Assembly (NCBI RefSeq): GCF_030384885.1
Contig: NZ_CP128613.1
Reading direction: 5' to 3' (one strand)
Length of the DNA stretch: 64,000 nucleotides
Source of the DNA: Escherichia coli
GTDB lineage: Bacteria; Pseudomonadota; Gammaproteobacteria; Enterobacterales; Enterobacteriaceae
Shown: in pieces, positions 1 to 64,000 of the stretch
Numbering within the stretch: the stretch's first letter is position 1
Layout of the letters: each line of letters opens with the position of its first letter
Made by a program: the position numbers and the translations under genes
The notes under the pieces: model-generated
The model's input: only the letters and a program-made list of their open reading frames with translations
What the model was told of the DNA's origin: nothing
Database searches by the model: none

Positions 1-334
1 TAAAATCGCGCATCGTCAGGCGCTCACGAATGGTCGCTGGTGTGTAACGTTCGCCGCGTGGATTAAGCGCCGCAGCGCCTTTCTCGATGGCTTCAGCAGC
101 CAAAGGAATATCTGCGGTGATCACCAAATCGCCCGCTTCACTCTGCCGGACAATTTCGTTATCGGCAACGTCGAAACCTGCCGCGACACGCAGCGTACGA
201 ATAAATCGCGAAGGCGGTACGCGTAAATTCTGGTTTGCTACCAGTACCAGCGGCATCTGCATACGTTCAGCCGCGCGATACAAAATCTCTTTAATTACAT
301 TGGGACACGCGTCGGCATCCACCCAAATTGTCAT
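1..334 (-). CDS. yaiI: UPF0178 protein YaiI, N-terminal part only; gene runs off the window start
   Basis: Minus-strand ATG at 334-332 translates [31 protein letters not shown], open to the window edge; matches YaiI from memory. Confidence 0.85.
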
Positions 335-453
335 AAAGTCATCCTTTGTTGGGTAATTCTCTATTGTGTCGCGCTTTTGCCTTCCGGCATAGTTCTGTTT
401 ATGCTTCTGCCAGCGATTATCAAAACAATGAATTTCACGGCAGGAGTGAGGCA

Positions 454-1263
454 ATGGAAAAGAAAATCGGTTTTATTGGCTGCGGCAATATGGGAAAAGC
501 CATTCTCGGCGGTCTGATTGCCAGCGGTCAGGTGCTTCCAGGGCAAATCTGGGTATATACCCCCTCCCCGGATAACGTCGCCGCCCTGCATGACCAGTTC
601 GGCATCAACGCCGCAGAATCGGCGCAAGAAGTGGCGCAAATCGCCGACATCATTTTCGCCGCCGTTAAACCGGGCATCATGATTAAAGTGCTTAGCGAAA
701 TCACCTCCAGCCTGAATAAAGACTCTCTGGTCGTTTCTATTGCTGCGGGTGTCACGCTCGACCAGCTTGCCCGCGCGCTGGGCCATGACCGGAAAATTAT
801 CCGCGCCATGCCGAACACTCCCGCACTGGTTAATGCCGGGATGACCTCCGTAACGCCAAACGCGCTGGTAACCCCAGAAGATACCGCTGATGTGCTGAAT
901 ATTTTCCGCTGCTTTGGCGAAGCGGAAGTAATTGCCGAGCCGATGATCCACCCGGTGGTCGGTGTGAGCGGTTCTTCGCCAGCCTACGTCTTTATGTTTA
1001 TCGAGGCGATGGCCGACGCCGCCGTGCTGGGCGGGATGCCACGCGCCCAGGCGTATAAATTTGCCGCTCAGGCGGTAATGGGTTCCGCAAAAATGGTGCT
1101 GGAAACGGGAGAACATCCGGGGGCACTGAAAGATATGGTCTGCTCACCGGGAGGCACCACCATTGAGGCGGTACGCGTACTGGAAGAGAAAGGCTTCCGT
1201 GCCGCAGTGATCGAAGCGATGACGAAGTGTATGGAAAAATCAGAAAAACTCAGCAAATCCTGA
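454..1263 (+). CDS. proC: Pyrroline-5-carboxylate reductase
   Basis: ORF 346-1263; internal start [20 protein letters not shown] at 454 preceded by AGGAG; Rossmann GxGxxG N-terminus; 269 aa as for ProC. Confidence 0.95.
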
Positions 1264-1279
1264 TGACTTTCGCCGGACG

Positions 1280-2395
1280 TCAGGCCGCCACTTCGGTGCG
1301 GTTACGTCCGGCTTTCTTTGCTTTGTAGAGCGCCAAATCTGCCGATTTCAACCACTCCCGATAGTGACTCATTTGTGGATTCAGCGGCGCGACACCCACA
1401 CTAATCCGTAACATCACCTGCGGTGTATTCGGCAAACGTAACGTATTTAGCCCTTCATGTACCCGTAACATGGCGGTAATGGCGCTCTCAGCTGGCGTAC
1501 CGGACATGATCACCGCAAACTCATCGCCACCAAACCGACCAATCACATCGCTACCGCGCAGGGTAATTTGTAATTGTCGGGTAAGCGCCACAATCGCTTC
1601 ATCGCCCACATCATGGCCCCAGGTATCGTTGATGCTCTTGAAATGGTCGATATCGATAATCAGTAACGTCGCATCGCGGTTATGCCGCCGACAGTTATCA
1701 AATTCATTGCGTAACATAGTTTCCCAATGACGTCGGTTATACACGCCCGTCATACCGTCGCGGGTACTCATGACCTGCAATCGGCGTTTATGTTCCGCCA
1801 GTTTAGTCGCCGTCTGGTAGCTGACCCAACCAAACAGCAGAGGATAAATGACGATAATGGGAAGGGAGAGCCACCATTCCAGCGGCGCACTATTGAACGA
1901 CACGGTGATACCCGTCAGTTCGAGGGTGACAAGGCAGGAAACCACCATCAACACCAGACCCGCGACAAACAGACGGGGGCCGCCTGCCCCCATCAAATTC
2001 AGACACATAATCATCAACATCGCGGTGGAAGGCAGCACGTTTACGCCCATTACGCCTACCCACATTCCCGCTAATACTGCATCGGTTTTTAAGTTATAAA
2101 TTTCCCGGCTAAGCGGATCGACAGCCCTACTCGCAATCTGCCAGGCTAAATGCGGCCAGACGAACGCCCAGCCGACCAACACCAGCCACCACCAGCCCGG
2201 CGGCGGGTGCGAAACCAGCGTTGAAGCAATCGGTAAGAACATGCCAGCCAGGCCAACCGCGCGGGGTAGTCTGACGCGACGGGCGAAGCGCAGCCCGGAC
2301 CGCTGATGTTCGTTTTGAGGAGTTAAAGGAGGTTCCTCCCCATGCGCCGCCGCTTTTTTGAAAAAGTTTTCATCATTCATTATTTTTGGGAACAT
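1280..2395 (-). CDS. dgcC: Diguanylate cyclase, membrane-anchored GGDEF protein (DgcC/AdrA/YaiC)
   Basis: 371 aa ORF with hydrophobic N-terminal half and C-terminal GGDEF motif (RFGGDEFAVI). Confidence 0.9.
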   Translation of the reverse strand: MFPKIMNDENFFKKAAAHGEEPPLTPQNEHQRSGLRFARRVRLPRAVGLAGMFLPIASTLVSHPPPGWWWLVLVGWAFVWPHLAWQIASRAVDPLSREIYNLKTDAVLAGMWVGVMGVNVLPSTAMLMIMCLNLMGAGGPRLFVAGLVLMVVSCLVTLELTGITVSFNSAPLEWWLSLPIIVIYPLLFGWVSYQTATKLAEHKRRLQVMSTRDGMTGVYNRRHWETMLRNEFDNCRRHNRDATLLIIDIDHFKSINDTWGHDVGDEAIVALTRQLQITLRGSDVIGRFGGDEFAVIMSGTPAESAITAMLRVHEGLNTLRLPNTPQVMLRISVGVAPLNPQMSHYREWLKSADLALYKAKKAGRNRTEVAA

Positions 2396-2453
2396 TCAGA
2401 AACAATTTTCCCAAATTATAGAGACGGGGCTAAAGGCAGAAGTATGAAATTTC

Positions 2454-2479
2454 GGGTGAGCCATTTTCGTAGCTCACCC
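2454..2479 (-). terminator. Hairpin downstream of psiF, possible terminator
   Basis: GGGTGAGC ... GCTCACCC inverted repeat immediately 3' of the psiF stop, followed by a short T-containing run on the minus strand. Confidence 0.4.
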
Positions 2480-2496
2480 GTTAGCACTATCAGGTA

Positions 2497-2817
2497 TCAG
2501 GCGGCTTTCTTGAGGCAGGCGCTCATAAACTTATTACGATCATCACCTTTCAGAGATTGTTGCGTTGCTTGATTATTACATTCGCGCATCTTTTGCTGCT
2601 GTGGCGTCAAACTTTTTTCACCAGGCGCAGACTTGCTGTTCTTCAGGCAATCACTCATGTAGGTCTTACGAGCATCCCCTTTCAACGCCTGCGCCGTCGC
2701 CTGCTGATTACAGGAGGTCATACGCTGTTGTTGCGGGGTTAAGGTTCTCTCGGCAGCGCCGACGGTGGTTAAAAAAACCAGTCCGAAAAGCAAGGTAACC
2801 AGTAATGTTATTTTCAT
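2497..2817 (-). CDS. psiF: Phosphate-starvation-inducible protein PsiF
   Basis: ORF 2497-2835; start MKITLLVTLLFGL at 2817; signal peptide and duplicated TPQQQ...C...ATQQ repeat; 106 aa. Confidence 0.85.
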   Translation of the reverse strand: MKITLLVTLLFGLVFLTTVGAAERTLTPQQQRMTSCNQQATAQALKGDARKTYMSDCLKNSKSAPGEKSLTPQQQKMRECNNQATQQSLKGDDRNKFMSACLKKAA

Positions 2818-2889
2818 AGCACCATCCCTCTTCATGTTTTAACCATGAGCGTTTGCGCCCGTGATCTGCCATTAAGTCTGGTTGCTAAC

Positions 2890-2928
2890 CGCAAAAAAAC
2901 CACCCGGCAGCGAAATTTCACCGCCGGG
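2890..2928 (-). terminator. Rho-independent terminator after phoA
   Basis: Minus strand reads CCCGGCGGTGAAATTTCGCTGCCGGG followed by a T7 run, directly 3' of the phoA stop. Confidence 0.6.
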
Positions 2929-2935
2929 CGAGGTT

Positions 2936-4351
2936 TTATTTCAGCCCCAGGGCGGCTTTCATGGTGTAGAAGAGATCGGTCTGGTCGGTCAGTCCAACGA
3001 CATTGGCGGCATGTGGGCCATACGCCGCAATACGCAGCTGACTACCGGTATGTTCTTGTGAATCCTCTTCGGAGTTCCCGTAACTCATCACCATCACTGC
3101 GCCATCTTTGGTATTTAGCGCCTGGGTGAGGCCCGGCGCTTTGGTGTCCGGCGCGACAATCTGGCTGGCGTGGGCGTGATCAGCGGTGACTATGACCAGC
3201 GTGTTGCCATCCTTTTTAGCGAATTCCAGCGCCCGTTGTACGGCTTCGTCGAGATCGACCGTCTCGCCAATTTGCCCACAAGGATTCGCCGCGTGATCCT
3301 GTTTATCGATTGATGCACCTTCAACTTGCAGGAAAAAGCCTTTCTCATTTTTACTCAACAATTCAATGGCTTTATCAGTCATCTGCGCCAGGGTCGGTAC
3401 GCTGTCATTACGTTGCGGATTAGGCGTACAGGTAACTGCGGGCTTGTCGATATTGCCGTGGTACGTTGCTTTCGGTCCTTGCCAGCGCACTGGCATATTG
3501 CCGTCAGCAAACAGTCCTAGCAGGGGTTTTTGCTGGTTCGCTTCCGTCACCGCATTCAGTGAGGCAGCATCGCTCACCAACTGATAACCACGCGCCTGCG
3601 CCTGTTCACGCAGCGTTTTTCCCTGCCATTCACCGGCGGTTGCCGTTTCCGCAAAGGTTTTTGCGCCGCCGCCAAGCGTAACATCGGCACGGGCGTTAAG
3701 CAGCTGTTCGGTAATCGATCCTTTTCCGCCTTTTTCCAGCGCGTTACCCGGACATTTTTCACTGGTCGCGCTCGGACCGTAGCATTTGCGCGAAGTCACA
3801 TGCGCCACCAACGCGGCGGGAGTGGCATCCTGCAACTCTGCGGTAGAAACGTTACCGGTCGCCAGCCCTGCGGCTTTTGCCATTTCCAGAATCGTTGGGT
3901 GATCTTTTTCATGAATATCGACACCCAATGCGCCGTTATAGGTTTTGACACCGGTTGACCAGGCAGTTGCTGATGCAGCCGAGTCGGTAACGTAGTCCGG
4001 TTTGCCGGTTTTTTTATTCAGCGCATAGTGAGTGTATTGCCCGGTAAGCGGTAAGGCATCAATACCTTTAAAAAAGCCGCCCGCACCTTCGGCATAATTA
4101 CGTGCGGCAGTAATTTCCGAATCCCCCATCCCATCGCCAATCAGCAAAATAATATTTTTTGCAGGCTTATCGCTAAGAGAATCACGCAGAGCGGCGCTCT
4201 GATCACCCGTTAAGCGGCGAGCACCGCCGGGTGCAGTAATATCGCCCTGAGCAGCCCGGTTTTCCAGAATAGGCATTTCTGGTGTCCGGGCTTTTGTCAC
4301 AGGGGTAAACAGTAACGGTAAGAGTGCCAGTGCAATAGTGCTTTGTTTCAC
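2936..4351 (-). CDS. phoA: Alkaline phosphatase
   Basis: ORF 2936-4393; GTG start giving [21 protein letters not shown] signal peptide at 4351; 471 aa; matches PhoA from memory. Confidence 0.95.
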
Positions 4352-4410
4352 TTTATTTTCTCCATGTACAAATACATTAAAAAATAAAAACAAAGCGACT
4401 ATAAGTCTCA

Positions 4411-4430
4411 GCCGTGACAGCTTTATGACA
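4411..4430 (-). promoter_or_regulatory. Pho box (PhoB binding site) of the phoA promoter
   Basis: Minus strand reads CTGTCATAAAGCTGTCACGG, two direct CTGTCA repeats, about 60 bp upstream of the phoA start. Confidence 0.7.
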
Positions 4431-4451
4431 GCTGTTGAAAAGATTACCTTT

Positions 4452-4712
4452 TTACTGACGAGGATGCTTCAATAACTTCTTTACATAATCGCGCAGCAGC
4501 TCCGTATCGTCGTCAGGAATGCTGGCATCGGGCTTTACCTCGTAAAGTGCCCCCTCAACCTGATCAATCAACCGCTGTTGGTCATTTTGCGCCATATTAC
4601 GAAGCATTGCAGTGACGATAATCTCCAGTGCTTCTACCTGCGCGCACAGTTCTTTCGACTCTTCTTCTTTTTGGGCAAGCTTAAATAACAACTCAGCAAT
4701 GAGATTTTTCAT
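4452..4712 (-). CDS. iraP: Anti-adaptor protein IraP (RpoS stabiliser)
   Basis: 86 aa [33 protein letters not shown]...; matches IraP/YaiB from memory. Confidence 0.9.
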
Positions 4713-5174
4713 GTCTGTATTTCCTTATCCAAAGTATGGAGAAGTTAACATTATGCTTCACAACTTCATAGTGTCTGGAGGTAGTATTTTTATGACGAAT
4801 GAAATACTTTGCGCAAATATTTTTTCCATATTTATCAGCGAAACGTTTCTCTTATTTAAATAAGTAACCATACAAAGTATAGGTTTTTAATTATCAACCT
4901 TTATTATAAGTAAAAGTTATGAAATATATTCTCTTTGCTAACTTATAATTAAGAGAAAAAAACTCACTGCATGGCCATTTAAACCAGGAATAAATTAGCT
5001 TCCCGTTCATCATTTTTGTGATCTTGCGCACATCTTTGAGATAACGCACTTTCTTCACCAGTACGTTGCACACTTTGTCAGTAGAAGATTGCAACATTCT
5101 GTCAGAAGGCCGCGAATCCCCCGTTTTGTCGTGGTAATGTATGCACTTTGTGTTAGACGGGATAGGTTTTCAAG

Positions 5175-6269
5175 ATGGAAAAACTGCGGGTAGGAATCGT
5201 TTTTGGTGGTAAATCAGCGGAACATGAAGTGTCTTTGCAATCGGCAAAAAACATTGTCGATGCCATTGATAAAAGTCGCTTCGACGTTGTGCTGCTGGGC
5301 ATTGATAAACAAGGGCAATGGCACGTCAGCGATGCCAACAATTATCTGCTAAATGCAGACGATCCTGCCCATATTGCGTTGCGCCCTTCGGCGACCAGTC
5401 TTGCGCAGGTGCCTGGTAAACATGAGCATCAGCTTATCGACGCACAAAACGGTCAGCCATTGCCGACGGTGGATGTCATTTTCCCGATTGTTCACGGTAC
5501 GCTAGGCGAAGATGGTTCCTTGCAGGGAATGCTGCGGGTCGCCAATTTACCGTTTGTGGGTTCTGATGTTTTGGCGTCAGCGGCCTGTATGGATAAAGAT
5601 GTCACCAAACGTCTGCTACGCGATGCCGGGCTGAACATTGCGCCATTTATTACCCTGACACGCACCAATCGTCAAAACATCAGTTTTGCCGAAGTGAAGT
5701 CAAAACTGGGGTTACCGCTGTTTGTAAAACCCGCTAACCAAGGCTCTTCTGTTGGTGTCAGCAAAGTAACCAGTGAAGAAGAGTACGCAATTGCCGTCGA
5801 TCTGGCGTTCGAGTTCGATCATAAAGTGATCGTTGAGCAAGGGATCAAAGGTCGTGAGATCGAATGCGCGGTTCTGGGCAACGACAATCCGCAAGCCAGT
5901 ACCTGTGGCGAGATCGTACTAACCAGCGATTTCTATGCCTACGACACCAAGTACATTGACGAAGATGGCGCGAAAGTGGTGGTTCCGGCAGCCATTACGC
6001 CTGAAATTAACGATAAGATCCGGGCAATTGCCGTTCAGGCTTATCAAACGTTGGGTTGCGCAGGCATGGCGCGTGTAGACGTGTTTTTAACCCCAGAGAA
6101 CGAAGTGGTAATCAACGAGATCAACACACTGCCAGGCTTCACCAACATCAGTATGTATCCGAAGCTGTGGCAAGCCAGCGGTTTGGGTTACACCGACCTG
6201 ATCACACGTCTGATCGAGTTGGCGCTGGAGCGTCACGCTGCGGATAACGCATTGAAAACCACAATGTAA
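5175..6269 (+). CDS. ddlA: D-alanine--D-alanine ligase A
   Basis: 364 aa [29 protein letters not shown]...; ATP-grasp ligase. Confidence 0.95.
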
Positions 6270-6290
6270 TTTTTAAATGCCCAATAACTG

Positions 6291-6503
6291 TTATTGGGCG
6301 TTTTCAGTTTCTTCATCGCGACGACGAATAATCAGCCCCGCGAGCCAGAAACTAATCACCCACGTCACCAGACCAACGGCATAGGTCTGCCAACCTTTTG
6401 CTTCAAATCCCAGTAACCCCACCACGCCATTAAGAATGAATATCAGGCCAATGGCGAACGCATAGTAGTGCCAGTCACGGCGAATTTTTACAGGCAGACT
6501 CAT
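6291..6503 (-). CDS. yaiZ: Small membrane protein YaiZ
   Basis: ORF 6291-6530; internal start MSLPVKIRRDWHYYAFAIGLIF at 6503; two predicted TM helices; 70 aa. Confidence 0.7.
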   Translation of the reverse strand: MSLPVKIRRDWHYYAFAIGLIFILNGVVGLLGFEAKGWQTYAVGLVTWVISFWLAGLIIRRRDEETENAQ

Positions 6504-6762
6504 GGCAGCTCCGTTAACGAAAAATAACATCTTCGCATAATCGATAACTTACGTCTGTGGGGTAGACAGCATTTCCCGTATCGTTAAAAAATTTAACTTA
6601 AAGTTACCGTTTTGTGACTCGTGACAAATATTCCCGCTTCGGGAATATTCCCAACATCAATTTACCATGATTCTGATATTGACAATCTAAATGACCTGTC
6701 AGACTTGCCATAAGCCGCTGGTATGACACCAGAAGAGAAGTAGATGACTTCCGGAGGTTTTT

Positions 6763-7071
6763 ATGGCTGATTTCACCCTGTCAAAATCGCTGTTTAGCGG
6801 AAAATATCGCAATGCCTCTTCTACGCCTGGCAACATTGCCTATGCGTTGTTTGTGCTGTTTTGCTTTTGGGCTGGGGCGCAATTGCTGAACCTGTTAGTG
6901 CATGCGCCCGGCGTCTATGAGCGTTTAATGCAGGCTCAGGAAACAGGCCGCCCACGGGTGGAAATTGGTTTAGGTGTCGGTACCATTTTCGGGCTGATCC
7001 CATTTTTAATTGGCTGCTTCATTTTTGCAGTGGTGGCGCTATGGCTGCACTGGCGACATCGCCGCCAGTAA
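6763..7071 (+). CDS. yaiY: Inner membrane protein YaiY
   Basis: 102 aa ORF with two hydrophobic segments; conserved position between ddlA/yaiZ and yaiW. Confidence 0.85.
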
Positions 7072-7128
7072 GAGTAGGTTGCCAGATGCGGCCTAAAATG
7101 CCTTATCTGGCCTGGCGTTCCCTCTTGC

Positions 7129-8223
7129 TTACTGTTTCATACAACGCGCCCGCCGTTCGTCTACGCGCTTCGCAAACCAGGCCGTAGTCAGATTGCGGGT
7201 AATTTTCGGGCTTTCCAGTTGGATGCCGGGCAACATTTCGCGGGGTAGTGATCTACCCGTTTTTGCTTCGGCAAGTTGATAAACTTCCTTGTACAGCGCC
7301 GTCTCCTCAAAAGAGAAGCTGTCCCCTTTCTCTAACTGACGGCGAATTTCGCTGTCGCTCATCCCCAGTTTGCTTGCCAGTTTGCGCGTTGCCAGCTCTG
7401 TTTTCCCTGGTTCTTTACTGTCGTAACGAATTAAATCACCGTCCAGCGCCAGCTTTATGCCAGTGGCCTTACTGACCGCGTTCTGAAAAGCGGCATTACG
7501 GCTGGCGTACCAGCCAGCGTTAAAATCGGCAAAACGGTATATCGGCGCGCTATAACTGGCGGGATAATTCAGTAAATGGTAAGTACCGAACCACAATCCG
7601 CCGCGGCGACTGAAGACTTCCTGACGGACTGTACCGTCCATTTTCCACGGATACCCTTTGGTATGCTGTTCGGCAAACGCAATGCTGACCTGCATCGGTC
7701 CACCGGTACGTACCGGATTAAGCGAACCAAACAGCGTCTGCCCCATTGGCACCATGCTGATCAAATCGTCAAAAATCGCGCTTAATTGCTTTTCTGTACG
7801 CACAGAATCTAACCGCTCACTATAACTTTTGCCGTTTGGCGATTTGATTTTTAGCGCGGTATGAACCAGAAAAGCAGGGATGTGCATCCGTTCGGCACGA
7901 CGGTCAATCTCTTGCCATGCTATCTTGCTTAAGCCCGGAACGGGCGGATCTGCCTGATAATTTGACTCCTGCTGCGCCACCGCCAGCACCGAGCAGACAT
8001 TTTCCAGCGTCGGTGCCAGCCCCTGACTTTCAAACGTGGTGGCAAGATCTTTCGCCCAGGCATCGCGGTCTTTCACGCTCGCGGGCATCTTCTGCCGCAC
8101 GACGCTCGCCACATCTATCGCTTTTTCGCCCTTTTTCAACGGTTGCGGAGCCTGACTACTACACCCTGCTAAAACCAGAACCGCCAACAACGAAAGCGAA
8201 GATAGATGATTGACGCGCGACAT
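7129..8223 (-). CDS. yaiW: Lipoprotein YaiW
   Basis: 364 aa ORF; lipobox LAGCSS after signal peptide; 12 bp downstream of sbmA, implying an sbmA-yaiW operon. Confidence 0.9.
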   Translation of the reverse strand: MSRVNHLSSLSLLAVLVLAGCSSQAPQPLKKGEKAIDVASVVRQKMPASVKDRDAWAKDLATTFESQGLAPTLENVCSVLAVAQQESNYQADPPVPGLSKIAWQEIDRRAERMHIPAFLVHTALKIKSPNGKSYSERLDSVRTEKQLSAIFDDLISMVPMGQTLFGSLNPVRTGGPMQVSIAFAEQHTKGYPWKMDGTVRQEVFSRRGGLWFGTYHLLNYPASYSAPIYRFADFNAGWYASRNAAFQNAVSKATGIKLALDGDLIRYDSKEPGKTELATRKLASKLGMSDSEIRRQLEKGDSFSFEETALYKEVYQLAEAKTGRSLPREMLPGIQLESPKITRNLTTAWFAKRVDERRARCMKQ

Positions 8224-8235
8224 TACTTCTCCTTT

Positions 8236-9456
8236 TTAACTCAAGGTATGGGTTACTTCCTGAATTTTGTCACCATCCAGCTCATGTTCAAAGCTGCGCA
8301 GACGTTTGTAGATAGACATCAACTCAACCAGCGTGGTCCATGAGTTAATCAGGTACTGAAAAGCACCGCGAACCTGACCAAAAACGTTGGTAATCTGCGT
8401 CATCAGGCCGAGCGTAATCGTACCGGCAACAATCGACGGAAACAGCAAGAACAAACCGAAAACGTTATCGACCTGCAAATAGAGAATGCGGGCGATGTTG
8501 AAATACATATAGTGAAAATAGAGGCGGAAATAGTTTTTCCGCACGGCGCTAAACAGCTCGCGTACCGTAGGCGGCGTCGCGCGCGATGCATCGTCTTCAC
8601 CATAAACCAACTCTTTACGGTAGGCAGCCTCTACACGCTGATTTTTAAACTCCAGTCCCGGCAGTTTGATCCCTACCACTGCCAGCAATCCGGTCCCCAT
8701 CAACGACCATACGATAGCAGCAATCACCAGACCATACGGAATATGCCCGACAATCGGCAGCTCCGGCACATGCGCAGAGAGCGTTACCAGTACCGGCAGG
8801 AAGGCGATCAACGTCATGATAGCGTTGATAAAACTGACGCCCATATTCTCAAGCGTTGAAGCAAAACGCATGGTGTCTTCCTGCACACGCTGGGCGGCAC
8901 CTTCGATATGACGCAGTTGTTGCCAGTTCGCCATGTAATATTCGTTCATCGCCGTACGCCAGCGGAACACGTAGTGACTGACAAAGAAGTTGTTCAGCAC
9001 ACTGATCACCACCGCGATCAGCGCAATCCCCAGAAAGACGCCCACTTCGCGGTAAAATTGTTCGATAGTGACTTTATGCGGCGAACTTAGCGCAGTTTGA
9101 ATCAGATCATAAAACGGCGCATACCAGGCGTTGACGGCAACTCCAACTTCCACCAAAAACCAGGTGACGAAGATAATCAACGCAGTACCGAGTATTGACC
9201 AGTATTGCCAACGATGCGGGCTATAAATAAACCAGAACAGTGCAAAAAGCCCTACGCAAACAATGTAGTAAGCGTAAAAAATCAGGAAATCTAACGACCA
9301 GAAACGCGCGGCGCTAATTGGGATCTGCCCGGAAGCTCCGGTGATGCGCGCCACCCAATCCCCCCCACCGGCTTGCCAGAAGATAACGGCAATCAATGCC
9401 CAAACAAAGGCCGAGAGAAAAAACGTTCCCGGCTTTGGGAAAAAAGACTTAAACAT
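8236..9456 (-). CDS. sbmA: Peptide antibiotic/microcin transporter SbmA
   Basis: ORF 8236-9462; start [24 protein letters not shown]; polytopic membrane protein, about 406 aa. Confidence 0.95.
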
Positions 9457-9807
9457 ATGCACTCCTGCTAACTTCTTATCGTTTTAACAACTGCTGTGTA
9501 TTAACCGCATGACCGCTACAAAGAATCAGCCAAATGAAACTGCCCATTGTGACCCATAGCAAGGCGCATAGTTCGCCAGCCTGACCATAAGAATTGTTTC
9601 GACGGATTTCACAAACCAAAGATTATTTACATTAGCGGATTAACACGCGCAGGATCACAAATGCAGGCATTGGTGAGCAGGAAAAAGATCGTGTTTACGC
9701 GCCGTTACGTTTTTAACACTATTATTGCACTAATTCGCCCTTTGCAATCCATCAATGAGTAGTATAAATACGCTCAGTTACCTTCATTCAATCTATGGAC
9801 ACCACCG

Positions 9808-10965
9808 TTGAAACGTAGTCTGCTTTTTTCTGCCGTGCTTTGTGCGGCGTTATTGACCCCCGTCCATGCGGCGCAGCCGATCACTGAACCGGAGTTCGCC
9901 TCTGATATTGTCGATCGTTATGCCGATCATATTTTTTATGGCAGTGGTGCCACGGGGATGGCGCTGGTTGTTATCGACGGTAACCAGCGCGTCTTTCGCA
10001 GTTATGGCGAAACGCGCCCGGGTAATAACGTTCGCCCGCAGCTGGATTCGGTCGTGCGTATTGCTTCGCTCACCAAGCTAATGACCAGTGAGTTGCTGGT
10101 GAAATTGCTCGACCAGGGGACCGTGAAGTTAAACGATCCGCTAAGTAAATATGCTCCACCAGGCGCACGCGTGCCGACTTACAATGGCACGCCTATTACC
10201 CTGGTGAATCTGGCAACCCATACCAGTGCCCTGCCCCGTGAACAGCCGGGAGGTGCGGCACATCGCCCAGTGTTTGTCTGGCCAACGCGCGAGCAACGCT
10301 GGAAATACCTTTCTACGGCGAAGCTGAAAGCCGCGCCAGGCAGTCAGGCGGCATACTCTAACCTTGCGTTCGACCTGCTGGCAGATGCACTGGCGAATGC
10401 TTCTGGCAAGCCTTATACCCAGTTGTTTGAAGAGCAGATTACCCGTCCGTTGGGGATGAAAGACACGACCTATACTCCATCGCCGGACCAGTGCCGCCGT
10501 TTAATGGTTGCAGAGCGCGGTGCCAGTCCATGCAATAACACGCTGGCGGCAATTGGCAGCGGCGGAGTCTATTCCACGCCTGGCGATATGATGCGCTGGA
10601 TGCAGCAGTATTTGTCATCTGATTTTTATCAGCGCAGTAACCAGGCAGATCGCATGCAGACGTTGATTTATCAGCGAGCGCAGTTTACAAAAGTGATTGG
10701 CATGGATGTCCCCGGCAAAGCGGATGCGCTTGGTTTAGGCTGGGTATATATGGCCCCGAAAGAGGGTCGTCCAGGGATTATTCAGAAGACAGGTGGTGGT
10801 GGCGGTTTCATTACCTATATGGCGATGATCCCGCAGAAGAATATTGGCGCATTTGTGGTGGTCACTCGTTCGCCATTGACGCGCTTTAAAAATATGAGCG
10901 ATGGCATCAATGACCTGGTGACCGAACTGAGCGGGAATAAACCGTTGGTCATCCCCGCGTCCTGA
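9808..10965 (+). CDS. ampH: Penicillin-binding protein AmpH (class C beta-lactamase fold)
   Basis: 385 aa; signal peptide; SxxK motif (ASLTK); the codon at 9808 is TTG. Confidence 0.9.
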   Translation: MKRSLLFSAVLCAALLTPVHAAQPITEPEFASDIVDRYADHIFYGSGATGMALVVIDGNQRVFRSYGETRPGNNVRPQLDSVVRIASLTKLMTSELLVKLLDQGTVKLNDPLSKYAPPGARVPTYNGTPITLVNLATHTSALPREQPGGAAHRPVFVWPTREQRWKYLSTAKLKAAPGSQAAYSNLAFDLLADALANASGKPYTQLFEEQITRPLGMKDTTYTPSPDQCRRLMVAERGASPCNNTLAAIGSGGVYSTPGDMMRWMQQYLSSDFYQRSNQADRMQTLIYQRAQFTKVIGMDVPGKADALGLGWVYMAPKEGRPGIIQKTGGGGGFITYMAMIPQKNIGAFVVVTRSPLTRFKNMSDGINDLVTELSGNKPLVIPAS

Positions 10966-11652
<687 letters not shown>

Positions 11653-11653
11653 T

Positions 11654-14623
<2,970 letters not shown>

Positions 14624-15148
14624 TTGTCATCCCTCCTCAGGGACGTAATAAGTTGATCCATCAATTATCAATGCATAGAAAACATCTTATGTTTCGCGTT
14701 GACGATTATGCGGCGTTATAGAGGAATGGTTCAATTATTCTTTCCCCGAAGTCCGGTTACGGACATATATAAAGCACGGAGAAACACACAAAGAAAAAAT
14801 TGATGAAATCCTAATTTTTCAACAAGTTAACAGGAGTTCCATTTTTAAAGCATATGCATTTAAAATATCAAACACACAAACCAGACAAATAATCTATCAA
14901 TAACCAATGAACTTTAAATCATTCTGTTTTTGATAACGCAATCAAATCCGTAAAAACAATAATCTATAGCTATAAATAAAAATTAAAAATATTTTCAATG
15001 AATATAAATTTATTGCTATTTCTATTACAAAGATGTCCTGACCTCTCATTCATTCTCTTCTTGTCAACATCGCGACAACTTTCGTAAAACATCCCCACCC
15101 TGCTTCAGGTATACTATGCCCCTCGATTCCACAAACATCAGGCAGACC

Positions 15149-16123
15149 ATGACAGATTTAATCCAACGCCCTCGTCGCCTGCGCAAATCTCCTGCGCTGC
15201 GCGCTATGTTTGAAGAGACAACACTTAGCCTTAACGACCTGGTGTTGCCGATCTTTGTTGAAGAAGAAATTGACGACTACAAAGCCGTTGAAGCCATGCC
15301 AGGCGTGATGCGCATTCCAGAGAAACATCTGGCACGCGAAATTGAACGCATCGCCAACGCCGGTATTCGTTCCGTGATGACTTTCGGCATCTCTCACCAT
15401 ACCGATGAAACCGGCAGCGATGCCTGGCGGGAAGATGGTCTGGTGGCGCGTATGTCGCGCATCTGCAAGCAGACCGTGCCAGAAATGATCGTTATGTCAG
15501 ACACCTGCTTCTGTGAATACACATCTCACGGTCACTGCGGTGTGCTGTGCGAGCATGGCGTGGACAACGACGCGACCCTGGAAAATTTAGGCAAGCAGGC
15601 CGTGGTTGCAGCTGCTGCAGGTGCAGACTTCATCGCCCCTTCCGCCGCAATGGATGGCCAGGTACAAGCGATTCGCCAGGCGCTGGACGCTGCGGGCTTT
15701 AAAGATACGGCGATCATGTCGTATTCGACCAAGTTCGCCTCTTCCTTTTATGGTCCGTTCCGTGAAGCTGCCGGAAGCGCATTAAAAGGCGACCGCAAAA
15801 GTTATCAGATGAACCCAATGAACCGTCGCGAGGCGATTCGTGAGTCACTGCTGGATGAAGCCCAGGGCGCAGACTGCCTGATGGTTAAACCAGCCGGAGC
15901 GTACCTCGACATCGTGCGTGAGCTGCGTGAGCGTACTGAATTGCCGATTGGTGCGTATCAGGTGAGCGGTGAGTACGCGATGATTAAGTTCGCCGCGCTG
16001 GCGGGTGCTATAGATGAAGAGAAAGTCGTGCTCGAAAGCTTAGGTTCAATTAAGCGTGCGGGTGCGGATCTGATTTTCAGCTACTTTGCGCTGGATCTGG
16101 CTGAGAAGAAGATTCTGCGTTAA
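15149..16123 (+). CDS. hemB: Porphobilinogen synthase (delta-aminolevulinic acid dehydratase)
   Basis: ORF 15116-16123; start [23 protein letters not shown] at 15149; 324 aa. Confidence 0.95.
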
Positions 16124-16162
16124 TGATCATTATGCCGGGTTATCCAACCCGGCATTTCCCCT

Positions 16163-17014
16163 TTACCCCGCCCGATAAAACGGAATATCCCCAAGAATCG
16201 TCGCCCGATGCATAATCCGCCGCTGTGGCAGGTAATCCGCATTGGCATAGTGCTGAGTCACTCGGTTATCCCAAATCGCAATATCATTCGGTTGCCAGCG
16301 CCAGCGCACCTGAAACTCCGGTTTAGTGATATGGGCAAACAAAAAACCTAACAAGGCTTCGCTCTCTTTCTCGCTGACGTCAACAATTCGCGTAGTAAAG
16401 CCTTCGTTCACAAACAGCGCCTGTTTACCGGTCACCGGATGCGTTCGCACAACCGGATGGAGTAACGGTGGATTTTTCGCGACCGCCTCGTGCCAGCGTT
16501 GATGCTCCTCCTCGGTTTTGCGGTACTTGTATTCCGGGAACGATTTACGGAAATCATGCTCCGCACATAACCCGCTCAATAGTTGACGGAAGGGAACTGA
16601 GAGCGCCTCATAGGCCGCAATACCGCTGCTCCATAGCGTATCGCCGCCGGTCGAGGGTAACTCTTTCGCCGCCAGAATCGCCCCTGCGGGTGGCGTTTCA
16701 ATAAATGTCACATCGGTGTGCCAGTTATCGTTATCCGGCGGATTATCGTTATGAGTATCCAGTACGATAATCTCGTCAACCCCTTCGGCATGAGGGTAAA
16801 CAGGATGAATATGCAGTTCGCCAAAACGTTGGGCCAGCGCGCGTTGCTGCTGCGGCGTAATGGCCTGTTCACGCAGAAACACCACCTGATGACGCAGTAC
16901 CGCATGGTAAAGCTGTTCAAACTGGTTATCACTTAACGGGCGCGTCAGGTCGACACCCGTAATTTGTGCGCCAATATACGGCCCCAGCGGGGTAATGCTC
17001 AGACGTTCACTCAT
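16163..17014 (-). CDS. tauD: Taurine dioxygenase (alpha-ketoglutarate dependent)
   Basis: 283 aa; overlaps the tauC stop by 4 bp. Confidence 0.95.
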
Positions 17015-17838
17015 TGTACTTCTCCATGCCAGGGCGTCAGGCGGCGCTGTAACGCGCGCAGACCCAGTTCTAAAAGAAAGGCGATACTCGCAATCACCGC
17101 GATCCCCGCCAGCACCACGTCAGTCGCGAGAAATTCACCCGCTGACTGGACCATAAAACCCAAACCGCGCGTCGCGGCAATCAACTCCGCCGCCACCAGG
17201 GTAGACCAGCCCACACCCAGACCAATGCGTAATCCGGTGAGAATTTCCGGCAGCGCACCGGGCAAAATAACAAACCACAGTACCTGTGTGCGGCTGGCCC
17301 CCAGCGACTGAGCGGCACGAATGCGAACCTGCTGCGCGCTTTTCACCCCCGCCAGCGCCGACATCGCCACAGGTGCAAAAATCGCTAAATAGATCAGTAA
17401 GATCTTCGAGGTTTCACCAATACCAAACCAGATCACCATCAGCGGCAAATACGCCAGCGGCGGCACCGGGCGATACAATTCAATTATCGGATCCAGAATG
17501 CCGCGCACCGTCGGGCTTAGTCCCATGGCGATCCCAACCGGAATGCCGATCAACACCGCCGCAAGTAGCGCCAGCACAATGCGCGTCAGGCTGGCTGCCA
17601 GATGTTGCCACAGGGTGGCGTCCATAAATCCTTGAGGTCCGGCAATAGTGAGCAGTTTTGCCAGTACCTGTTGCGGCGGCGGCAGAAACAGCGGGCTAAT
17701 CAGTTGCAGGGCCGCCACCGCCCACCATACAGTGAGTAAAACCGCTAACGTGCCAATGCTTAAGGTCACCTGACGCGAGAGCGGCCAGCGCCATTTCAGC
17801 CGATGCGAATGCAGTTTTTCATTAATGAGCACACTCAT
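17011..17838 (-). CDS. tauC: Taurine ABC transporter permease
   Basis: 275 aa polytopic protein; overlaps the tauB stop. Confidence 0.95.
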
Positions 17839-18602
17839 GAGAACGCCTCCCGTTGCTCAAATACGCGGCTTAAAACATATTCGCGCATGGCGATGAATTG
17901 TGGATCGGACTTGATGCTGCGGCTCGGTTCCCCGGCAACAAAGCGGCGGGCGAAGTTGAGCGGCAGCCGTTCCAACACACGGCCAGGGCCGGGTGAAAGC
18001 AGTACCAGCTCAGTCGCCATAAACACCGCTTCTTCTATATCGTGGGTAATCAACAGCACCTGCTTGCCCGTCTCCTGCCAGAGTTTCAGCAGCAGGGTTT
18101 GCATCTGGTCGCGGGTGAAGGCGTCCAGCGCGCCAAACGCTTCGTCGAGTAATAACAGCTGGGGATTTGCCGCCAGCGCGCGGGCAATCCCTACCCGCTG
18201 ACGTTGACCGCCGGAAAGCTGCCAGATATAGCGTTTTTCTGCGCCTTCTAGCCCCACTTTTTTCAGCATCTGGTGCGCGATTTCCAGGCGCTGTACTTTC
18301 TCTACACCTGCCAGTTGCAGGCCGAATGCCACGTTGTCTACCACATTACGCCACGGCAACAGCCCTTCATTCTGAAAAACCACGCCCCGCTCTGCGCCCG
18401 ATCCCTCAATGCACTTACCCGCCAGTTGAATGCTGCCATGCTGATAAGGCACAAAACCGGCAATCAGATTCAGCAAGGTGGTTTTGCCGCAGCCAGACGG
18501 TCCCAGAACCACCAGAAGCTCGCCGCTTTCCAGCGTCAGGTTGATATCTTCCAACGCCGGTTTGCCGCCATAATCGGCGTAAAGATGAGAGATTTGCAGC
18601 AT
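17835..18602 (-). CDS. tauB: Taurine ABC transporter ATP-binding protein
   Basis: 255 aa; Walker [10 protein letters not shown]; signature LSGGQRQR. Confidence 0.95.
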
Positions 18603-18614
18603 CTGCGCCTCCTT

Positions 18615-19577
18615 TTATTGCACGAAGCGCGAGGTCACGTACTGGCTGTAATCATTCGCCACGGCAGGGACTTTGCCCTGATCTTTCAAAAACTGCGCGG
18701 TATCGATGATCGCTTTATTCACCGGTCCGGTCAGTTCTGCCGTTTGTTGCTGCGGCGTCAGATAGGTATTCCCCTTCACCAGCCCCGGAACGTCACCTTC
18801 CGGCACGCCGCTTAAACGCGCCAGCTTGCTGATGTTTTCCGGCTGTTTCAGCCACGCGTCTGGGTTAGCAATGTACGGTTGCTGAGCATCGATGGCGCTT
18901 TTAGCGAACGCTTTCACGACTTCAGGATGTTTCTCGGCAAAATCTTTGCGCACTACCCAGACGTCCAGTGTCGGCGCGCCCCACTGCCCGACCTGTTCAG
19001 AATCGGTCAGCACCTTGCCATCTTTTTCCAGGGCGTTAACCGCCGGTGCCCAGACATAAGCACCATCAATGTCTTCCCGCTGCCAGGCGGCGATAATCGC
19101 AGGCGGCTGCAGGTTCACAATCTCCACTTGCCCGGGTTTAATGCCCCAGTGTTTCAGCGCCGCCAGCAAGCTGTAATGCGTGGTGGAGATAAACGGTACG
19201 GCAATGCGTTTGCCAATGAGATCTTCGGGTTTGCTGATGGTTTTCTTCACCACCAGCGCTTCGGAGTTACCCAGTTTTGACGCCAGCAAGAAGACCTCAA
19301 TCGGCACCTGTTGGCTGGCTGCAACCGCTAATGGGCTGGAACCGAGGTTGCCGATTTGCACATCGCCAGAAGCCAGTGCCCGCACGATGCTGGCCCCGCT
19401 GTCAAACTTACGCCAGTCCACGGTCGCCCCGCTCTCTTTAGCAAAGGTGTTATCAGCCTGAGCCACTTTCGCCGGTTCAGCGGAGGTTTGATAGGCCACA
19501 GTGACGTTCACCGCCTGTGCCTGAAAAGCGATGAATGCCAGTGCGGCAAGAAGTGTGTTACGCGATGAAATTGCCAT
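18615..19577 (-). CDS. tauA: Taurine ABC transporter periplasmic binding protein
   Basis: 320 aa with signal peptide; first gene of tauABCD. Confidence 0.95.
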   Translation of the reverse strand: MAISSRNTLLAALAFIAFQAQAVNVTVAYQTSAEPAKVAQADNTFAKESGATVDWRKFDSGASIVRALASGDVQIGNLGSSPLAVAASQQVPIEVFLLASKLGNSEALVVKKTISKPEDLIGKRIAVPFISTTHYSLLAALKHWGIKPGQVEIVNLQPPAIIAAWQREDIDGAYVWAPAVNALEKDGKVLTDSEQVGQWGAPTLDVWVVRKDFAEKHPEVVKAFAKSAIDAQQPYIANPDAWLKQPENISKLARLSGVPEGDVPGLVKGNTYLTPQQQTAELTGPVNKAIIDTAQFLKDQGKVPAVANDYSQYVTSRFVQ

Positions 19578-19879
19578 GATTGTCTGCTCCCCTGTCTTGT
19601 TATGGGAGCAGTATTTCGTTGCTGGTCAGTTTGATAAAGGAATTAAAACGTCTTGTTAAGAACAAAGCGTTTTTAGAAAAAAACTGGCAATGGTTAGCGA
19701 GTTTACGCATTTTGCAGCTTGGGCGAATGTAGCATGCCGATTCACAAACCAGATCAGATGTTCGCTCTCCGGCAAATTATTGCCATTTTGTTACATCCAT
19801 TCCATATCTGTCGCTGGTTGATTGCCAGCGACGCGCCGTGATGCATGATAGGAGAATGAGATAATAAGAGAAGAAAAGT

Positions 19880-20509
19880 ATGATTAGGGTTGTGCTGGTG
19901 GATGACCATGTGGTGGTGCGCTCTGGCTTCGCACAATTACTCTCTCTGGAAGACGATCTGGAGGTCATTGGTCAGTACAGTTGTGCCGCGCAGGCATGGT
20001 CGGCATTAACTCATAATGACGTTAATGTTGCCGTCATTGATATCGCCATGCCGGACGAAAATGGCCTCAGTCTGCTTAAGCGTCTGCGTGCACAAAAACC
20101 GCAATTCCGCGCCATTATTCTTAGCATTTATGACACGCCAACCTTTGTACAAAGCGCTCTGGATGCTGGTGCCAGCGGCTATTTGACCAAACGCTGTGGG
20201 CCGGAAGAGTTAGTGCAGGCGGTGCGCTCGGTCGGGATGGGCGGGCATTATCTCTGCGCCGATGCAATTCGGGCTTTACGCGGCGGCGAGCAACCCGCCC
20301 AGGCGCTGGAAATTCTCACCCCACGAGAACGTGAAGTGTTTGATTTATTAGTCAAAGGCGACAGTGTAAAAGAGATCGCCTTTAAGCTCGAACTCAGCCA
20401 TAAAACGGTACATGTACATCGCGCCAACGTGCTGGGAAAACTGAACTGTCATAGCACCATTGAGCTGGTGCATTTTGCACTCAATCACCATCTGCTGGCG
20501 GGGCATTAA
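19880..20509 (+). CDS. NarL/FixJ-family response regulator, UhpA-like
   Basis: 209 aa; receiver domain (VVLVDDH, acceptor Asp in VIDIAMPD) plus LuxR-type HTH; close in architecture to UhpA. Confidence 0.85.
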   Translation: MIRVVLVDDHVVVRSGFAQLLSLEDDLEVIGQYSCAAQAWSALTHNDVNVAVIDIAMPDENGLSLLKRLRAQKPQFRAIILSIYDTPTFVQSALDAGASGYLTKRCGPEELVQAVRSVGMGGHYLCADAIRALRGGEQPAQALEILTPREREVFDLLVKGDSVKEIAFKLELSHKTVHVHRANVLGKLNCHSTIELVHFALNHHLLAGH

Positions 20510-22050
20510 TGTCGCGTAACCTTCGTCATTGGGTGATTTCGCTGTTTATTGTGCTGGCCTGGGGAAGCGGCTGGCTGATGTTGTGGACGCTCAGCTTTTA
20601 TCTGACCAATAACGGTCAACAGGCAGTGTTATTTCTGCCGCACGGAGTTTACCTCGCTCTTCTTATTTTGCTCTCTCGCCGTTACTGGCCTGCGTTGGTG
20701 CTCCCCCCTTTGCTGATGATGTTCTGGCTGCACAGCGAGCAACTGTTGAACGGCTATCTCATGCTGGCAACGCCGGTTATTAGCCTGCTTCCTGCCATCC
20801 TTGCACAAAACGTCTGGCACCGTTTTCCACTTTACTGGCAGCGTCTGACGTTGCTGCTAGCCTCAGTAACAGCAGCTTCATTGCTGAATACAGCCATGCT
20901 AACCCCTTTTATGTCAGGCCCAATAATGCTGCCCGGTCTGACCTCATTTACCGGCGGCGTATTGTTGACGCCGTTTGTCTATCTCATCTTTGAGTTTCTG
21001 CGCCAGCAGCATCGCTATCAGCTTCTGAGACTCGATACGCATAATCCCCCCTTGCGAACCTCTTTAATCATCTGGTGTAGCCTATTTTTTATTATTGGTA
21101 TCGGCACCCAGATGGTGTTGTCGCCTGAAATCGAACGCCTGCTGCTGATCGTGGTATTTCTACCCAATGTGGTCATGGCCTGGAAATTTGGCTGGCAAGG
21201 TGGCGTACTCTCGGGGCTTTTGGGCAGCATGATGATCACTATTGCCCGCCAGATTGGCGTGGGCTTTAGTAACCTGGTGGAACTGGAGATTTTTCTCGCA
21301 ACCCAGGCATTGCTGGGAATTGGCCTGGGCATTGCCATCAGTCGCCAGCAACATCTGGCGCTAAACCTGCATCATTACCGTCAGCGACTGGAGGCAGAAC
21401 TGGCAGCACGGCGGGCATTGGCTGAAAAGCTGATCCACACCGAGGAAGACACGCGTAAAAGCCTGGCTCGCGAGCTGCACGACGAAATCGGTCAGAACAT
21501 TACCGCCATTCAGATCCAGTCGCAACTGGTGACGCGGGCACGCGATCCGGCGCAAGTTCATTCCGCAGCTAGCCAAATCAACGAACTCGCCCGCCGCATT
21601 CATCTCTCCACCCGCCAGTTGCTGCGCCAGTTGCGGCCACCCGCGCTTGATGAACTGACATTCCGCGAAGCATTACTTCATCTGATTAATGAATTTGCCT
21701 TTAGTGAACGCGGCATTCATTGCCAGTTTACCTATCAACTAACCACCACGCCAGAAAACGAAACGGTTCGCTTTACACTGTATCGGTTATTGCAGGAGTT
21801 ACTCAATAACGTCTGTAAACACGCCGAAGCCAGCGAAGTGACGATTATTCTGCGCCAGCAGGGAGAGATATTGCACCTGGAGGTCAGCGACAACGGTATA
21901 GGAATCGCCAGCGGGAAAATGACCGGATTTGGCATTCAGGGGATGCGTGAACGCGTCAGTGCCCTGGGCGGCGACTTAACGCTCGAAAAACATAACGGTA
22001 CGCGAGTAATTGTTAACCTGCCCACATTTTTGCAACAAATCGCCGGATAA
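20509..22050 (+). CDS. Sensor histidine kinase, UhpB-like (polytopic N-terminus, HisKA_3, HATPase)
   Basis: 513 aa; about 8 N-terminal hydrophobic segments; H-box ELHDEIGQ; ATPase region; start overlaps the upstream stop (TAATG). Confidence 0.85.
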   Translation: MSRNLRHWVISLFIVLAWGSGWLMLWTLSFYLTNNGQQAVLFLPHGVYLALLILLSRRYWPALVLPPLLMMFWLHSEQLLNGYLMLATPVISLLPAILAQNVWHRFPLYWQRLTLLLASVTAASLLNTAMLTPFMSGPIMLPGLTSFTGGVLLTPFVYLIFEFLRQQHRYQLLRLDTHNPPLRTSLIIWCSLFFIIGIGTQMVLSPEIERLLLIVVFLPNVVMAWKFGWQGGVLSGLLGSMMITIARQIGVGFSNLVELEIFLATQALLGIGLGIAISRQQHLALNLHHYRQRLEAELAARRALAEKLIHTEEDTRKSLARELHDEIGQNITAIQIQSQLVTRARDPAQVHSAASQINELARRIHLSTRQLLRQLRPPALDELTFREALLHLINEFAFSERGIHCQFTYQLTTTPENETVRFTLYRLLQELLNNVCKHAEASEVTIILRQQGEILHLEVSDNGIGIASGKMTGFGIQGMRERVSALGGDLTLEKHNGTRVIVNLPTFLQQIAG

Positions 22051-22122
22051 CCAGGAAAAAGTCTTAGGCATCCCGGATTTTCTCTCATCCTCTTTCACTT
22101 TCATTTTCATATAGTCAGCAAC

Positions 22123-23439
22123 ATGGAGACGACCATGCACGCGCGTTCAGCGAGAGAGATTAATCAATGCTACCGGACATTACGTCCGCGATTGCTGATG
22201 TGCATGATTATTGGCTACGCCGCATTTTATCTGACGCGAAAAAGCGTGAATTACGTCCTTCCGGCGCTGCAAACCGACCTCGGACTGGATAAAGGCGACA
22301 TTGGCCTGCTGGGTTCGCTGTTTTATCTCAGCTACGGATTGTCGAAATTTACCGCCGGACTGTGGCATGACAGCCACGGACAACGCGGTTTTATGGGCAT
22401 CGGCTTGTTCGCCACTGGGCTATTGAACGTGGTGTTTGCCTTTGGCGAATCACTTACGCTTCTGCTTGTGGTCTGGACACTGAACGGATTTTTTCAAGGC
22501 TGGGGGTGGCCACCGTGTGCCCGCTTACTGACCCATTGGTACTCCCGTAATGAACGTGGTTTCTGGTGGGGCTGCTGGAATATGTCGATCAACATTGGCG
22601 GAGCGATTATTCCGCTGATTAGCGCCTTTGCCGCCCACTGGTGGGGCTGGCAGGCCGCGATGCTGACACCGGGGATTATCAGCATGGCATTAGGGATCTG
22701 GTTAACGCTACAGCTTAAAGGCACACCCCAGGAAGAGGGATTACCGACGGTGGGTCAGTGGCGTCACGATCCGCTGGAATTACGTCAGGAACAACAAAGT
22801 CCGCCGATGGGTCTGTGGCAAATGTTGCGCACCACAATGCTGCAAAATCCGATGATCTGGCTGCTGGGTGTCTCTTATGTACTGGTTTATGTGATCCGGA
22901 TTGCGTTAAACGACTGGGGCAATATCTGGCTGACGGAAAGCCACGGCGTCAACCTACTCAGCGCCAACGCCACGGTAATGCTGTTTGAAGTGGGCGGCTT
23001 ACTCGGCGCGTTATTTGCCGGATGGGGTTCGGATTTGCTGTTTAGCGGGCAGCGAGCCCCCATGATTTTGCTGTTTACCCTTGGGTTGATGGTTTCGGTC
23101 GCTGCACTCTGGTTGGCACCGGTTCATCACTATGCCCTTCTGGCTGTGTGCTTTTTTACTGTGGGCTTTTTTGTCTTTGGCCCGCAAATGCTGATTGGAC
23201 TTGCGGCAGTGGAATGTGGACACAAAGCTGCGGCGGGTTCAATCACCGGATTTCTCGGTCTGTTCGCCTATCTCGGTGCGGCGCTGGCAGGCTGGCCGTT
23301 GTCGCTGGTTATCGAACGCTACGGCTGGTCGGGAATGTTCAGTTTACTCTCGGTCGCCGCAGTACTTATGGGTTTACTGCTGATGCCGTTACTGATGGCG
23401 GGCATCACCACCACTCACGCTCGAAGGATAAAACAATGA
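22123..23439 (+). CDS. MFS organophosphate:phosphate-antiporter-family protein, UhpC-like sensor
   Basis: 438 aa; many matches to UhpC from memory (FYLTRKS, GVSKF, CARLLT.WYSR.ERG, NDWGN, FGPQMLIG). Alternative start at 22135 has a better SD. Confidence 0.8.
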   Translation: METTMHARSAREINQCYRTLRPRLLMCMIIGYAAFYLTRKSVNYVLPALQTDLGLDKGDIGLLGSLFYLSYGLSKFTAGLWHDSHGQRGFMGIGLFATGLLNVVFAFGESLTLLLVVWTLNGFFQGWGWPPCARLLTHWYSRNERGFWWGCWNMSINIGGAIIPLISAFAAHWWGWQAAMLTPGIISMALGIWLTLQLKGTPQEEGLPTVGQWRHDPLELRQEQQSPPMGLWQMLRTTMLQNPMIWLLGVSYVLVYVIRIALNDWGNIWLTESHGVNLLSANATVMLFEVGGLLGALFAGWGSDLLFSGQRAPMILLFTLGLMVSVAALWLAPVHHYALLAVCFFTVGFFVFGPQMLIGLAAVECGHKAAAGSITGFLGLFAYLGAALAGWPLSLVIERYGWSGMFSLLSVAAVLMGLLLMPLLMAGITTTHARRIKQ

Positions 23440-24467
23440 AAATGCCCCTTACCTCTACTCTGATTGCTTCTGCCGTTGCGCTGGCAACCTTAACGGGTGC
23501 CGCACAAGCGAAAGGTCGACTGGTGGTCTATTGCAGCGCCACTAATGAAATGTGTGAGACCGAAACCAAAGCGTTTGGCGAGAAATATGATGTGAAAACC
23601 TCGTTTATCCGCAACGGCTCCGGTAGCACCCTGGCAAAAGTCGATGCTGAAAAGAAAAACCCACAGGCTGACGTCTGGTACGGCGGCACCTTAGACCCGC
23701 AGTCGCAGGCCGGCGAGATGGGCCTGTTACAGGCATATAAATCGCCTAACCTTGAACAGATCATGGAAAAATTCCGCGATCCGGCAAAAGTGAAAGGAAA
23801 CCTTTCCTCCGCCGTTTATGTGGGGATCCTCGGGTTTGGCGTCAACACAGAGCGTCTGAAAGAGAAAAACCTGCCTGTGCCGAAGTGCTGGAAAGATCTC
23901 ACCAAACCTGAATATAAAGGCGAAATTCAGATTGCCGATCCACAAAGTTCCGGTACCGCCTACACCGCGCTGGCTACCTTTGCGCAGCTGTGGGGGGAAG
24001 ATCAGGCCTTTGATTATCTAAAACAACTGAACGCCAACGTCTCCCAGTACACCAAATCAGGCATAGCCCCGGCACGTAACGCCGCCCGTGGCGAAACGGC
24101 GATTGGTATTGGCTTCCTGCATGACTACTCGCTGGAAAAAGAACAGGGCGCGCCGCTGGAGTTGATTTCCCCGTGTGAAGGTACGGGCTACGAAATTGGC
24201 GGCGTCAGCATTCTGAAAGGCGCGCGCAACCTCGACAACGCCAAACTGTTTGTGGACTGGGTATTATCAAAAGAAGCTCAGGAACTGGCGTGGAAGAAAG
24301 GGAAGTCTTATCAGATCCTGACCAATACCACCGCCGAAACGTCGCCAAATTCGCTGAAGCTCGACGACCTGAAATTAATCAACTACGACATGGATAAATA
24401 CGGTTCAACTGATGTTCGTAAGGCATTAATTAATAAATGGGTCAGCGAAGTGAAGATGGGTAAATAA
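23436..24467 (+). CDS. afuA: ABC transporter periplasmic substrate-binding protein, AfuA/FbpA family
   Basis: Start MKMPLTSTLIASAVALATLTGAAQA at 23436; the ATG overlaps the stop of the MFS gene (ATGA). Upstream 5' extension of the ORF rejected. Confidence 0.75.
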   Translation: MKMPLTSTLIASAVALATLTGAAQAKGRLVVYCSATNEMCETETKAFGEKYDVKTSFIRNGSGSTLAKVDAEKKNPQADVWYGGTLDPQSQAGEMGLLQAYKSPNLEQIMEKFRDPAKVKGNLSSAVYVGILGFGVNTERLKEKNLPVPKCWKDLTKPEYKGEIQIADPQSSGTAYTALATFAQLWGEDQAFDYLKQLNANVSQYTKSGIAPARNAARGETAIGIGFLHDYSLEKEQGAPLELISPCEGTGYEIGGVSILKGARNLDNAKLFVDWVLSKEAQELAWKKGKSYQILTNTTAETSPNSLKLDDLKLINYDMDKYGSTDVRKALINKWVSEVKMGK

Positions 24468-24478
24468 ACCCGCATTGC

Positions 24479-26614
24479 GTGCACTTGCCGGGTGCAGCAC
24501 AGACGCCTGCCCCGGCCAACCATACCGGAACTGCTATGTCACAGACACTTGCACTCCATCCCGCGAAAAAGCGGGATGCGATTTTCCTTTGGGTTTTGCT
24601 GGGCTGGCTGGCATTTATCCTGTTGCCGAGCTGGAGTCTCGATTATGGTCTGCTGGAGTCCACGAGTGATGAGATCCTCGAGGCGTACAGCTGGTCGCAT
24701 TTTAATATCAGCTGGCTGTGGTATTTACTCCCGAGTTTGCTGCTGGTTCGCCCGTTTAATGAGGCCAAACGCGAGCAGCGTAGCCGTCATTATTTTGATG
24801 CAGGCTGGGCATTGCTTTGTATAGCGTTTATGGTCATCAGTGCCACCATCGTTGGCCGCGGTCTAGGCTACGCCGCCATCGTGCTGTTTATCGAATTAAG
24901 CGCGATAATGACGCTGGCCTTAACCCGCCTCGAATGGCTGGGTGGCGACCGCTTTGTGATCGGCTCGCTGATTGCGATTGTGGCGCTGATTGGCATTTTT
25001 ATCGTCTGGCCGAGCATCGCCATTTTTATCCCGATGTTCACCAACGACGCGGGAGGGTTCGCCCCACTGGCGTTTATGAATGTGCTCTCGCAGGCACATA
25101 TTGTTCAGGTGATCGTCAACTCCATCGTCTTATCGATAGCGGTGGGTATTGGCTGTACTTTCTTCGGTCTGGTGCTGGCGATATATACCACGCGCATCGC
25201 TAAACGCAGCGCAGTAATCGGCCGCATCTTTTCCATTCTGCCAATTGTCACGCCACCGTTTGTGGTCGGCTTAGGCGTTACGCTCATGATGGGGCGCTCC
25301 GGCTACATAACGGAATTTATGGTGGAGTGGTTTGGGCTGACCAACACCAACTGGCTGTATGGTTTTACCGGGATCTGGCTGGCACAGGTCCTGGCATTTA
25401 CGCCAATGGCTTTTATGATCCTCGATGGGGCCATTAAAACCATTCATCCCTCGCTGGAAGAAGCCTCCTACACCCTGCGCGCCAGCCGCTGGCAAACCTT
25501 TAACGGTGTGTTTGTGCCGTTGTTAAAGCCCGCGCTTGCCAATGCCTTTTTAATCGTCGTGGTACAGTCACTGGCTGACTTCAGTAACCCGCTGGTGCTT
25601 GGCGGCAACTTCGACGTACTGGCGACGCAAATTTACTTCTACATTACCGGCTCGCAGCTGGATTATCAGGCCGCCAGCACCCTTGGCGCTTTCCTGCTGC
25701 TGTTCTCGCTACTGGTGTTCTGCGTCCAGTATATGTGGATTGGTAAACGCTCTTACGTCACGGTTTCCGGAAAGTCCTACCGCGGCGATGTCCAGCCACT
25801 ACCGGTCACCCTGGTGTGGAGCGTGGTCGCCATACTTGCGATATGGATTGCCTTTAACGCCCTGCTCTATGGCAGCATTTTCTACGGCAGCTTCACCGTG
25901 AACTGGGGCGTAGACTACACCCTAACGCTGGATAACTTTATCAAGTTATTTGGTCAGGGGATGAGCGACGGCGCATGGCCTTCACTGTTAGATACCTTGC
26001 TCTACGCCGGGATTGCCGCACCCATTACCGCTATTTTTGGCCTGCTCATCGCCTGGGTGGTGGTGCGCCAACAATTCAAAGGCAAAAAGACCATCGAGTT
26101 CACCACCATGTTGTGCTTTGCCGTACCGGGTACAGTGGCGGGTGTCTCGTATATTCTTGCCTTTAATAGCGCCCCAGTCTATCTCACCGGAACGGCAGCA
26201 ATTGTGATTATCTCGATGGTGATGCGCAACGTTCCGGTGGGTATTCGCGCCGGGATTGCAGGTCTGGGGCAGATCGACAAATCGCTGGATGAAGCCTCAC
26301 TTAGCCTGCGTGCGGGTTCCCTGCGAACCATTACGCACATTTTACTGCCGTTGTTACGCCCAGCTATTCTCTCGGCCCTGATTTACAGCTTTGTGCGGGC
26401 TATCACGACGGTCAGCGCCATCGTCTTTCTCGTCACGCCGGACACACGCGTGGCAACCGCCTACATCCTTAACCGCGTAGAAGACGGCGAATATGGCGTA
26501 GCCATCGCCTACGGTTCGATTCTGATCGTGGTGATGCTGGCGATTATTTTCCTCTTTGACTGGCTGATCGGTGAAGCACGTATTTCCCGTTCTAAAGCCA
26601 AAAACCAGGCGTAA
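24479..26614 (+). CDS. afuB: ABC transporter permease with two fused transmembrane domains, AfuB/FbpB family
   Basis: 711 aa maximal ORF, highly hydrophobic with duplicated permease halves; true start may be the internal ATG at 24536. Confidence 0.8.
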
Positions 26615-26625
26615 TGGAGCGCACT

Positions 26626-27672
26626 ATGAGTCAGAAAAATTTTGTGGAACTGCGCAACGTCACTAAACGATTCGGCAGTAATACGGTTATCGACAATATC
26701 AATCTCACCATCCCACAAGGGCAAATGGTGACGCTGCTCGGTCCTTCCGGATGCGGCAAAACCACCATTCTGCGTCTGGTTGCCGGGCTGGAAAAACCGA
26801 GCGAAGGGCAAATTTTTATAGATGGCGAAGATGTCACGCATCGTTCCATTCAGCAACGCGATATCTGCATGGTGTTTCAGTCATACGCTCTGTTCCCACA
26901 TATGTCGCTGGGCGAAAACGTTGGCTATGGGTTGAAAATGCTTGGCGTGTCGCGTAGTGAAGTGAAGCAGCGGGTGAAAGATGCGCTAGCAATGGTGGAT
27001 CTGGAAGGATTCGAAGACCGCTATGTCGACCAGATTTCCGGTGGTCAGCAACAGCGTGTGGCTCTGGCCCGTGCGTTGATCCTTAAGCCTAAAGTGCTGC
27101 TGTTTGATGAGCCGTTAAGTAACCTCGATGCCAACCTGCGTCGCAGCATGCGCGATAAAATCCGCGAGCTGCAAAAGCAATTTAACATCACTTCGCTCTA
27201 TGTGACTCACGATCAAAGTGAAGCTTTCGCGGTGTCCGACACCGTGTTGGTGATGAATAAAGGTCACATCATGCAAATTGGCTCGCCGCAGGATCTCTAT
27301 CGTCAGCCCGCCTCCCGCTTTATGGCAAGTTTTATGGGCGACGCCAACCTGTTCCCGGCGAACTTTAGCGAAGAGTATGTCGATATCTACGGTTATCGCC
27401 TGCCGCGCGCGGCGCATTTCCCGGCGCAAGGTAGCGGCACCGTCGGCGTTCGCCCGGAAGCCATCACCTTAAGCAATCACGGCGAAGAGAGTCAGCGTTG
27501 TGTTATTCGCCATGTCGCCTACATGGGGCCGCAGTACGAAGTGACCGTAGAATGGCATGGTCAGGAGATTTTATTGCAAGTCAACGCCACCCGTTTACAG
27601 CCCGATATTGGTGAACACTATTACCTCGAAATCCATCCTTACGGGATGTTTGTTTTAGCGGATGCGGCATAA
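26626..27672 (+). CDS. afuC: ABC transporter ATP-binding protein, AfuC/FbpC family
   Basis: Start [11 protein letters not shown] with GGAG 7 nt upstream; Walker [10 protein letters not shown]; signature [13 protein letters not shown]; Walker B LLFDEP. Confidence 0.85.
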
Positions 27673-27754
27673 AAATAGCACATAAACGGTCCCAACCTGT
27701 CTTGAGAGACCGTTCACCTGTTTAGACGTCGGACAACAATTATTCTCCGGTGTT

Positions 27755-27807
27755 ATATACTATAGGGGGGTATGCATTGACATATGGCATACCCCCCTAT
27801 AGTATAT
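27755..27807. promoter_or_regulatory. FrmR operator: 21-bp inverted repeat with G6/C6 tracts
   Basis: ATATACTATAGGGGGGTATGC - 11 bp - GCATACCCCCCTATAGTATAT, ending 25 bp upstream of the frmR start. Confidence 0.6.
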
Positions 27808-27831
27808 TGCGTGCAGATGATGAGGTGCGAA

Positions 27832-28107
27832 ATGCCCAGTACTCCGGAAGAGAAGAAAAAGGTCCTTACTCGAGTTCGTCGTATTCGGGGGCAAATTGAT
27901 GCTCTGGAACGGTCGCTGGAGGGTGATGCCGAATGCCGTGCCATACTCCAACAGATCGCTGCCGTTCGGGGCGCGGCTAACGGGCTGATGGCAGAAGTGC
28001 TTGAAAGCCATATCCGGGAAACGTTTGACCGAAATGACTGCTACAGCCGCGAAGTCAGCCAATCCGTTGACGACACTATTGAACTGGTTCGTGCCTATCT
28101 TAAATAG
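27832..28107 (+). CDS. frmR: Formaldehyde-responsive repressor FrmR (RcnR/CsoR family)
   Basis: ORF 27784-28107; start [27 protein letters not shown] at 27832; 91 aa. Confidence 0.9.
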
Positions 28108-28111
28108 CTGA

Positions 28112-29251
<1,140 letters not shown>

Positions 29252-29343
29252 TTTCCCGCTGATTTCGCCCCGTCCAGTTCAGACGGGGTTCTCAATACCG
29301 TCCCCGGGCAGCCGTCCGGGGATTAACCATGAGATAATGACTG

Positions 29344-30177
29344 ATGGAACTCATTGAAAAACATGCCAGCTTTGGCGGCTGGCAAAATGTGTATCGGCAT
29401 TATTCCCAATCACTGAAATGTGAAATGAATGTCGGCGTCTATCTCCCACCAAAAGCCGGGAATGAAAAATTGCCGGTACTGTACTGGCTTTCGGGCCTGA
29501 CCTGTAACGAGCAGAATTTCATTACTAAATCGGGGATGCAACGTTACGCGGCTGAGCACAACATTATTGTTGTTGCGCCAGACACCAGTCCGCGAGGCAG
29601 TCATGTCGCAGATGCCGACCGTTACGATCTCGGGCAAGGTGCCGGGTTTTACCTGAACGCAACGCAAGCGCCGTGGAATGAACATTACAAAATGTATGAT
29701 TATATCCACAACGAGTTGCCGGATTTAGTGATGCAACATTTTCCGGCAACGACCAGAAAGTCTATCTCAGGTCATTCTATGGGCGGGCTGGGCGCGCTGG
29801 TGCTGGCGTTACGTAACCCAGATGAATATGTCAGCGTCTCGGCGTTTTCGCCCATTGTCTCCCCATCGCAAGTACCGTGGGGACAGCAAGCCTTTGCCGC
29901 ATATCTTGGTGAAAATAAAGATGCCTGGTTGGATTACGATCCGGTTAGCCTTATTTCACAAGGTCAACGCGTTGCGGAAATCATGGTTGATCAAGGATTG
30001 AGTGATGATTTTTACGCAGAACAGCTGCGGACTCCAAATCTTGAAAAGATCTGCCAGGAGATGAATATCAAAACGTTAATCCGTTATCACGAGGGTTATG
30101 ATCACAGCTATTATTTTGTCTCCAGTTTTATTGGCGAGCATATTGCCTACCACGCCAATAAACTGAATATGCGTTGA
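29344..30177 (+). CDS. frmB: S-formylglutathione hydrolase
   Basis: 277 aa; esterase motif GHSMGG. Confidence 0.95.
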   Translation: MELIEKHASFGGWQNVYRHYSQSLKCEMNVGVYLPPKAGNEKLPVLYWLSGLTCNEQNFITKSGMQRYAAEHNIIVVAPDTSPRGSHVADADRYDLGQGAGFYLNATQAPWNEHYKMYDYIHNELPDLVMQHFPATTRKSISGHSMGGLGALVLALRNPDEYVSVSAFSPIVSPSQVPWGQQAFAAYLGENKDAWLDYDPVSLISQGQRVAEIMVDQGLSDDFYAEQLRTPNLEKICQEMNIKTLIRYHEGYDHSYYFVSSFIGEHIAYHANKLNMR

Positions 30178-30184
30178 GCATCCG

Positions 30185-30392
30185 CGCACGCCAGCCGGAT
30201 GCGGCGTGAACGCCTTATCCGCCTACATTTCGCCCATAAACCGTAGGCATGATAAGACGCGCATAGCGTCGCATCAGGCATCTGCGCACAACTGCCGGAT
30301 GCGGCGTGAACGCCTTATCCGGCCTACATTTCGCCCATGAGCCGTAGGCATGATAAGACGCGCAAAGCATCGCATCAGGCATCTGTGCACGG
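30185..30392. repeat. REP/BIME cluster, two tandem units
   Basis: Duplicated about 100-bp unit with GCCGGATGCGGCGTGAACGCCTTATCCGGCCTAC-type palindromes between frmB and yaiL. Confidence 0.8.
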
Positions 30393-30403
30393 CTTATCGA
30401 TGA

Positions 30404-30943
30404 TTACCACATCAAATCATCAGGCACTTTAAAGTCGGCATACGGATCGTCTTCATCCTGCTCTTCGGCGCTGAGCGCGCTGTGCAACACAATACTGCTG
30501 GCGTCACGCTGAGCAATTTTATCGGCAACGCTGGCGGGAATAATGGCGTATTCACCTTCGCTATTGTTATCGATCTGCAAACGTGCAATCGCCAGACGAC
30601 CATTAATCAACTGCGTTTGCGTGAGCTTATCGACAAAAATCTTCTTAATCAGATTGCCATCGGTAAAGTTAAAACCGATATCGCCATTGGCAATGGTGAT
30701 CCGGTTCATTTCAATAAGCTGCTTCACCTGAGCTTTATATTCTTTCGCCAGTGCCGCTTGTTTTTGCTGCTCGCTAAGCTGTTTATCACGCTCAAGCTGT
30801 GCCTTTTTATTTTCTTCTACCGCCGCCCGAGCCTCACGCGCCTGAACGCGCGATTTTTTCGCCGTTCTCTCGACCTTCGCCGCTTTTTTGCTGGTGACTA
30901 ATCCTGCTTTGAGCAACTGCTCTTGTAAGGTAAGTTTTGCCAT
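30404..30943 (-). CDS. yaiL: DUF2058-family protein YaiL
   Basis: ORF 30404-30955; start MAKLTLQEQLLKAGLV at 30943; lysine/glutamine-rich. Confidence 0.85.
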   Translation of the reverse strand: MAKLTLQEQLLKAGLVTSKKAAKVERTAKKSRVQAREARAAVEENKKAQLERDKQLSEQQKQAALAKEYKAQVKQLIEMNRITIANGDIGFNFTDGNLIKKIFVDKLTQTQLINGRLAIARLQIDNNSEGEYAIIPASVADKIAQRDASSIVLHSALSAEEQDEDDPYADFKVPDDLMW

Positions 30944-31044
30944 CTTTGTTTCCAAACCCGCTGAATAATTTTTAGCGAGTATACCTGTAAACGCCGTAGG
31001 TGTATTGGGGGCAAGTCCCTTTCGCCCCTACCTAATAAGGCGCG

Positions 31045-32256
31045 TCAGGCATCGGCGCACGGCTGCATTCGTGATCTCCGGCTCATCAAAATAAACACTG
31101 CCAGGCCAGCAACAAAAATACCCGGCGCTGAAGCGGCCATTACGCCAACCGTGCCAGTACCTAATGCCAGCATTTTCCCGGCCAGTAACGGACCGCTCAT
31201 AGCCCCCAGACGCCCTACCGCCACGGCGGTTCCCACGCCGGTTGCGCGGATCTGCGAACTGTAAAACAACGGAGCCAATGCATACAAAACGCTTTGCCCA
31301 CCTGTTGCAAACAACCCTGCGACGAATCCCGCCAGCAACATACCGTTAAATGATGACACTGTTCCCAGCGCTAACAGCGAAGCTAACATACCGCTATAAA
31401 TCAGTAGCGACATGATCATTGGACGCAGTTTATCCATCAGTGCGCCCAATATTAACGTCCCGCTTGCCGCCCCCATTTGTAGTGCAAACATCACCCCTGC
31501 CGCCTGCGATGGCTGGAATCCTTGTTCCACTAAAAGCAGCGGTAGCCAGTTGATCAACATGTAGACCACCAGCAAAGTGAAGAAATAACACAACCACAGC
31601 AGCAGCGTTGCGGTTGCCGTGTCGGGCGCAAATAACGCACGCAGCGGCGGCGCAGCCTGTTTTTCGCCAGCGAACACCGCCGACTCCGGCAGCCAGCGCA
31701 TTAACAGTGGCACCAGAATCAACGGCACCACACCACCTACCCAAAACACCGTTTGCCAGGCTAAGTTTGCCCCTGCAAAACCCAGTGTCGCCGCCAGCGC
31801 CGCGCCAATGGGAACCCCGCAATACATCAGGCTCACCGCCGTTCCACGAAAACGTGGCCCCGCCGCTTCAGACGTCAGGGCGATAAGATTCGGCAACGCC
31901 GCCCCCAGCCCGACACCGGTCATCAGCCGCGCAAAGACCAGTGAGGGGAAATCCCAGGCAATAGCCGTTGCCAGCGAGAACAAACCAAACAGCGCAACTG
32001 AACCAATCAAAATGCGTTTACGACCATAACGGTCCGCCAGCATTCCGCCAACCAGCGCGCCGGGTAGCAAACCGAGTATTCCGGCACTGAATATCCAGCC
32101 CATTTGCATTTTATCGAGTGCAAAAGCCTGGGCGATGCCACCCGCCGCAATGCCAGCCGCCTGAAGATCCAGTCCTTCCATCAGAGCGACTAAAAAACAA
32201 AGCCCGATGGTCAGCATCAGGCGGGATGAAGATGATGAAGGGGTACGAGTCGACAT
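31045..32256 (-). CDS. mhpT: 3-(3-hydroxyphenyl)propionate MFS transporter
   Basis: ORF 31045-32325; start MSTRTPSSSSSRLMLTIGLCFLVALMEG at 32256; about 403 aa. Confidence 0.9.
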   Translation of the reverse strand: MSTRTPSSSSSRLMLTIGLCFLVALMEGLDLQAAGIAAGGIAQAFALDKMQMGWIFSAGILGLLPGALVGGMLADRYGRKRILIGSVALFGLFSLATAIAWDFPSLVFARLMTGVGLGAALPNLIALTSEAAGPRFRGTAVSLMYCGVPIGAALAATLGFAGANLAWQTVFWVGGVVPLILVPLLMRWLPESAVFAGEKQAAPPLRALFAPDTATATLLLWLCYFFTLLVVYMLINWLPLLLVEQGFQPSQAAGVMFALQMGAASGTLILGALMDKLRPMIMSLLIYSGMLASLLALGTVSSFNGMLLAGFVAGLFATGGQSVLYALAPLFYSSQIRATGVGTAVAVGRLGAMSGPLLAGKMLALGTGTVGVMAASAPGIFVAGLAVFILMSRRSRMQPCADA

Positions 32257-32334
32257 AAGATGAACCTCGTTGCGAATGCAGGTGAATCGCGGCTGATACA
32301 TTGCCAGCCGCGTAATCAAAACCATTTAATGACT

Positions 32335-32535
32335 GCCTACGGACGAAAGTAGGCCGGATAAGGCGTTTATGCCGCATCCGGCAGTCGTGCACAGATGCCT
32401 GATGCGACGCTGACGCGTCTTATCATGCCTACAAATTCCCGCGCCATCCGTAGGCCGGATAAGGCGTTTATGCCGCATCCGGCAGTCGTGCGCCATTGCC
32501 TGATGCGACGCTGACGCGTCTTATCAGGCCTGGGA
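32335..32535. repeat. REP/BIME cluster, two tandem units
   Basis: Repeated GGCCGGATAAGGCGTTTATGCCGCATCCGGCAGTCGTGC ... GCCTGATGCGACGCTGACGCGTCTTATCA units between mhpT and mhpE. Confidence 0.8.
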
Positions 32536-32564
32536 TGGGTATACAAAATGCACGTTGCCAGCAG

Positions 32565-33580
32565 TCAACATGATTTGTTGTTGCACAGATCCAGCGCCAC
32601 GTCGACGATCATATCCTCCTGGCCGCCGACCATCCGGCGTTTACCCAGCTCAACGAGAATATCCACCGCGCTTAAACCATAACGCGCCGCCGCCGTTTCA
32701 CAGTGACGCAAAAAGCTTGAGTAAACACCAGCGTATCCCAGCGCCAGCGTTTCGCGGTCGACACGTACCGGACGATCCTGCAACGGACGCACCAGGTCGT
32801 CAGCGGCATCCATTAACGCATAGAGATCGGTCCCATGCTGCCAGCCCAGTTTATCCGCGGCGGCAATAAACACTTCCAGCGGTGCGTTACCTGCACCCGC
32901 GCCCATCCCCGCGAGGCTGGCGTCAATGCGGTCACAGCCCTCTTCCACCGCCGCGATAGAGTTCGCCACGCCAAGACTCAAGTTATGGTGAGCATGCATG
33001 CCGGTTTGCGTTTCCGGTTTCAGCACCGCTTTCAGGGCGCGGAAACGGTCACGGATATCGCTCATGTTCATCGCACCGCCAGAATCCACCACATAAATAC
33101 AGGTCGCACCGTAGCCTTCCATCAGCTTTGCCTGTTTTGCGAGATTCTCTGGCGTGGTCATGTGGCTCATCATCAGAAAGCCAACGGTATCCATTCCGAG
33201 TTCGCGGGCATACTGAATATGCTGAGCGGAAACATCAGCTTCGGTGCAGTGCGTAGCCACACGAACCACCCGCGCGCCAGCCTGCCAGGCATTTTTCAGA
33301 TCGTGAATAGTGCCAATTCCTGGCAGCAATAACGTCGCGATTTTGGCGTGCTTCACCACATCCGCCGCTGCTTCAATCCATTCAAGGTCGCTATGCGCAC
33401 CGAAACCATAGTTAAAGCTGGAACCCTGCAAACCATCGCCGTGGGCCACTTCAATCGAATCCACGCGGGCATCATCCAGTGCTTTGGCAATCTGGCGAAC
33501 ATTTTCAAGTGAATACTGATGACGAATGGCGTGCATACCGTCACGCAACGTGACGTCTGAAATATAAAGTTTTTTACCGT

Positions 33581-33584
<4 letters not shown>
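32565..33584 (-). CDS. mhpE: 4-hydroxy-2-oxovalerate aldolase
   Basis: 339 aa; DRE_TIM-type aldolase, [19 protein letters not shown] start; overlaps the mhpF stop. Confidence 0.95.
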
Positions 33585-35346
<1,762 letters not shown>

Positions 35347-36213
35347 TTAAGGACGTGCGAGGAAATTCAGCACCAGTTGATTGAAAGCGTCGGCATGTTC
35401 CCACTGAGCCCAGTGACCACAGTCGCGGAAGATATGCAGCTCAGAACCGGCGATGCCAGAAAGCAGACGCAGCCCTGCATCCATCGGCACAAAACGGTCG
35501 TTACGCCCCCAGACAATCAGAGTTTGCGCTTTGATTTCCGTCAGACGTGGGCCAAAATCCGGGAACTGTTTCGGATTGGCTTCCAGGCTCTTAACGAAGT
35601 TTTCCAGGTGATCGCGGCGCGACAGCATATTATTCAGGCGCGCTTCAAACAGGGCGTCGGTCAAATCGCTGGTATCGAAAACGAAGATATCCATCATCAG
35701 CTTCAGATTTTCGATAGTCGGCTGGCGATAAAGCTGATTCAGTCGCTTAATGCCTTCAGTTGGCATCGGCGTAAACAAACTCATGCCACCTGTACCGCCG
35801 CCCATCAGCACCAGTTTGCCGACGCGCTCCGGCCAGTTAAGGGTGAACGCCACAGAACTGTGGCCGCCCATCGAGTTGCCCAGCAGGTGGATTTTGGCGA
35901 TATCCAGTTGATCCACCACGCTTTTCAGGATGCGCGCATTGAGATCCGATCGCGAACCACTGTTAACGATCGAATCGCTCTTACCCCAACCAGGACAATC
36001 CAGCAGGATCACCCGATAACCAGCTTCTACCAGCGGATCGATATTGCGGCTGAAGTTCGCCCAGCCCGTAGCCCCCGGGCCGGAGCCGTGCAGCAGGACA
36101 ACGGTTTCGTCGCCTTGACCGCAGTCATTAAAATGGATGCGCAGCGTTTTACCCGCTTCTTCTACATTCAGAAAACGGCTGGTGGCGGCTTCGGTTTGTG
36201 GCTGATAACTCAT
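35347..36213 (-). CDS. mhpC: 2-hydroxy-6-ketonona-2,4-dienedioate hydrolase (alpha/beta hydrolase)
   Basis: ORF 35347-36276; start [14 protein letters not shown] at 36213 avoids overlap with mhpB; nucleophile elbow GNSMGG. Confidence 0.9.
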
Positions 36214-36230
36214 CATCTTCTCCTGCATAT

Positions 36231-37175
36231 TCAGTTCTCTGTTCTGGCGCTTAACGAGCCAAATCCGGCAATCCACTCCGGGATCGGGCGGTAATAACGC
36301 CCTTCGCTACGCCAGTTGCCAAACGCAGAAATAGCGGCAAAAGCAGCGACCCAGGTTTTGATTTCATGTGTCGACTTTCCTGCAATGGCGGAAAGCTCTT
36401 CGTTACTGACGGCATCCAGTTCCTGTATGCGTCCCTGCTCCAGCAAAGACATGAACTGGTTATCCCAAATCGGGTTGAGCGGATGCAGAGTTCTCTGATC
36501 CTCAACAAACCTCTCAGCGGCGCTAATCACCCGTTGCTGGCGCATTTCGCGCTCATTGGCGGGCAAATCTTTCCCGCTACCCAACAGACGATCGCGCATA
36601 TGGGCATCCGCTTTCGCCAGTTCTGGCACCGGCGGCTGATGGGAAAGCCCACCGGAACCCAGGAACAGCACGCGCTTATTCAGCGTGCTGGTGAAACGTC
36701 CAATGGCTTCACCCAACATGCGGGTACGCTGAAAACCAGGTAGCGGCGTGGCGACACCGTTGATGAATACAGGCAGGACCGGCACCTTATCCAGCCCACC
36801 GAGCAAGAACTCCAGCGGCTGGGCGAACCCATGATCCACCTGCATACAGTAAGAAACGGCAAGATCAATCCCGCTCTTCATGACGGCATGCGCACAAGCC
36901 TCCGCCAACTCCACAGGCACAGGAAGCTCTCCTGCCGCACTGCCGAAATCGCCAATTGCCGTCGCCCCAACGCCTAAACAGAAGGGTGGCATCACGTCAT
37001 AGAAAAAACCGTTGTAATGATCTGGCGCAAACAGCACCACCAGTTCAGGGGAGAAGGCCGCAATACGCTCGCGGGCACTGGCAATCACGCCATTGACCTC
37101 ATCGAGTATCTCTTGCGCCGGGTCGACATACCCTACCAGCGGCGAGTGGGAAAGACAGTGAAGATAAGCGTGCAT
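36231..37175 (-). CDS. mhpB: 3-(2,3-dihydroxyphenyl)propionate 1,2-dioxygenase (extradiol)
   Basis: 314 aa; start overlaps the mhpA stop. Confidence 0.95.
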
Positions 37176-37176
37176 A

Positions 37177-38841
37177 TCAGGCTACCTTTTCGACAGAAAC
37201 GTCGACATCAGGGCGGTTGAGTGTCATCACGGACGCCAGTTTATTCAGCGTATTACCCAGAGTTTGCGGAATGGCGATGGCGGCAACAAAGCGATCCGGG
37301 CGCATCACCACCAGCGAAGCATTATGTTGTGCGAACCAGCTACGCAGGCGACCTTGCGTATCGCCCACGCGCAGCACGCCGGCGTGGTTATCCTGCGCGG
37401 TATGAATTTGCACATCCGGCACCACCTGAATGAAGCGAGTACCCAGCGCGCGCCATTGCTGGATTTGCTCATCGCTCATCCCCCACAGTGGATTGCATCC
37501 CCAGCCAATTACCGCGAAGTTCGCGCCGATCGCGTTATCGAGCAACGTCACGTCGCCGTTTTCCAGCGTAACTTTCGGCTGAATAAACATCTTGCCGACC
37601 GGAGAGTGTTTCGCTTCGCCTTCACGCACCAGCGCACCGGCGTAATATTGCGGCATCGGCTTGAAGCGCATTTCGAGAAAGTAGCGTTTTACTGGCGGCA
37701 GATAATTCAGCAGCCAGGAAACACCGTCACGTAACGTACCCTGCCAGCGTTTCGGCGGAGCCAGTACGTTGCCCGCCGTCACCGACAGATCAATCATCGC
37801 TTTGGCGTGATCGCGACGTTCTTGTTGATAGGTATCGAGCAGCGCATCGCGAGCTTTCCCCTGGATAACCAACGCCAGTTTCCAGGCGAGGTTAAAGGCG
37901 TCGCGCATACCACTGTTATAGCCCTGCCCCTGCCACACCGGCATGATATGTGCGGCATCGCCCGCCAGCAGTACGCGGTCAATACGAAAACGTTGTGCCA
38001 GTCGCGCGTTGTGGGTGTAGACACGCTGGCGAATCAACTCGACGTTGTCCGGATTAGGCAGCACTTTGCTTAACAGCTTGCGCATATTTTGCGGCTCGCG
38101 GAGCTGTTCTTCGGTTTCGCCCGGCATCACCATAAATTCAAAGCGACGTACCGCATGAGGCAGAGCCGCAGAAACATACGGGCGCACCGGATCGCAACAC
38201 AAATAGATATGCGGCGTACTTAACGGATCGTTGGCGATATCCACCACAATCCACTGATTTGGTGCGGTTTTACCTTCAAACGGCACATTCAGGGTGCGCC
38301 GGACAAAACTTGATCCACCGTCACAGGCTACCAGCCACTGGGCTTTGACCGTTTCCCGCTGCCCTTCTGCCGTTTTCAGATACAAGGTCACTTCGTCATC
38401 TTGCTGGCTGAAGGCCTCCAGCTCGCGGGAAAACAGGCAGCGCACATTCGGAAACCGCGACAACCCTTCCAGCATCACCGCATCGACCTGCGGCTGAATA
38501 AAGGCGTTACGACGCGGCCAGCCAAATTCATCGGTCATTGGCTGAATATCAGCAAAACAGCGGCCTTTTGGGGTAAGAAAACGCATCGCATGCCACGGCG
38601 TAGTGTGCGGCAGAACATTATCGACAAGGTCAACCGACTGCATGGTGCGCAGCGCCTCGTCATCAATTCCAATCGCGCGTGGATAGTCGATCAACTTATC
38701 GAGTTTCTCCACCACCAGCACGTCAATGCCCATCTGGCCGAGATAGTTCGCCATCATCAGCCCGACCGGACCGGCACCAGCGATCGCCACCTGAACGCAA
38801 TGGTTAACAGCAGGCTGGATGTCAGGGTGTTGTATTGCCAT
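37177..38841 (-). CDS. mhpA: 3-(3-hydroxyphenyl)propionate hydroxylase (FAD monooxygenase)
   Basis: 554 aa; N-terminal FAD fold [17 protein letters not shown]. Confidence 0.95.
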
Positions 38842-38982
38842 TTCAGTACCTCACGACTCGGACAAAATGCCGTTGCGCGCACAGTTCAACGCAACTTATT
38901 TTGTTAAAAACATGTAAATGATTTTTTATTGTGCGCTCAGTATAGGAAGGGTGTTTTCGGCTACAATCAAAACATGCCTGAG

Positions 38983-38999
38983 TGTGCACCAAGTGCACA
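38983..38999. promoter_or_regulatory. Perfect 17-bp palindrome in the mhpR/mhpA divergent region, candidate MhpR operator
   Basis: TGTGCACCAAGTGCACA lies between the mhpA start (38841) and the mhpR start (39032). Confidence 0.5.
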
Positions 39000-39031
39000 A
39001 CGTTGTTTTAACTATAGAAATGTCAATTAAT

Positions 39032-39865
39032 ATGCAGAAAGATGTGCAGACGGAATACAAAACCGTGCGCGGCTTAACCCGCGGTCTAATGTTATTAAAT
39101 ATGTTAAATAAACTCGATGGCGGTGCCAGCGTCGGGCTGCTGGCGGAGCTCAGCGGCCTGCATCGCACCACTGTGCGGCGACTGCTGGAAACGCTGCAGG
39201 AAGAGGGATATGTCCGGCGCAGTACCTCCGATGACAGTTTTCGTCTGACCATCAAAGTGCGGCAATTAAGCGAAGGATTTCGTGACGAACAATGGATTTC
39301 TGCACTGGCAGCCCCGCTACTGGGCGATCTGTTGCGCGAAGTGGTATGGCCGACAGATGTGTCCACGCTGGATGTTGATGCAATGGTGGTACGCGAAACC
39401 ACCCACCGTTTCAGCCGTTTATCTTTTCACCGGGCAATGGTCGGACGGCGTTTACCGCTCCTGAAAACCGCCTCGGGACTGACCTGGCTGGCCTTTTGCC
39501 CGGAACAAGAACGCAAGGAGTTAATCGAAATGTTAGCCGCCCGCCCCGGTGATGACTATCAACTGGCACGGGAACCGTTAAAGCTGGAAGCCATTCTGGC
39601 GCGCGCACGCAAAGAGGGTTACGGACAGAACTACCGTGGCTGGGATCAGGAAGAGAAGATCGCCTCCATTGCCGTGCCCCTACGCAGTGAACAACGGGTG
39701 ATTGGCTGTCTGAATCTGGTGTATATGGCAAGCGCAATGACCATCGAACAGGCAGCGGAAAAGCATCTTCCGGCGCTACAACGGGTAGCAAAACAGATCG
39801 AAGAAGGGGTTGAATCGCAGGCTATTCTGGTGGCCGGACGGCGAAGCGGCGTGCATTTACGCTAG
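39032..39865 (+). CDS. mhpR: IclR-family activator of the mhp operon
   Basis: ORF 38918-39865; start MQKDVQTEYKTVRGLTRGLMLLNML at 39032; 277 aa. Confidence 0.9.
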   Translation: MQKDVQTEYKTVRGLTRGLMLLNMLNKLDGGASVGLLAELSGLHRTTVRRLLETLQEEGYVRRSTSDDSFRLTIKVRQLSEGFRDEQWISALAAPLLGDLLREVVWPTDVSTLDVDAMVVRETTHRFSRLSFHRAMVGRRLPLLKTASGLTWLAFCPEQERKELIEMLAARPGDDYQLAREPLKLEAILARARKEGYGQNYRGWDQEEKIASIAVPLRSEQRVIGCLNLVYMASAMTIEQAAEKHLPALQRVAKQIEEGVESQAILVAGRRSGVHLR

Positions 39866-39967
39866 TTGCGCCAATGTGTAATTTGGCCCATTTTCATCGT
39901 TATTCGCCCATTTGCCCACATGCACAGTACGGGCTGCACGCTACGCTAATGCCATCAATACTGTGAT

Positions 39968-40756
39968 GTGGAGCAAATCATGAAAATTACTCAAATTCGT
40001 AATGCCACCCAAATTATCCAATACGCTGGCAAAACATTTCTTATTGACCCGTTACTCGCGCCTAAAGGAAGTTATCCGGGTTTTGCCGGAACGGCACGCG
40101 CAGAAATCCGCAATCCAACGGTAGAATTACCGTGTGATTTAACAACGTTACTCAACGTTGACGCCCTAATAGTGACCCATTTGCATGAAGATCACTGGGA
40201 CGAAACAGCCTCCCGCGTCGTCCCCAAAGATAAACAGATTTATGTGCAAAATGAGCAAGATGCTGAATCACTGCATAAACAAGGATTTACGCATCTTACC
40301 GTACTTGCCGACGAGACTAAATTTGGCGATATTACTCTGCATAAAACGACAGGGCAGCACGGCTCCGATCGCACCTATGCAGACCCGGCTATGGCGAAGC
40401 GTTTAGGCGCAGCCTGCGGCGTTGTTTTCCAGCACCCGACAGAGAAAACGCTCTATCTGGCTGGCGATACCCTCTGGCGTGATGACGTCGAGGCTACAAT
40501 GCTAACTTTCCAACCAGAAGTGGTGGTGTTGAATGCCGGATTTGCGCATGTTCTGGGGCATGGCGCGATAATTATGGGAGCTGAAGATATTCTCAAAACA
40601 CATTTTACCCTGCCAGAAGCGCAAATTGTCGCGACACATATGGAGGCCGTAAACCACTGTTTGCTGACGCGTGATGCGCTCAAGGAATACGCCAGAGATA
40701 ATCAAATTATCGAATTTGTGAACGTACCAGAAGATGGTGAAACGTTGACATTCTAA
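39968..40756 (+). CDS. Metallo-beta-lactamase-fold hydrolase, function unknown
   Basis: 262 aa; THLHEDHWDE metal-binding motif (HxHxDH-like); SD GGAG 8 nt upstream; not present in K-12 as I recall it. Confidence 0.75.
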   Translation: MEQIMKITQIRNATQIIQYAGKTFLIDPLLAPKGSYPGFAGTARAEIRNPTVELPCDLTTLLNVDALIVTHLHEDHWDETASRVVPKDKQIYVQNEQDAESLHKQGFTHLTVLADETKFGDITLHKTTGQHGSDRTYADPAMAKRLGAACGVVFQHPTEKTLYLAGDTLWRDDVEATMLTFQPEVVVLNAGFAHVLGHGAIIMGAEDILKTHFTLPEAQIVATHMEAVNHCLLTRDALKEYARDNQIIEFVNVPEDGETLTF

Positions 40757-40775
40757 TTCGGAGATAAAGAGTGTT

Positions 40776-41729
40776 ATGCGCCCGCTAACTGTTGCCATTA
40801 TCGCCGTTGCCGGTTTTAGTCCTTTTCACCTTTCCGTACCGTTTATCGTGTTTAGCGAAAAAATGGCGGAGAAAAAACGCTTTCATGTAATTATCTGCGC
40901 TGAAAAGCCGGGAAATGTGGACTCTGCCGATGGGTTTTCCGTAACCGCCACCCATGACTATACGGCAGTCATCCAGGCGGATATTGTGATAATTCCTTAC
41001 TGGGGAACAATTACACAAAAACCGCCACAAAAACTGCTGGAAGCCTTAACGACCGCACGAGATAACGGGGCACAGATTGTCGGGCTTTGCCTGGGCACGT
41101 TTGTGCTCGGCTATGCAGGTTTACTGAACAATAAGCGTGCTGCCACGCACTGGGAGTTCGAGCGTGAATTTCAGGCACGTTTTCCACAAACACATCTGGA
41201 TATTAACGCGTTGTATGTAGACGATGATGGCATTATTACCTCTGCCGGTACTGCCGCGGCGCTGGATTGCTGTTTGTATATTGTTCGGCAACATTTTGGC
41301 AGCGACTATGCTAACCATATTGCCCGACGGATGGTCGTACCGCCATATCGCACCGGCGGTCAGGCGCAGTTTATAGAGCAACCGGTGCCGAAAAATACCC
41401 ATGATGAACGCATTAACCTCCTGCTGGATTACCTGCGGCAAAACATTGCGCAACAGCATGATCTCGACTCGCTGGCTCAGCGAGTAATGATGAGTCGCCG
41501 CACACTAACCCGTCATTTTATGAAAGCGACCGGTTCGAGTATCGCCGAATGGCTCATCACTGAACGCTTACGCCGTAGCCAGGAACTGTTGGGATCCAGT
41601 CAGTTGCCCGTTGAGCGGATAGCGGCTGAGGTGGGTTTTCTCTCACCTGTGACCTGGCGTCAGCATTTTAAATCTCACTTCGGCGTCAGCCCCGCAGAAT
41701 GGCGCAAAACCTTTCGTGGTATGGCATGA
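40776..41729 (+). CDS. GlxA-type transcriptional regulator (DJ-1/PfpI-like domain plus AraC HTH)
   Basis: 317 aa; N-terminal class I amidotransferase-like fold, C-terminal AraC HTH; the 3' end contains the lacI promoter. Confidence 0.8.
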   Translation: MRPLTVAIIAVAGFSPFHLSVPFIVFSEKMAEKKRFHVIICAEKPGNVDSADGFSVTATHDYTAVIQADIVIIPYWGTITQKPPQKLLEALTTARDNGAQIVGLCLGTFVLGYAGLLNNKRAATHWEFEREFQARFPQTHLDINALYVDDDGIITSAGTAAALDCCLYIVRQHFGSDYANHIARRMVVPPYRTGGQAQFIEQPVPKNTHDERINLLLDYLRQNIAQQHDLDSLAQRVMMSRRTLTRHFMKATGSSIAEWLITERLRRSQELLGSSQLPVERIAAEVGFLSPVTWRQHFKSHFGVSPAEWRKTFRGMA

Positions 41730-41730
41730 T
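41702..41730 (+). promoter_or_regulatory. lacI promoter (-35 GCGCAA, -10 CATGAT)
   Basis: Near-identical to the classical K-12 PlacI sequence; here it lies inside the last codons of the upstream regulator gene. Confidence 0.7.
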
Positions 41731-41765
41731 AGCGCCCGGAAGAAAGTCAATTCAGGGTGGTGAAT

Positions 41766-42848
41766 GTGAAACCAGTAACGCTATACGATGTCGCGGAGTA
41801 TGCCGGTGTCTCTTATCAGACCGTTTCGCGCGTGGTGAATCAGGCTAGCCACGTTTCAGCGAAAACGCGGGAAAAAGTGGAAGCGGCGATGGCGGAGCTA
41901 AATTACATTCCCAACCGCGTAGCACAACAGTTAGCGGGCAAACAGTCGTTGCTGATTGGCGTTGCCACCTCCAGTCTGGCCCTGCACGCACCGTCGCAAA
42001 TTGTCGCGGCGATTAAATCTCGCGCCGATCAACTGGGTGCCAGCGTGGTGGTGTCGATGGTAGAAAGAAGTGGTGTCGAAGCCTGTAAAGCGGCAGTACA
42101 CAATCTTCTCGCGCAACGCGTAAGTGGTCTGATCATCAACTATCCGCTGGATGACCAGGATGCCATTGCTGTGGAGGCAGCCTGCGCTAATGTTCCGGCG
42201 CTATTTCTTGATGTCTCTGACCAGACTCCCATCAACAGTATTATTTTTTCCCATGAAGACGGTACGCGGCTGGGCGTAGAGCATTTGGTCGCATTGGGTC
42301 ACCAGCAAATCGCGCTGTTAGCGGGCCCATTAAGTTCTGTCTCGGCGCGTCTGCGTCTGGCGGGCTGGCATAAATATCTTAAACACAATCAAATTCAACC
42401 GATAGCGGAACGGGAAGGCGACTGGAGCGCCATGTCCGGTTTTCATCAAACCATGCAGATGCTGAATGAGGGCATCATTCCTACCGCGATGCTGGTTGCC
42501 AACGACCAGATGGCGCTGGGTGCAATGCGCGCCATTACCGAGTTCGGGCTGCGCGTCGGCGCGGATATCTCGGTAGTGGGATACGACGATACCGAAGACA
42601 GCTCGTGTTATATCCCGCCATTAACGACCATCAAACAGGATTTTCGCCTGCTTGGGCAAACCAGCGTGGACCGCTTGCTGCAACTCTCTCAGGGCCAGGC
42701 GGTGAAGGGCAATCAGCTGTTGCCCGTCTCACTGGTGAAACGAAAAACCACCCTGCCACCCAATACGCAAACCGCTTCTCCCCAGGCGTTGGCTGATTCC
42801 TTAATGCAACTGGCGCGACAAATTTCCCGACTGGAAAGCGAGCAGTGA
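41766..42848 (+). CDS. lacI: Lactose operon repressor
   Basis: GTG start (VKPVTLYDVAEYAGVSYQTVSRV...); 360 aa; near-identical to K-12 LacI from memory. Confidence 0.97.
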   Translation: MKPVTLYDVAEYAGVSYQTVSRVVNQASHVSAKTREKVEAAMAELNYIPNRVAQQLAGKQSLLIGVATSSLALHAPSQIVAAIKSRADQLGASVVVSMVERSGVEACKAAVHNLLAQRVSGLIINYPLDDQDAIAVEAACANVPALFLDVSDQTPINSIIFSHEDGTRLGVEHLVALGHQQIALLAGPLSSVSARLRLAGWHKYLKHNQIQPIAEREGDWSAMSGFHQTMQMLNEGIIPTAMLVANDQMALGAMRAITEFGLRVGADISVVGYDDTEDSSCYIPPLTTIKQDFRLLGQTSVDRLLQLSQGQAVKGNQLLPVSLVKRKTTLPPNTQTASPQALADSLMQLARQISRLESEQ

Positions 42849-42861
42849 GCGCAACGCAATT
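42841..42861. promoter_or_regulatory. lac operator O3
   Basis: AGCAGTGAGCGCAACGCAATT, one substitution relative to K-12 O3 (GGCAGTGAGCGCAACGCAATT). Confidence 0.7.
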
Positions 42862-42863
42862 AA

Positions 42864-42879
42864 TGTGAGTCAGCTCACT
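42864..42879. promoter_or_regulatory. CRP (CAP) binding site of the lac promoter
   Basis: TGTGAGTCAGCTCACT (TGTGA-N6-TCACT); one spacer substitution versus K-12. Confidence 0.8.
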
Positions 42880-42896
42880 CATTAGGCACCCCAGGC

Positions 42897-42926
42897 TTTA
42901 CACCTGATGTGTCCGACTCGTATGTT
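42897..42926 (+). promoter_or_regulatory. lac promoter (-35 TTTACA, 18-bp spacer, -10 TATGTT)
   Basis: Hexamers identical to K-12 lacP1; the spacer differs at about 5 positions. Confidence 0.8.
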
Positions 42927-42932
42927 GTATGA

Positions 42933-46045
<3,113 letters not shown>

Positions 46046-46051
46046 TAATAA

Positions 46052-47350
<1,299 letters not shown>

Positions 47351-47415
47351 GTAATCAATGTCGGATACGGCGCACGCGCCTTATCCGACCAGCATATCAG
47401 GACAGAATGATCAAA

Positions 47416-48027
47416 ATGAACATGTCGATGACAGAAAGAATAAAAGCAGGAAAGCTATTTACCGATATGTGCGAAGGCTTACCTGAAAAAAGACTTCGTG
47501 GGAAAACATTAATGTATGAGTTTAATCATTCGCATCCAGCGGAAGTTGAAAAAAGAGAAAGCCTGATAAAAAAAATGTTTGCCACGGTAGGGGAAAATGC
47601 CTGGGTAGAACCACCTGTCTATTTCTCTTACGGCTCCAACATCCATATAGGCCGCAATTTTTATGCAAATTTCAATTTAACCATTGTCGATGATTACACG
47701 GTAACGATCGGTGATAACGTACTGGTTGCCCCCAACGTTACCATTTCCGTTACGGGACACCCTGTACACCATGAGTTAAGAAAAAACGGAGAGATGTACT
47801 CTTTTCCGATAACGATTGGTAATAACGTCTGGATCGGCAGCCATGTGGTCATTAATCCAGGCGTCACCATCGGGGATAATTCTGTTATTGGCGCGGGAAG
47901 TGTCGTCACAAAAGACATTCCACCAAACGTCGTAGCTGCTGGCATTCCTTGTCGGGTTATTCGCGAAATAAACGACCGGGATAAGCAATATTATTTCAAA
48001 GATTTTAAAGTTGAATCGTCAGTTTGA
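47416..48027 (+). CDS. lacA: Galactoside O-acetyltransferase
   Basis: ORF 47407-48027; start MNMSMTERIKAGKLF at 47416; hexapeptide-repeat acetyltransferase; 203 aa. Confidence 0.95.
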   Translation: MNMSMTERIKAGKLFTDMCEGLPEKRLRGKTLMYEFNHSHPAEVEKRESLIKKMFATVGENAWVEPPVYFSYGSNIHIGRNFYANFNLTIVDDYTVTIGDNVLVAPNVTISVTGHPVHHELRKNGEMYSFPITIGNNVWIGSHVVINPGVTIGDNSVIGAGSVVTKDIPPNVVAAGIPCRVIREINDRDKQYYFKDFKVESSV

Positions 48028-48039
48028 ATAAGCAAAATT

Positions 48040-48125
48040 GCCTGATGCGCTCCGCTTATCAGGCCTATAAGTTCAGTGATCTACGTAGGCCGCATCCGGC
48101 GTAAACAAAGCGCAGGAACGAGCGT
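48040..48125. repeat. REP element(s) between lacA and cynX
   Basis: GCCTGATGCGCTCCGCTTATCAGGCCTA and GGCCGCATCCGGCG palindromic units. Confidence 0.6.
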
Positions 48126-48129
48126 CGCA

Positions 48130-49284
48130 TCATGCCTCTTTGACCCACAGCTGCGGAAAACGTGCTGGTGCAAAACGCAGGGTTAAGATCATCAGCCCAA
48201 CGACGCACAGCGCATGAAACGCCCAGTCCATCAGGTAATTGCCACTGATACTACGCAGCACACCAGAAAACCACGGAGCAAGCCCGGCAATGATAAAACC
48301 GATCCCCTGCATAAACGCCACCAGTTTGCCAGCAATAGCGGGTTGCGCAGAGTGATCGAGCGCCAGCAGCAAACAGAGCGGAAATGCGCCACCCAGACCT
48401 AACCCACACACCATCGCCCAGAAGACCGGCAATTGCAGCGGCAGCCAGATAAAGCCGCAGAAACCCACCAGTTGTAACGCCAGTGCCAGCATTAATAGTT
48501 TGCGCCGATCCTGATGGCGAGCCATAGCAGGCATCAGCAATGCCCCTGCGGCTTGACCAAGCGTCATCAACGCCAGCAAGGAACCGCTGTACTGCGTGCT
48601 GGCACCGATCTCAATATAGAAGGCGGGTAACCAGGCAATCAGACTGGCGTAACCGCCGTTAATCAGACCGAAGTAAACACCCAGCGTCCAGGCGCGGGGA
48701 GTGAAGACTACGCGAACCGGAGTGGTTGTTGTCTTGTGGGAAGATACGACCTCGCGGGAGCTTTGCCACCACCAGGCAAAGAGCGCAATAATGGCAGGCA
48801 GCGCCCACCAGGCGAGAGTCTGGAACCAAATCTCGCTGTGTTGAACTAACCAGGGCGTCAGGGCGGCACCAAGTCCACCGCCGCCCATCAGAGCCGCAGA
48901 CCACAGCCCCATCACCAGTGGCGTGCGCTGCTGAAACCGCTGTTTAATCACCGAAGGCATCACCGCCTGAATGATGCCGATCCCCACTCCACCGAGCAGT
49001 GCGCTGCTAAGCAGCAGCACACTTTGAGGGTAAAGCTCACGCATCAATGCACCGACGGCAATCAGCAACAAACTGATGGCGACGCTGCGACGTTCGCTGA
49101 CATGCTGATGAAGCCAGCTTCCGGCCAGCGCCAGCCCGCCCATGGTGACCACCGGCAGAGCGGTCAACAGGGCAGCCACGCTAAAGCTCATTCCGCTCGC
49201 CTGGCGCAATTGCGGTAGCAGTGGCCCGACGGAGGTGAGCAGTGGTCGCATATTAAGACCAATCAGCACCAGAACCAGCAGCAT
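48130..49284 (-). CDS. cynX: Cyanate transporter (MFS)
   Basis: ORF 48130-49311; start MLLVLVLIGLNMRPLLTSVGPLLP at 49284; 384 aa. Confidence 0.9.
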   Translation of the reverse strand: MLLVLVLIGLNMRPLLTSVGPLLPQLRQASGMSFSVAALLTALPVVTMGGLALAGSWLHQHVSERRSVAISLLLIAVGALMRELYPQSVLLLSSALLGGVGIGIIQAVMPSVIKQRFQQRTPLVMGLWSAALMGGGGLGAALTPWLVQHSEIWFQTLAWWALPAIIALFAWWWQSSREVVSSHKTTTTPVRVVFTPRAWTLGVYFGLINGGYASLIAWLPAFYIEIGASTQYSGSLLALMTLGQAAGALLMPAMARHQDRRKLLMLALALQLVGFCGFIWLPLQLPVFWAMVCGLGLGGAFPLCLLLALDHSAQPAIAGKLVAFMQGIGFIIAGLAPWFSGVLRSISGNYLMDWAFHALCVVGLMILTLRFAPARFPQLWVKEA

Positions 49285-49316
49285 CGTGAACGTCTTTTGA
49301 TGGTCGCGCATGGCTG

Positions 49317-49805
<489 letters not shown>

Positions 49806-49817
49806 TTAAAAATAAGG

Positions 49818-50477
49818 TTACGCTGCGGTCGGCTGGCGTAGCGGTATGGCACAAACGCAAGGATTAGCTGCCAGTGGCACAAACTGGCGGGTTGCGCCGT
49901 CAAAGGCTGCGATACTTCCGCTTTCAATGTCGTAGACCCAGCCGTGCAGAGCGATCCGCCCCTCTTCGAGCGCCAGGCGCACCGATGGATGAGTTTGCAA
50001 ATTAGCCAACTGAGCAATGACGTTTTCACGTACCATCGCCGCAGCTTTTGACGCTAAATCGGAATGCGGGCGCGCCTCATTAACGACGCGGGCTGAATCG
50101 GCATAACGCAGCCAGTGGGAAACGGCAGGCATATGGTCCATGCACTGACAGCTGGCAATGGCGGTCATCGCGCCACAGTTGGAATGACCGCAAATCACAA
50201 TGTCAGATACCCGAAGCGCAGCGACGGCATACTCCACCGAAGCAGAAACGCCACCAGGTTCCGGTCCGTAGGAAGGGACGATATTGCCCGCGTTGCGAAT
50301 CACGAACAGATCGCCAGGTTCGCGTTGCGTCACCAGCTCAGGGACCAGACGGCTGTCGGAGCAGGAGATAAAAAGTGTGCGCGGGCTTTGCTGTGTCGCC
50401 AGCTGTTTAAACAAGGCTTCCCGCTCAGGAAATGCCTCGCGCTGGAATTTAAGGAATCCATCAATAATCTCTTTCAC
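49818..50477 (-). CDS. cynT: Carbonic anhydrase
   Basis: 219 aa; beta-carbonic anhydrase motifs (CSDSR, HSNCGA). Confidence 0.95.
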
Positions 50478-50586
50478 CGTTAACCTCTGTCTGTCTCTGG
50501 AATGAGAGGCAGACTACTCGCCGATTGCCATAAGGTAAAAGACTCATTTATGATGAGTTCTATTGGATTTACTTATAGGTTGGCGA

Positions 50587-51486
50587 ATGCTCTCTCGACA
50601 TATCAATTACTTTCTTGCCGTGGCTGAACATGGCAGCTTCACCCGTGCCGCCAGTGCGTTGCATATCTCCCAACCTGCGCTTTCCCAGCAGATTCGCCAG
50701 TTAGAAGAGAGTTTGGGCGTACCGCTGTTTGACCGTAGCGGGCGAACGATTCGTCTCACCGATGCGGGAGAAGTCTGGCGACAGTACGCCAGCCGTGCGT
50801 TACAGGAACTGGGGGCGGGTAAACGGGCGATTCATGATGTTGCCGATTTGACGCGAGGATCGCTGCGCATCGCCGTCACCCCCACCTTCACGAGCTACTT
50901 TATCGGCCCTTTAATGGCGGATTTCTATGCGCGTTATCCCGGCATCACGCTCCAGCTACAGGAAATGTCACAGGAGAAAATCGAAGATCTGCTTTGCCGC
51001 GACGAGCTGGATGTTGGGATTGCCTTCGCGCCGGTGCATTCGCCGGAACTGGAGGCAATACCTTTACTGACAGAAAGTTTAGCGTTAGTCGTGGCGCAAC
51101 ATCATCCACTGGCAGTCCATGAACAGGTGGCGTTGAGTTGCTTGCATGATGAAAAACTGGTACTGCTCAGCGCGGAATTTGCCACCAGAGAGCAAATTGA
51201 CCACTACTGCGAGAAAGCGGGGCTACATCCACAGGTGGTGATAGAGGCGAACTCAATTAGCGCAGTTCTGGCGCTGATTCGCCGCACTTCCCTTTCCACA
51301 TTGTTGCCAGCAGCGATTGCCACACAACATGACGGGCTTAAAGCTATATCCCTTGCCCCACCGTTACTGGAGAGAACGGCGGTTTTGTTGCGGCGGAAAA
51401 ATAGCGGGCAGACAGCAGCCGCAAAGGCATTTTTGCAAATGGCGTTGGATGAATGCGCGGTTGTTGGCGGGAATGAATCGCGGTAG
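50587..51486 (+). CDS. cynR: LysR-family regulator of the cyn operon
   Basis: ORF 50563-51486; start [36 protein letters not shown] at 50587; divergent from cynT. Confidence 0.9.
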
Positions 51487-51590
51487 CCGCTGACACAGGT
51501 CAGCGGCTGGAATTGCCTGATGCGCGACGCTTATCAGGCCTACGAGTTCAGTGCAAGGCGTTCACGCCGCATCCGACATAAACTACGCTC
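51487..51590. repeat. Perfect hairpin plus REP element in the cynR/codA convergent gap
   Basis: GCCGCTGAC-ACAG-GTCAGCGGC (9-bp stem) directly after the cynR stop, then a REP-like unit; no T-tract. Confidence 0.5.
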
Positions 51591-51606
51591 GCTGCAACCC
51601 AGCCGA

Positions 51607-52890
51607 TTACCGTTTGTAATCGATGGCTTCCGGCTGCTCCAGATACACGGTGGTTTGTGCCGGTTGCGTGGTGGCAATCACCTTACCACCACGTACCGAA
51701 TAGCGTACCGGAACCTGACGGCGCAGCGCATCAAACCCATTTTCAGCCGGCAGGATAATCAGGTTAGCGCTGTTTCCGGCGACTATGCCGTAATCCTGCA
51801 AATTCAACGTCCTGGCGCTATGGTGGGTGATTAAATTTAGGCCGTCGTTAATCTGCCCGTAGCCCATCAACTGACAAACATGCAGCCCCATATGCAGCAC
51901 TTGCAGCATATTCGCCGTTCCCAGTGGATACCACGGATCGAAGACATCATCGTGACCAAAGCAGACGTTAATGCCGGACTCCAGCATCTCTTTAACGCGC
52001 GTAATACCGCGACGTTTTGGATACGTATCGAAACGCCCTTGTAGATGAATATTGACCAGCGGGTTGGCGACAAAGTTAATACCGGACATTTTCAGCAAAC
52101 GGAACAGCCGCGAGGTATACGCCCCGTTATAGGAGTGCATTGCCGTGGTGTGGCTGGCGGTGACTCGCGCGCCCATGCCTTCACGGTGAGCCAGGGCGGC
52201 AACGGTTTCGACAAAGCGCGACTGTTCGTCATCGATCTCATCACAGTGAACATCGATGAGACGGTCGTATTTTTGCGCCAGGGCGAAGGTTTTATGCAGC
52301 GACTCCACGCCATATTCACGGGTAAATTCAAAATGCGGAATCGCCCCCACTACGTCAGCCCCTAAGCGTAACGCCTCTTCCAGTAACGCTTCACCGTTGG
52401 GATACGACAAAATCCCTTCCTGCGGGAAGGCGACGATTTGCAGATCAATCCACGGCGCGACTTCCTGCTTCACTTCCAGCATCGCTTTTAGCGCAGTCAG
52501 GGTTGCATCCGAAACATCGACATGGGTACGCACATGCTGAATACCGTTGGCAATCTGCCATTTCAGCGTTTGCCAGGCGCGTTGTTTCACATCGCCATGG
52601 GTTAATAATGCTTTGCGCTCGGCCCAGCGTTCAATGCCTTCAAACAGCGTGCCGGACTGATTCCAGTTCGGTTGCCCGGCGGTTTGCGTGGTATCCAGGT
52701 GAATATGCGGCTCCACAAACGGCGGTAAAACTAAACCTTGCTCGGCATCCAGGCTGTTTTCTGTTACGGGCATCACGCCGGATTGCGCATCAATGGCGCT
52801 GATTTTTCCGTCCTGCAGATGAATCTGCCATAGCCCCTCTTTGCCGGGTAACCGGGCGTTAATAATTGTCTGTAAAGCGTTATTCGACAC
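51607..52890 (-). CDS. codA: Cytosine deaminase
   Basis: ORF 51607-52905; GTG start giving [16 protein letters not shown] at 52890; 427 aa; overlaps the codB stop. Confidence 0.9.
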
Positions 52891-54139
52891 TGTTAGCCTC
52901 CACATGCGTCATTGCAGCTGTCGTTTTGCGATTCAAAATCGGGTTAAGGATCAGATAGCTCAGCGCACCACCTAATACCGCGTTGACCGGAACAATGCCC
53001 GGTAACCAGTGGCCTGCGGCAATCCCCAGCGCGACCGCCAGAATCGCCACCCAATTGACACTCATCATACGCGTGGTCGCAAAGTGCTCATAGCGGCGAC
53101 GGTTCATCAGATAGTCGGCGATGATCACGCCACCCACCGGAGGAATAGCAGCCGAAAGGAAGGTTAGCCAGCCGACAAAATTGTTATACAGCCATAGTGC
53201 GCAGACCGTGCCGATAATACCGTTGATTACTGAAAGAGTTTTGCTCGACATACCGGTAATATTGGCGAAACCTAAACCCGACGCATAGAGCGCGTTATCG
53301 TTGGTGGTCCAGATATTCAACCCCAGCACCACAATCGCGGGCAGCAGCAAGCCCTGAGCAATCATCACATCAGAGATATCCGCCATCCCCAGTGCCGCAG
53401 CGCCTGCCGCACCGAAAATAAACATCAACGAGTTGCCGAGGAAAAAGGCCACCATCGCCACCAGCACCGCCAGTTTGGCATTGCGACCAAAGCGGACAAA
53501 GTCAGCGGTGAGCGTACCCGCACTGATAAATGACCCCACAACCAGCGCCAGCGCGACATTGAAATCTAGCGGTTGTGCGGGAACGACCGCTTTTAAGGCG
53601 TCCAAACCGCCCATGCCGTTAACGGCCAGCCATACGGAATAACCGCCAAGGCAGGCAATCGCCGGAACCGCAATCACCGAAAGTACCGTCAGCGCCGAAA
53701 TGCCAAAGAAGACGGTGACGGTCATCAGTAAACCGGAAACGGCAATCAGCAAATTAATATCCAGCCCGGTTGCCTTGCCCACCGGAATAGCAAACATCGC
53801 CACGCCAACACCAAACCAGCCGACCTGAGTGCCGCCCAGCAGCAGTGAAGGCAGCCATGAGCCTTTAACACCAAACGAGAAGCGAGCAAGAAGATGGGTG
53901 GTCAGGCCGGTTTTTGCGCCAATGTAACCAAGAAATGAAGTGTAAATACCGAGGAGAAGATTACCGATGAGGACTGCGAGGAAGAAATCATGATAGCTAA
54001 GACCGGTTCCGAGAGTGCCGCCGGTCCACATACTGGCGGAAAAGAAGGTTAATCCCAGCATGACGAACGTCAATGCCAATACCCCTTTCCGCGCCGACTG
54101 CGGGACTGGCCCCTGGCTAAAGTTGTTATCTTGCGACAC
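52880..54139 (-). CDS. codB: Cytosine permease
   Basis: 419 aa polytopic membrane protein. Confidence 0.95.
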
Positions 54140-54297
54140 GAAATTCCCCCTTTTTGCTGTTTGAAACCCAAAAAATCCGCCGCATTCTATTCATCTGAAG
54201 ATAAAAAGCAATCGTTTTCGTGGAGGGGGTATATTTTTTATATGGATGAATGCGGAAAAGTGGATAAAAACTTATTTGAGAAAAAATGGGTACACAT

Positions 54298-54645
54298 GAT
54301 AAGACACGCCTGCGTCGCATCAGGCATCTGCGCACGGTGTCGGATGCGGCGCGTGCGCCTTATCCGACCTGCGGTTCAGGCCTGTAGGCATGATAAGACG
54401 CGTCAGCGTCACATCAGGCATCTGCGCACGGTGTCGGATGCGCCGCGTGCGCCTTATCCGACCTACGGTTCAGGCCTGTAGGCATGATAAGACGCGCCTG
54501 CGTTGCATCAGGCATCTACGCATAGCTGTCGGATGCGCCGCGTGCGCCTTATCCGACCTGCGGTTCAGGCCTGTAGGGATGATAAGACGCGTCAGCGTCG
54601 CATCAGGCATCTGCGCACGGTGTCGGACGCGCCACACGACACATC
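54298..54645. repeat. BIME/REP tandem array, about 3.6 units with 94-95 bp period
   Basis: Unit CGCATCAGGCATCTGCGCACGGTGTCGGATGCG.CGCGTGCGCCTTATCCGACCTGCGGTTCAGGCCTGTAGGCATGATAAGACGCG repeats from about 54316, 54410, 54505 and 54599. Confidence 0.85.
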
Positions 54646-54655
54646 CGACAATACC

Positions 54656-56542
54656 TTACTCTTCCATCGCCTGGCGGATCTGATCCAACGACGCAGGATC
54701 ATCAATGGTCGTCAGATCTCCCGGATCGCGTCCTTCACAAATCGCCTGGATCGTGCGGCGCAGCATTTTTCCGGATCGCGTTTTTGGCAATTGCGAGACA
54801 AACCAGACGTGCGCCGGGCGGCCAAAGTTGCCAATCTGGCTGTCCACCAGCGCCATAATCGCCTTCTCTTGCGAGTGCGCCACCTCGCGATCTTCCAGAC
54901 TGTCGCTCTCTTTCGGAATGACAAACGCCACCGCCACCTGCCCTTTCAGCGCATCTTTCACCCCAACCACCGCCACTTCAGCAACGCCCGGATGACTGGA
55001 GATACTCTCTTCAATCTCGCGTGTGCCAAGCCGATGCCCGGCAACATTAATCACATCGTCAGTGCGCCCGAGAATAAAGTGATAACCGTCAGCGTCACGG
55101 ATGCCCCAGTCAAAAGTGGCATACACCGGACGGGAAAACAGCGACCAGTACGTCTTCACAAAGCGGTCGTCGTCGCCCCAGATGGTCTGAATACAGCCCG
55201 GCGGCAACGGCCCTTCCACCACCAGCATCCCTTTCTCATTGACGCCGCACGGTTCGCCGGTGACTTCATTGAGCAACTGCACGTTATAGCCATACATCGG
55301 CACGCCGGGGCTTCCCAGACGCGTCGGCCTGTCGTCCAGACCGCGAGCAATTGCCATAATCGGCCAGCCGGATTCGGTCTGCCAGTAGTTGTCGATGACC
55401 GGCACATCCAGCGTATTGCTCACCCAACTGGCGGTCGGCTCGTCCAGCGGTTCTCCCGCCAGATAGAGCACTTCCAGCGACGAGAGATCGTGTTTGCGAA
55501 TTTCAGCGGTAGGGAATTTTTTCAGCACGCGAATGGCGGTCGGCGCTGAGAACATCCGGCTAACCTGATATTTCTCGACGATTTTCCACCACACACCGCA
55601 GTCAGGATAAGTCGGCAATCCTTCGTAAACGATAGTCGCCATCCCCGCCAGCAGCGGCGCGTAGACGATATACGAATGCCCCACTACCCAGCCGATATCC
55701 GACGCACAGAAGAACACACCGCCCGCTTTGCCGCCAAAAATGGTGTCCATTGAGGTCGCCAGCGCCACCGCATAACCGCCGACGTCACGCTGTACGCCTT
55801 TTGGTTTGCCGGTCGTGCCGGAGGTGTAGAGAATGCAGGAGGTTTCGTTGGATTCCAGCCACGCCACCGGCACCCGCGCGCCGATGTGTTGATGGCGCAA
55901 CGACGCGAAATCGACATCCCGCCCGCTGACGCGCGCCATTTTCGCCAGCCCGCGATCCACCAGCAAAACGTGGCGCGGCTGATGCTGCGCCTGACTTATC
56001 GCATCGTCGAGCAATTTTTTATAAGGAATGATTTTGCCACCGCGCGCTCCGGCATCTGCCGAGACAATCAGCACCGGTTTAGCGTCATCAATCCGCGCAG
56101 CCACGCTGTGCGAGGCAAATCCACCAAACACTACCGAGTGAATAGCGCCAATGCGCGCGCAGGCCAGCAGGGTAATATGCGCTTCGGCAATCATCGGCAT
56201 ATACACCAGCACCCGATCGCCACGCCGTACGCCCAGTGAGCGCAGCATTGACGCCACCGCGTTCACTTCGTCATGCAACTGGCGAAAGGTAAAGGTGCGC
56301 TCTTCTTCTGTTTCCGAAGAGACGGCAATTAATGCCAGCGCCTCTGGCTGTTTCTCCAGCCAGCGGTCGATGGCGTTATGACACAAATTGGTTCGGCCTT
56401 CACAAAACCAACGGGCAAACGGCGGATTGCTGTGATCGAGCGTTTGCGTAAAGGGCGTCTGCCAGTCAATACGCCGGGCCTGCTCGGCCCAGAATTGCTC
56501 CGGTTCGTTAATCGAACGCTGATAAAATTCGCTAAAAGACAT
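54656..56542 (-). CDS. prpE: Propionate--CoA ligase
   Basis: 628 aa acyl-CoA synthetase (TSGTTGKPKG AMP-binding motif). Confidence 0.95.
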   Translation of the reverse strand: MSFSEFYQRSINEPEQFWAEQARRIDWQTPFTQTLDHSNPPFARWFCEGRTNLCHNAIDRWLEKQPEALALIAVSSETEEERTFTFRQLHDEVNAVASMLRSLGVRRGDRVLVYMPMIAEAHITLLACARIGAIHSVVFGGFASHSVAARIDDAKPVLIVSADAGARGGKIIPYKKLLDDAISQAQHQPRHVLLVDRGLAKMARVSGRDVDFASLRHQHIGARVPVAWLESNETSCILYTSGTTGKPKGVQRDVGGYAVALATSMDTIFGGKAGGVFFCASDIGWVVGHSYIVYAPLLAGMATIVYEGLPTYPDCGVWWKIVEKYQVSRMFSAPTAIRVLKKFPTAEIRKHDLSSLEVLYLAGEPLDEPTASWVSNTLDVPVIDNYWQTESGWPIMAIARGLDDRPTRLGSPGVPMYGYNVQLLNEVTGEPCGVNEKGMLVVEGPLPPGCIQTIWGDDDRFVKTYWSLFSRPVYATFDWGIRDADGYHFILGRTDDVINVAGHRLGTREIEESISSHPGVAEVAVVGVKDALKGQVAVAFVIPKESDSLEDREVAHSQEKAIMALVDSQIGNFGRPAHVWFVSQLPKTRSGKMLRRTIQAICEGRDPGDLTTIDDPASLDQIRQAMEE

Positions 56543-56581
56543 AATGCTCTCCTGTTGAACTTACGCCTTACCGCCGTTTAC

Positions 56582-58033
56582 TTAAATGACGTACAGGTCG
56601 AGATACTCATTGACCGGCATCTGTTCCAGGCGAGCTCTGTCGAGAGAAACGTCCAGAATGCGCTGCTGCTGTCGAGTCGGGAACTGGCGCGCGAGGTTGA
56701 TTTTGAATTTATCGACCAGTTTCGGAATACCGTCATGGCGGCGACGAGCATGACCAATTGGGTACTCCACCACCACTTCTTCAAATCGCGTACCGTCGGT
56801 AAACTCAAGGGTAATGGCATTGGCGATGGCGCGTTTTTCCGGGTCGTGGTAGTCAGCGGTAAATGCCGGATCTTCAAAGCAATTGATCTTCTCGCGCAGG
56901 GCGTCAATGCGTTTATCTTGCGCAACGTTGTCTTCGTAATCTGCCGCCGTTAAGCGCCCGAATAACAGCGGGATCGCCACCATGTACTGAATGCAGTGGT
57001 CGCGGTCAGCCGGGTTATTGAGCGGCCCTTTTTTGTCGATGATGCGAATACAGGCTTCGTGGGTGCGAATGGTCACTTTTTCGATATCTGCCGCCGTTTT
57101 GCCTGCTGCCTGCATCTGTTCATAGAGCGTCATCGCCGCTTCAACTGCCGTCTGGGAGTGGAACTCCGCCGGGAAGGAGATTTTGAACAGCACATTTTCC
57201 ATGACGTAGGAACCGTACGGGCGCTGGAAGCGGAACGATTCACCTTTAAAGGAGACGTCGTAGAAACCCCACACCGGCGCGGTCAGGGCTGACGGGTAAC
57301 CCATTTCGCCCGTTTTCGCCATCAGCGCCAGACGTACCGCGCGGGATGTAGCATCGCCCGCCGCCCAGGATTTACGCGTGCCGGTGTTCGGCGCATGGCG
57401 GTAGGTGCGCAGCGACTGTCCGTCTACCCATGCCAGCGAAACGGCGTTGAGGATTTCATCACGGGTCAGGCCAAGCATTTCGGCGACCACGGCGGTGGAA
57501 GCCACTTTCACTAACAGAACGTGGTCGAGACCGACGCGATTAAAGGAGTTTTCCAGCGCGATGCAGCCCTGAATTTCATGGGCTTTAATCATTCCGGTCA
57601 GCACCTGTTTCATGGTCAACGGCGTTTTGCCGCTGGCGACCGCGTTGCGCGAAAGCCAGTCCGCCGTTGCCAGAATGCCGCCGAGGTTGTCGGAAGGATG
57701 GCCCCACTCCGCCGCCAGCCAGGTATCGTTGAAATCGAGCCAGCGGATCATCGCGCCAATGTTAAATGCCGCCTGAACGGGGTCGAGCTGGAACTGGGTT
57801 CCAGGGACGCGTACGCCGTTAGGTACGACGGTGCCGGGGACAATTGGCCCCAGCAGTTTTTTACAGGCCGGGTATTCGAGAGCTTCCAGACCGCAGCCGA
57901 GAGTGTCAAGCAGGCAGTAATGGGCGGTGTCGTAGGCTACTTTGGAGCTAATTTCGTAGTTCATCACGTAATCGACGATATCAACGATTTCACGATCAAA
58001 TTCCGGACGGATGTTGTTAATTTGAGCTGACAT
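56582..58033 (-). CDS. prpD: 2-methylcitrate dehydratase
   Basis: 483 aa MmgE/PrpD-family protein. Confidence 0.95.
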
Positions 58034-58066
58034 TGGGTACGTTTCCTTCTTGTTATTCGTAGAGGT

Positions 58067-59236
58067 TTACTGGCGCTTATCCAGCGCGACAAACTGGCGG
58101 TCTTCCGGTCCAACGTAATTGGCGGAAGGACGGATAATTTTGTTGTCCTGACGTTGTTCGATAATGTGCGCTGCCCAGCCGGTGACGCGGGCGATAACAA
58201 ACAGTGGCGTGAACATCTCGGTGGGAACGCCCATCATGTTGTAGGAAACAGCGGAGAACCAGTCGAGATTGGGGAACATCTTTTTGCTCTCCCACATCAC
58301 CGCTTCCAGACGATCGGCGATGTTGTACATCTTCAGCGAGCCGCCTTCCTGCGAGAGCTGCTTCGCCACGCGTTTGATCACCTGATGACGCGGGTCAGCG
58401 ATGGTATAAACCGGATGTCCAAAACCAATCACCACTTCTTTGTTTTCCACGCGCTTGCGGATATCGGCTTCGGCTTCGTCCGGCGTTTCGTAGCGTTGCT
58501 GGATCTCCAGCGACACTTCATTCGCCCCGCCGTGTTTCGGCCCGCGCAGTGCGCCAATCGCGCCGATAATCGCTGAATACATGTCAGAGCCGGTGCCCGC
58601 AATCACCCGGCTGGTAAAGGTGGAGGCGTTAAACTCGTGTTCGGCGTACAGCACCAGCGAAATATGCATCGCCTTTTCCCAGCTTTGCGACGGCTTTTCG
58701 CCATGCAGCAGATGCAGGAAGTGACCGCCGATGGAGTCGTCATCGGTTTCCGGCTGAATGCGTTCGCCGTTGTGGCTGTAGTGATACCAGTAGAGAAGAA
58801 TCGAGCTAAGTGATGCCAGCAGTTTGTCGGCAATATCACGCGCGCCGGAGACGGTATGCCCCTCTTTTTCTGGCAGCGTGCAGCCGAGCGCGGAAACGCC
58901 GGTGCGCATGACATCCATCGGATGCGACGCCGCTGGTAAGGCTTCCAGCACGGTACGCACGTTAGCCGGTAAACCGCGCAGGGCTTTCAGTTTCGTTTTG
59001 TAGGCGGCGAGTTCGTCACGGGTCGGCAGTTTGCCGTGGATCAGCAGATGCGCCACTTCTTCAAATTCGCAATGTTCCGCCAGATCAAGAATGTCGTAGC
59101 CGCGGTAATGCAAATCATTGCCACTTTTACCCACGGTGCAGAGCGCCGTATTGCCCGCCGGAACGCCAGAAAGTGCCACAGATTTTTTTGGTTTAATGAC
59201 ATGGGTACTGTTTTGCAGGATCGTTGTGTCGCTCAT
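58067..59236 (-). CDS. prpC: 2-methylcitrate synthase
   Basis: 389 aa citrate-synthase-family protein. Confidence 0.95.
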
Positions 59237-59275
59237 GTTGTCCTCGTCATTGTTATCATTTGTAGGGTCGAGATT

Positions 59276-59465
59276 GTTGTCGGATGCGACGCTATGCGTC
59301 TTATCCGACCTACAGTTCAGTTCATCCCGTAGGCCTGATAAGCCGCGTCAGCGACGCATCAGGCATCGGTTGTCGGATGCGACGTCATGCGTCTTATCCG
59401 ACCTACAGTTCAGTTCATCCCGTAGGCCTGATAAGCCGCGTCAGCGGCGCATCAGGCATCGGTTG
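59276..59465. repeat. BIME/REP tandem array, two units with 94 bp period
   Basis: TTGTCGGATGCGACG..ATGCGTCTTATCCGACCTACAGTTCAGTTCATCCCGTAGGCCTGATAAGCCGCGTCAGCG.CGCATCAGGCATCGG repeated from 59276 and 59370. Confidence 0.8.
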
Positions 59466-59489
59466 TCGAATACAACCAAAGGGCGTTTT

Positions 59490-60380
59490 TTATTTCGCCT
59501 GGTTACGGGCAAACAGGTCGTCGAGCTTTTCTTCGTACTGGTAGTAGTTAATGCTTTCATACAGCTCGTTGCGGGTCTGCATGGTGTCGATGACGCTTTT
59601 CTGCGTGCCTTCCTGGCGCAGGACGTTGTAGACATGTTCAGCGGCGCGGTTCATGGCGCGGAAAGCAGAAAGGGGATACAGCGCCATTGCGACATGGGCG
59701 CTGCGTAATTCGTCGGTGGTAAACAGCGGTGTTGCGCCAAACTCGGTAATGTTGGCAAGGATTGGCACCTGCACCGCATCGGCAAACTGGCGGTACATAG
59801 CGAGTTCGGTAATTGCTTCCGGGAACAACATTTCGGCACCCGCTTCAACATAGGCCTGCGCACGCTCGAGCGCCGCATCCAGCCCTTCAACCGCCAGCGC
59901 ATCGGTGCGCGCCATGATCACAAAATCAGGATCGGTTTTCGCATCCACCGCCGCGCGGATCCGATCCACCATCTCTTCTTTCGAGACGATCGCTTTGTTC
60001 GGGCGATGACCGCAGCGTTTTGCTCCAACCTGATCTTCAATATGTAAGCCCGCCGCACCGGCTTTAATCATCGATTTCACAGTGCGGGCAACGTTAAAAG
60101 CCGAAGAGCCAAAACCGATATCCGCATCCACCAGCAGCGGCAGCGAGCAGACGTCAGTGATACGACGAATATCAGTCAGCACATCATCAAGAGTAGAAAT
60201 ACCGAGATCCGGCAACCCCAGCGAACCTGCCGCCACACCACCGCCGGAGAGATAAATCGCCTGATATCCGGCACGCTGCGCCAACAGCGCATGATTAGCG
60301 TTGATGGTGCCGACAATCTGCAATGGATTTTCTTTAGACAGTGCAGCGCGAAACGCTTTACCCGGAGAGTGTAGAGACAT
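59490..60380 (-). CDS. prpB: 2-methylisocitrate lyase
   Basis: 296 aa isocitrate-lyase/PEP-mutase-family protein. Confidence 0.95.
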
Positions 60381-60426
60381 AGCCCATCCTTTGTTATCAA
60401 CTTGTTATTTACGTTGATAAACTCAA

Positions 60427-60442
60427 AGCAAGGGGTGTGCCA
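60427..60442 (-). promoter_or_regulatory. Sigma-54 promoter (-24/-12) of prpBCDE
   Basis: Minus strand reads TGGCACACCCCTTGCT (TGGCAC-N5-TTGC), about 45 bp upstream of the prpB start. Confidence 0.6.
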
Positions 60443-60618
60443 CAATTACATGGATGAAATTAAATGTTTTATTTCAATTTGTTAGAGAAAAAGTCATGAA
60501 GTAATCTGCAAATATGCGTTTCAGTTAACGTTTCAGGCAATGTTTCACTGCGTTTCATTGCAACAATTATGAAACAAGACTAAACCCAATATTCGGTTTC
60601 TTAACTTTGCGGTGCGCT

Positions 60619-62205
60619 ATGGCACATCCACCACGGCTGAATGACGACAAACCGGTTATCTGGACGGTATCTGTAACGCGGCTGTTCGAGCTGTTTCGCG
60701 ATATCAGTCTCGAGTTTGATCACCTGGCAAACATTACCCCTATCCAGCTTGGCTTTGAAAAAGCGGTGGCCTACATCCGCAAAAAACTGGCCAGCGAACG
60801 CTGCGACGCCATCATTGCCGCTGGCTCTAACGGCGCGTACCTGAAAAGCCGCCTGTCGGTACCGGTGATTCTGATAAAACCGAGTGGCTACGATGTGTTA
60901 CAGGCACTGGCAAAAGCCGGAAAACTCACCTCTTCTATCGGCGTTGTCACCTATCAGGAAACCATTCCGGCACTGGTAGCGTTTCAAAAAACCTTTAATT
61001 TGCGCCTCGACCAACGTAGCTACATTACCGAAGAAGACGCACGTGGGCAGATTAACGAGCTAAAAGCCAACGGCACCGAAGCGGTGGTCGGCGCGGGGCT
61101 GATTACCGATCTGGCAGAAGAAGCCGGAATGACCGGAATTTTTATCTATTCTGCCGCCACCGTGCGCCAGGCATTTAGCGATGCGCTGGATATGACGCGC
61201 ATGTCGTTACGCCATAATACTCACGATGCCACCCGCAACGCCCTGCGTACTCGTTACGTGCTGGGCGATATGCTCGGTCAATCACCACAGATGGAACAAG
61301 TACGGCAGACTATTTTGCTGTATGCCCGCTCCAGTGCGGCGGTGTTGATTGAAGGGGAAACGGGGACGGGCAAAGAGCTGGCGGCCCAGGCGATTCATCG
61401 GGAATATTTTGCCCGCCACGATGCGCGACAGGGCAAAAAGTCGCATCCTTTTGTTGCCGTCAACTGCGGGGCGATTGCTGAATCTCTGCTGGAAGCGGAG
61501 CTGTTTGGCTATGAGGAAGGAGCGTTTACCGGCTCGCGACGCGGAGGCCGCGCCGGGCTGTTCGAAATTGCCCACGGCGGTACGCTGTTTCTTGACGAGA
61601 TAGGCGAAATGCCGCTGCCGTTGCAGACCCGGCTGCTGCGGGTGCTGGAAGAAAAAGAGGTCACCCGCGTCGGCGGGCATCAGCCTGTTCCGGTGGATGT
61701 GCGGGTTATTAGCGCCACTCACTGCAATCTCGAAGAGGATATGCAGCAAGGGCGTTTTCGCCGTGATCTGTTTTATCGACTGAGTATTTTGCGTCTGCAA
61801 TTGCCGCCGCTACGCGAGCGGGTGGCGGATATTCTGCCGCTGGCGGAAAGCTTTTTGAAAGTGTCACTGGCGGCACTTACTGCGCCGTTTTCTTCCGCGT
61901 TACGTCAGGGATTACAGGCAAGTGAAACTGTGCTGTTGCGCTACGACTGGCCGGGAAATATTCGTGAACTGCGCAATATGATGGAACGACTGGCGCTATT
62001 TTTAAGTGTGGAACCAACGCCGGATTTAACGCCGCAATTTTTGCAGTTGCTACTGCCGGAACTGGCGCGCGAGTCGGAGGAAACTCCCGCTCCACGTTTA
62101 CTGACGCCACAACAGGCACTGGAGAAATTTAATGGCGATAAAACAGCCGCGGCGAATTATTTAGGTATCAGCCGAACGACATTCTGGCGGCGGCTGAAAA
62201 ACTGA
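60619..62205 (+). CDS. prpR: Sigma-54-dependent activator of the prp operon
   Basis: ORF 60607-62205; start [17 protein letters not shown] at 60619; AAA+ core ([13 protein letters not shown]) and C-terminal HTH. Confidence 0.9.
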
Positions 62206-62302
62206 AATGCCGAATCCAGCGCGAACGCCTTATCCGGCATAAATTTCAATAGATGATCACCGATAAACTTACGCATCGGGCATGTTTACATGGGGTGCAG
62301 AA

Positions 62303-62578
62303 TTATTTCTTCTTATAAATATTTGCCGTGCCGTGGATCTTATTGTCAGTTTGACCAGAGGTCAGCACCAACACATCTGCCCCTTTTTCATCCGCTTTTT
62401 TGATCAGATCTTCTTTCGCATCTGCAGTCGACATTTCATTACTGGTTGAAATATCACCTATTTTTTCATATTGCGATGCAACTTTTTCAAATTCTGCTTT
62501 GGTCATTAATTCTGCGGCATAAACGTTGGTAACGGCAAACGCTAACGCACCGATTAACATTTTAGAGATTATTTTCAT
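62303..62578 (-). CDS. yahO: DUF1471-family periplasmic protein YahO
   Basis: 91 aa with signal peptide [21 protein letters not shown]. Confidence 0.85.
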
Positions 62579-62762
62579 ATTACGGCTCCAGAGTTGTTAT
62601 CAAACTATCACCCACCCATATTATTGGGCTGATTAATAATTAGTTCAGTCAGGGCATAAACGCCAGTAACCGGAAATAAGACACTTTGTGATCTCTCTCG
62701 CATCCGATTACTTTTTGTAGAAATATGATGAAGTTACTTCACTTATTTATGGATGAAATCAC

Positions 62763-63395
62763 ATGGATCCCTTGCACGCCGTTTACCTGACCGTAGGACT
62801 GTTCGTGATGACTTTTTTTAATCCGGGAGCCAATCTTTTTGTGGTGGTGCAAACCAGCCTGGCTTCCGGTCGACGCGCAGGAGTGCTGACCGGGTTGGGC
62901 GTGGCACTGGGCGATGCGTTTTATTCCGGGTTGGGTTTGTATGGTCTTGCGACACTCATTACGCAGTGTGAGGAGATTTTTTCGCTTATTAGAATCGTCG
63001 GCGGCGCTTATCTCTTATGGTTTGCGTGGTGCAGCATGCGCCGCCAGTCGACACCGCAAATAAGCACACTACAACAACCGATTAGCGCCCCCTGGTATGT
63101 CTTTTTTCGCCGTGGATTAATTACCGATCTCTCTAATCCACAGACCGTTTTATTTTTTATCAGTATTTTCTCAGTAACGTTAAATGCTGAAACACCAACT
63201 TGGGCACGTTTAATGGCTTGGGCGGGAATTGTGTTCGCATCAATTATCTGGCGAGTCTTTCTTAGTCAGGCGTTTTCTTTGCCCGCTGTGCGTCGTGCTT
63301 ATGGGCGTATGCAACGCGTTGCCAGTCGGGTTATTGGTGCAATTATTGGTGTATTCGCGCTACGCCTGATTTACGAAGGAGTAACGCAGCGGTGA
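62763..63395 (+). CDS. yahN: LysE/RhtB-family amino acid exporter
   Basis: 210 aa polytopic membrane protein; the upstream ATGs at 62725/62728 are in a different frame and run into a stop. Confidence 0.85.
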   Translation: MDPLHAVYLTVGLFVMTFFNPGANLFVVVQTSLASGRRAGVLTGLGVALGDAFYSGLGLYGLATLITQCEEIFSLIRIVGGAYLLWFAWCSMRRQSTPQISTLQQPISAPWYVFFRRGLITDLSNPQTVLFFISIFSVTLNAETPTWARLMAWAGIVFASIIWRVFLSQAFSLPAVRRAYGRMQRVASRVIGAIIGVFALRLIYEGVTQR

Positions 63396-63520
63396 GCAGA
63401 TAATTTACTCTCTACGTAATCAACCTGATTTGCCGAATCCCGCTCATCGGCGATGATACCCCCCGTAATGCGTGGTCCTTATTTCCGATAAGTTTACTTG
63501 AGTCTTTAGCTTCCCATTTC

Positions 63521-63550
63521 AGCCCACTCTCCCCTGTGTGGGCTTTTTTC
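63521..63550 (+). terminator. Rho-independent terminator downstream of yahN
   Basis: AGCCCAC-TCTCCCCTGT-GTGGGCT hairpin followed by TTTTTTC. Confidence 0.55.
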
Positions 63551-63641
63551 ATTTGTCTGCTTCAGTGAGTAGCTGGCAATGCTCCATCCACTCTGCAAGG
63601 ATGATAATAAGAGGATCTGATTCAGAAGAGTTTTGAAAAAT

Positions 63642-63722
63642 TGGACCGCCATCGAGGCCTCGAACCCCGTACCATACAACAATCCTGGTTGTCGTCTGCT
63701 CTTCCTGATGAGCTAATGGCGG
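63642..63722 (-). ncRNA. tRNA-like element with atypical anticodon region (possible tRNA pseudogene or tRNA-derived RNA)
   Basis: Minus strand: perfect 7-bp acceptor stem CCGCCAT/ATGGCGG, U8, D-arm GCTC-ATCAGGAA-GAGC, T-arm CGGGG-TTCGAGG-CCTCG, discriminator plus encoded CCA. About 5 nt too long between the D and T arms; anticodon loop lacks U33. Confidence 0.3.
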
Positions 63723-64000
63723 TTTGTGATATGAGCCTTACAGCATATTGTCTGTCAGGCTTGAGTGCGATGCGTAAGATACAGAAAAGACCCCACACAA
63801 ACATGATGGAATTATGATTTTTTTCATATGAATGTCAACCAACACATTCATAAAACACTCGCACAAGTTCACTTTTTAAGCAACATGACGCCGATCACAA
63901 CAAAATATCGGCGAAAAAGGAGGGTAAATGCCATTTGACGTGGAGATAAGCAGATGAAATGATTACCCGCTTTGCGATTCACTCTCTGATGGAATAACAA

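Follow-up and report, generated by a model that had tools for sequence, protein, structure and literature searches.

The inverted repeat TGTGCACCAAGTGCACA, located at positions 38983-38999 of a 64,000-nucleotide stretch of Escherichia coli DNA (the window), is very probably where the IclR-family regulator MhpR binds in the control region between the divergent genes mhpR and mhpA, and from where the mhpA operon, which serves the degradation of 3-hydroxyphenylpropionate (3HPP), would be activated. In the current work, this reading is based on the match to a published operator, the position of the repeat, its deep conservation, and the fact that a long open reading frame running across it is not conserved. 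The activator role of MhpR, the effect of inducer, and the dependence on CRP are taken from the literature; the exact -10, -35, transcription start and CRP site are those that we infer. Judged by comparison of sequences, the element is this strain's version of the known MhpR site: real, conserved and already known. The word operator is used here for an activator site upstream of the mhpA promoter and not for a repressor operator, MhpR being an activator.

Table 1. Features of the mhpR-mhpA control region in window coordinates
Feature	Position	Strand	Description
mhpA coding sequence	37177..38841	-	554 aa, first gene of the regulated operon; start codon 38839-38841 (CAT on the plus strand)
Predicted Pa transcription start	38932..38933	-	Derived from the position of the -10
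Inferred Pa -10, TATACT	38939..38944	-	16 bp from the -35
Inferred Pa -35, TTGTAG	38961..38966	-	TTG frequencies 1.00, 1.00, 0.91 at a fixed operator distance, 80 species
Conserved A-run (T-run on the Pa strand)	38969..38972		Between the operator and the Pa -35; A frequencies 0.92, 0.65, 0.88, 1.00
Probable MhpR binding site (operator)	38983..38999		TGTGCAC-CAA-GTGCACA; 7-bp inverted arms, 3-nt spacer
Left GTGCAC hexamer (half-site core)	38984..38989		1.8-2.0 bits/position, 80 anchored sequences
Right GTGCAC hexamer (half-site core)	38993..38998		1.7-2.0 bits/position
Conserved TTGTTTTA box	39003..39010	+	mhpR side of the operator; 0.55-1.6 bits/position at a fixed distance, 80 species
Candidate weak CRP site, TGTCA-N6-ATGCA (TGTCAATTAATATGCA)	39021..39036		Centre 39028.5, about -95.5 from the predicted Pa start; tentative
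mhpR coding sequence	39032..39865	+	277 aa, IclR family

The repeat and its counterpart in K-12

The sequence and coordinates of the repeat were confirmed by a sequence check. It lies in the interval 38842-39031, which is exactly the 190-bp gap between the divergent genes mhpA (ATG at 38841, minus strand) and mhpR (ATG at 39032, plus strand). The two 7-nt arms, 3 nt apart, were reported as 100% complementary by a repeat finder. The central CAA is asymmetric and not self-complementary, leaving 14 of the 17 positions symmetric; thus, the "perfect 17-bp palindrome" of the preliminary description was correct in sequence, in coordinates and in its perfect 7-bp arms, and overstated in its wording. 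Because each arm contains the self-complementary GTGCAC, the element can equally be described as a direct repeat of GTGCAC with 9-bp spacing. A longer symmetric palindrome (AAAACA...TGTTTT) was also considered and was rejected, its centre being approximately 1.5-2 bp off the dyad of the operator.

The exact repeat pattern appeared in none of 100 dinucleotide-preserving shuffles, and when up to 2 mismatches were allowed it was matched in 33 of 100. Perfect inverted repeats of any sequence with the 7+3+7 form number 6 in the window, compared with 3.8 +/- 1.9 in mononucleotide shuffles. Since such generic repeats are not exceptional relative to the shuffles, the palindrome by itself proves nothing. 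The significance of the element rests on its position and its conservation, not on its palindromy.

In MG1655, the homologous sequence in an ungapped pairwise alignment (98% identity) is TGTGCACCAGGTGCACC on the mhpR strand, with GGTGCACCTGGTGCACA as its reverse complement. The latter is listed as the MhpR operator or binding motif in Table 1 of PMC8222616, with Torres et al. 2003 named as its source. The window site is identical to this K-12 operator at 15 of 17 bases, with both hexamers and the 3-nt spacing unchanged. Read on the mhpR strand, the window has A for the K-12 G at 38992, within the spacer, and A for the K-12 C at 38999, the outer base. Whereas the K-12 operator has perfect arms of 6 bp, the change at 38999 extends the arms of the window site to 7 bp and gives it the outer pair T...A that is the consensus across species (31 of 69 loci). 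The placement is the same as that of the K-12 operator: in both, the centre is 41 nt away from the start codon of mhpR and 150 nt away from that of mhpA. The repeat had been proposed earlier as a strong candidate for the MhpR operator, to be compared with the published MhpR site. As far as the table of PMC8222616 reaches, this proposal is borne out: the MG1655 counterpart is the reverse complement of the motif listed there, and the operator sequence falls here and not elsewhere.

A stretch of 501 bp identical to that of the window is present in E. coli 2013C-4282, and the mhpA-mhpR control region was found in 4896 of 5426 complete E. coli genomes, mostly with 95-99% identity. The exact 41-bp version around the window site is carried by 7 of 4715 E. 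coli records. This divergent lineage of E. coli keeps an intact MhpR site that is nearer to the cross-species consensus than the site of K-12, which matters little beyond annotation.

Several other observations concern the surroundings of the locus. Among 4900 control-region matches, 10 were located on plasmids and not on chromosomes. Between mhpR and lacI, this lineage carries genes for an MBL-fold metallo-hydrolase and a GlxA-family (AraC-type) regulator (39968-41729); in MG1655, mhpR is followed directly by lacI without these two genes. The CRP site of the lac promoter (42864-42879) is TGTGAGTCAGCTCACT, one spacer substitution away from the TGTGAGTTAGCTCACT of MG1655.

Conservation of the site across species

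One genome per species was scanned with the MhpR protein, and 80 loci with 55-97% amino-acid identity were obtained. The genera represented include Escherichia, Citrobacter, Kluyvera, Edaphovirga, Shimwellia, Pluralibacter, Pseudomonas, Azotobacter, Marinobacterium, Zobellella, Nitrincola, Oceanospirillum, Xanthobacter, and Plasticicumulans, and also Vibrio. Within 450 nt upstream of mhpR, the motif GTGCAC-N3-GTGCAC was present exactly at 69 of the 80 loci, and with one mismatch at the equivalent place at 9 more. At two Vibrio loci (L023 and L032; V. cincinnatiensis and V. furnissii), whose mhpR orthologues have 69-74% identity, no similar site was detected within the 450 nt upstream, the best match having 4 mismatches.

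In the remaining 496 kb of the surveyed loci, only 4 exact copies of the motif were found. Three of these belong to Marinobacterium (L042, 2671-2685; L049, 3801-3815; L060, 3823-3837), where each is found downstream of mhpR and in front of an mhpB-like dioxygenase gene, and these second copies suggest that two MhpR-controlled promoters are present there. The fourth (L081, 3843-3857) immediately follows mhpR, and no mhp gene was identified next to it. The motif also appears where the gene order is altered. It precedes mhpB-like genes in P. sagittaria, P. linyingensis, P. oryzagri, Stutzerimonas stutzeri, and Xanthobacter, and mhpD-F-E in Azotobacter and Marinobacterium.

When the sequences of the 80 species were aligned on the motif, the hexamers carried 1.7-2.0 bits per position, and the spacer and the outer bases were loose. 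As many as 17 different spacers were observed, and the commonest outer pair was T...A. All 9 one-mismatch variants were altered on one side only, 6 of them at the innermost base (GTGCAT or ATGCAC), and none was compensated in the opposite arm. Near-invariant hexamers, a loose spacer and the absence of compensation fit recognition by a sequence-specific protein, and not an RNA stem.

Conservation extends beyond the repeat to the TTGTTTTA box on its mhpR side and to the run of A on its mhpA side, both of which keep a fixed distance from it in the 80 species and neither of which is symmetric about the operator dyad. The A-run may possibly be contacted by the alpha subunit of RNA polymerase or by MhpR. 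The GTGCAC-N3-GTGCAC site and the adjoining promoter geometry are shared by organisms as far apart as enterobacteria, Pseudomonas, Marinobacterium, and an alphaproteobacterium, which is a modest addition to existing knowledge. A site so conserved could aid prediction of the MhpR regulon or the design of a biosensor for 3HPP or phenylpropionate.

The mhpR start and other readings of the repeat

Whether the repeat is coding depends on the translation start of mhpR. In E. coli, a 315-aa open reading frame beginning at the ATG at 38918 runs open through the site, and the number of perfect 7+3+7 repeats is close to the chance expectation; accordingly, the repeat might be read as a chance arrangement of N-terminal codons in an mhpR translated from 38918. 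The species comparison leaves this reading scarcely any probability. In 50 of the 80 species, a stop codon in the frame of the 38-codon extension breaks it, either inside the site or after it; in 8 of these, all Citrobacter, the stop is formed by the spacer TAA. Escherichia sp. E1V33 has ATA in place of the ATG at 38918. An ATG equivalent to 39032 is present at every Escherichia, Citrobacter, and Kluyvera locus, and the equivalent of 39032 is the RefSeq start of mhpR in the identical-sequence strain 2013C-4282 and in MG1655 (a derivative strain).

The protein profiles agree with this start. The NCBIfam profile NF007341 (MhpR-type) scores 345.7 bits against a cutoff of 269 and aligns from about residue 44-45 of the long frame, and HTH_IclR (PF09339, E = 7.8e-14) aligns from residue 53; together with the C-terminal IclR effector domain (PF01614, E = 1.2e-12), the N-terminal HTH_IclR domain assigns MhpR to the IclR family. 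The 277-aa start at 39032 is thus supported, as the preliminary description had preferred, and with translation beginning there the site is non-coding. Both the chance and the coding explanations are excluded by the conservation. A further ATG in the same frame, at 39020, would give 281 aa. Citrobacter has TTG at this place, and in Kluyvera genomosp. 1 a stop codon separates it from the rest of the gene; translation in E. coli may begin at 39020, and the site is non-coding under that start too. No recognisable Shine-Dalgarno sequence for 39020 or 39032 was found in 39013-39031 in enterobacteria, and in Pseudomonas orthologues AAGGA precedes the mhpR start by 6-8 nt.

Two further readings accept a non-coding repeat and give it a different role. 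The outer pentamers TGTGC/GCACA resemble the CRP half-sites TGTGA/TCACA, and the region is known to be controlled by CRP (PMC8753852, PMC12132413). Identification of the palindrome as a CRP site is nevertheless exceedingly unlikely, since the pentamers are 7 bp apart instead of 6, and the CRP core pattern TGTGA-N6-TCACA has no match in 38842-39031 even at 3 or fewer mismatches. Moreover, the conserved unit is GTGCAC, which tracks mhpR as far as Pseudomonas and Xanthobacter, and the table of PMC8222616 gives the sequence as an MhpR site.

The repeat might instead act in RNA, as a 7-bp hairpin that is followed by the U-rich tract ACGUUGUUUU in the mhpR leader and that attenuates transcription or controls mRNA stability. 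In many species, no more than 30-41 nt separate the operator centre from the first codon of mhpR; the operator therefore overlaps the mhpR core promoter or lies in the leader, so that the site may be transcribed. A terminator-like scan flagged 38983-38999 with its T-rich tail, the palindrome is followed by the conserved, T-rich TTGTTTTA box, and a post-transcriptional rise of mhpR mRNA at pH 4.4 is described in PMC11237407. The predicted hairpin is weak, however, at -9 kcal/mol (z = -0.5), and 52 of 200 shuffled sequences fold at least as well. The arms are invariant where a stem should covary, the one-mismatch variants being uncompensated in 9 of 9 cases, and no Rfam match reached threshold. 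An RNA role is therefore quite improbable; it is compatible with a role of the DNA site and would not exclude it.

Promoters, proposed activation and comparison with other systems

Recognition of the repeat by MhpR is consistent with the predicted geometry of the mhpA promoter, Pa. The TTGTAG taken as the -35 has, in its nearly invariant TTG, the conservation typical of such a hexamer; it agrees with the consensus at 3 of 6 positions and went unreported by a consensus scan for this reason. At the place matching the -10, AGTATA or AGTATG (TATACT or CATACT on the mhpA strand) recurs in Escherichia, Citrobacter, Kluyvera, and Pseudomonas. Enterics have 16 bp between -35 and -10 where Pseudomonas has 18 bp, and this difference blurs the ungapped profile at the -10. 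Measured from the predicted start, the operator centre (38991) would lie at about -58/-59, an activator position. A consensus sigma-70 scan of 38700-39200 found no promoter. This blank result is expected for an activator-dependent promoter, though it is not positive evidence, and with no scan match in the region the assignment of Pa is drawn from conservation.

Torres et al. 2003 reportedly placed MhpR at -58, in agreement with the predicted geometry, and CRP at -95.5. In the window, the latter would correspond to 39028.5, which we take to be the centre of TGTCAATTAATATGCA. This CRP candidate matches 6 of 10 core positions and overlaps the mhpR ATG, and the pattern TGTCA-N6-ATG is common to Escherichia, Citrobacter, and some Kluyvera. 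For K-12, MhpR is a 3HPP-dependent activator of Pa that is essential for CRP binding, according to PMC8753852, and in PMC11237407 aromatic inducers are stated to stimulate binding of MhpR to its operator in the mhpABCDFE promoter region. The weak -35 and the weak CRP site fit these accounts of MhpR-dependent Pa and CRP binding.

A possible course of activation may be outlined from these elements. An MhpR dimer, or a dimer of dimers, would read both GTGCAC hexamers, and the inducer (3-hydroxyphenylpropionate or phenylpropionate) would strengthen the binding. Bound approximately 58-59 bp upstream of the mhpA start, just upstream of the weak -35 TTGTAG, MhpR would aid RNA polymerase and let cAMP-CRP occupy its poor neighbouring site, with activation of mhpABCDFE as the presumed outcome. 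A broader proposal, put forward tentatively and considered unlikely, is that the MhpR site forms the core of a larger module, with the TTGTTTTA box and the A-run as extra contacts of an MhpR tetramer, or that, if mhpR is transcribed from a start upstream of the site, the hairpin and U-tract form a leader element behind the acid-induced post-transcriptional rise of mhpR mRNA.

According to PMC11237407, expression from the mhpR promoter is constitutive as regards inducer, and the Reg-Seq preprint PMC12132413, citing Manso 2011, places a CRP site at -38 to -59 of "mhpRp2". The candidates TGTGCGCTCAGTATAG (centre 38937.5), TGTTAAAAACATGTAA (38909.5), and TGTAAATGATTTTTTA (38920.5) were weighed as CRP sites for the mhpR promoter, and no convincing -10 was found for any of them. 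TACAAT (38962-38967) was rejected as the mhpR -10; its most conserved bases are those complementary to TTG, which is a better fit to the mhpA -35. With regard to mhp data in supplements, PredCRP has no entry, Mendoza-Vargas 2009 has only an mhpR primer, and the Reg-Seq preprint has nothing. A conserved stretch specific to enterobacteria, TTGTTAAAAA(C/T)ATGT(A/G)AAT...TTATTGTGCG(C/G)TCAGTATAGG, occupies 38900-38945, where the mhpA leader and the Pa -10 are predicted. Several weak CRP-like half-sites in it could belong to the mhpR promoter.

Among related IclR-family regulators of aromatic catabolism, the operators of PcaU, PobR, PcaR, and HmgR are grouped under the form GTNCG-N5-6-CGNAC in PMC8222616, whereas the MhpR half-site is GTGCAC. 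These sites and that of MhpR are alike in being short palindromes for a winged-helix dimer in the divergent region between a regulator and a catabolic operon, and in several of these IclR-family cases, as for MhpR, the role is that of an activator site. An extra external direct repeat of the half-site is described for PcaU, PobR, and HmgR in the same paper; the MhpR site, in contrast, has no third GTGCAC-like repeat and is flanked by the A-run and TTGTTTTA. With TIGR02431, the profile of PcaR/PcaU/PobR, MhpR reaches 128 bits, which falls short of the cutoff.

A second comparison is offered by MelR at melAB, a promoter co-activated by CRP in which the pathway-specific activator stands between CRP and RNA polymerase. 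MhpR differs from MelR in being of the IclR type and not of the AraC type, and it would be placed near -58, with CRP near -95.5. The two kinds of promoter are alike in having a weak CRP site that is occupied only with the specific activator, as stated for MhpR in PMC8753852.

Follow-up and report, generated by a model that had tools for sequence, protein, structure and literature searches.

Results

Organization of the mhpR-lacI interval

The window analyzed here is a 64-kb (64,000-nt) stretch of Escherichia coli DNA that is 100% identical to RefSeq record NZ_CP027579.1 of E. coli 2013C-4282, and the annotation of that record served as our reference. Between mhpR and lacI it carries two genes, encoding a metallo-beta-lactamase (MBL)-fold protein and a DJ-1/PfpI-AraC regulator, with an operator-like motif upstream of the pair and the lacI promoter at its downstream end (Table 1). 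The mhpR stop codon (TAG, 39863-39865) and the GTG of lacI are 1,900 bp apart, versus 76 bp in K-12 MG1655, which agrees with the first-pass annotation of this DNA, where a K-12 gap of under 100 bp had been set against 1.9 kb here. The MBL gene, ovrA and lacI are co-oriented with gaps of only 19 and 36 nt, and a separate GGAG ribosome-binding site serves ovrA. A search for terminators in the gap between ovrA and lacI (41729-41766) found none, the RNA fold z-score there being -0.64, and the annotation places neither mobility genes nor repeats at the borders of the module. Compared with O157, nucleotide divergence amounts to 2.1-2.5% for the module and 4.3-5.5% for mhpR and lacI, and the same comparison indicates that the module genes are under strong purifying selection.

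Table 1. Features of the mhpR-lacI region in the window.
Feature	Position	Strand	Basis
mhpR, left flank	39032..39865	+	RefSeq annotation of NZ_CP027579.1
Segment missing from K-12-type genomes, 1,833 nt (O-island 19)	39864..41696	+	junction alignment
40-bp operator-like motif, predicted regulator site	39882..39921	+	weight-matrix match
z0443 orthologue, 258-aa MBL-fold protein	39980..40756	+	Pfam, PDB homology, RefSeq start
ovrA (z0442) orthologue, 317-aa DJ-1/PfpI-AraC regulator	40776..41729	+	Pfam, RefSeq name
99-nt ovrA 3' end kept in the yaiL-ovrA'-lacI allele	41631..41729	+	alignment, PGAP annotation
33-nt ovrA 3' end kept in K-12-type genomes	41697..41729	+	codons E308-A317 plus TGA
Classical lacI promoter PlacI	41702..41730	+	hexamers read from the sequence
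lacI	41766..42848	+	annotation; GTG 36 nt downstream of the ovrA stop

The locus itself is already known: the two-gene interval is O-island 19 (OI-19) of EHEC O157:H7 EDL933, comprising z0443 and z0442/ovrA. This identity follows from the name given to the regulator in recent RefSeq records ('ovrA: OI-19-encoded virulence regulator OvrA'), from the published size and content of the island, and from a regulator 316/317 identical to OvrA of O157:H7 17B6-2. OI-19 of EDL933 is reported to span 1,834 bp and to contain z0442 and z0443 (PMC8565820); the segment in the window has two ORFs in 1,833 nt, occupies the mhpR-lacI site and is absent from K-12. The hydrolase matches its O157 counterpart at 254 of 258 residues, the remaining four being different. 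The two loci are alike in chromosomal site, gene number and size but differ in host, EDL933 being an O157 strain and 2013C-4282 a non-O157 strain. As such, the initial view that the pair has no assigned function does not hold, as its regulator is the published OvrA. Reviews of Liu et al. (J Infect Dis 2020) describe OvrA as a direct activator of the LEE1/ler promoter that binds LEE1 in EHEC (PMC8565820, PMC10877973), and the review account in PMC8565820 gives no obvious virulence phenotype for deletion of z0443. Furthermore, Z0443 expression in EDL933 is 10-fold RpoS-dependent and strong in stationary phase (PMC2907692).

The hydrolase belongs to the SaxA family

The longest ORF for the hydrolase (39968-40756) runs to 262 aa from a GTG. 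That codon is an unlikely start, and the ATG at 39980, which gives 258 aa, is favored because RefSeq and the homologues use it, including PDB 6BRM, which begins MKLTQIRNAT. The MBL fold assigned to a 262-aa protein in the first-pass annotation is thereby retained, given a Pfam match to Lactamase_B_2 (PF12706) and the THLHEDH motif, while its length is not. Placement within an MBL subfamily, which had been called for, comes from homology to a solved structure: the protein aligns with SaxA (6BRM) over its full length at 54% identity with a single one-residue gap (E 2.8e-87), followed by 3RPC (E 1.8e-72), and the next matches in the PDB that are not SaxA-like have E values of only ~0.008-0.01. 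Residues H67, H69, D71, H72, H127, D163 and H220, which provide the HxHxDH motif and the further His, Asp and His metal ligands, are invariant in 68 homologues including 6BRM and 3RPC, and many other residues are likewise invariant across the family, 6BRM among them. The kinship with characterized SaxA is thus full-length and clearly apart from other MBL subfamilies.

As the 6BRM match spans the full length and all metal ligands are conserved, the z0443 orthologue encodes a cytoplasmic metallo-hydrolase of the SaxA family, and judged by its sequence this most likely acts on isothiocyanates as a detoxifying enzyme. The SaxA isothiocyanate hydrolase is the only close characterized relative of this protein, and the lactones, thioesters or small aromatics once suggested as substrates find no support beside a match of this quality. 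SaxA converts isothiocyanates into an amine and carbonyl sulfide (PMC7303113), and all five enterobacterial SaxA clusters are reported to be active (PMC7303113, PMC7036374). SaxA hydrolases are known from the sax genes of P. syringae and Pectobacterium; the crystallized SaxA shares the HxHxDH, His, Asp and His ligands with the z0443 product and is cytoplasmic as well. The hosts differ: SaxA has been described in plant pathogens or insect-gut isolates, whereas the z0443 orthologue is chromosomal, lies beside lac in an animal-gut bacterium and is known from sequence. Homologues elsewhere are annotated merely as 'MBL fold metallo-hydrolase' or 'UlaG-like'.

The regulator and a conserved 40-bp motif

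Both the ORF and Pfam confirm the 317-aa DJ-1/PfpI-AraC regulator read at the outset, with DJ-1_PfpI (PF01965) at residues 6-171, HTH_18/HTH_AraC domains (PF12833 at 233-311) and a C-terminus ending ...EWRKTFRGMA. The protein has the build of a GlxA-type regulator, namely an N-terminal DJ-1/PfpI-like domain with a nucleophile-elbow cysteine (Cys105) and a C-terminal AraC double HTH; Cys105, Cys165 and Cys166 do not vary among 80 regulator homologues. The same sensor domain, elbow Cys and double HTH occur in FtrA, GbdR and CdhR. The nearest model, the FtrA equivalog (NCBIfam NF006902), was rejected as an assignment with 324.4 bits against a 425-bit cutoff, and FtrA is a relative only. SaxC is reportedly also a member of this family, according to work by Fan and colleagues from 2011, and for GlxA-type regulators and SaxC, as for OvrA, the gene adjoins that of the presumed target enzyme. 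SaxC is described just as a 'transcriptional regulator' of the sax regulon in PMC12903958, and another SaxA preprint does not mention saxB, saxC or AraC.

Hydrolase and regulator genes are adjacent, in tandem or divergently, in ~65 of 80 loci across Proteobacteria. Some Pseudomonas and Dechloromonas loci have the same regulator family beside an isochorismatase-type hydrolase, and paralogous MBL+regulator modules are present on E. coli IncY plasmids. Upstream of the hydrolase gene of the window lies a 40-bp motif, TTTGGCCCATTTTCATCGTTATTCGCCCATTTGCCCACAT, which ends 58 bp before the ATG. A weight matrix derived from 10 of the loci and scored over the whole ~13-kb locus in each of 81 found its best match at the motif position in nearly all of them (in the one clear miss the motif was the second-best match), with scores of ~17-48 versus second-best scores of at most 15 in all but one locus. 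The motif either precedes the MBL gene or, in divergent pairs, occupies the intergenic region, always on the side of the target gene, and within the 64-kb window it has one strong match (45.8), the next scoring 14.3. From this pattern we predict that the GlxA/AraC regulator binds at this motif. For LEE1, the OvrA footprint given in the literature is GACATTTAATGATAATG, a sequence unlike the conserved motif and absent upstream of z0443; its lone match in the window, with three mismatches and inside lacZ, is a chance one.

The lacI promoter lies within ovrA

PlacI lies in the final 28 nt of ovrA. Its -35 hexamer GCGCAA (41702-41707) falls in the conserved codons TGG-CGC-AAA (W309-R310-K311) of ovrA, and after a 17-bp spacer the -10 hexamer CATGAT (41725-41730) overlaps the TGA stop codon (41727-41729), ~30 nt before the lacI GTG at 41766. 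We take these hexamers to be those of the classical PlacI, and their positions bear out the initial reading of PlacI within the last codons of the regulator gene. The hexamers and spacing of the K-12 lacI promoter are identical; in the window they sit inside an intact coding sequence. The DNA upstream of lacI in K-12, which would have spoken against a remnant had it been unrelated to the 3' end of the regulator gene, is identical to the terminal 33 nt of ovrA in O157 (GAATGGCGCAAAACCTTTCGCGGTATGGCATGA), from which the window differs at one synonymous position (CGC/CGT). The lacI promoter of the textbooks appears to have been recycled from the coding sequence of a neighboring gene. PlacI is a weak promoter, and the lacIq up-mutation changes GCGCAA to GTGCAA. 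Read against the ovrA frame, this change would replace CGC, the codon for the invariant Arg310, by TGC, and the promoter may have stayed weak through coding constraint.

Deletion alleles in E. coli and the arrangement in Citrobacter

Among 5,426 complete E. coli genomes, the K-12-type allele is found in 4,459 (82%), a yaiL-ovrA' allele in 487 (9%) and the full module in 435, where it is always chromosomal and single-copy. Alignment to K-12 and to other E. coli fixed the end points of both deletions. The K-12-type deletion is 1,833 bp long, begins within the mhpR stop codon, ends 5 bp short of the -35 hexamer (Table 1) and leaves 33 nt of ovrA; at the left junction, K-12 homology stops at ~39861-39863. 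In place of the 1,833-nt segment stands a 9-nt filler, GACACCATC, which recurs in all three K-12-type junctions read base by base (K-12 and two strains), bar one base in one of them (L088). No copy of the filler was found in or near the module by a search of the window allowing up to two mismatches, and it aligns to neither flank; since neither flank could have supplied it, a clean microhomology deletion does not account for the K-12 event. The second deletion is of 10.6 kb (window 31009-41630), reaches from yaiL to inside ovrA and keeps 99 nt of that gene, which PGAP calls a GlxA-family pseudogene without its N-terminus. Judged by these junctions, K-12-type genomes descend from one deletion and the yaiL-ovrA' deletion is independent.

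The motif encoded by the remnant, ...SP.EWR[KR]TF.., is also conserved in homologues that are not neighbored by lac genes, across a range that runs from Citrobacter to Aeromonas, Geomonas and Marinobacter. Thirteen of 14 Citrobacter loci have the order MBL-regulator-lacI-lacZ, the exception (L005) having no detectable lacI. Citrobacter sedlakii reads mhpR-MBL-regulator-36 bp-lacI-lacZ, with a promoter, GCGAAA ... CATGAT, whose -10 lies over the regulator stop codon. The regulator gene was found in none of the representatives of other Escherichia species, and the ancestral state within the genus accordingly rests on Citrobacter and the remnants. The retained C-terminal codons of a conserved motif, the second truncation and the Citrobacter synteny together support the view that the "island" is ancestral; the initial conjecture that K-12 carries a deletion remnant and the window the fuller arrangement is borne out by the 33-nt remnant, the independent 99-nt allele and the same synteny.

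Discussion

The OI-19 literature that we searched treats the segment as an 'island' distinguishing O157 from K-12, and mentions neither a K-12 remnant, nor PlacI inside ovrA, nor kinship with SaxA. The direction of change that we favor, an ancestral module and two deletions, was not found there either, nor was the recurrence of the hydrolase-regulator pair and its 40-bp motif across Proteobacteria; a search on the K-12 remnant and the origin of PlacI returned nothing relevant, which is not proof of novelty. Reviews of EHEC still call the function of z0443 unknown, and a link between SaxA and z0443 was not found in the literature covered, which includes neither the primary OvrA paper nor the AEM 2018 SaxA paper. 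These findings do not overturn current understanding. They do recast the K-12 mhpR-lacI junction as a derived deletion, and serve as a reminder that 'O islands' were defined by absence from K-12 and not by acquisition.

Our analysis covers the anatomy of the locus, homologies, allele counts, synteny and motif conservation, and from these we consider it probable that OI-19 is an ancestral two-gene operon of a SaxA-type hydrolase and its cognate regulator, with PlacI inside ovrA, that was lost twice. The operon would have belonged to a mhpR-lacI neighborhood common to Escherichia and Citrobacter. The z0443 product most likely converts isothiocyanates, electrophiles that form when glucosinolates from the diet break down, into amines and carbonyl sulfide, and isothiocyanates would induce the operon, with OvrA presumably binding the 40-bp site upstream of z0443, where it overlaps the -35 region, and switching the operon on. 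Most E. coli, K-12 included, stem from one 1,833-bp loss, a second lineage having lost 10.6 kb. Both deletions end short of PlacI, and it is reasonable to postulate selection for its retention, presumably because loss of PlacI would abolish Lac repression. Isothiocyanates are eaten by cattle and humans alike (allyl isothiocyanate from mustard, sulforaphane from brassicas). An isothiocyanate hydrolase function for z0443 would tie OvrA, known from the literature as a virulence regulator, to an antimicrobial made by plants, and could account for differing isothiocyanate tolerance among strains.

The usual reading of an 'O island' is that of a horizontally acquired segment, which EHEC and related lineages would here have gained by insertion at a mhpR-lacI junction resembling that of K-12. 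That the module is missing from 82% of complete E. coli genomes, the K-12 reference and the representatives of other Escherichia species would fit such an insertion, as would the travel of paralogous modules on IncY plasmids. The prior K-12 DNA would, however, have had to supply, in frame, the last 10 family-conserved codons and the stop of the incoming gene; a second allele holds the longer 99-nt fragment, and Citrobacter has the same gene order and the same promoter-over-stop-codon layout. Mobility genes and border repeats are absent, and the divergence of the module resembles that of the flanking core genes. The in-frame remnant, the 99-nt allele and the Citrobacter synteny effectively refute an insertion, which we regard as exceedingly improbable; synteny of the lac region with Citrobacter argues for long residence and not for recent import. 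Where the function of the ancestral operon is concerned, it is conceivable that the hydrolase acts on something other than isothiocyanates (e.g. a lactone, thioester or other electrophile) and that OvrA works mainly in virulence regulation, with no connection to z0443. MBL-fold enzymes are promiscuous, 54% identity leaves the substrate range unfixed, and the homologues have the noncommittal annotations noted above; furthermore, the published OvrA site differs from the 40-bp motif, and the regulator family also has isochorismatase-type neighbors. We nonetheless find this unlikely, given a sole close characterized relative with the next PDB matches at E ~0.01, metal ligands and many other residues invariant up to and including 6BRM, and the activity reported for every enterobacterial SaxA cluster. 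The linkage of regulator and hydrolase extends across classes of Proteobacteria that mostly lack the LEE, which argues that the local pairing is the ancestral role.

A further question is what drives lacI in strains that retain OI-19. Three co-oriented genes with narrow gaps and no terminator between them, and the general weakness of PlacI, would allow lacI to be transcribed largely by read-through from z0443-ovrA, with PlacI a minor contributor, left as the only promoter once the deletions had occurred. Strong stationary-phase expression of Z0443 (PMC2907692) would fit this as well. We hold such a dominant read-through to be rather doubtful, as two independent deletions kept exactly the PlacI region, which argues that it was already needed, and C. 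sedlakii shares the placement of the -10 across the regulator stop codon. A more ambitious proposal is that OvrA acts as an isothiocyanate or electrophile sensor through Cys105, coupling detoxification by Z0443/SaxA to LEE activation in EHEC and, via read-through, to LacI dosage. We put this forward as speculation and think it improbable. If true, OI-19 would be an ancestral sensory module discarded by most E. coli, K-12 included, and its last 33 nt would survive there solely as the lacI promoter, which is also present in the numerous cloning vectors built with the lacI cassette of K-12.

The mhpR-lacI interval and OI-19

Both open reading frames that the first-pass annotation had placed between mhpR and lacI were recovered by an ORF scan, and the classical lacI promoter (PlacI) lies, as it had proposed, in the last codons of the regulator gene. 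The window is 100% identical to RefSeq record NZ_CP027579.1 (E. coli 2013C-4282), whose hydrolase start is 12 nt further in and is the one matched by the homologues, PDB 6BRM included. The hydrolase carries the Pfam domain Lactamase_B_2, and the regulator DJ-1_PfpI plus HTH_18/HTH_AraC; the nearest NCBIfam model to the regulator is the FtrA equivalog, yet its 324 bits against a curated cutoff of 425 led us to reject that assignment. In K-12 MG1655, mhpR and lacI are 76 bp apart.

Features of the mhpR-lacI interval (window numbering unless stated)
Feature	Position	Strand	Length	Remark
mhpR	end 39865
MBL-fold hydrolase ORF	39968-40756		262 aa from GTG	ORF scan
Hydrolase, RefSeq start	ATG at 39980		258 aa	annotation of NZ_CP027579.1
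Regulator ORF	40776-41729		317 aa	ORF scan
PlacI -35, GCGCAA	41702-41707			in codons TGG-CGC-AAA (W309-R310-K311 of regulator)
PlacI -10, CATGAT	41725-41730			overlaps regulator TGA stop, 41727-41729
lacI	GTG start 41766
K-12-type filler, GACACCATC	equivalent to 39864-39872; about 2573-2587 in the K-12 locus (L001)	minus	9 nt

Several recent RefSeq records name the regulator "ovrA: OI-19-encoded virulence regulator OvrA", so the earlier description of the pair as lacking an assigned function was wrong for the regulator. OI-19 and OvrA are thus already known, as is the SaxA family discussed below; what follows reinterprets OI-19 and proposes an enzyme function that can be tested directly, but does not describe a new kind of system. 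Z0443, the EDL933 hydrolase gene, is expressed, with a 10-fold dependence on RpoS (PMC2907692). By megablast against 5,426 complete E. coli genomes, the module interior is present in exactly 435, chromosomal and single-copy in all, among them O157:H7, O55:H7, O145, O157:H16 and others. Between the window and O157:H7, 1 of 317 regulator residues and 4 of 258 hydrolase residues differ despite 2.1-2.5% nucleotide divergence across the module, which indicates that both genes are under strong purifying selection.

Origin of OI-19

The same 5,426 genomes divide into 4,459 with the K-12-type allele (82%), 487 with a yaiL-ovrA' allele (9%), the 435 with the full module (8%) and about 45 with another arrangement or no match (about 1%). 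The K-12 junction reads ...CATTTACGT-TGA-CACCATC-GAATGGCGCAAAACCTTTCGCGGTATGGCATGA-TAGCGCCCGG..., in which the 33 nt from GAATGG onward are the last ten codons and stop of ovrA; the sequence upstream of PlacI in K-12 is therefore related to the 3' end of the regulator gene, a relation on which the deletion proposed in the first-pass annotation depended. It could be supposed instead that OI-19 inserted into a K-12-like junction. However, the remnant codons (...EWRKTFRG..) are in frame and encode a motif kept from Citrobacter to Aeromonas, Geomonas and Marinobacter with no lac genes nearby, and pre-existing K-12 DNA could not have supplied codons conserved in this family, which argues against insertion. 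The deletion reading is further favored by a second truncation, by synteny in Citrobacter and by core-like divergence: the module differs between this strain and O157 no more than do the flanking mhpR and lacI. Taken together, these comparisons indicate that OI-19 is an ancestral segment deleted in K-12, rather than an insertion here.

In Citrobacter, the order hydrolase-regulator-lacI-lacZ is seen in 13 of 14 loci (L005 having no detectable lacI), and C. sedlakii (L016) shows exactly mhpR-hydrolase-regulator-36 bp-lacI-lacZ, with GCGAAA ... CATGAT at the equivalent place and CATGAT again across the stop codon. Identities to the E. coli proteins are similar across the whole block (hydrolase 77-80%, regulator 76-80%, LacI 81-85%, LacZ about 80%, MhpR about 90%). 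A search of one genome per species found no regulator gene in representatives of other Escherichia species. Most Citrobacter carry an opposite-strand ORF of about 200 aa, seemingly methyltransferase-like, between regulator and lacI (6961-7569, minus strand, in locus L004), so that lacI there cannot use a regulator-embedded promoter; this ORF is missing in C. sedlakii and C. youngae ATCC 29220 (L014).

In K-12-type genomes a 9-nt filler stands in place of window 39864-41696, so that mhpR ends in TGA instead of TAG. At three junctions, K-12 and two divergent strains, the filler is common apart from one variant, GAAACCATC, which points to a single deletion event. The source of the filler was not found: with up to 2 mismatches allowed, a search of the window gave no copy in or near the module. 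The yaiL-ovrA' allele, a truncation judged independent of the K-12-type deletion, joins yaiL to a 99-nt ovrA 3' fragment (a GlxA-family pseudogene in PGAP annotation) followed by lacI, with loss of window 31009-41630 (10,622 bp: mhpT, mhpEFDCBA, mhpR, z0443 and most of ovrA). The PlacI -35 lies 5 bp downstream of the end of the K-12-type deletion and 71 bp downstream of the end of the yaiL-ovrA' deletion; the narrow sparing of PlacI by both suggests selection against loss of Lac repression.

Where OI-19 is intact, z0443, ovrA and lacI are co-oriented with gaps of 19 and 36 nt, and neither a terminator-like element nor significant RNA structure was found in the ovrA-lacI gap, making it plausible that transcription of the upstream operon reads through into lacI. 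The PlacI -35 hexamer is formed by the invariant Arg310 codon and its neighbors. The lacIq up-mutation changes GCGCAA to GTGCAA, which within ovrA would give Arg310 to Cys; the coding constraint of ovrA may thus have helped to keep PlacI weak.

The hydrolase and the regulator

Against all PDB sequences, the 258-aa hydrolase matched 6BRM, "metal-dependent isothiocyanate hydrolase SaxA", over its whole length (E 2.8e-87; 54% global identity with a single one-residue gap), followed by 3RPC, an uncharacterised structural-genomics relative (E 1.8e-72), while NAPE-PLD and TM_1162 came next at E only near 0.01. An alignment of 68 homologues, both PDB chains among them, shows no variation at residues H67, H69, D71, H72, H127, D163 and H220. 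SaxA converts isothiocyanate to an amine and carbonyl sulfide (PMC7303113), and saxA is "widely distributed among Enterobacterales" in five clusters, with catalytic activity reported for all (PMC7036374). On these grounds we assign z0443 to the SaxA family, and its product would be expected to act on isothiocyanate; the lactones, thioesters or small aromatics suggested earlier are not borne out. Databases name the homologues of E. coli, Citrobacter and Enterobacter just "MBL fold metallo-hydrolase", and the searchable literature that mentions z0442 or z0443 calls the function of z0443 unknown. Some 8 kb downstream of the module is the cyn operon (cynS and cynX, 48130-49787; cynT, 49818-50477). 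CynT is a carbonic anhydrase, and carbonic anhydrases hydrolyse carbonyl sulfide, the SaxA by-product, although this proximity may be coincidence.

Searching the regulator in one genome per species gave 80 loci, in about 65 of which a SaxA-like gene directly adjoins it, either in tandem, hydrolase first (Citrobacter, Kluyvera, Erwinia, Aeromonas, Vibrio, Geomonas), or divergently (Burkholderiales, Marinobacter, Halomonas). A weight matrix for a 40-bp motif (consensus nTTGGCCCAATCnnATCGnTAnTnGnCCnTnnGGCCACTn) was built from ten tandem loci and applied to both strands of entire loci, each of about 13 kb; 81 loci were scored, about 70 of them outside the matrix set. In nearly all, the best match is some 100 bp upstream of where the hydrolase begins, or between the two genes where these are divergent, and it points towards the target gene; top scores are about 17-48, with a runner-up of at most 15 in all loci but one. 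The 64-kb window holds a single occurrence, at 39882-39921, which scores 45.8 where the next best reaches 14.3. This copy stops about 20 nt short of a TAnnnT hexamer (39942-39947), a position that would suit a site for an AraC-type activator that overlaps the -35. Three cysteines, Cys105 (at the DJ-1 nucleophile elbow), Cys165 and Cys166, do not vary among the 80 regulators, which is compatible with, but no proof of, electrophile sensing. The OvrA site published for LEE1 does not occur upstream of z0443 and bears no likeness to the motif. In the literature searched we found no mention of K-12 PlacI as the surviving 3' end of an ancestral segment, OI-19, of a conserved operator and ancestral local role for OvrA-type regulators, or of the SaxA assignment; the primary OvrA paper and the 2018 SaxA paper lay outside that search, and earlier mention is possible.

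The SaxA-like proteins of divergent loci (L037, L042, L045, L054, L056 and others) bear an N-terminal hydrophobic, signal-peptide-like extension, suggesting that those of Burkholderiales, Marinobacter and Halomonas are exported isothiocyanate hydrolases, in contrast to the E. coli form, which is cytoplasmic. In certain loci (Pseudomonas, Dechloromonas and related ones), the regulator family, with the 40-bp motif, faces a gene that is not SaxA-like. Loci without an MBL gene are L046, L050, L052, L053, L058, L065, L069, L073 and L079-L082; in L046, the only one inspected, an isochorismatase-family cysteine hydrolase (5256-5957, minus strand; weak RutB/nicotinamidase matches) may correspond to saxB. 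A paralogous module occurs in 128 E. coli plasmid records, for example L090 (IncY plasmid pTET-GZEC065, NZ_CP048027.1, 4001-6192), which has a SaxA-like MBL protein sharing 63% identity with its chromosomal counterpart, an OvrA-family regulator (58% identity over 315 aa), an 'ester cyclase' and a recognisable though weaker upstream motif.

Other features of the window

Another segment that appears to differ from K-12 is a 7.8-kb cluster between tauA and frmR (19880-27672), encoding a response regulator, a MASE1 sensor kinase, a UhpC-like receptor and a three-gene ABC transporter. Because Z0463, a 'putative response regulator', is listed under OI-20 (PMC2907692), the cluster is probably equivalent to O-island 20. 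Beside yahN, at 63412-63652, RefSeq annotates a pseudogene, a short hypothetical gene with a frameshift.

Follow-up and report, generated by a model that had tools for sequence, protein, structure and literature searches.

The REPs of E. coli are imperfect palindromes of about 30-40 nt that fit a Y, Z1 or Z2 consensus. BIMEs are alternating, inverted arrangements of REPs (PMC3333891). BIME-1 elements consist of a Z1 and a Y REP, occur as a single copy and have a long L linker, in which an IHF site is frequent (PMC3333891, summarising the Bachellier classes). BIME-2 elements combine Z2 with Y and occur as tandem copies with short linkers (PMC3333891). Atypical BIMEs are multi-copy chimeras in which components of these two classes are mixed (Ton-Hoang et al. 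2012, PMC3333891). It is already documented that the number of BIMEs at a given locus varies between strains. Furthermore, cleavage and recombination of BIMEs by TnpA-REP (RayT) have been observed in vitro, and an amplification model has been proposed (PMC3333891).

For one such array, REP325, effects on the neighbouring genes have been described. According to a preprint (Harris et al. 2026, 10.64898/2026.03.23.713779), this 12-hairpin BIME, which separates the tandem genes yjdM and yjdN, makes the mRNA of the upstream gene more stable and lets less transcription pass into the downstream gene, partly via Rho. A ladder of hairpin-ended transcripts is produced and the nucleoid is not compacted. 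In the same preprint, REPs between tandem genes raise the ratio of upstream to downstream expression genome-wide; it also stresses a large context-dependence of REPs and finds no general half-life effect of terminal REPs. In addition, ribosome stalling and reduced translation have been reported for REPs that lie less than 16 nt from a stop codon (Liang et al. 2015, cited in PMC12306157).

Here we describe the array between prpE and codB in a stretch of 64,000 nucleotides of Escherichia coli DNA (the window). As judged from its palindromes, it is a non-coding BIME of the 'atypical' class, with a Z1 REP inverted against a Y REP in each unit. We consider it quite probable that this atypical array acts in a 3' untranslated region (UTR) as mRNA stabiliser and partial attenuator, and that its number of units changes by recombination or slippage.

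Layout and class of the prpE-codB array

The features of the locus are listed in Table 1. Both prpE and codB, the latter followed by codA, are located in tandem on the minus strand and therefore only prp transcription reads into the array. With respect to prpBCDE the array is part of the 3' UTR, and with respect to codBA it lies upstream of the promoter region. It is wholly extragenic, bounded by the prpE stop at 54656 and the codB start at 54139, and occupies all but the codB-proximal 155 bp of the 516-bp spacer (54140-54655). Its end is 5 nt away from the prpE stop codon.

Table 1. Features of the prpE-codB region, with positions in the window.
Feature	Position	Strand	Basis and remarks
codB, cytosine permease	52880..54139	-	NCBIfam NF008241 equivalog, 695 bits; transcribed away from the array
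Non-repetitive codB upstream region	54140..54294	-	155 bp; side-by-side comparison with K-12
Whole BIME array	54291..54655		Four tandem units of 94, 94, 95 and ~85 nt, equal to eight REP palindromic units; TRF, repeat search, in-register layout, hairpin folds
Z1-type REP 1	54297..54325	-	Partial, 27/29 identity to Z1; hairpin -13.0 kcal/mol in prpE-sense RNA
Y-type REP 1	54338..54370	+	27/33 identity to Y; hairpin -18.8 kcal/mol (minus strand), -20.2 (plus strand)
Z1-type REP 2	54384..54419	-	33/36 identity to Z1 (Z2: 28/36 with gaps); hairpin -14.7 kcal/mol
Y-type REP 2	54432..54466	+	CCTAC intact; 30/37 identity to Y; hairpin -16.4 kcal/mol
Z1-type REP 3	54478..54513	-	33/36 identity to Z1; hairpin -10.9 kcal/mol
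Y-type REP 3	54527..54559	+	28/35 identity to Y; hairpin -17.6 kcal/mol
Z1-type REP 4	54573..54608	-	33/36 identity to Z1; hairpin -12.1 kcal/mol
Terminal degenerate Y-like palindrome (Y*)	54619..54655	+	Also detected as inverted repeat
prpE, propionate--CoA ligase	54656..56542	-	Last gene of prpBCDE; NCBIfam TIGR02316 equivalog, 1302 bits; RefSeq annotation of identical genome
Spurious ORF, 116 aa	54131..54481	+	TTG start; moves on to the next frame between unit 1 and unit 2
Spurious ORF, 97 aa	54390..54683	+	ATG start; repeat-derived reading of the 116-aa ORF shifted by one unit
Spurious ORF, 348 aa	54503..55549	+	TTG start; 148 nt in the array, 894 nt codon-aligned antisense to prpE

Tandem Repeats Finder (TRF) yields one array at 54295-54633 with a period of 94, 3.6 copies, 90% matches, 0% indels and a score of 571; the span in Table 1 also counts the degenerate last palindrome. 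A seed-and-extend repeat search, which is independent of TRF, finds four in-register copies at spacings of 94, 94 and 95 nt. An earlier sequence-only reading had placed about 3.6 copies of a 94-95-bp unit at 54298-54645 and proposed TRF as a check. Both searches agree with this placement, and the periodicity is detected by the program. That reading also had the unit built from REP palindromes and the array filling the space that separates the codB promoter region from the prpE stop. The former is confirmed by the typing described below (four Z1, three Y and one degenerate Y), the latter by the spacer layout and the gene calls. The array had furthermore been called long; it is a tandem array indeed, though not an especially long one, given that O157:H7 has twice as many units. 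Pairwise identities between units 1-3 are 91.5-93.6%. A higher-order repeat of two units (188 nt) was rejected, as these identities lack an alternating pattern and TRF gives the period of 94 only.

REPs were typed by local alignment to the consensus sequences that Durrant et al. 2024 (PMC11208160) give for Y, Z1 and Z2. The non-Y REPs align to Z1 with a score of 57 (33/36) against a score of 30 for Z2 (28/36 with gaps). The GTAG/CTAC foot tetranucleotide is present in Z1 REPs 2-4 (GTAGG on the plus strand) and in Y REP 2 (CCTAC). It is missing from Z1 REP 1 (GGGTACAC), from Y REPs 1 and 3, which end in CCTGC in place of CCTAC, and from the terminal Y*. In Z1 REP 1 this end is replaced on the codB side, at the boundary with a divergent stretch (54223-54294). 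Linkers measure 12 nt (54420-54431) and 11 nt (54467-54477).

With Z1 on one strand and Y on the other in alternation, the arrangement is that of a BIME. The array fits the atypical class because it combines Z1 and Y REPs with short linkers, four tandem copies and no IHF consensus (WATCAANNNNTTR has no match within 54140-54655). A BIME-1 with IHF site is ruled out by the copy number, the 11-12-nt linkers and this missing consensus; BIME-2 is ruled out by the non-Y REP, which is Z1 and not Z2.

All eight palindromic units fold as hairpins in the prpE sense (-10.9 to -21.6 kcal/mol). In the prpE mRNA, Y* forms a 13-bp stem that starts 5 nt past the UAA. Its fold is asymmetric (-21.6 kcal/mol for the minus strand against -9.9 for the plus strand): it is more stable in the mRNA sense because several of the pairs are G-U. 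The RNA fold of the whole array amounts to -178 kcal/mol, against -154 +/- 5.5 for shuffles (z = -4.4). In this minimum free energy fold neighbouring REPs pair with each other instead of forming eight local hairpins, which makes the structure in vivo uncertain.

Each unit also aligns full-length to the 77-nt naRNA4 model of Rfam on the prpE-sense (minus) strand; the units match it at E = 1e-9. This model was built from the REP325 BIME array. The four units score 59.0, 57.9, 53.8 and 40.0 bits, and membership of the family (RF02564) was rejected since even the best score is just below the gathering score of 59.5. Three other BIMEs in the window, at 30246-30324 (-), 32352-32530 (+) and 59332-59403 (-), do pass this threshold (65.8-84.1 bits), showing that the model works as a general BIME detector. 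One might take the E-value as a sign that the array acts at the level of DNA or nucleoid: as a site where DNA gyrase, HU or Pol I binds or cleaves and which relieves the supercoiling driven by transcription between prp and cod, or as a source of naRNA4-like RNAs that help HU to condense the chromosome. Binding of BIMEs by gyrase, Pol I and IHF has also been reported (PMC3333891, introduction; titles in the reference list of PMC12306157). We nevertheless regard such an action as highly improbable. The scores stay below the gathering threshold and the array has no IHF consensus. Moreover, the gyrase title listed in PMC12306157 concerns BIME-2 whereas this array has Z1, and for REP325/naRNA4 the 2026 preprint (10.64898/2026.03.23.713779) finds no measurable nucleoid compaction or mediation of REP-REP contacts.

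On the other side of the array, the 83 nt adjoining codB are identical to K-12, whereas the distal ~70 nt (54223-54294) diverge from K-12 and from the other alleles. The identical part contains AAGCAATCGTTTTCGT (54206-54221), which we take to be PurR-box-like on the basis of the PUR operator consensus. A simple sigma-70 scan found no promoter in the codB upstream region. For the minus strand, no terminator-like site was found within 53900-54900 and no REP is followed by a T-run in the prpE sense. An intrinsic terminator for prpE was consequently rejected, there being no hairpin-plus-U-tract downstream of the gene.

Plus-strand reading frames across the array

The sequence-only reading considered the three plus-strand ORFs that run through the repeats (Table 1) to be artefacts, and this is what we find. 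None of them matches a family in Pfam or NCBIfam, the spacer is free of PGAP-annotated CDSs in the RefSeq genome that is 100% identical, and the frame shifts with the repeat. As the period of 94 equals 1 mod 3, the frame moves on by one from each unit to the next. In the 116-aa and 97-aa ORFs we see one and the same reading, one unit apart (ATG 54296, inside the 116-aa ORF, against ATG 54390), and each crosses about two units before the third frame closes it.

The origin of the third ORF is only in part as had been supposed. It is an artefact as well, but mainly a shadow ORF of prpE: 85% of it is antisense to this gene and only the first 148 nt come from the array. Of the 629 codons of the antisense frame 5 are stops, whereas the other two frames have 21-23. 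Stops in this frame need the prpE codons TTA, CTA and TCA, which are used 1, 0 and 4 times, respectively. The open antisense frame extends 66-258 nt into the spacer depending on the allele, and as a consequence the "N-terminus" of the 348-aa ORF is not conserved.

It might be argued that open frames of 97-348 codons with start codons include at least one real gene. The probability of this is practically negligible. Apart from the missing family matches and the missing annotation in the identical RefSeq genome, two of the ORFs overlap and represent one repeat, read with an offset of one unit. The frame changes whenever a 94-nt unit is gained or lost, the reach of the antisense frame differs between alleles, and the longest ORF occupies the frame in which stops require rare prpE codons. 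The ORFs that cross the array are by-products of the repeat and of the prpE antisense frame. For annotation this means that REP/BIME arrays yield overlapping, Arg/Cys-rich ORFs of ~100 codons together with longer antisense shadow ORFs, which should be masked.

Unit number among E. coli genomes and its origin

A 601-bp query (54100-54700) was compared with 5,426 complete genomes. It is found at 100% in one of these, E. coli 2013C-4282 (NZ_CP027579.1), the source of the window; no other record reaches 99% or more. Spacer lengths were obtained with flank-only queries, in which the 5' end of codB is joined to the 3' end of prpE, from the span per record. We took two systematic spread samples of the ranked matches (~100 genomes) and laid out representatives in register (Table 2).

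Table 2. Spacer length and number of units in prpE-codB alleles.
Spacer	Units	Representative
236 bp	1	MEI005
324-338 bp	2	K-12 MG1655 (329)
423 bp	3	B27
516 bp	4	Window
611 bp	5	O169:H41 F6326-C1
799 bp	7	OkiPb01693
893-900 bp	8	O157:H7 F7349; EF5-18-41

Copy-number variation, for which the array had been named a candidate from its sequence, is evident from this comparison of spacers (1 to 8 units). The second sample comprises 59 non-self rows: 15 with one unit, 28 with two (including GZM7), 5 with three, 1 with five and 5 with eight. The other five are two rows with IS621 in the spacer (one complete, one truncated), two split rows and one row in which only prpE matches. Two units are thus commonest in the sampled genomes, and single-unit alleles make up about a quarter. 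The four-unit allele was not seen among the non-self genomes of either sample, and neither was an allele without any REP in the ~100 sampled genomes.

Some alleles deserve a separate remark. The 324-bp alleles (SSGw1, NU14) have no degenerate terminal palindrome: here a canonical Y REP abuts the prpE stop and the hairpin begins 0-1 nt past the UAA. In strain GZM7 prpE is annotated as a frameshifted pseudogene (1132-1881 in its extracted region). The eight units of O157:H7 F7349 and EF5-18-41 correspond to 16 palindromic units, which exceeds the maximum of 12 quoted for annotated K-12 REP elements. With its range of 236 to 900 bp between conserved genes, the spacer could serve as a simple length marker for lineages.

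The two eight-unit alleles (for O157:H7 F7349 at 4301-5193 in its extracted region) differ in unit composition. In O157:H7 units 4 and 7 are identical; in EF5-18-41 this holds for units 2 and 4 and for units 3 and 6. This suggests separate expansions by recent block duplications. The expansion in the window is not recent, since its units 1-3 are only 91.5-93.6% identical.

The region around the array shows an uneven relationship to other genomes. Between 38000 and 64000 the window shares only ~93-97% identity with K-12 over the whole length. At prpB-prpC (58500-60500) identity to the best non-self genome is 97.8%, with 4,870 records at 90-95%; on the lacI side (40000-42000) relatives are found at 99.8%. 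The prp-cod segment seems to stem from a lineage of which there are few complete genomes, and this may be why the allele of the array is unique. On the lacI side, 39862-41696 has no counterpart in the mhpR-lacI region of K-12. In the source genome, 40000-42000 is annotated with a GlxA-family regulator and an MBL-fold hydrolase adjoining lacI, and only 435 of the 5,426 genomes cover at least 80% of it.

In KW21, 20KM2228 and D1 the prpE-codB array is interrupted by IS621, an element of the IS110 family with a bridge-RNA recombinase (one of the copies is truncated). The insertions are in different units (spacer positions 251 and 157 for the two complete copies) and always at GTAG|GCCTGAT. The published natural target of IS621 is ATCAGGCCTAC in a REP (PMC11208160). 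This exact target is present in the first unit of K-12-like alleles and absent from both strands of the array in the window, because the Z1 copies there read GTAGGCATGAT or GTAGGGATGAT.

K-12 carries rayT at the yafL-fhiA/lfhA site, where the source strain 2013C-4282 has hicA/hicB between yafL and a flhA pseudogene (NZ_CP027579.1 2447215-2447842). Such a replacement of rayT by hicAB has been reported for 24 of 110 strains (Ton-Hoang et al., PMC3333891). At this canonical site, the single conserved one for rayT, the source strain appears to be without the enzyme thought to mobilise REPs. Units are most likely gained and lost when the 94-nt direct repeats recombine unequally or slip during replication, and RayT (TnpA-REP) may add to this in strains that keep rayT. 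For the window, hicAB at the rayT site together with the lack of identical units points to an old expansion followed by host recombination or slippage, and not to ongoing transposase activity.

These patterns raise the question whether the array has any regulatory effect. It could be neutral or selfish repeat DNA: REP doublets would multiply as non-autonomous elements (REPINs/BIMEs served by the RayT transposase), and the number of units would drift for want of any consequence. This would explain the wide range of unit numbers with one unit being common, the occurrence of the four-unit allele in only one of 5,426 genomes, and the two eight-unit alleles that arose separately according to their composition. 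It also accords with the in vitro activity of TnpA-REP and the amplification model (PMC3333891), and with functional effects that are inconsistent across the REP literature (10.64898/2026.03.23.713779). We consider this a serious rival to a role in the 3' UTR, yet an unlikely one in view of what the alleles have in common.

Proposed role in the prp 3' UTR and comparison with known systems

None of the alleles examined has fewer than one REP pair, and in each a hairpin is at most 5 nt away from the prpE stop (starting 0-5 nt past it in 13 of 13 alleles). Drift of a neutral repeat would not readily account for this, nor for the absence of REP-less alleles from the ~100 sampled genomes. The terminal hairpin is far more stable in the mRNA sense, which hints at a constraint at the RNA level. 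In addition, REP325 has measurable local effects (10.64898/2026.03.23.713779), and hicAB in place of rayT makes ongoing spread driven by a transposase unlikely in the source strain.

By analogy with REP325 and other REP arrays, the reading we prefer is that the array likely protects the prp mRNA and partly insulates codBA from prp read-through. The hairpins in the 3' UTR probably block 3'-to-5' exonucleases, by which the prpE mRNA would be stabilised. They probably also cause partial, partly Rho-dependent attenuation, leaving less prp read-through into codBA. The number of units would tune the strength of both effects. Units beyond the first are clearly dispensable, however, because alleles with a single unit are common. 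As to translation, the hairpin in the window and those in the 13 alleles are all closer to the prpE stop than the 16 nt below which ribosome stalling has been reported.

A more far-reaching version would regard the number of units as a heritable, strain-specific 'dial'. With more hairpins, prp mRNA would be better protected and codBA more tightly insulated from the read-through induced by propionate, the hairpin next to the stop would in addition throttle prpE translation, and the array would be a recurrent landing pad for IS621. We find this distinctly doubtful. If true, O157:H7 with eight units (16 hairpins) and one-unit alleles should differ measurably in the coupling of propionate and cytosine metabolism. 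The natural alleles, with 1-8 units at one site flanked by two well-studied operons, would be a convenient test bed for the recent proposal of REP arrays as tunable 3'-UTR regulators.

Compared to what has been described before, the array is an ordinary, already known kind of E. coli repeat, with nothing surprising to a specialist. It shares with atypical BIMEs the alternating, inverted Y and Z1 REPs, the short linkers, the tandem copies, the location outside genes where an operon has its 3' end, and a copy number per locus that differs between strains. Nothing essential is different; the first Z1 is without its CTAC end, two Y copies have CTGC for CTAC and the last Y is degenerate. With BIME-1 (the RIB/RIP element) it has the Z1 plus Y composition in common, whereas BIME-1 is single-copy with a long L linker and an IHF site, against four tandem copies with linkers of 11-12 nt here. 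The RefSeq record of K-12 returned no REP features for the prpE-codB locus. The BIME of K-12 MG1655 at this locus has the same unit type, register and terminal hairpin after the prpE stop. It differs in having two units in a 329-bp spacer (against four in 516 bp), and its unit sequences and codB-distal flank are unlike those of the window.

REP325/naRNA4 (yjdM-yjdN; Rfam RF02564; Qian et al. 2015, PMC4550694) is likewise a tandem BIME between genes on the same strand, with two-hairpin units of similar size. It consists of Z2 and Y REPs (BIME-2) with 12 hairpins, whereas the prpE-codB array consists of Z1 and Y REPs with eight. REP325 is the best experimental analogue for the proposed role as mRNA stabiliser and partial Rho-dependent attenuator.

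Follow-up and report, generated by a model that had tools for sequence, protein, structure and literature searches.

Among the repeats of Escherichia coli, REP/BIME arrays are the most common, and the classical function of a REP is that of a barrier to mRNA decay. Newbury et al. in 1987 reportedly showed this function by deletion for the REPs between malE and malF, which are said to give protection from 3' exonucleases and differential expression. A later paper cites the same intercistronic REPs as protecting the upstream mRNA (Newbury et al. 1987, as cited in PMC6061677) and reports protective stem-loops at the ends of many Rho-dependent transcripts, with REPs making up 24% of these stem-loops (PMC6061677). 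The BIME-2 class is defined by z2 and y REPs in inverse orientation, short linkers, and multiple tandem copies; its linkers vary in length and sequence, strains differ in its copy number, and BIMEs are substrates for cleavage and recombination by TnpA-REP in vitro (PMC3333891). The nearest functional analogue of the array reported here is REP325, an array of Z2 and Y REPs inside yjdMN, which stabilizes the upstream yjdM mRNA and attenuates yjdN 8- to 10-fold in a partly Rho-dependent manner (bioRxiv 10.64898/2026.03.23.713779). In the same study, tandem gene pairs with REP showed genome-wide a median upstream/downstream log ratio of 0.96 versus −0.09, variance between loci was large, and terminal REPs did not generally lengthen half-lives. 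The Rfam model RF02564 (naRNA4) was built on the inverted-Y and Z2 pair of the REP325 BIME-2 array.

The element between prpB and prpC is already known, and both a difference in repeat number and a link to RNase R have been published. Pobeguts et al. reported stronger induction of prpB than of the downstream genes and a difference in repeat number at this locus between K-12 and strain ZvL2 (PMC7360682). As cited there, Simonte 2017 is the source for the statement that posttranscriptional control by RNase R "may" target the repeats. Papers citing Simonte 2017 also state that RNase R hydrolyzes prpBCDE mRNA and that deletion of rnr gains or speeds anaerobic propionate use (PMC5371410). The K-12 RefSeq record annotates no repeat features in the prpB-prpC stretch, and the supplements of PMC3333891 and PMC12306157 contain nothing on prp.

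The array was examined within a 64,000-nt stretch of E. coli DNA (contig NZ_CP128613.1), referred to below as the window; the region is 100% identical to E. coli strain 2013C-4282 (NZ_CP027579.1). Transcription of the prp operon occurs only upon propionate induction, under the control of PrpR and sigma-54. The open reading frame list and the NCBIfam matches placed the whole array outside the genes, within the 253 bp that separate prpB from prpC (Table 1). The consensus scan of the spacer detected no sigma-70-like promoter and no intrinsic terminator-like site, the latter on either strand, and none of the four array hairpins was followed on its 3' side by a T run on sequence inspection. An internal prpC promoter was therefore ruled out for want of a consensus site, and an intrinsic terminator after prpB was ruled out because neither a consensus site nor a T run after the hairpins was present. 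Two plus-strand open reading frames (59284-59544 and 59036-59332) were rejected as repeat artefacts, since both cross the REPs and the adjoining genes in the antisense direction. Co-transcription across prpB-prpC is taken from the literature (PMC7360682). The core of the prpC leader, ACCCTACA...ACGAGGACAAC, was conserved among enterobacterial genera in the outgroup spacers.

Table 1. Positions of the prp genes, the two BIME arrays and the parts of the prpB-prpC array in the window
Feature	Position	Strand	Basis or detail
codB	52880-54139	minus	NCBIfam equivalog far above cut-off
Sister BIME-2 array downstream of prpE, 3.6 units of 94-95 bp	54295-54633	minus	TRF, REP scan
prpE	54656-56542	minus	NCBIfam equivalog far above cut-off
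prpD	56582-58033	minus	NCBIfam equivalog far above cut-off
prpC (2-methylcitrate synthase), downstream of array	58067-59236	minus	NCBIfam NF009006, 721 bits
prpC leader, unique, 39 nt	59237-59275	minus	Shine-Dalgarno GAGGA at 59241-59245
Tandem repeat call	59276-59468		TRF
Full 93-nt copies	59276-59368, 59369-59461		repeat search
Y REPs by scan	59280-59313, 59373-59406	plus orientation	REP scan
Z2 REPs by scan	59329-59363, 59422-59456	minus orientation	REP scan
Inverted Y REP hairpin, prpC-proximal unit, last one	59279-59309	minus	inverted repeat, REP scan, −17.8 kcal/mol
Inverted Y, 7-nt head-to-head linker and Z2, across unit junction	59332-59403	minus	register matching Rfam naRNA4
Z2 REP hairpin, prpC-proximal unit	59333-59364	minus	inverted repeat, REP scan, −20.0 kcal/mol
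Inverted Y REP hairpin, prpB-proximal unit	59372-59402	minus	inverted repeat, REP scan, −15.2 kcal/mol
Tail-to-tail linker, 15 nt, prpB-proximal unit	59407-59421	minus	flanked by the CCTAC/GTAGG feet of the two REPs
Z2 REP hairpin, prpB-proximal unit, first REP hairpin on transcript	59426-59457	minus	inverted repeat, REP scan, −22.7 kcal/mol
Weak 6-bp hairpin GGTTGTATTCGACAACC, 12 nt past prpB stop	59461-59477	minus	fold −5.5 kcal/mol
Partial third copy, longest call	59462-59476		15 nt, 80% identical
prpB stop codon TAA	59492-59490	minus	sequence
prpB (methylisocitrate lyase), upstream of array	59490-60380	minus	NF008455/TIGR02317 equivalogs, 560 and 455 bits
prpR, divergent from prpBCDE	60607-62205	plus	NCBIfam equivalog far above cut-off

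The original prediction had described two tandem BIME units with a period of 94 bp between prpC and prpB, inside the prpBCDE transcript. Two tandem units were indeed found by both TRF and the repeat search (59276-59461), and the location within the prpBCDE transcription unit agreed with the co-orientation of the genes and with the lack of promoter or intrinsic terminator matches in the spacer. The assignment to BIMEs also held, because Y and Z2 REPs alternate in orientation and an RF02564 match lies above gathering. The period, however, was 93 bp by TRF (2.1 copies, 97% matches, score 365). The two full copies differed by three mismatches and were accompanied by a partial third copy of 7 to 15 nt.

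On the transcript strand, each unit consists of a Z2-type REP, the tail-to-tail linker and an inverted Y-type REP. The transcript thus reads through the prpB TAA, 12 nt, the weak hairpin, the Z2-linker-inverted Y module twice, the leader and the prpC ATG, with the first REP hairpin beginning 32 nt past the prpB stop and the last one ending 42 nt upstream of the prpC ATG. The weak hairpin GGTTGTATTCGACAACC is the partial third copy and looks like the eroded 3' half of a Y REP (cf. GTCGCATCCGACAACC). REPs were located with a variable-gap regular expression; a fixed-spacing pattern missed real REPs because the apex lengths of Y and Z2 differ. All four REPs carried the CCTAC/GTAGG foot, and every hairpin fold had an internal loop at the GATG/TTATC position. 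The feet flanking the tail-to-tail linker are able to pair into a third short helix. The head-to-head linker, AACCGAT, measured 7 nt. The Z2 copies were 35 nt long and distinct from the 28-nt Z1 copies at positions 48041 and 51516 of the window. The Y copies represent a variant with T/A instead of the canonical C/G pair at the base of the stem (TCGGATG...ATCCGA) and with an apex resembling that of Z2; a canonical Y at position 30295 of the window served for comparison. Elsewhere in the window, this stem-base variant was found only in the array between codB and prpE and in one degenerate Y-like REP (47361).

Y and Z2 REPs alternating in orientation, CCTAC/GTAGG feet and tandem copies fit the definition of BIME-2 (PMC3333891). 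In addition, the tandem copy number varied among strains (2.1 here; 0 to 5 and 7 elsewhere). The published class also has a short S linker within the REP pair and s, l or r motifs at the flanks; the linkers here, compared by length, were short, at 15 nt tail to tail and 7 to 9 nt head to head. The search against RF02564 gave 65.8 bits (gathering, 59.5) for a full-length match (model positions 1-77) spanning 59332-59403 on the minus strand; other registers of the array scored 30 to 36 bits, and the opposite strand scored 48.5 bits. We are almost certain that the prpB-prpC element is a BIME-2 of two tandem 93-bp units.

The array at codB/prpE has the same Y variant, the same layout of Y, linker and inverted Z2, and the same strand as the prpB-prpC array, but it stands at the 3' end of the operon, whereas the prpB-prpC array is intra-operonic. 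The periods of the two arrays, which had been given as equal, were close but unequal (93 versus 94 to 95 bp). The unit sequences had also been described as different. For the most part this was an artefact of phase; both linkers do differ, being 11 and 15 nt at codB/prpE and 15 and 9 nt at prpB-prpC. The contrast drawn between TTGTCGGATGCGACG and CGCATCAGGCATCTGCG arose because the start of a Y REP was compared with the end of a Z2 REP, and both motifs are present in both arrays. When the units were aligned in phase, 75 to 76 of 99 to 100 columns were identical (about 76%). By segment, the prpB-prpC and codB/prpE units shared 29/34 positions in Y, 31/35 in Z2, 8/15 in the tail-to-tail linker and 8/15 in the head-to-head linker, and the REP cores were 85 to 89% identical. 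Against RF02564, the codB/prpE array scored 40 to 59 bits, just under gathering. Judged by these alignments, the two arrays are one kind of element and differ mainly in their linkers. As to whether the two BIME arrays that flank prpCDE mediate deletions, SCU-171 was the sole genome seen with prpB beside codB, and the endpoints of its deletion lay within both coding sequences and outside the arrays. The window contained two further BIME arrays, with a period of about 101 bp.

We examined the predicted structure of the spacer RNA and its conservation. The fold energy was −112.8 kcal/mol, compared with −74 ± 4.6 kcal/mol for shuffled sequences (z = −8.4), and none of the 200 shuffles folded as well. 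With three differences between the 93-nt copies and this z score, the tandem repeat is far beyond chance. In ten alleles with 17 distinct units between them, standard pairs filled 97% of the pair cells, versus 28 to 40% in slid controls. No compensatory covariation above shuffles was detected among the 17 distinct units, whose divergence is too small, and one Z2 stem pair was a C.A mismatch in 7 of them. Because of the missing covariation excess and this mismatch, selection at the RNA level is inseparable from plain palindromy. The palindromes are conserved, and as far as the sequences indicate the pattern is equally compatible with RNA-level and DNA-level selection. RNAalifold favored an alternative long Z2:Y hairpin, and the four-hairpin conformation is a prediction. 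The prpC ribosome-binding site was unpaired in the predicted spacer fold. The RNA directly downstream of the array contained 38 C versus 28 G in 139 nt, a weak Rho-friendly feature; the array itself is not C-rich, and a rut site inside it is thus unlikely.

The number of units differed widely among E. coli strains. The spacer was 44 bp long with no unit in O104:H4 C227-11, 155 bp with one unit in O157:H7, and 159 bp with one unit in the ST131-type strain MNCRE44. From two units upward it grew in 93-bp steps, being 253 bp in the window and in S17-1 (two units), 346 bp in ST540 and 98193 (three), 439 bp in K-12 MG1655 (four) and 532 bp in WP7-S17 (five), with 718 bp in SX12 (seven). For a population sample, 59 records were taken at even steps through the 5,222 matches to a flank-only query. 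Counts read from these assemblies, in which repeats may be collapsed or expanded, were zero units in 22 records, one in 15, two in 1, three in 6, four in 14 and five in 1. The sole two-unit record among the 59 was the source strain itself, and many of the four-unit records were K-12 laboratory derivatives; about 20 further two-unit genomes occurred among the best 40 of the 5,222 matches. The two-unit form is a minor allele. In the 22 sampled genomes with the 44-bp spacer (about 37%), no REP was present and the operon was intact, which indicates that the array is dispensable for operon function.

Comparison of closely related haplotypes pointed to rapid changes in unit number. The flanks of S17-1 (two units) and MG1655 (four units) showed mismatches at 0/737 and 1/751 positions, and S17-1 begins with a unit that joins parts of K-12 unit 1 and unit 2/3, a chimera that implies an in-register deletion of 186 bp. 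Likewise, SX12 (seven units) and ST540 (three units) differed at 1/2054 flank positions, and within the SX12 array a block of three units is duplicated. On this sequence evidence, unit number changes much faster than point substitution. In-register recombination or slippage among the units, perhaps aided by TnpA-REP, would make the array grow and shrink. The left flank was identical in all occupied E. coli alleles. Precise excision was rejected as the origin of the 44-bp allele: about 67 bp would remain if the CGACAAC repeats on either side had recombined, and this allele also has another left flank and is missing the 9-nt TAACAATGA close to the ribosome-binding site.

Next, we compared the same spacer in other species. 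In E. albertii, the 405-bp spacer holds about 3.5 units of the BIME type found at that site in E. coli. Citrobacter carries one or two species-specific REPs of its own, starting 0 to 7 nt past the prpB stop, and the spacer of Salmonella enterica subsp. arizonae and diarizonae contains two REPs; there too a REP starts 0 to 7 nt after the stop. The Kluyvera spacer retains a REP remnant. The spacers of Pseudocitrobacter, Shimwellia and Pluralibacter were 39 to 57 bp long with no REP, and those of more distant genera were mostly shorter than 75 bp. Species-specific REPs have thus settled repeatedly in the prpB-prpC spacer.

Situated between co-oriented genes of the operon, downstream of prpB, the array has stable predicted hairpins, as would suit an element that stabilizes the upstream mRNA and attenuates the downstream genes. 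It would be transcribed within the sigma-54/PrpR-driven prpBCDE mRNA, and its RNA would fold into four stable hairpins. On decay intermediates these may stall PNPase and RNase II, both 3'-to-5' exonucleases, and prpB RNA would consequently outlast prpCDE RNA. At the same time, the long untranslated structured gap may let some transcription drop off before prpC, in part through Rho. The decay barrier and the attenuation would together shift the balance toward PrpB and away from PrpC, PrpD and PrpE, probably to a greater extent when there are more units, and RNase R, which degrades structured RNA, would clear the REP-protected RNA. On balance, we lean toward the view that the array has a measurable effect favoring prpB over prpCDE through an exonuclease barrier and partial attenuation. 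The decay barrier named in the original prediction accords with REP325, whose mode of action is the one proposed here, and with the published RNase R effect on prpBCDE and the stronger induction of prpB. In the REP325 analogue, the downstream attenuation (8- to 10-fold) is at least as large as the stabilization, and a decay block alone would be an incomplete picture.

The array could also be passenger DNA, that is, a selfish or neutral repeat whose copy number drifts in a permissive untranslated spacer through slippage, unequal recombination or the activity of TnpA-REP, and whose effects on expression are incidental and unselected. Its absence from about 37% of the 59 sampled genomes, the segregation of 0 to 7 units, the differences of two to four units between near-identical haplotypes and the presence of unrelated species-specific REPs, or of none, in the spacers of other genera all speak for this explanation, as do the lack of a covariation signal in the 17 units and the known strain variability and in vitro recombination of BIMEs by TnpA-REP (PMC3333891). 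However, a passenger may still have a molecular effect, since REP325 shifts the expression of its neighbors by up to an order of magnitude. Moreover, E. albertii keeps the array type at the site, so that it either has persisted since before the split or was re-acquired, and the recurrence of REPs across several genera could mean benefit as well as permissiveness. We regard the passenger explanation as possible but somewhat unlikely. A role at the DNA level, in which the BIME-2 would be a DNA gyrase site managing the supercoiling that operon transcription generates or local chromosome organization, draws on the binding and cleavage of BIMEs by gyrase, BIME-2 being bound more tightly than BIME-1 (Yang & Ames 1988; Bachellier 1994; Espeli & Boccard 1997, via PMC1475751), and the prpB-prpC element is a BIME-2. 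Yet no sequence feature sets this array apart from other BIME-2 elements, the array is dispensable, and for REP325 neither long-range REP-REP contacts nor an effect on compaction were seen (Harris et al. 2026, bioRxiv 10.64898/2026.03.23.713779); we hold this role to be very unlikely.

Two other explanations start from the RNA. The transcript might be processed to naRNA4-like RNAs of about 75 nt with two hairpins, which would act with HU as nucleoid-associated RNAs, and the RF02564 match above gathering does lie on the transcript strand. However, RF02564 is in effect a generic model of an inverted Y and a Z2; because it also matches the codB/prpE array (at 54 to 59 bits) and the opposite strand, the match shows sequence kinship and not function. 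The prp operon is moreover transcribed only under propionate induction, and the functional claim for naRNA4 is itself disputed (bioRxiv 10.64898/2026.03.23.713779); we give this explanation very little credence. The first REP might otherwise act as a translation brake that stalls ribosomes at the prpB stop and leads to cleavage and tmRNA action, given that REPs within 15 nt of a stop are cited as down-regulating translation (Liang, Rudd & Deutscher 2015, via PMC12306157) and that the Citrobacter and Salmonella REPs start 0 to 7 nt after the prpB stop. In the window, however, the first REP hairpin is 32 nt away, well outside this limit, the structure at 12 nt is a weak 6-bp non-REP hairpin (−5.5 kcal/mol), and the left flank is unchanged in all occupied E. 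coli alleles. A translation brake is therefore extremely improbable.

The preferred reading, an array that favors prpB over prpCDE, can be extended to the number of units. It is doubtful, given the labile copy number, that strong selection acts on a fixed expression ratio. A more speculative idea, which we consider unlikely, is that the unit number (0 to 7) serves as a fast-mutating heritable dial of expression, similar to the variable-number tandem repeats of contingency loci, with graded survival of transcription and mRNA beyond prpB. If so, unit number would adjust the PrpB:PrpCDE stoichiometry, the length of the lag on propionate and how well toxic 2-methylcitrate intermediates are tolerated; selection would favor different settings in different lineages, and the long propionate lag of K-12 would come partly from its four units. 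The unrelated REPs in the Citrobacter, Salmonella and E. albertii spacers would then be the outcome of convergent selection favoring a structured element at this place in the operon. Apart from this idea, the natural series of 0, 1, 2, 3, 4, 5 and 7 units, some on near-identical haplotypes, offers a dose test of BIME-2 copy number against operon expression, a question left open by the 2026 work on REP325, and the allelic series may help to explain strain differences in propionate use.

Finally, we compared the locus with the known systems. K-12 MG1655 shares the site, the flanks and the 93-bp unit of Z2 and inverted Y with the window and has four units instead of two, with a small number of base changes spread over the apex stem of Z2, the loop of Y and the tail-to-tail linker; the linker reads GGGATGAAC in the window and GGGGTGCAC or GAGGTGCAC in K-12. 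The stop-proximal REPs of Liang 2015 likewise lie downstream of a coding sequence in one transcript, but at a defining distance of at most 15 nt, compared with 32 nt here. As at malE-malF, REP hairpins stand between the genes of one operon; the malE-malF function came from deletion, whereas we infer it for prpB-prpC, which, unlike malE-malF, is a regular tandem BIME-2 of variable copy number. Compared with REP325, which has six pairs, the prpB-prpC array has two, its head-to-head linker is 6 nt shorter, and its Y is the T/A stem-base variant. Both are tandem Z2/Y BIME-2 arrays between co-oriented genes of one operon.

In E. coli SX12 (compared locus L005), the prpB-prpC spacer (locus positions 1338-2055) contained seven units, arranged as K-12 units 1-2-3 followed by 1-2-3-4. 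The SX12 array thus contains a duplicated three-unit block of 279 bp, which indicates that array expansion proceeds by multi-unit steps in addition to single units.

The REP-free 44-bp allele of O104:H4 (compared locus L004) differed from the window at both ends of the spacer. The 9-nt sequence TAACAATGA, positioned directly upstream of the prpC Shine-Dalgarno sequence, was missing (compare window positions 59237-59275), and the sequence past the prpB stop codon was unlike that of the array-bearing window. Clean excision of the array was rejected as the origin of the allele, and the 44-bp form is a separate haplotype. In E. coli SCU-171 (NZ_CP054363.1, L091, locus positions 2625-3635), a deletion has fused codB and prpB, both of them truncated; prpC, prpD, and prpE are lost together with both BIME arrays. 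Recombination between the two arrays was considered as the cause; however, the deletion endpoints lie within coding sequences, and this explanation was therefore rejected. The prpB-prpC region had no match in 208 of the 5,426 complete E. coli genomes searched (approximately 4%).

In K-12 MG1655 (L001, NC_000913.3, 349573-350011), the locus tags skip from b0331 (prpB) to b0333 (prpC); b0332 was an ORF formerly called within the prpB-prpC REP array and since withdrawn. Spurious ORFs also cross the prpB-prpC repeats on the plus strand of the window, such as an 86-aa ORF at 59284-59544. Further REP and BIME elements were located elsewhere in the window.

Additional REP and BIME elements and their positions in the window
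Element	Position	Remarks
Z2-Y-Z2 cluster	30243-30379	period ~101 bp; canonical Y sequence
Y-Z2-Y-Z2 cluster	32349-32533	period ~101 bp; canonical Y sequence
Degenerate Y-like REP (n = 1)	47361-47393	
Z1-type REP, single	48041-48068	28 nt
Z1-type REP, single	51516-51543	28 nt

Two short tandem repeats with periods of 12 and 10, CGTTTCAGGCAA and GTTTCACTGC, are located at 60517-60561 within the divergent prpR-prpB control region; they may belong to the architecture of the PrpR enhancer or the sigma-54 promoter.

In Citrobacter spp. and Salmonella enterica subsp. arizonae and diarizonae (compared loci L011-L027 and L083), the prpB-prpC spacer REPs were species-specific, and their order and orientation varied among genera. 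These REPs start 0 to 7 nt past the prpB stop codon, whereas the distance is 32 nt in E. coli. REPs located ≤15 nt from a stop codon are reported to stall terminating ribosomes (Liang, Rudd & Deutscher 2015, as summarised in PMC12306157). The Citrobacter and Salmonella REPs are inside this range, whereas the E. coli REP is outside it.

Follow-up and report, generated by a model that had tools for sequence, protein, structure and literature searches.

A propionate control region between prpB and prpR in Escherichia coli, with a five-hexamer GTTTCA array and an ArcA-type box in the prpB leader

Positions 60381-60618 of the window, by which we mean the whole 64,000-nt stretch of Escherichia coli chromosome that was analysed, very probably control propionate use through the 2-methylcitrate cycle, with PrpR-binding repeats upstream that drive a sigma-54 promoter. 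The region is the well-studied prpR/prpBCDE propionate switch, an ordinary and already known system. The main finding adds nothing new, as the genetics and biochemistry of prpR-PprpB have already been dissected in Salmonella, and the E. coli prpR-PprpB pair already serves in biotechnology for propionate-inducible expression and as a biosensor. Our additions are modest: the count of five hexamers in the array, a difference from Salmonella in the promoter-proximal dyad, an ArcA-type box in the prpB leader, and a pairing between the GTTTCA hexamer and regulators that carry an SRTTLW helix. Our own analysis shows the sequence elements, with their significance, their conservation and the way they occur together with the PrpR DNA-binding helix. 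Dependence on PrpR, RpoN, IHF, CRP and 2-methylcitrate was taken from published Salmonella and K-12 work.

The region is 100% identical to the corresponding part of the E. coli 2013C-4282 chromosome, where RefSeq calls prpB on the minus strand and prpR on the plus strand. Since prpB has its edge at 60380 and prpR runs from 60619, the segment is exactly the whole 238-bp divergent spacer between the two genes (Table 1). The Pfam architecture of PrpR comprises PrpR_N (1.4e-51), Sigma54_activat (1e-65), AAA_lid_14 and HTH_8 (8.8e-11), and the gene beside the GTTTCA array therefore encodes a bEBP with a PrpR_N sensor, AAA+ and HTH domains. RefSeq annotation and Pfam domains thus bear out the identities given to prpB and the divergent prpR in an earlier note, which had been made from the sequence without database searches.

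Table 1. Positions of genes and of observed or predicted elements in and around the prpB-prpR spacer
Feature	Sequence or description	Positions	Strand	Basis
prpE		54656-56542	-	ORF, Pfam AMP-binding
prpD		56582-58033	-	ORF, Pfam MmgE_PrpD
prpC		58067-59236	-	ORF, Pfam Citrate_synt
prpB	2-methylisocitrate lyase, first gene of prpBCDE	59490..60380	-	ORF, RefSeq, Pfam PEP_mutase/ICL
Putative Shine-Dalgarno of prpB	AGGA, 6 nt ahead of ATG	60387..60390	-	read from sequence, inferred
ArcA-type box	TTGTTATCAACTTGTTAT, TGTTA repeats at 60392-60396 and 60403-60407, 11 bp apart	60391..60408	+	matrix, conservation
Inverted repeat	TTATCAAC-N11-GTTGATAA; 8-nt arms, 11-nt spacer	60394-60401 and 60413-60420	.	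arms 100% complementary
Predicted prpBCDE transcription start	12 nt past the -12 C at 60428	60416 (+/- ~2 nt)	-	standard sigma-54 geometry
Sigma-54 promoter of prpBCDE	TGGCACACCCCTTGCT, TGGCAC (-24) ACCCC TTGCT (-12)	60442..60427	-	consensus, conservation, published data
Variable promoter-enhancer spacer	holds the IHF-like site	60443..60515	.	9/73 mismatches, most variable Escherichia columns
Candidate IHF bending site	A/T tract, then TTTCAATTTGTTA; centre ~-62	60457..60484	+	consensus scan
Weak CRP-like candidate	ATATGCGTTTCAGTTAACGTTT, overlaps the first two GTTTCA	60512..60533	+	14/22 to CRP consensus
Predicted PrpR enhancer (UAS)	five-hexamer array	60516..60576	+	clustering, alignment, conservation
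prpR-proximal segment	presumed prpR promoter and leader; palindrome AAACCCAATATTCGGTTT (60582-60599)	60577..60618	+	near-invariance
prpR	sigma-54 enhancer-binding protein sensing 2-methylcitrate	60619..62205	+	RefSeq, Pfam

The sigma-54 promoter is the sole zero-mismatch TGGCAC-N5-TTGCW in the 64-kb window, and it is oriented toward prpB. The gap from its 3' end to the prpB ATG (60380) measures 46 nt, so the earlier placement of a minus-strand promoter about 45 bp from prpB was correct. A TGGCAY-N5-TTGC element facing prpB was kept in the 12 orthologous loci with a divergent adjacent prpB, ranging from Escherichia to Burkholderiales and Xanthomonas. The promoter also corresponds to mapped sites. 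The Salmonella prpB sigma-54 site, TGGCATAGCCTTTGCTTT, has been mapped by ChIP-chip, with a 45-fold WT/rpoN expression ratio (PMC3844500), and the K-12 prpR/prpB spacer was selected by RpoN holoenzyme as a peak in genomic SELEX (gSELEX) (PMC8743547). Transcription of prpBCDE would start near 60416 if standard sigma-54 promoter geometry applies.

Upstream of the promoter, GTTTCA occurs on the plus strand at 60518, 60530, 60542 and 60552, and TGAAAC at 60570 provides a copy on the minus strand; the steps between successive copies are 12, 12, 10 and 18 bp. These five copies in 58 bp (60518-60575) compare with 0.085 expected (P value = 3.5e-8) and form the window's only cluster of the motif. Across the whole 64 kb there were 39 copies against 37 expected, with no overall enrichment, so the signal lies in the clustering. 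The earlier note had reported three copies within 60541-60575, including a palindrome GTTTCAT-N10-ATGAAAC. These three (60542 and 60552 on the plus strand, 60570 on the minus strand) and the palindrome are there as described, but the count was incomplete, with two further copies at 60518 and 60530. The best-conserved block of the spacer, cGTTTCAttgcaacaattaTGAAACa (60551-60576), contains this palindrome and has the form cGTTTCAttgcaacaWttaTGAAACa. Counted from the predicted prpB start, the array covers about -102 to -159, and its distance from the promoter is typical enhancer geometry.

We compared the array across prp loci from two sources. A genome scan with PrpR gave 14 full-length orthologous loci (E. 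albertii, Citrobacter, two Photorhabdus, nine Oxalobacteraceae/Burkholderiales and one Xanthomonas) and 66 other bEBP loci sharing only the AAA+ and HTH regions; the scan was dominated by matches to the shared AAA+ motif, and no Salmonella was among its returns. A metagenome scan with the published sigma-54 18-mer found four further prp loci among 120 matches (L087, L143, L181 and L108, with L087 equal to L143 across the intergenic region), which we call Salmonella-like on the strength of two exact published sequences and not of a label. Within 160 bp ahead of prpR, GTTTCA/TGAAAC occurred 41 times over these 14 orthologous loci, where the remaining sequence of the loci would predict 0.96, and 12 of the 14 had at least one copy. 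In the Enterobacteriaceae alignment, the copies at 60530, 60552 and 60570 were invariant, that at 60518 read GTGTCA in Citrobacter and the Salmonella-like loci, and that at 60542 was specific to E. coli.

The PrpR enhancer is tabulated in a review as CGTTTCATGAAACG, from Palacios & Escalante-Semerena 2004 (PMC4987338). This sequence is GTTTCA placed back to back with its complement, the same half-site as in the E. coli array. The published enhancer, aaCGTTTCATGAAACGaa, was exact in all four Salmonella-like loci and aligned with the second E. coli copy (60530). The exact 14-mer is absent from the 64-kb window, where the best matches in the array (60517 and 60529) carry 3 mismatches, and the DNase I footprint of PrpR is from Salmonella only (Palacios 2004, cited in PMC4987338). 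Since the E. coli array is without the exact 14-bp palindrome, naming the hexamers occupied by PrpR there is an extrapolation, and we offer its occupancy, hexamer by hexamer, as a prediction. The published half-site, the clustering, the enrichment in orthologues and the distance from the promoter together support the earlier suggestion that the motifs are placed like PrpR enhancer sites.

The layout matches that of Salmonella enterica LT2 prpR-prpBCDE (Horswill & Escalante-Semerena 1997; Palacios & Escalante-Semerena 2000, 2004), which has the same divergent arrangement, a sigma-54 -24/-12 promoter, a GTTTCA/TGAAAC PrpR enhancer, dependence on IHF, and 2-methylcitrate as co-activator. The distal element, the conserved block described above, is identical in Salmonella and E. 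coli but for one base. The promoter-proximal dyad differs: it is a perfect GTTTCATGAAAC in the Salmonella-like and Citrobacter loci, whereas E. coli has GTTTCAGGCAAT and reads cGTTTCAGGCAAT at the palindrome-aligned position, with a degenerate right half and an extra GTTTCA 6 bp on. The spacer is also 49-61 bp longer in the Salmonella-like and Citrobacter loci than in E. coli. According to the literature, the Salmonella prp expression system is about threefold stronger than the E. coli one; the five hexamers and the degenerate proximal dyad of E. coli may relate to this difference, and such details could help those who engineer the system.

We also weighed whether the array mainly controls prpR itself, as part of its promoter, as a CRP site or in autoregulation, instead of acting as the prpBCDE enhancer. 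This reading would suit the position of the array, whose near end lies just 43 bp before the prpR start codon, as well as the literature, in which CRP activates both promoters from the prpR/prpB spacer, and the weak CRP-like match over copies 1 and 2. However, the array holds no consensus-quality CRP site, the published PrpR enhancer is the GTTTCA motif, and in two distant bEBP loci, L024 and L021, the arrays come after the regulator gene and ahead of a sigma-54 promoter. The order in L024, a spirochaete locus, is regulator gene, array, A/T-rich stretch, promoter TGGCATAGTTTCTGCA and next gene, and L021 is similar. Because the arrays of these two loci sit before target promoters, the array goes with the target promoter and not with the regulator's own. 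We consider control of prpR as the main task of the array to be very improbable; a dual role, in prpR and prpBCDE, is possible.

The enhancer reading extends to a proposed recognition code. By C-terminal HTH alignment, arrays of at least 3 copies accompanied 10 of the 16 regulators with the HTH helix SRTTLW versus 1 of the 53 others (P value = 2.4e-7), and GTTTCA arrays were also present in 3 of the 66 "control" bEBP loci. This pattern supports GTTTCA as the sequence that the SRTTLW(R) recognition helix would read. The code may perhaps be common to all bEBPs with an SRTTLWR helix, among them regulators in Spirochaetes, Desulfobacterota and Bacillota that have nothing to do with propionate. The steps between copies in the same orientation clustered at 10-12 bp, which suggests that the half-sites are aligned on one face of the helix. 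The PrpR enhancer may be not "two dyads" but about six GTTTCA-type half-sites in phase, with one for each subunit of the hexamer. Enhancers of bEBPs with several sites and IHF include those of NtrC at glnAp2, NifA at nifH and NorR at norV (three sites), in which the activator sites lie 80-160 bp upstream, with an IHF bend between them and the sigma-54 closed complex. The prp array differs from these in being phased and made mostly of direct repeats with 10-12 bp steps, with the inverted copies last, whereas theirs are two to three discrete palindromes at fixed spacing.

Secondary sources give PrpR, sigma-54, IHF, cAMP-CRP and 2-methylcitrate as all required, and IHF as genetically required in Salmonella (Palacios 2000, via secondary sources). 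Between the array and the promoter, TTTCAATTTGTTA (60472-60484) has one mismatch to WATCAANNNNTTR, and a perfect IHF consensus occupies the same relative place in the betaproteobacterial/Xanthomonas loci L010, L011, L015 and L016. The Salmonella-like loci, in which the IHF requirement was shown, had no IHF consensus within one mismatch. We regard 60457-60484 as a candidate IHF site from its match and position. Another match, the perfect consensus TATCAACTTGTTA (60395-60407), was rejected as a bending site because of its place downstream of the promoter, its overlap with a TGTTA repeat and its absence from the Salmonella-like loci. A CRP site has been described as overlapping the PrpR operator (Lee 2005, quoted in PMC9452892). 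The best CRP-like candidate within the array, at 60512-60533, has 4 mismatches in the 10 core positions; the enhancer contained no TGTGA-N6-TCACA with three or fewer core mismatches, and the sole such match lay over the prpR start codon (60611-60626).

In the mechanism that we propose, PrpR would be made from its own promoter adjoining the array, whose GTTTCA/TGAAAC half-sites (60516-60576) it would bind by means of a C-terminal Fis-type helix-turn-helix. 2-Methylcitrate would relieve the inhibition by PrpR_N, allowing the AAA+ domains to form an active ring, and IHF would bend the A/T-rich spacer at the candidate site 60457-60484. The bound activator could then touch sigma-54 RNA polymerase in the closed complex at TGGCAC-N5-TTGCT (60427-60442, minus strand), and ATP hydrolysis by the AAA+ ring would open the promoter, so that prpBCDE would be transcribed from about 60416. 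As a secondary and less certain step, ArcA-P on TGTTA-N6-TGTTA (60391-60408) might block the promoter when respiration is impossible.

This last step draws on a direct repeat that covers about +9 to +25 of the prpB leader, counted from the predicted start. TGTTA-N6-TGTTA occurs once in the 64-kb window, compared with 0.12 expected. We scored the window with an ArcA information matrix built from the 115 published boxes in Table S3 of Park et al. 2013, which reproduces their Ri within about 0.5 bit. The top match was the ChIP-verified mhpA ArcA site at 38901 (19.7 bits), and only two other sites reached at least 16 bits, both in the prp spacer. One was 60391-60408 itself, at 16.1 bits, where the training boxes average 15.7 (shuffle P value = 0.0013). 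The other, also at 16.1 bits, was 60560-60577 on the minus strand, where it overlaps the PrpR palindrome; its score probably reflects the likeness of GTTTCA to an ArcA half-site. At the equivalent position beside the prpB Shine-Dalgarno, the box scored 16.1 bits in Citrobacter and 18.2 and 19.2 bits in the Salmonella-like loci, and in Photorhabdus the position holds two overlapping boxes, with three repeats at 11 bp that reach the start site. No ArcA-type box was present at this position in the betaproteobacteria examined. Shuffles of the leader segment gave P values from 5e-5 to 0.024 across loci, and the box was invariant in five Escherichia sequences.

Published data on ArcA bear on this region in several ways. 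Park et al. 2013 placed a predicted ArcA site, scoring 15 bits or more, upstream of prpR, found prpR up 2.9-fold in an arcA mutant, and had no ArcA ChIP peak at the prp intergenic region (PMC3798270). Given the second 16.1-bit site in the PrpR palindrome, their prediction may refer to that site. Under their glucose conditions, we infer that prpBCDE was uninformative on ArcA. The prp box resembles the ArcA boxes of Park et al. 2013 (PMC3798270) in its TGTTA-type direct repeats at 11 bp centre to centre, in the extra repeats seen in some species, and in overlapping the promoter of a carbon-oxidation pathway; it differs in the missing ChIP peak and in that repression of the sigma-54 promoter would be exerted from beyond its start. 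We rate TGTTA-N6-TGTTA (60391-60408) as an ArcA-P operator over the prpB leader at somewhat less than an even chance. In Escherichia, Citrobacter, Salmonella and Photorhabdus, such an operator may block the sigma-54 promoter from a position past the transcription start, and 60560-60577, overlapping the PrpR array, could possibly be a second point of competition, there between ArcA and PrpR.

The main alternative to an ArcA box is that the TGTTA repeats act in RNA, where the 36-nt prpB leader would carry them as UAACA motifs, for example in an Hfq/sRNA interaction or as a translation-enhancing element. In all four genera the promoter-distal repeat stands directly 5' of the Shine-Dalgarno, 11-12 nt from the start codon. 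The leader reads AAUAACAAG...GAUAACAAAGGA and is rich in A-R-N triplets, which Hfq prefers. The missing ChIP peak in Park et al. 2013 (PMC3798270) would also agree with a role in RNA. Against this, the 11-bp spacing and the flanking bases exceed the training mean of the ArcA matrix and fit better still in the Salmonella-like loci, and the third Photorhabdus repeat, again at 11 bp and reaching the start, follows a pattern that Park et al. describe for ArcA sites. We consider the RNA-level reading unlikely. If the ArcA operator is real, it sits in the commonly cloned promoter fragment, and propionate biosensors would then be oxygen-dependent in the gut. That prpBCDE is under direct redox control by ArcA-P and also that the PrpR enhancer is a phased array of about six half-sites is, as a joint proposal, conceivable and on the doubtful side.

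The left arm of an inverted repeat lies inside the ArcA-type box, and its right arm spans the predicted start. The earlier note had given this repeat as 60394-60419; the 8-bp arms are real, but the end is at 60420, one base further. When the intergenic region was shuffled, 8% of the shuffled versions contained such a repeat, and the window mean is 0.22 per 238 bp, so on its own it is unremarkable. We considered whether the repeat is itself functional, as a symmetric operator for a dimeric regulator at the start or as a hairpin in the prpB mRNA leader. Its 8-bp arms are perfect, neither changes among five Escherichia sequences although the spacer between them does, and Citrobacter retains a version with 6-bp arms. 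The repeat is nevertheless not statistically unusual, E. albertii has the arm spacing altered by 1 bp, and neither Photorhabdus nor the Salmonella-like loci have kept the right arm, although both retain the direct TGTTA repeat. As RNA, the repeat gives -6.8 kcal/mol with z = -1.75; a search of 60381-60618 matched no Rfam family even at E = 1. The RNA hairpin was rejected on this weak z value and on the position of the 5' arm upstream of the predicted start, from which no hairpin is possible. These observations suggest that the inverted symmetry is incidental and that the ArcA-type direct repeat would be the conserved feature; we hold a function of the inverted repeat itself to be quite improbable.

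Variation within Escherichia was assessed in five sequences: this strain, K-12, O157:H7, Esc26 and E. albertii. The E. coli K-12 PprpB/prpR region used in pPro vectors (Lee & Keasling 2005) has the same length of 238 bp, with five GTTTCA, the promoter, the TGTTA repeats and the inverted repeat, and it differs by 13 substitutions, of which 9 fall in the 73-bp promoter-enhancer spacer. The array had 1 mismatch to K-12 in 61 positions and the prpR-proximal segment none in 42. The whole prp locus, coding sequence included, is about 94% identical to K-12, and the flanking genes are about 6% diverged, so the array is more conserved than they are. In the spacer between promoter and enhancer, a TGAAAT/ATTTCA near-palindrome (60455-60476) was rejected as extra PrpR half-sites; it is strain-specific and absent from K-12. 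A scan gave no sigma-70 consensus promoter for prpR, and the prpR-proximal segment had one variable column in the five sequences. Overall, 34 of the 238 columns were variable, with 8 of 106 positions inside predicted elements versus 26 of 132 outside them (Fisher P value = 0.009).

The leader of prpB carries a TGTTA-N6-TGTTA direct repeat, which was scored with an information matrix built from 115 published ArcA boxes (Park et al. 2013, PMC3798270; see the table). Locus comparison showed that the position of this repeat is kept in the Citrobacter, Salmonella-like and Photorhabdus loci, and this conserved sequence suggests direct redox repression of the sigma-54 prpB promoter by ArcA-P. The same matrix matched the box of mhpA, which is ChIP-verified in the list of Park et al. 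(PMC3798270) and places the mhpR/mhpA control region inside the window as well. A second match in the prp control region overlaps the PrpR enhancer, and GTTTCA arrays with steps of 10 to 12 bp inherently resemble ArcA direct repeats; PrpR and ArcA might therefore compete there, or the likeness of the two motifs may have produced a spurious match.

Features of the window and of compared loci (ArcA scores from the information matrix)
Feature	Position	Strand	Score (bits)	Remark
TGTTA-N6-TGTTA direct repeat	60391-60408		16.1	prpB leader
Second ArcA-matrix match	60560-60577	-	16.1	overlaps conserved PrpR palindrome
mhpA ArcA box TTGTTAAAAACATGTAAA	38901-38918		19.7	
Palindrome AAACCCAATATTCGGTTT	60582-60599			inside 60577-60618, before prpR start
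naRNA4 (RF02564) match	59332-59403		65.8	single match above gathering score
GTTTCA/TGAAAC array, Spirochaete bEBP locus	L024 4296-4455			just downstream of regulator gene
GTTTCA/TGAAAC array, Desulfofervidaceae MAG bEBP locus	L021 3445-3545			just downstream of regulator gene
GTTTCA/TGAAAC array, Bacillota MAG bEBP locus	L017 4152-4177			just downstream of regulator gene

The promoter-proximal part of the enhancer differs between species. The Salmonella-like and Citrobacter loci (L087 and L004) hold a perfect palindrome, GTTTCATGAAAC, whereas in E. coli it has been lost (60529-60547) and a new GTTTCA has arisen at 60542. These changes could be related to the reported threefold greater strength of the Salmonella prpR-PprpB expression system. 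At the other end of the region, the 42 bp preceding the prpR start (60577-60618) show no difference from K-12 and hardly vary across Escherichia, while the flanking genes diverge by about 6%. No sigma-70 promoter consensus for prpR was found in this presumed promoter and leader segment.

The entire prp locus with its flank (59490-63060) shares only about 94% DNA identity with K-12. When 5,426 complete genomes of E. coli were compared with 60300-60700, just one matched at 99% or more. Either the strain or its prp segment represents a divergent Escherichia lineage, or the segment was gained by recombination. Two other strains indicate that prp regulation is naturally lost in E. coli: in SCPM-O-B-9504, the locus has been rearranged by two copies of IS1, so that prpR is truncated and split from prpB, and in Esc26 prpR is annotated as frameshifted. 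Within the operon, the prpB-prpC spacer (59265-59500) gave several matches to Rfam naRNA4, which are REP-type repeats.

Among distant bEBPs, the presence of GTTTCA/TGAAAC arrays follows the HTH helix SRTTLW(R), and in the Spirochaete locus a clear sigma-54 promoter comes after the array. The SRTTLW helix is present in three PrpR orthologues (L006, L015 and L016) whose loci lack exact GTTTCA clusters. Two of them, L015 and L016, carry the variants GTTTCG/CGAAAC and GTTTCT where the array would sit, suggesting that the last base of the half-site has drifted.

Follow-up and report, generated by a model that had tools for sequence, protein, structure and literature searches.

In K-12, yahM (b0327) stands beside yahN as the gene of an uncharacterised 81-aa protein. 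The question raised by the DNA analysed here, a window of 64,000 nucleotides, is whether this interval encodes a protein at all and, if not, of what it consists. At its end, the window carries the K-12 prpR-yahO-yahN-yahM-yahL region in reverse complement, with 100% identity to Escherichia coli 2013C-4282 (NZ_CP027579). The yahM/yahN locus is found in 5,174 of 5,426 complete E. coli genomes; compared with K-12, mean column identity over the aligned locus is 92% and the neighbours prpR-yahO-yahN are unchanged. The original prediction described, at the yahM position, a short and possibly decayed ORF and offered two readings of it, namely that yahM is a pseudogene here or that it is not a real gene. 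The features on which our analysis rests are collected in Table 1. Window coordinates equal those of the locus taken from NZ_CP027579 (L001) plus 60299, and the span annotated there as frameshifted is L001 3113-3353.

Table 1. Features of the yahN-yahM-xtpA region in window coordinates, with strand and source of the assignment.
Feature	Coordinates	Strand	Source
yahN, LysE-family exporter, 210 aa	62763-63395	+	ORF list, annotation of identical genome
yahN 3'UTR, the sense strand of the yahM C-terminal half	63396-63520	+	
Intrinsic-terminator-like hairpin, 7-bp stem, 10-nt loop, then T6; 125 nt past the yahN stop	63521-63549	+	
46-aa ORF MKKAHTGESGLKWEAKDSSKLIGNKDHALRGVSSPMSGIRQIRLIT, C-terminal remnant of K-12-type yahM, antisense to yahN 3'UTR and terminator	63412-63552	-	ORF list, alignment
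yahM homologue 5' part, 48 codons ending out of frame (MAVQFFKTLLNQILLLSSLQSGWSIASYSLKQTNEKSPHRGEWAEMGS*), ATG 63652-63650	63506-63652	-	
Pseudogene, 'hypothetical protein, frameshifted'	63412-63652	-	PGAP annotation in 100%-identical NZ_CP027579
Indel zone relative to K-12: +4 (TGGA), -7 (TTGTTTG), -2 (GG), net -5 nt	63553-63596	-	alignment
81-nt tRNA-like element	63642-63722	-	fold, models, phage argN homology, conservation
xtpA ORF, 60 aa, intact, leaderless-type, contains the tRNA-like element	63622-63804	-	ORF list, K-12 comparison
Sigma-70 promoter-like site, TTGACA-16 nt-CATAAT, 11/12 matches	63811-63838	-	promoter scan

Results

yahM is split by a frameshift in the lineage of the window

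The 46-aa minus-strand ORF of the original prediction is present in the ORF list and represents residues 36-81 of the 81-aa YahM with four substitutions; the length given earlier for the K-12 protein, 81 aa, is that found in K-12-type annotation. Its spacing to yahN is that of K-12, as had been claimed: the yahN stop ends at 63395 and 16 nt lie between the two (the earlier count of 17 is 63412 minus 63395), in agreement with the K-12-like genome L002, where yahN ends at 3096 and yahM starts at 3113. The in-frame stop reported 12 nt upstream of its ATG is TGA 63564-63562, which falls inside the indel zone. When the alignment with K-12 yahM was run and the region re-read, a full-length YahM frame was not recovered: the 81-codon K-12-type frame is not intact in the window and is split into frames of 48 and 46 aa. 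The net loss of 5 nt and the 'frameshifted' flag set by PGAP both bear out the pseudogene reading. This allele is found at at least 99% identity in 18 independent complete genomes and is thus a real lineage variant, assembly or sequencing error being ruled out as the source of the frameshift. The finding of a frameshifted yahM is in itself correct and ordinary.

Two further observations concern the neighbouring genes. Between 62725 and 62765, the window is 1 nt shorter than K-12 directly before ATG 62763 (ACT ATG in K-12, AC ATG in the window). Because of this lost nucleotide, the 13-codon N-terminal extension of K-12 yahN is out of frame, and yahN, starting at 62763, encodes 210 aa in the window and 223 aa in K-12; either the extension is not real or YahN is shortened in this lineage. 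Between prpR and yahO, a REP-like element lies on the minus strand (62166-62239), with a match to the Rfam family naRNA4 that, at 25.7 bits, stays below the gathering score of 59.5.

The C-terminal half of yahM lies antisense to a predicted yahN terminator

The opposite-strand hairpin and T-tract noted earlier inside the 46-aa ORF were confirmed, with a folding energy of -13.3 kcal/mol (z = -2.1). The arms AGCCCAC (63521-63527) and GUGGGCU (63538-63544) form a stem of which 5 of the 7 pairs are G-C, and the T-run extends to 63549. The consensus terminator scan did not call this hairpin because its 10-nt loop exceeds the 8-nt loop limit of the scan. Its 29 nt are identical (29/29) in E. coli and the SCPM lineage and nearly so in E. 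albertii (27/29), where the changes are in the loop only. These properties fit a predicted intrinsic (Rho-independent) terminator of yahN. The 3'UTR that precedes it, i.e. the C-terminal half of yahM, is 29-91% identical to K-12 across three non-E. coli Escherichia lineages and contains 1-nt indels; for the stretch 63396-63520, identity in other Escherichia is 83-91%. The 46-aa ORF is the antisense of the yahN 3'UTR and predicted terminator. Because the U-run is present on the plus strand only, minus-strand transcripts should read through the hairpin, and yahM-yahN appears in a published list among the 165 convergent excludons of MG1655.

A tRNA-like element within xtpA overlaps the start of yahM

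Upstream of the indel zone, NC_000913.3 annotates xtpA (b4845, 60 aa), the ORF of which runs across an 81-nt tRNA-like element. XtpA of the window is identical to that of MG1655 at 58 of 60 residues, the differences being K19Q and K27Q. As far as its reference goes, RegulonDB v12 (PMC10767902, ref 25) traces xtpA to Muto et al. 2022 (J Biochem 171:459). The -10 hexamer CATAAT of the promoter-like site ends 7 nt before the xtpA ATG at 63804, a geometry which would fit a transcript starting at the ATG itself, and the site is 86-100% conserved across Escherichia. Reg-seq has described a 'yahM' promoter as active and repressed by IHF; its supplements give no coordinates for yahM. 'yahM' has also been detected in a published small-RNA-enriched pool. 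In strains N24 (L132) and CUVET21-PYO5 (L134), yahL is absent and yahK adjoins directly. Both strains keep promoter and tRNA-like element, which argues that the two form a unit independent of yahL.

In the element, the 7-bp acceptor stem is free of mismatches, the D arm has G18G19, the loop of the T arm reads UUCGA and the 3' U-CCA is encoded. The canonical 5-bp stem and 7-nt anticodon loop are absent; in place of the anticodon arm, a stem of 7 bp closed by a loop of 6 nt is predicted, leaving the element without a usable anticodon loop. A cloverleaf is predicted for the isolated element (z = -3.3) and also in the context of a 245-nt transcript. The last 11 nt of the element are covered by K-12 yahM, the start codon of which lies inside it. 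The Rfam tRNA model (RF00005, gathering threshold 29 bits) gave no match on 63625-63740 (116 nt) even at E<=10, whereas a true phage argN, taken as control, scores 53.6 bits; we therefore call the element tRNA-like and not a tRNA. Otherwise, Rfam families produced only sub-threshold chance matches at the locus, a terminator look-alike at 63501-63551 and a snoRNA fragment.

Conservation of the tRNA-like element and of XtpA across Escherichia

The element is identical at 81/81 positions in K-12, the window, E. albertii, E1V33 and SCPM-O-B-8794. Outside E. coli, loci were retrieved by exact match to a 33-nt pattern from the element; 33 of these 81 nt are therefore fixed by the search and only the other 48, identical throughout (48/48), are free of ascertainment bias. 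For the same three non-E. coli lineages, identity to K-12 is 80-88% in the leader, 35-81% in the spacer (the N-terminal half of yahM) and 72-91% in the coding end of yahN. A single variant of the element was seen, in O157:H7 (L130), where a T-stem G.U pair becomes G-C. As far as comparison of sequences can tell, this pattern suggests selection on a tRNA-shaped RNA at the locus.

The same 81 nt could instead be kept for the C-terminal half of XtpA and not for RNA structure. Indeed, xtpA is annotated in MG1655, the window as well as most of the sampled E. coli have its full ORF, and the lone substitution in O157:H7 is synonymous in the xtpA frame. Going by the title of their 2022 work, Muto, Goto, Kurita, Ushida, Soma and Himeno reportedly describe xtpA as a leaderless mRNA with a tRNA-like sequence and an encoded peptide that affects GcvB. 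However, E. albertii and SCPM-O-B-8794 keep all 81 nt despite a stop at codon 4 of xtpA. In E1V33, 9 of the first 27 XtpA residues differ, while the 27 xtpA codons that fall in the element show zero synonymous differences. The O157:H7 change that leaves the peptide intact is also the one that converts the G.U pair to G-C. Beyond Escherichia, a metagenomic relative (L154) reads the element in a different frame, since its start-to-core distance is 84 nt and not 82; the Klebsiella and Citrobacter-type copies have no upstream start codon in any open frame; and covariation is present in the acceptor stem across the tRNA-like family. We thus regard it as unlikely that the peptide is what has been kept, and selection on the RNA remains the preferred reading.

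Evidence for and against a YahM protein

Homologues of YahM are confined to E. coli and Shigella (61 clusters, 45-131 aa); several clusters are mosaics of different frames and read the hairpin region in different frames. YahM has no family match in Pfam, PHROG or NCBIfam. Could yahM be a genuine young, E. coli-specific small-protein gene, of which the lineage of the window merely carries a recent pseudogene allele? Of about 5,100 genomes, most have the 81-aa frame unbroken, under the PGAP name YahM, against only 18 with the window allele; a GAGG motif lies 5 nt before the ATG, and the yahM promoter is active and regulated. Substitutions within the gene speak against this. Seven in-frame alleles have 17 polymorphic sites, spread 6/7/4 over the codon positions, with 3 synonymous and 15 non-synonymous changes; in this small sample (17 sites, 7 alleles), pN/pS is about 1.5, equal to that of the other two frames, and there is neither a third-position excess nor an excess of synonymous over non-synonymous change.

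The frame itself has, within E. coli, been disrupted independently at least three times. O157:H7 (NE122, L130) has TAG at yahM codon 12, and PGAP calls a shorter 69-aa 'hypothetical protein' instead; an A6 to A5 frameshift is found in CUVET21-PYO5 and in ED1a/83972-type proteins (three CFT073/ED1a-like strains). Outside E. coli, the ORF from the yahM-equivalent ATG has 11 aa in SCPM-O-B-8794, 17 aa in E1V33 and 31 unrelated aa in E. albertii, i.e. these lineages are without a yahM ORF, though E. albertii and the SCPM lineage keep the DNA of its C-terminal half with 1-nt indels, as would be expected of a yahN 3'UTR with its terminator and not of a reading frame. In addition, the yahM ATG and its GAGG motif sit inside the T arm and 3' acceptor strand of the tRNA-like element, within a stable cloverleaf, and maintenance of the frame within one shallow species is expected from descent alone. 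A genuine yahM gene is in our judgement quite unlikely, and the second reading of the original prediction, that yahM is not a real gene, finds support in the same comparative evidence. We infer that yahM makes no functional protein and is, in the window, a frameshifted and probably non-coding ORF antisense to the yahN terminator.

Similarity to phage argN and relatives in other genera

Identity between the element and argN, the middle gene of the ileZ-argN-argO cluster of lambdoid and Stx phages (cluster names are those of phiP27 and related records), is 76-84% across about 89 nt. As judged from this similarity, the element is a descendant of the argN tRNA of these phages, the central region of which has been replaced, so that the UCG anticodon in a canonical loop is absent. 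The match to phage DNA is restricted to the element and about 10-24 nt upstream. At the argN position, Stx2 phages have a true tRNA-Arg(UCG), and phiP27 and several other coliphages have an unannotated degenerate form. The commonest degenerate argN of prophages is without the UUCGA T-loop and has GCGGGUC instead (L004 and about 30 IMG/VR loci, e.g. L014, L022 and L025); this loss looks like decay, unlike the chromosomal copies.

Other candidate traces of a prophage around the element found no support. YahL as a Q antiterminator, and thereby a remnant of a prophage late region, was rejected: it has no Pfam or PHROG match and no similarity to real Q. Local alignment against shuffles gave p = 0.94 (K-12) and 0.95 (window) for the 80-nt leader as an ileZ remnant, and p = 0.26 (K-12) and 0.07 (window) for the spacer, i.e. 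the yahM N-terminal half, as an argO remnant, so that neither similarity is significant.

A metagenome scan returned relatives of 73-81 nt with central hairpins closed by 4-7-nt loops. Across the family, four acceptor-stem pairs have changes on both sides; invariance of the D arm and T loop among the relatives is uninformative because both are fixed by the search pattern. In Enterobacter, Citrobacter and Scandinavium, some of the relatives belong to prophage clusters situated downstream of Q. Others stand alone. Copies in the Klebsiella oxytoca complex lie between a DsbD-family gene and leuO, with a core identity of 96-99% and a 5' flank of 62-82%, and two copies adjoining blaSED are 100% identical in the core and 67-72% in the flanks. 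We take blaSED to be a Citrobacter sedlakii gene, and presume on this basis that the DNA adjoining it is of Citrobacter origin. Neither the Klebsiella nor the blaSED-linked stand-alone copies have an XtpA-like ORF. No conserved neighbour gene of the element was found; contexts differ between genera and the core alone is common.

Several individual relatives deserve description. The closest to the E. coli element (76/81) is L154 604-693, on a 1.2-kb metagenome contig, which shares the -10/start motif TCATAATTCCATCATG, the remaining leader being unrelated. The Enterobacter hormaechei IncC plasmid p3-20710 (L138 2504-2620) carries a 75-nt tRNA-like gene with its own intrinsic terminator, mobilised together with blaSED and a LysR regulator onto this conjugative resistance plasmid. 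In prophages L147 and L152, an ORF for a 274-aa protein with a CdiA-CT RNase A toxin domain (PF18431, E = 1e-31) lies between Q and a tRNA(CAU)/tRNA-like/tRNA-Thr cluster, on the opposite strand and ending about 260 nt upstream of the cluster; at the equivalent spot, prophage L142 has a KAP P-loop NTPase. A link of the tRNA cluster to RNA-targeting toxins or defence is possible.

Descent from argN also invites the explanation that the element is a functionless, neutral fossil of a decayed prophage tRNA cluster. Homology to the argN position of lambdoid ileZ-argN-argO clusters agrees with this, as does the decay-like absence of the T-loop from many of the degenerate prophage copies. Yet a fossil would have to account for 81/81 identity (48/48 outside the pattern) in three lineages, next to flanks that are 80-88% identical or unalignable, and for the recurrence of the same excess of core over flank identity in the Klebsiella oxytoca complex and in the two blaSED-linked copies, where the core is all that the loci have in common. 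Neutral retention is, in view of these comparisons, very improbable. Finally, a working tRNA-Ser(GGA), which is how ARAGORN labels the element (63642-63722, minus strand) and with which its intact acceptor, D and T arms and CCA end would agree, is rejected on the silence of RF00005 and on loop geometry (a 6-nt loop on a 7-bp stem, among relatives with loops of 4-7 nt), the long variable arm of serine tRNAs also being absent, and has next to no probability. E. coli genomes annotated by ARAGORN-based pipelines may therefore show a spurious serine tRNA at this position.

Discussion

We consider it likely that the yahM interval is the overlap of two convergent transcription units and not a protein gene. 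Its plus strand would supply yahN with a 3'UTR and an intrinsic terminator. Its minus strand would be the downstream, read-through part of an xtpA transcript which would arise at a strong sigma-70 promoter, start at or near the xtpA ATG and carry the tRNA-like element. K-12 'yahM' would then be a run of 81 codons that is open by chance: it would begin in the final 11 nt of the element, cross a spacer that evolves fast and end in sequence antisense to the terminator and 3'UTR of yahN. Neutral indels in this spacer would have split it in the lineage of the window, leaving the 46-aa ORF. The frameshift, the anatomy of the locus and the pattern of conservation were observed in this analysis. The activity of the promoter and the overlap of yahM and yahN transcripts enter the model from the literature, and so, within what the title and the citing entry convey, does the leaderless and peptide-encoding nature of the xtpA mRNA.

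What is selected at this locus is, we infer from the comparisons above, a tRNA-shaped RNA. A broader proposal is that the RNA itself is selected as a member of an undescribed family of anticodon-less, CCA-ended tRNA-like RNAs, which would derive from the middle tRNA of the late-operon clusters of lambdoid prophages, would have been fixed independently in Escherichia (between yahL and yahN) and in the Klebsiella oxytoca complex (between the DsbD-family gene and leuO), would also occur beside blaSED, and would act as non-decoding mimics, yahM and perhaps xtpA being incidental. We put this forward tentatively, holding it to be a real possibility though with a little more doubt than belief. More doubtful is whether the tRNA-shaped RNA would be matured by tRNA-processing enzymes into a stable, non-decoding tRNA mimic.

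These results bear on how the locus is annotated. Thousands of E. coli genomes, as well as y-ome lists, still count yahM (b0327) among the proteins, and it would be better treated as a doubtful ORF. Where transcriptomic studies assign signals to 'yahM', their more probable source is the xtpA/tRNA-like transcript, together with the read-through of this transcript antisense to yahN. If conservation does act on the RNA and not on the XtpA peptide, the contributions of RNA and peptide to the published GcvB phenotype need to be separated, and a domesticated family of phage tRNA mimics in enterobacteria becomes testable. The existence of xtpA with its tRNA-like element is already published; the family-wide comparison may be new, as a lead rather than a result. 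Our search of the literature on ileZ/argN/argO and on pseudo-tRNA or tRNA-like RNA found nothing relevant.

The locus can be set beside several known systems. To yahM of K-12, it is alike in position, in the 16-nt gap to yahN and in the C-terminal 46 codons, but it differs by the net -5 nt frame break, after which the first 48 codons enter a different frame. With convergent excludons, yahM-yahN shares the overlapping 3' ends of convergent genes. In comparison with the xtpA (b4845) mRNA of K-12, the window has the same locus and the same element and no structural difference; where it goes outside the title of Muto et al. 2022 is in the comparative data, which suggest that the RNA rather than the peptide is selected. 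With the argN tRNA-Arg(UCG) found upstream of stx, the element has in common the acceptor stem and the CCA end, both without a difference, as well as a few bases of the spacer upstream, but it differs by the replaced anticodon arm, a D-loop shorter by 1 nt and the lack of an RF00005 match. Examples of pseudo-tRNAs and tRNA-like stable RNAs, which may be regulatory, are tRNA-Other of Bacillus cereus and, in the tRNA cluster of phage T4, the stable RNAs C and D. The element may be likened to them, by way of resemblance only, as an RNA that is likewise tRNA-derived, non-decoding and found near phage tRNA genes.

Follow-up and report, generated by a model that had tools for sequence, protein, structure and literature searches.

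A phage-derived tRNA-like segment within the Escherichia coli gene xtpA, probably maintained for its nucleotide sequence

Identification of the locus as xtpA

The window analysed here, a stretch of 64,000 nt from E. coli, contains an 81-nt tRNA-like element on the minus strand (63642..63722), which was called by ARAGORN and whose cloverleaf is also its minimum-free-energy fold. The element lies inside an open reading frame of 60 aa plus stop on the same strand (63622..63804, from the ORF list), of which it makes up codons 28-54. Its 81 nt are 100% identical in K-12 (NC_000913.3, 345,334-345,414), where they fall within the gene xtpA (b4845, 345,252-345,434). The K-12 60-aa product carries the UniRef name 'Putative transcriptional regulator XtpA', and the variant of the window strain, which differs from it by the exchanges K19Q and K27Q, belongs to the same 90% cluster. 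Because the locus and the 60-aa product are the same as those published, the identification of the element as the tRNA-like segment of xtpA is secure. The window shares with the published K-12 locus the 81 nt, the 60-aa ORF, an ATG at the predicted transcription start and the likeness to a phage arginine tRNA; it differs by the two exchanges in XtpA and by a PGAP record that omits the gene.

The transcript of xtpA is reported to be a leaderless mRNA with a tRNA-like sequence, which encodes the 60-aa peptide XtpA, a regulator of the small RNA GcvB (Muto, Goto, Kurita, Ushida, Soma, Himeno, J Biochem 2022;171:459-465, PMID 35081614). A literature search for yahM, yahL or argN in combination with tRNA or small RNA returned nothing on the element. 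The region looked unannotated because the PGAP records of the window strain and of K-12 derivatives contain neither xtpA nor an RNA feature at the locus, and because NCBIfam holds no model for XtpA (nor for YahM). The description of the element as unannotated in the earlier note is correct for these PGAP records but fails for NC_000913.3, where it lies inside xtpA. Likewise, the statement that no tRNA gene is known at this position overlooked that the element is already known and published as the tRNA-like sequence of the leaderless xtpA mRNA, and that it is covered by an annotated coding sequence of the reference genome (NC_000913.3). The tRNA-like sequence of xtpA is reportedly conserved in E. 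coli and similar to an arginine tRNA that is found in pathogenicity islands and in phages; deletion reportedly leads to greater sensitivity to aminoglycosides. Standard pipelines miss the element, as PGAP annotates the doubtful ORF yahM but neither xtpA nor the tRNA-like sequence, and pipelines based on ARAGORN will label it as a spurious extra tRNA-Ser(GGA).

Promoter and neighbouring genes

Upstream of xtpA, a promoter scan yielded a sigma-70-type promoter on the minus strand (63811..63838), which consists of the hexamers TTGACA (63833-63838) and CATAAT (63811-63816) with a 16-nt spacer and matches the consensus at 11 of 12 positions. The A of the xtpA ATG (63804) sits 7 nt past the -10 hexamer, a geometry that would fit a leaderless transcript. 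All Escherichia lineages compared have kept the promoter block, as well as the sequence TTTTGTGAATG that precedes the -35 hexamer (63811-63860, minus). Between the ATG and the element lies a stretch of 82 nt (63723..63804, minus) that holds xtpA codons 1-27 and would represent a 5' leader if the tRNA-like body were processed like a tRNA. As to published transcription data, a Reg-Seq preprint reports a confirmed transcription start site in the yahM region that is repressed by IHF, for which no coordinates are given. Convergent overlapping transcription of yahM and yahN was found in at least 50% of RNA-seq samples, and 'yahM' was detected in a small-RNA-enriched library.

The chromosomal neighbours of the element are yahL or yahK, and yahN. 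The coding sequence of the convergently oriented yahN (62763-63395, plus) is followed by a terminator hairpin, GCCCAC...GTGGGC with a run of TTTTTT (63521..63551, plus). Rfam searches at the locus gave no family match; the three weak ones correspond to this terminator hairpin and to AT-rich noise. One candidate, a match to 'Betaproteobacteria toxic sRNA' (63501-63551, plus), was rejected, as its 20 bits missed the gathering score of 50 and it aligned only to the yahN terminator hairpin. The frame equivalent to yahM (63412..63682, minus) is split into two ORFs at 63506-63682 and 63412-63552, and yahM starts with the ATG contained in the acceptor 3' strand of the element, ATGGCGG. This gene looks doubtful; it is marked as 'frameshifted' by PGAP in the 100% identical strain 2013C-4282, and its region is unalignable in E. 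albertii and Escherichia sp. E1V33. The yahM frame (b0327 in K-12) also spans the terminator hairpin of yahN. Gene content is variable on the promoter side of xtpA, with an AI-2-type ABC transporter cluster beyond yahK in the window strain and yahJ at this place in K-12; yahL is missing in E1V33 and both yahL and yahK in E. albertii.

Structure of the tRNA-like element

Read on the minus strand, the element has the sequence CCGCCAT-TA-GCTC-ATCAGGAA-GAGC-AGACGACAACCAGGATTGTTGTATGGTA-CGGGG-TTCGAGG-CCTCG-ATGGCGG-T-CCA. The acceptor stem CCGCCAT/ATGGCGG (5' strand at 63716-63722, 3' strand at 63646-63652) consists of seven perfect pairs out of seven, and its 5' strand is followed by T8. The D-arm (63698-63713) reads GCTC-ATCAGGAA-GAGC and contains the GG dinucleotide (G18 G19), and the T-arm (63653-63669) reads CGGGG-TTCGAGG-CCTCG, with one G.U pair and with T54-T55-C56 and A58 present. 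The 3' end is formed by a T as the discriminator (63645) and an encoded CCA (63642-63644). All of these parts, from the 7-bp acceptor stem, U8 and the D-arm with GG to the T-arm with TTCGA, the discriminator and the CCA, had been named in the earlier note and were found in the sequence as described.

The segment between the D- and T-arms measures 28 nt compared with 23 in class I tRNA, which agrees with the excess of about 5 nt noticed before. It contains an anticodon-like hairpin (63676-63695, minus), which in a 5-bp register pairs ACAAC with GTTGT around the loop CAGGATT (CAGGAUU), so that positions 33 and 37 are taken by A and U, respectively; the claim that this loop lacks U33 was confirmed. 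In this register, five nucleotides instead of one (position 26) separate the D-stem from the anticodon stem, and a canonical anticodon arm with a 5-bp stem, a 7-nt loop, U33 and a purine at position 37 is not present. In the minimum-free-energy fold, the anticodon position of the cloverleaf is occupied by a 7-bp stem (ACGACAA/UUGUUGU) with a 6-nt loop (CCAGGA). The folding z-score of the element is modest (-1.88).

ARAGORN reported the element as 'tRNA-Ser(gga), anticodon at position 38', at exactly 63642-63722 (-). This was its sole tRNA call within the 64-kb window, and after shuffling of the window (40 copies, 2.56 Mb) there was one call, corresponding to about 0.025 per window. The Rfam tRNA model (RF00005, gathering threshold 29 bits) gave no match to the element at E <= 10 in searches of either 1501 or 101 nt. 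No tmRNA was reported at the element by ARAGORN or Rfam, and the covariance-model searches for tRNA and tmRNA that had been proposed for the locus came back empty even on 101 nt. Its abnormal anticodon arm and the silence of the Rfam tRNA model make it well supported that the element is unable to decode, as had already been suspected from its sequence.

Relationship to phage tRNA genes

The element is most closely related to argN, an arginine tRNA gene carried by lambdoid and Stx phages and by plasmids, and to the pseudo-tRNAs derived from it that occur in the ileZ-argN-argO clusters of these phages, which substantiates the derivation from a tRNA and the phage connection proposed earlier. The element shares 84-87% identity with an 81-nt sequence that is flanked by ileZ and argO and occurs in phiP27, mEp460-type phages and plasmid pHX138. 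A blastn comparison against phage sequences yielded a match to phiP27 with 84% identity and E = 4e-19, and the identity to pHX138 was 87%; the relative on pHX138 sits on a phage-derived segment of the plasmid, and PGAP labels the 81-nt form between ileZ and argO as tRNA-OTHER. The identity to genuine argN, the 77-nt tRNA-Arg(UCG) of Stx2 phages, is 76%. Because of the homology to a phage tRNA gene (E = 4e-19), a chance origin of the cloverleaf is excluded, and the phage-tRNA ancestry of the element is secure. The homology extends from 8 nt upstream of the tRNA 5' end to the CCA, and a blastn search with the flanks against 50,697 phage records returned no match; only the tRNA body and about 8 nt upstream of it are phage-related. 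We also looked for decayed remains of ileZ and argO beside the element, which were rejected because the scores of the alignments to phiP27 were within the range of shuffled sequences (on the upstream side, 465-506 of 500-1000 shuffles reached such a score, and on the downstream side 71 of 1000).

The argN gene of Stx2/933W-type phages, which is located between Q and stx, has the same acceptor stem, discriminator and CCA as the element and near-identical D- and T-arms, and the homology to the argN-type scaffold covers the whole body. Unlike the element, argN is 77 nt long, has a canonical anticodon arm (loop CUUCGAA), reaches 53.6 bits with the Rfam tRNA model and is part of a phage tRNA cluster. 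The element, in contrast, is 81 nt long, non-decoding and chromosomal, has its own promoter and no recognisable ileZ or argO remains alongside, does not carry an Arg anticodon (UCG/UCU) in a canonical loop and is not located in a phage late region, i.e. in an ileZ-argN-argO cluster downstream of Q. The 81-nt pseudo-tRNA between ileZ and argO (phiP27, mEp460 and many prophages) is closer to the element than any other sequence and has its length and the derived stretch AGGAAGAGCAGACGAC in common with it, whereas the middle 15 nt differ (CGATAACAGGGTTGT against ACCAGGATTGTTGTA).

These prophage copies are decaying, as more than 90 of the 120 matches of the 81-nt form in IMG/VR are damaged by destroyed T-loops, acceptor mismatches or truncations; they are degenerate, whereas the chromosomal copy is invariant. 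In most of the 120 sequences the T-loop is replaced by a GCGGG-type sequence, and poly-G length variants occur as well. The acceptor/D/T scaffold of argN recurs on other mobile elements, with some copies carrying canonical Arg loops. Others carry odd loops with A33, CAUUUAA or CAUUGCC (IMG/VR contigs and Yersinia phage YeP1), or 6-nt loops (a Cedecea plasmid and the pESI-like megaplasmid of Salmonella Infantis, next to adiA), and the odd-loop copies tested (the Yersinia phage and two IMG/VR sequences) fell below the Rfam tRNA threshold. The scaffold copies with A33 have UUU or UUG at the anticodon position. Among 12 members of the family, 99.4% of the cells in the acceptor, D and T stems pair, and a compensatory exchange from U-A to C-G was found at pair 7:66.

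Conservation in the genus Escherichia

The element is present in 5168 of 5426 complete E. coli genomes, with a median of one place per genome. It is dispensable, because about 5% of the E. coli genomes lack it and because an IS1 is inserted into its T-arm in E. coli DETEC-S792, flanked by a 9-bp target duplication (CGGGGTTCG); this strain represents a natural knock-out of xtpA together with the tRNA-like sequence.

We aligned the locus from five lineages, namely the window strain, K-12, the divergent 'E. coli' SCPM-O-B-8794, Escherichia sp. E1V33 and E. albertii. The window strain and K-12 are about 91% identical over the yahN-yahL spacer. None of the 81 columns of the element is variable among the five lineages, compared with 27 of 82 columns in the adjacent stretch on the ATG side (Fisher p = 1e-9), in a comparison limited to four non-coli lineages, some of which are represented by few assemblies. 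The 100 nt downstream of the element are unalignable between species. Eight E. albertii and three further SCPM-lineage assemblies contain the identical element, and their leader and trailer are polymorphic. All 27 third-codon positions within the element are invariant among the compared lineages, and because the chromosomal copies are invariant, no covariation is measurable among them. The single substitution found in the element occurs in O157-type strains, where CCTCG is changed to CCCCG in the 3' strand of the T-stem; it is synonymous for XtpA and converts the G.U pair to G-C. The promoter and the element are kept where yahL (E1V33) or yahL and yahK (E. albertii) are missing from the neighbourhood.

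Contigs from ENA that carry the locus were located through YahN. A scan of contigs with the 27-nt 5' half of the element gave four matches, all from Escherichia apart from one E. coli-like MAG. A metagenome scan with an 18-mer of the non-coli leader (CATAATTCCGTCATGTTT) gave 17 chance matches, none of which contained the locus.

Evolution of the xtpA reading frame

The reading frame of xtpA follows a different pattern from the element that it contains. Its codon 4 is TAG in all eight E. albertii copies and in all four copies of the SCPM lineage, with the element and the promoter intact, and one of the E. albertii copies additionally has ATA in place of the ATG. In codons 1-27, 13, 8 and 6 variable columns were counted at codon positions 1, 2 and 3, respectively, so there is no third-position excess, and the pN/pS values of about 0.6-1.2 suggest that this part of the frame evolves near neutrally. 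The C-terminal tail of XtpA and the position of the stop codon differ by lineage. In E. coli, where the representative of the XtpA cluster is found on at least 1000 contigs, substitutions in XtpA variants are confined to residues 1-27 and 55-60; the sole change in residues 28-54 is a one-residue deletion on a single short Shigella contig.

Discussion

The best explanation of the locus as a whole, to which we assign a probability of roughly 0.8, is that the tRNA-like segment of xtpA is derived from a phage arginine tRNA, is under selection for its nucleotide sequence and has a function of its own at the RNA or DNA level. Because the conservation pattern is not attributable to constraint on a peptide, we infer that the target of selection across Escherichia is the tRNA-like body itself, in its nucleotide sequence, rather than the peptide. 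The tRNA architecture is intact, which makes a role at the RNA level most plausible; the folded tRNA-like RNA would then have a function of its own, and a role at the DNA level appears less probable. Such a constraint at the nucleotide level across the genus does not appear to belong to the published account of xtpA.

The main alternative is that the 60-aa XtpA is the functional product, that the tRNA shape is an inherited accident and that the conservation reflects constraint on the protein, which we regard as unlikely. It would agree with the published account of a peptide regulating GcvB (PMID 35081614), with the ORF being intact in most E. coli (as seen from a cluster representative on at least 1000 contigs) and with the lack of substitutions in residues 28-54 of the E. 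coli variants. However, protein constraint does not account for synonymous sites in the element that are as frozen as the non-synonymous ones, and a peptide could hardly be the selected product in the eight E. albertii and four SCPM-lineage copies, all of which have TAG at codon 4 and keep the element and promoter intact. The near-neutral 27 N-terminal codons (13, 8 and 6 variable columns) and the lineage-specific C-terminal tail and stop position likewise speak against it. Very improbable, in turn, is a decayed and functionless phage tRNA gene kept by chance or by low mutation input. A gene of this kind would not be expected to show 0 of 81 variable columns next to 27 of 82 (p = 1e-9), to have a conserved promoter of its own and to be kept through the turnover of neighbouring genes, and xtpA is reported to be expressed and to have a regulatory role (PMID 35081614). 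These points outweigh the descent from a lineage of phage tRNA-Arg genes with an 81-nt form that is clearly a pseudogene in prophages, as well as the non-canonical anticodon arm and the missing response of the Rfam tRNA model, which would all be typical of a relic. The proposal of the earlier note that the element might be decayed is contradicted by 81 nt that are frozen across Escherichia species between diverging flanks.

It is highly improbable that the element is an integration scar, i.e. a duplicated tRNA fragment or att site of a tRNA-inserting element like ptwF, pauD and pawZ in K-12, even though a tRNA sequence of phage ancestry in a variable region, where the presence of yahL, yahK and yahJ depends on the lineage, might suggest it. 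We take ptwF, pauD and pawZ to be prophage-end tRNA pseudogenes of K-12, that is, partial duplicates of host tRNAs at the edge of a prophage. They have in common with the element that they are tRNA-related, non-decoding and linked to phages, whereas the element is of full length, has no host parent and no flanking prophage and shows strong sequence constraint. It consists of a complete cloverleaf rather than a 3' fragment, there is no matching host tRNA gene (median one place per genome), and neither an integrase nor a prophage was found in the 12.6-kb neighbourhood; a partial host tRNA copy bounding an integrase-carrying element was not found. Moreover, the flanks show no phage homology, the variation in gene content is on the promoter side instead of the 3' side where tRNA-targeting elements insert, and 5170 records contained no split or partial duplicate copies, apart from the one IS1 insertion. 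The suggested relic of a tRNA-targeted integration is not supported, given a full-length copy without a parent host tRNA, an adjacent integrase or island, or phage-related flanks. Finally, a working tRNA, either a decoding tRNA-Ser(GGA) or another isoacceptor with an odd anticodon loop, can be regarded as extremely improbable. The ARAGORN call, the intact acceptor, D and T arms and the encoded CCA would be in line with it, as would the varied 'anticodons' of related phage genes with A33 loops. Yet the element has A33, U37 and a spacer of five nucleotides where a tRNA has one between D-stem and anticodon stem, prefers a fold with a 6-nt loop, gives no Rfam tRNA match at E <= 10 compared with 53.6 bits for genuine argN, and lies inside an ORF. 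Seryl-tRNA synthetase needs the long variable arm of tRNA-Ser, which the element lacks.

Of the interpretation put forward in the earlier note, the tRNA-derived, non-decoding and phage-linked nature of the element was upheld, whereas the decayed relic and the integration relic were not. Among the readings offered there, the comparative data suggest that a 'tRNA-derived regulatory RNA' comes closest. In a more specific version of the favoured explanation, which we put forward tentatively and at slightly less than even odds, selection maintains a tRNA-like RNA that was domesticated from a phage arginine tRNA, does not decode, has a promoter of its own and is kept unchanged in every base throughout Escherichia, and XtpA is either a young overlay in E. 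coli and its close relatives or dispensable for the ancestral role. Transcription from the sigma-70 promoter would start at or beside the ATG and give a leaderless transcript that runs through the 81-nt cloverleaf ending in CCA. In the version that we favour, the untranslated fraction of the transcript would fold into an L-shaped tRNA mimic, which might be recognised by tRNA-handling proteins such as RNase P, 3' trimming enzymes and modification enzymes. The mimic could then either be set free as a stable RNA or act within the transcript as a module that stabilises or regulates it, and the translation of XtpA would be layered on top of this in E. coli proper.

There are known systems with either part of this arrangement. 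Genes for tRNAs are co-transcribed with mRNAs, for example in thrU-tyrU-glyT-thrT-tufB, and the element has in common with this type that a tRNA-shaped module and a coding sequence are on one transcript, but its module is inside the ORF instead of beside it. Non-decoding tRNA-like RNAs are represented by the tRNA-like domain of tmRNA and by 'tRNA-Other' of Bacillus cereus, which share with the element the mimicry of the acceptor and T-arm without decoding. In terms of sequence, ARAGORN and Rfam indicated no relation between the element and tmRNA, and the combination of a tRNA-like domain with a tag frame was not found.

If the more specific version, with selection on a tRNA-like RNA, is true, the xtpA transcript would be a dual-function RNA whose tRNA-mimic half partners with some tRNA-binding protein. 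The recurrence of the scaffold with remodelled anticodon loops on the S. Infantis megaplasmid, the Cedecea plasmid and YeP1 would then point to a wider class of tRNA mimics on mobile elements. The frozen RNA, the neutral N-terminus of the peptide and the broken ORF of E. albertii suggest that the published account, centred on the peptide, leaves out part of the picture, namely a separate role of the tRNA-like fold. A glycine identity of the element was also considered, as GcvB is part of the glycine regulon. The element does have U73, C2:G71 and G3:C70, but it shares its acceptor stem with genuine argN and lacks G1:C72; the candidate was therefore rejected as an assignment and kept as a lead.
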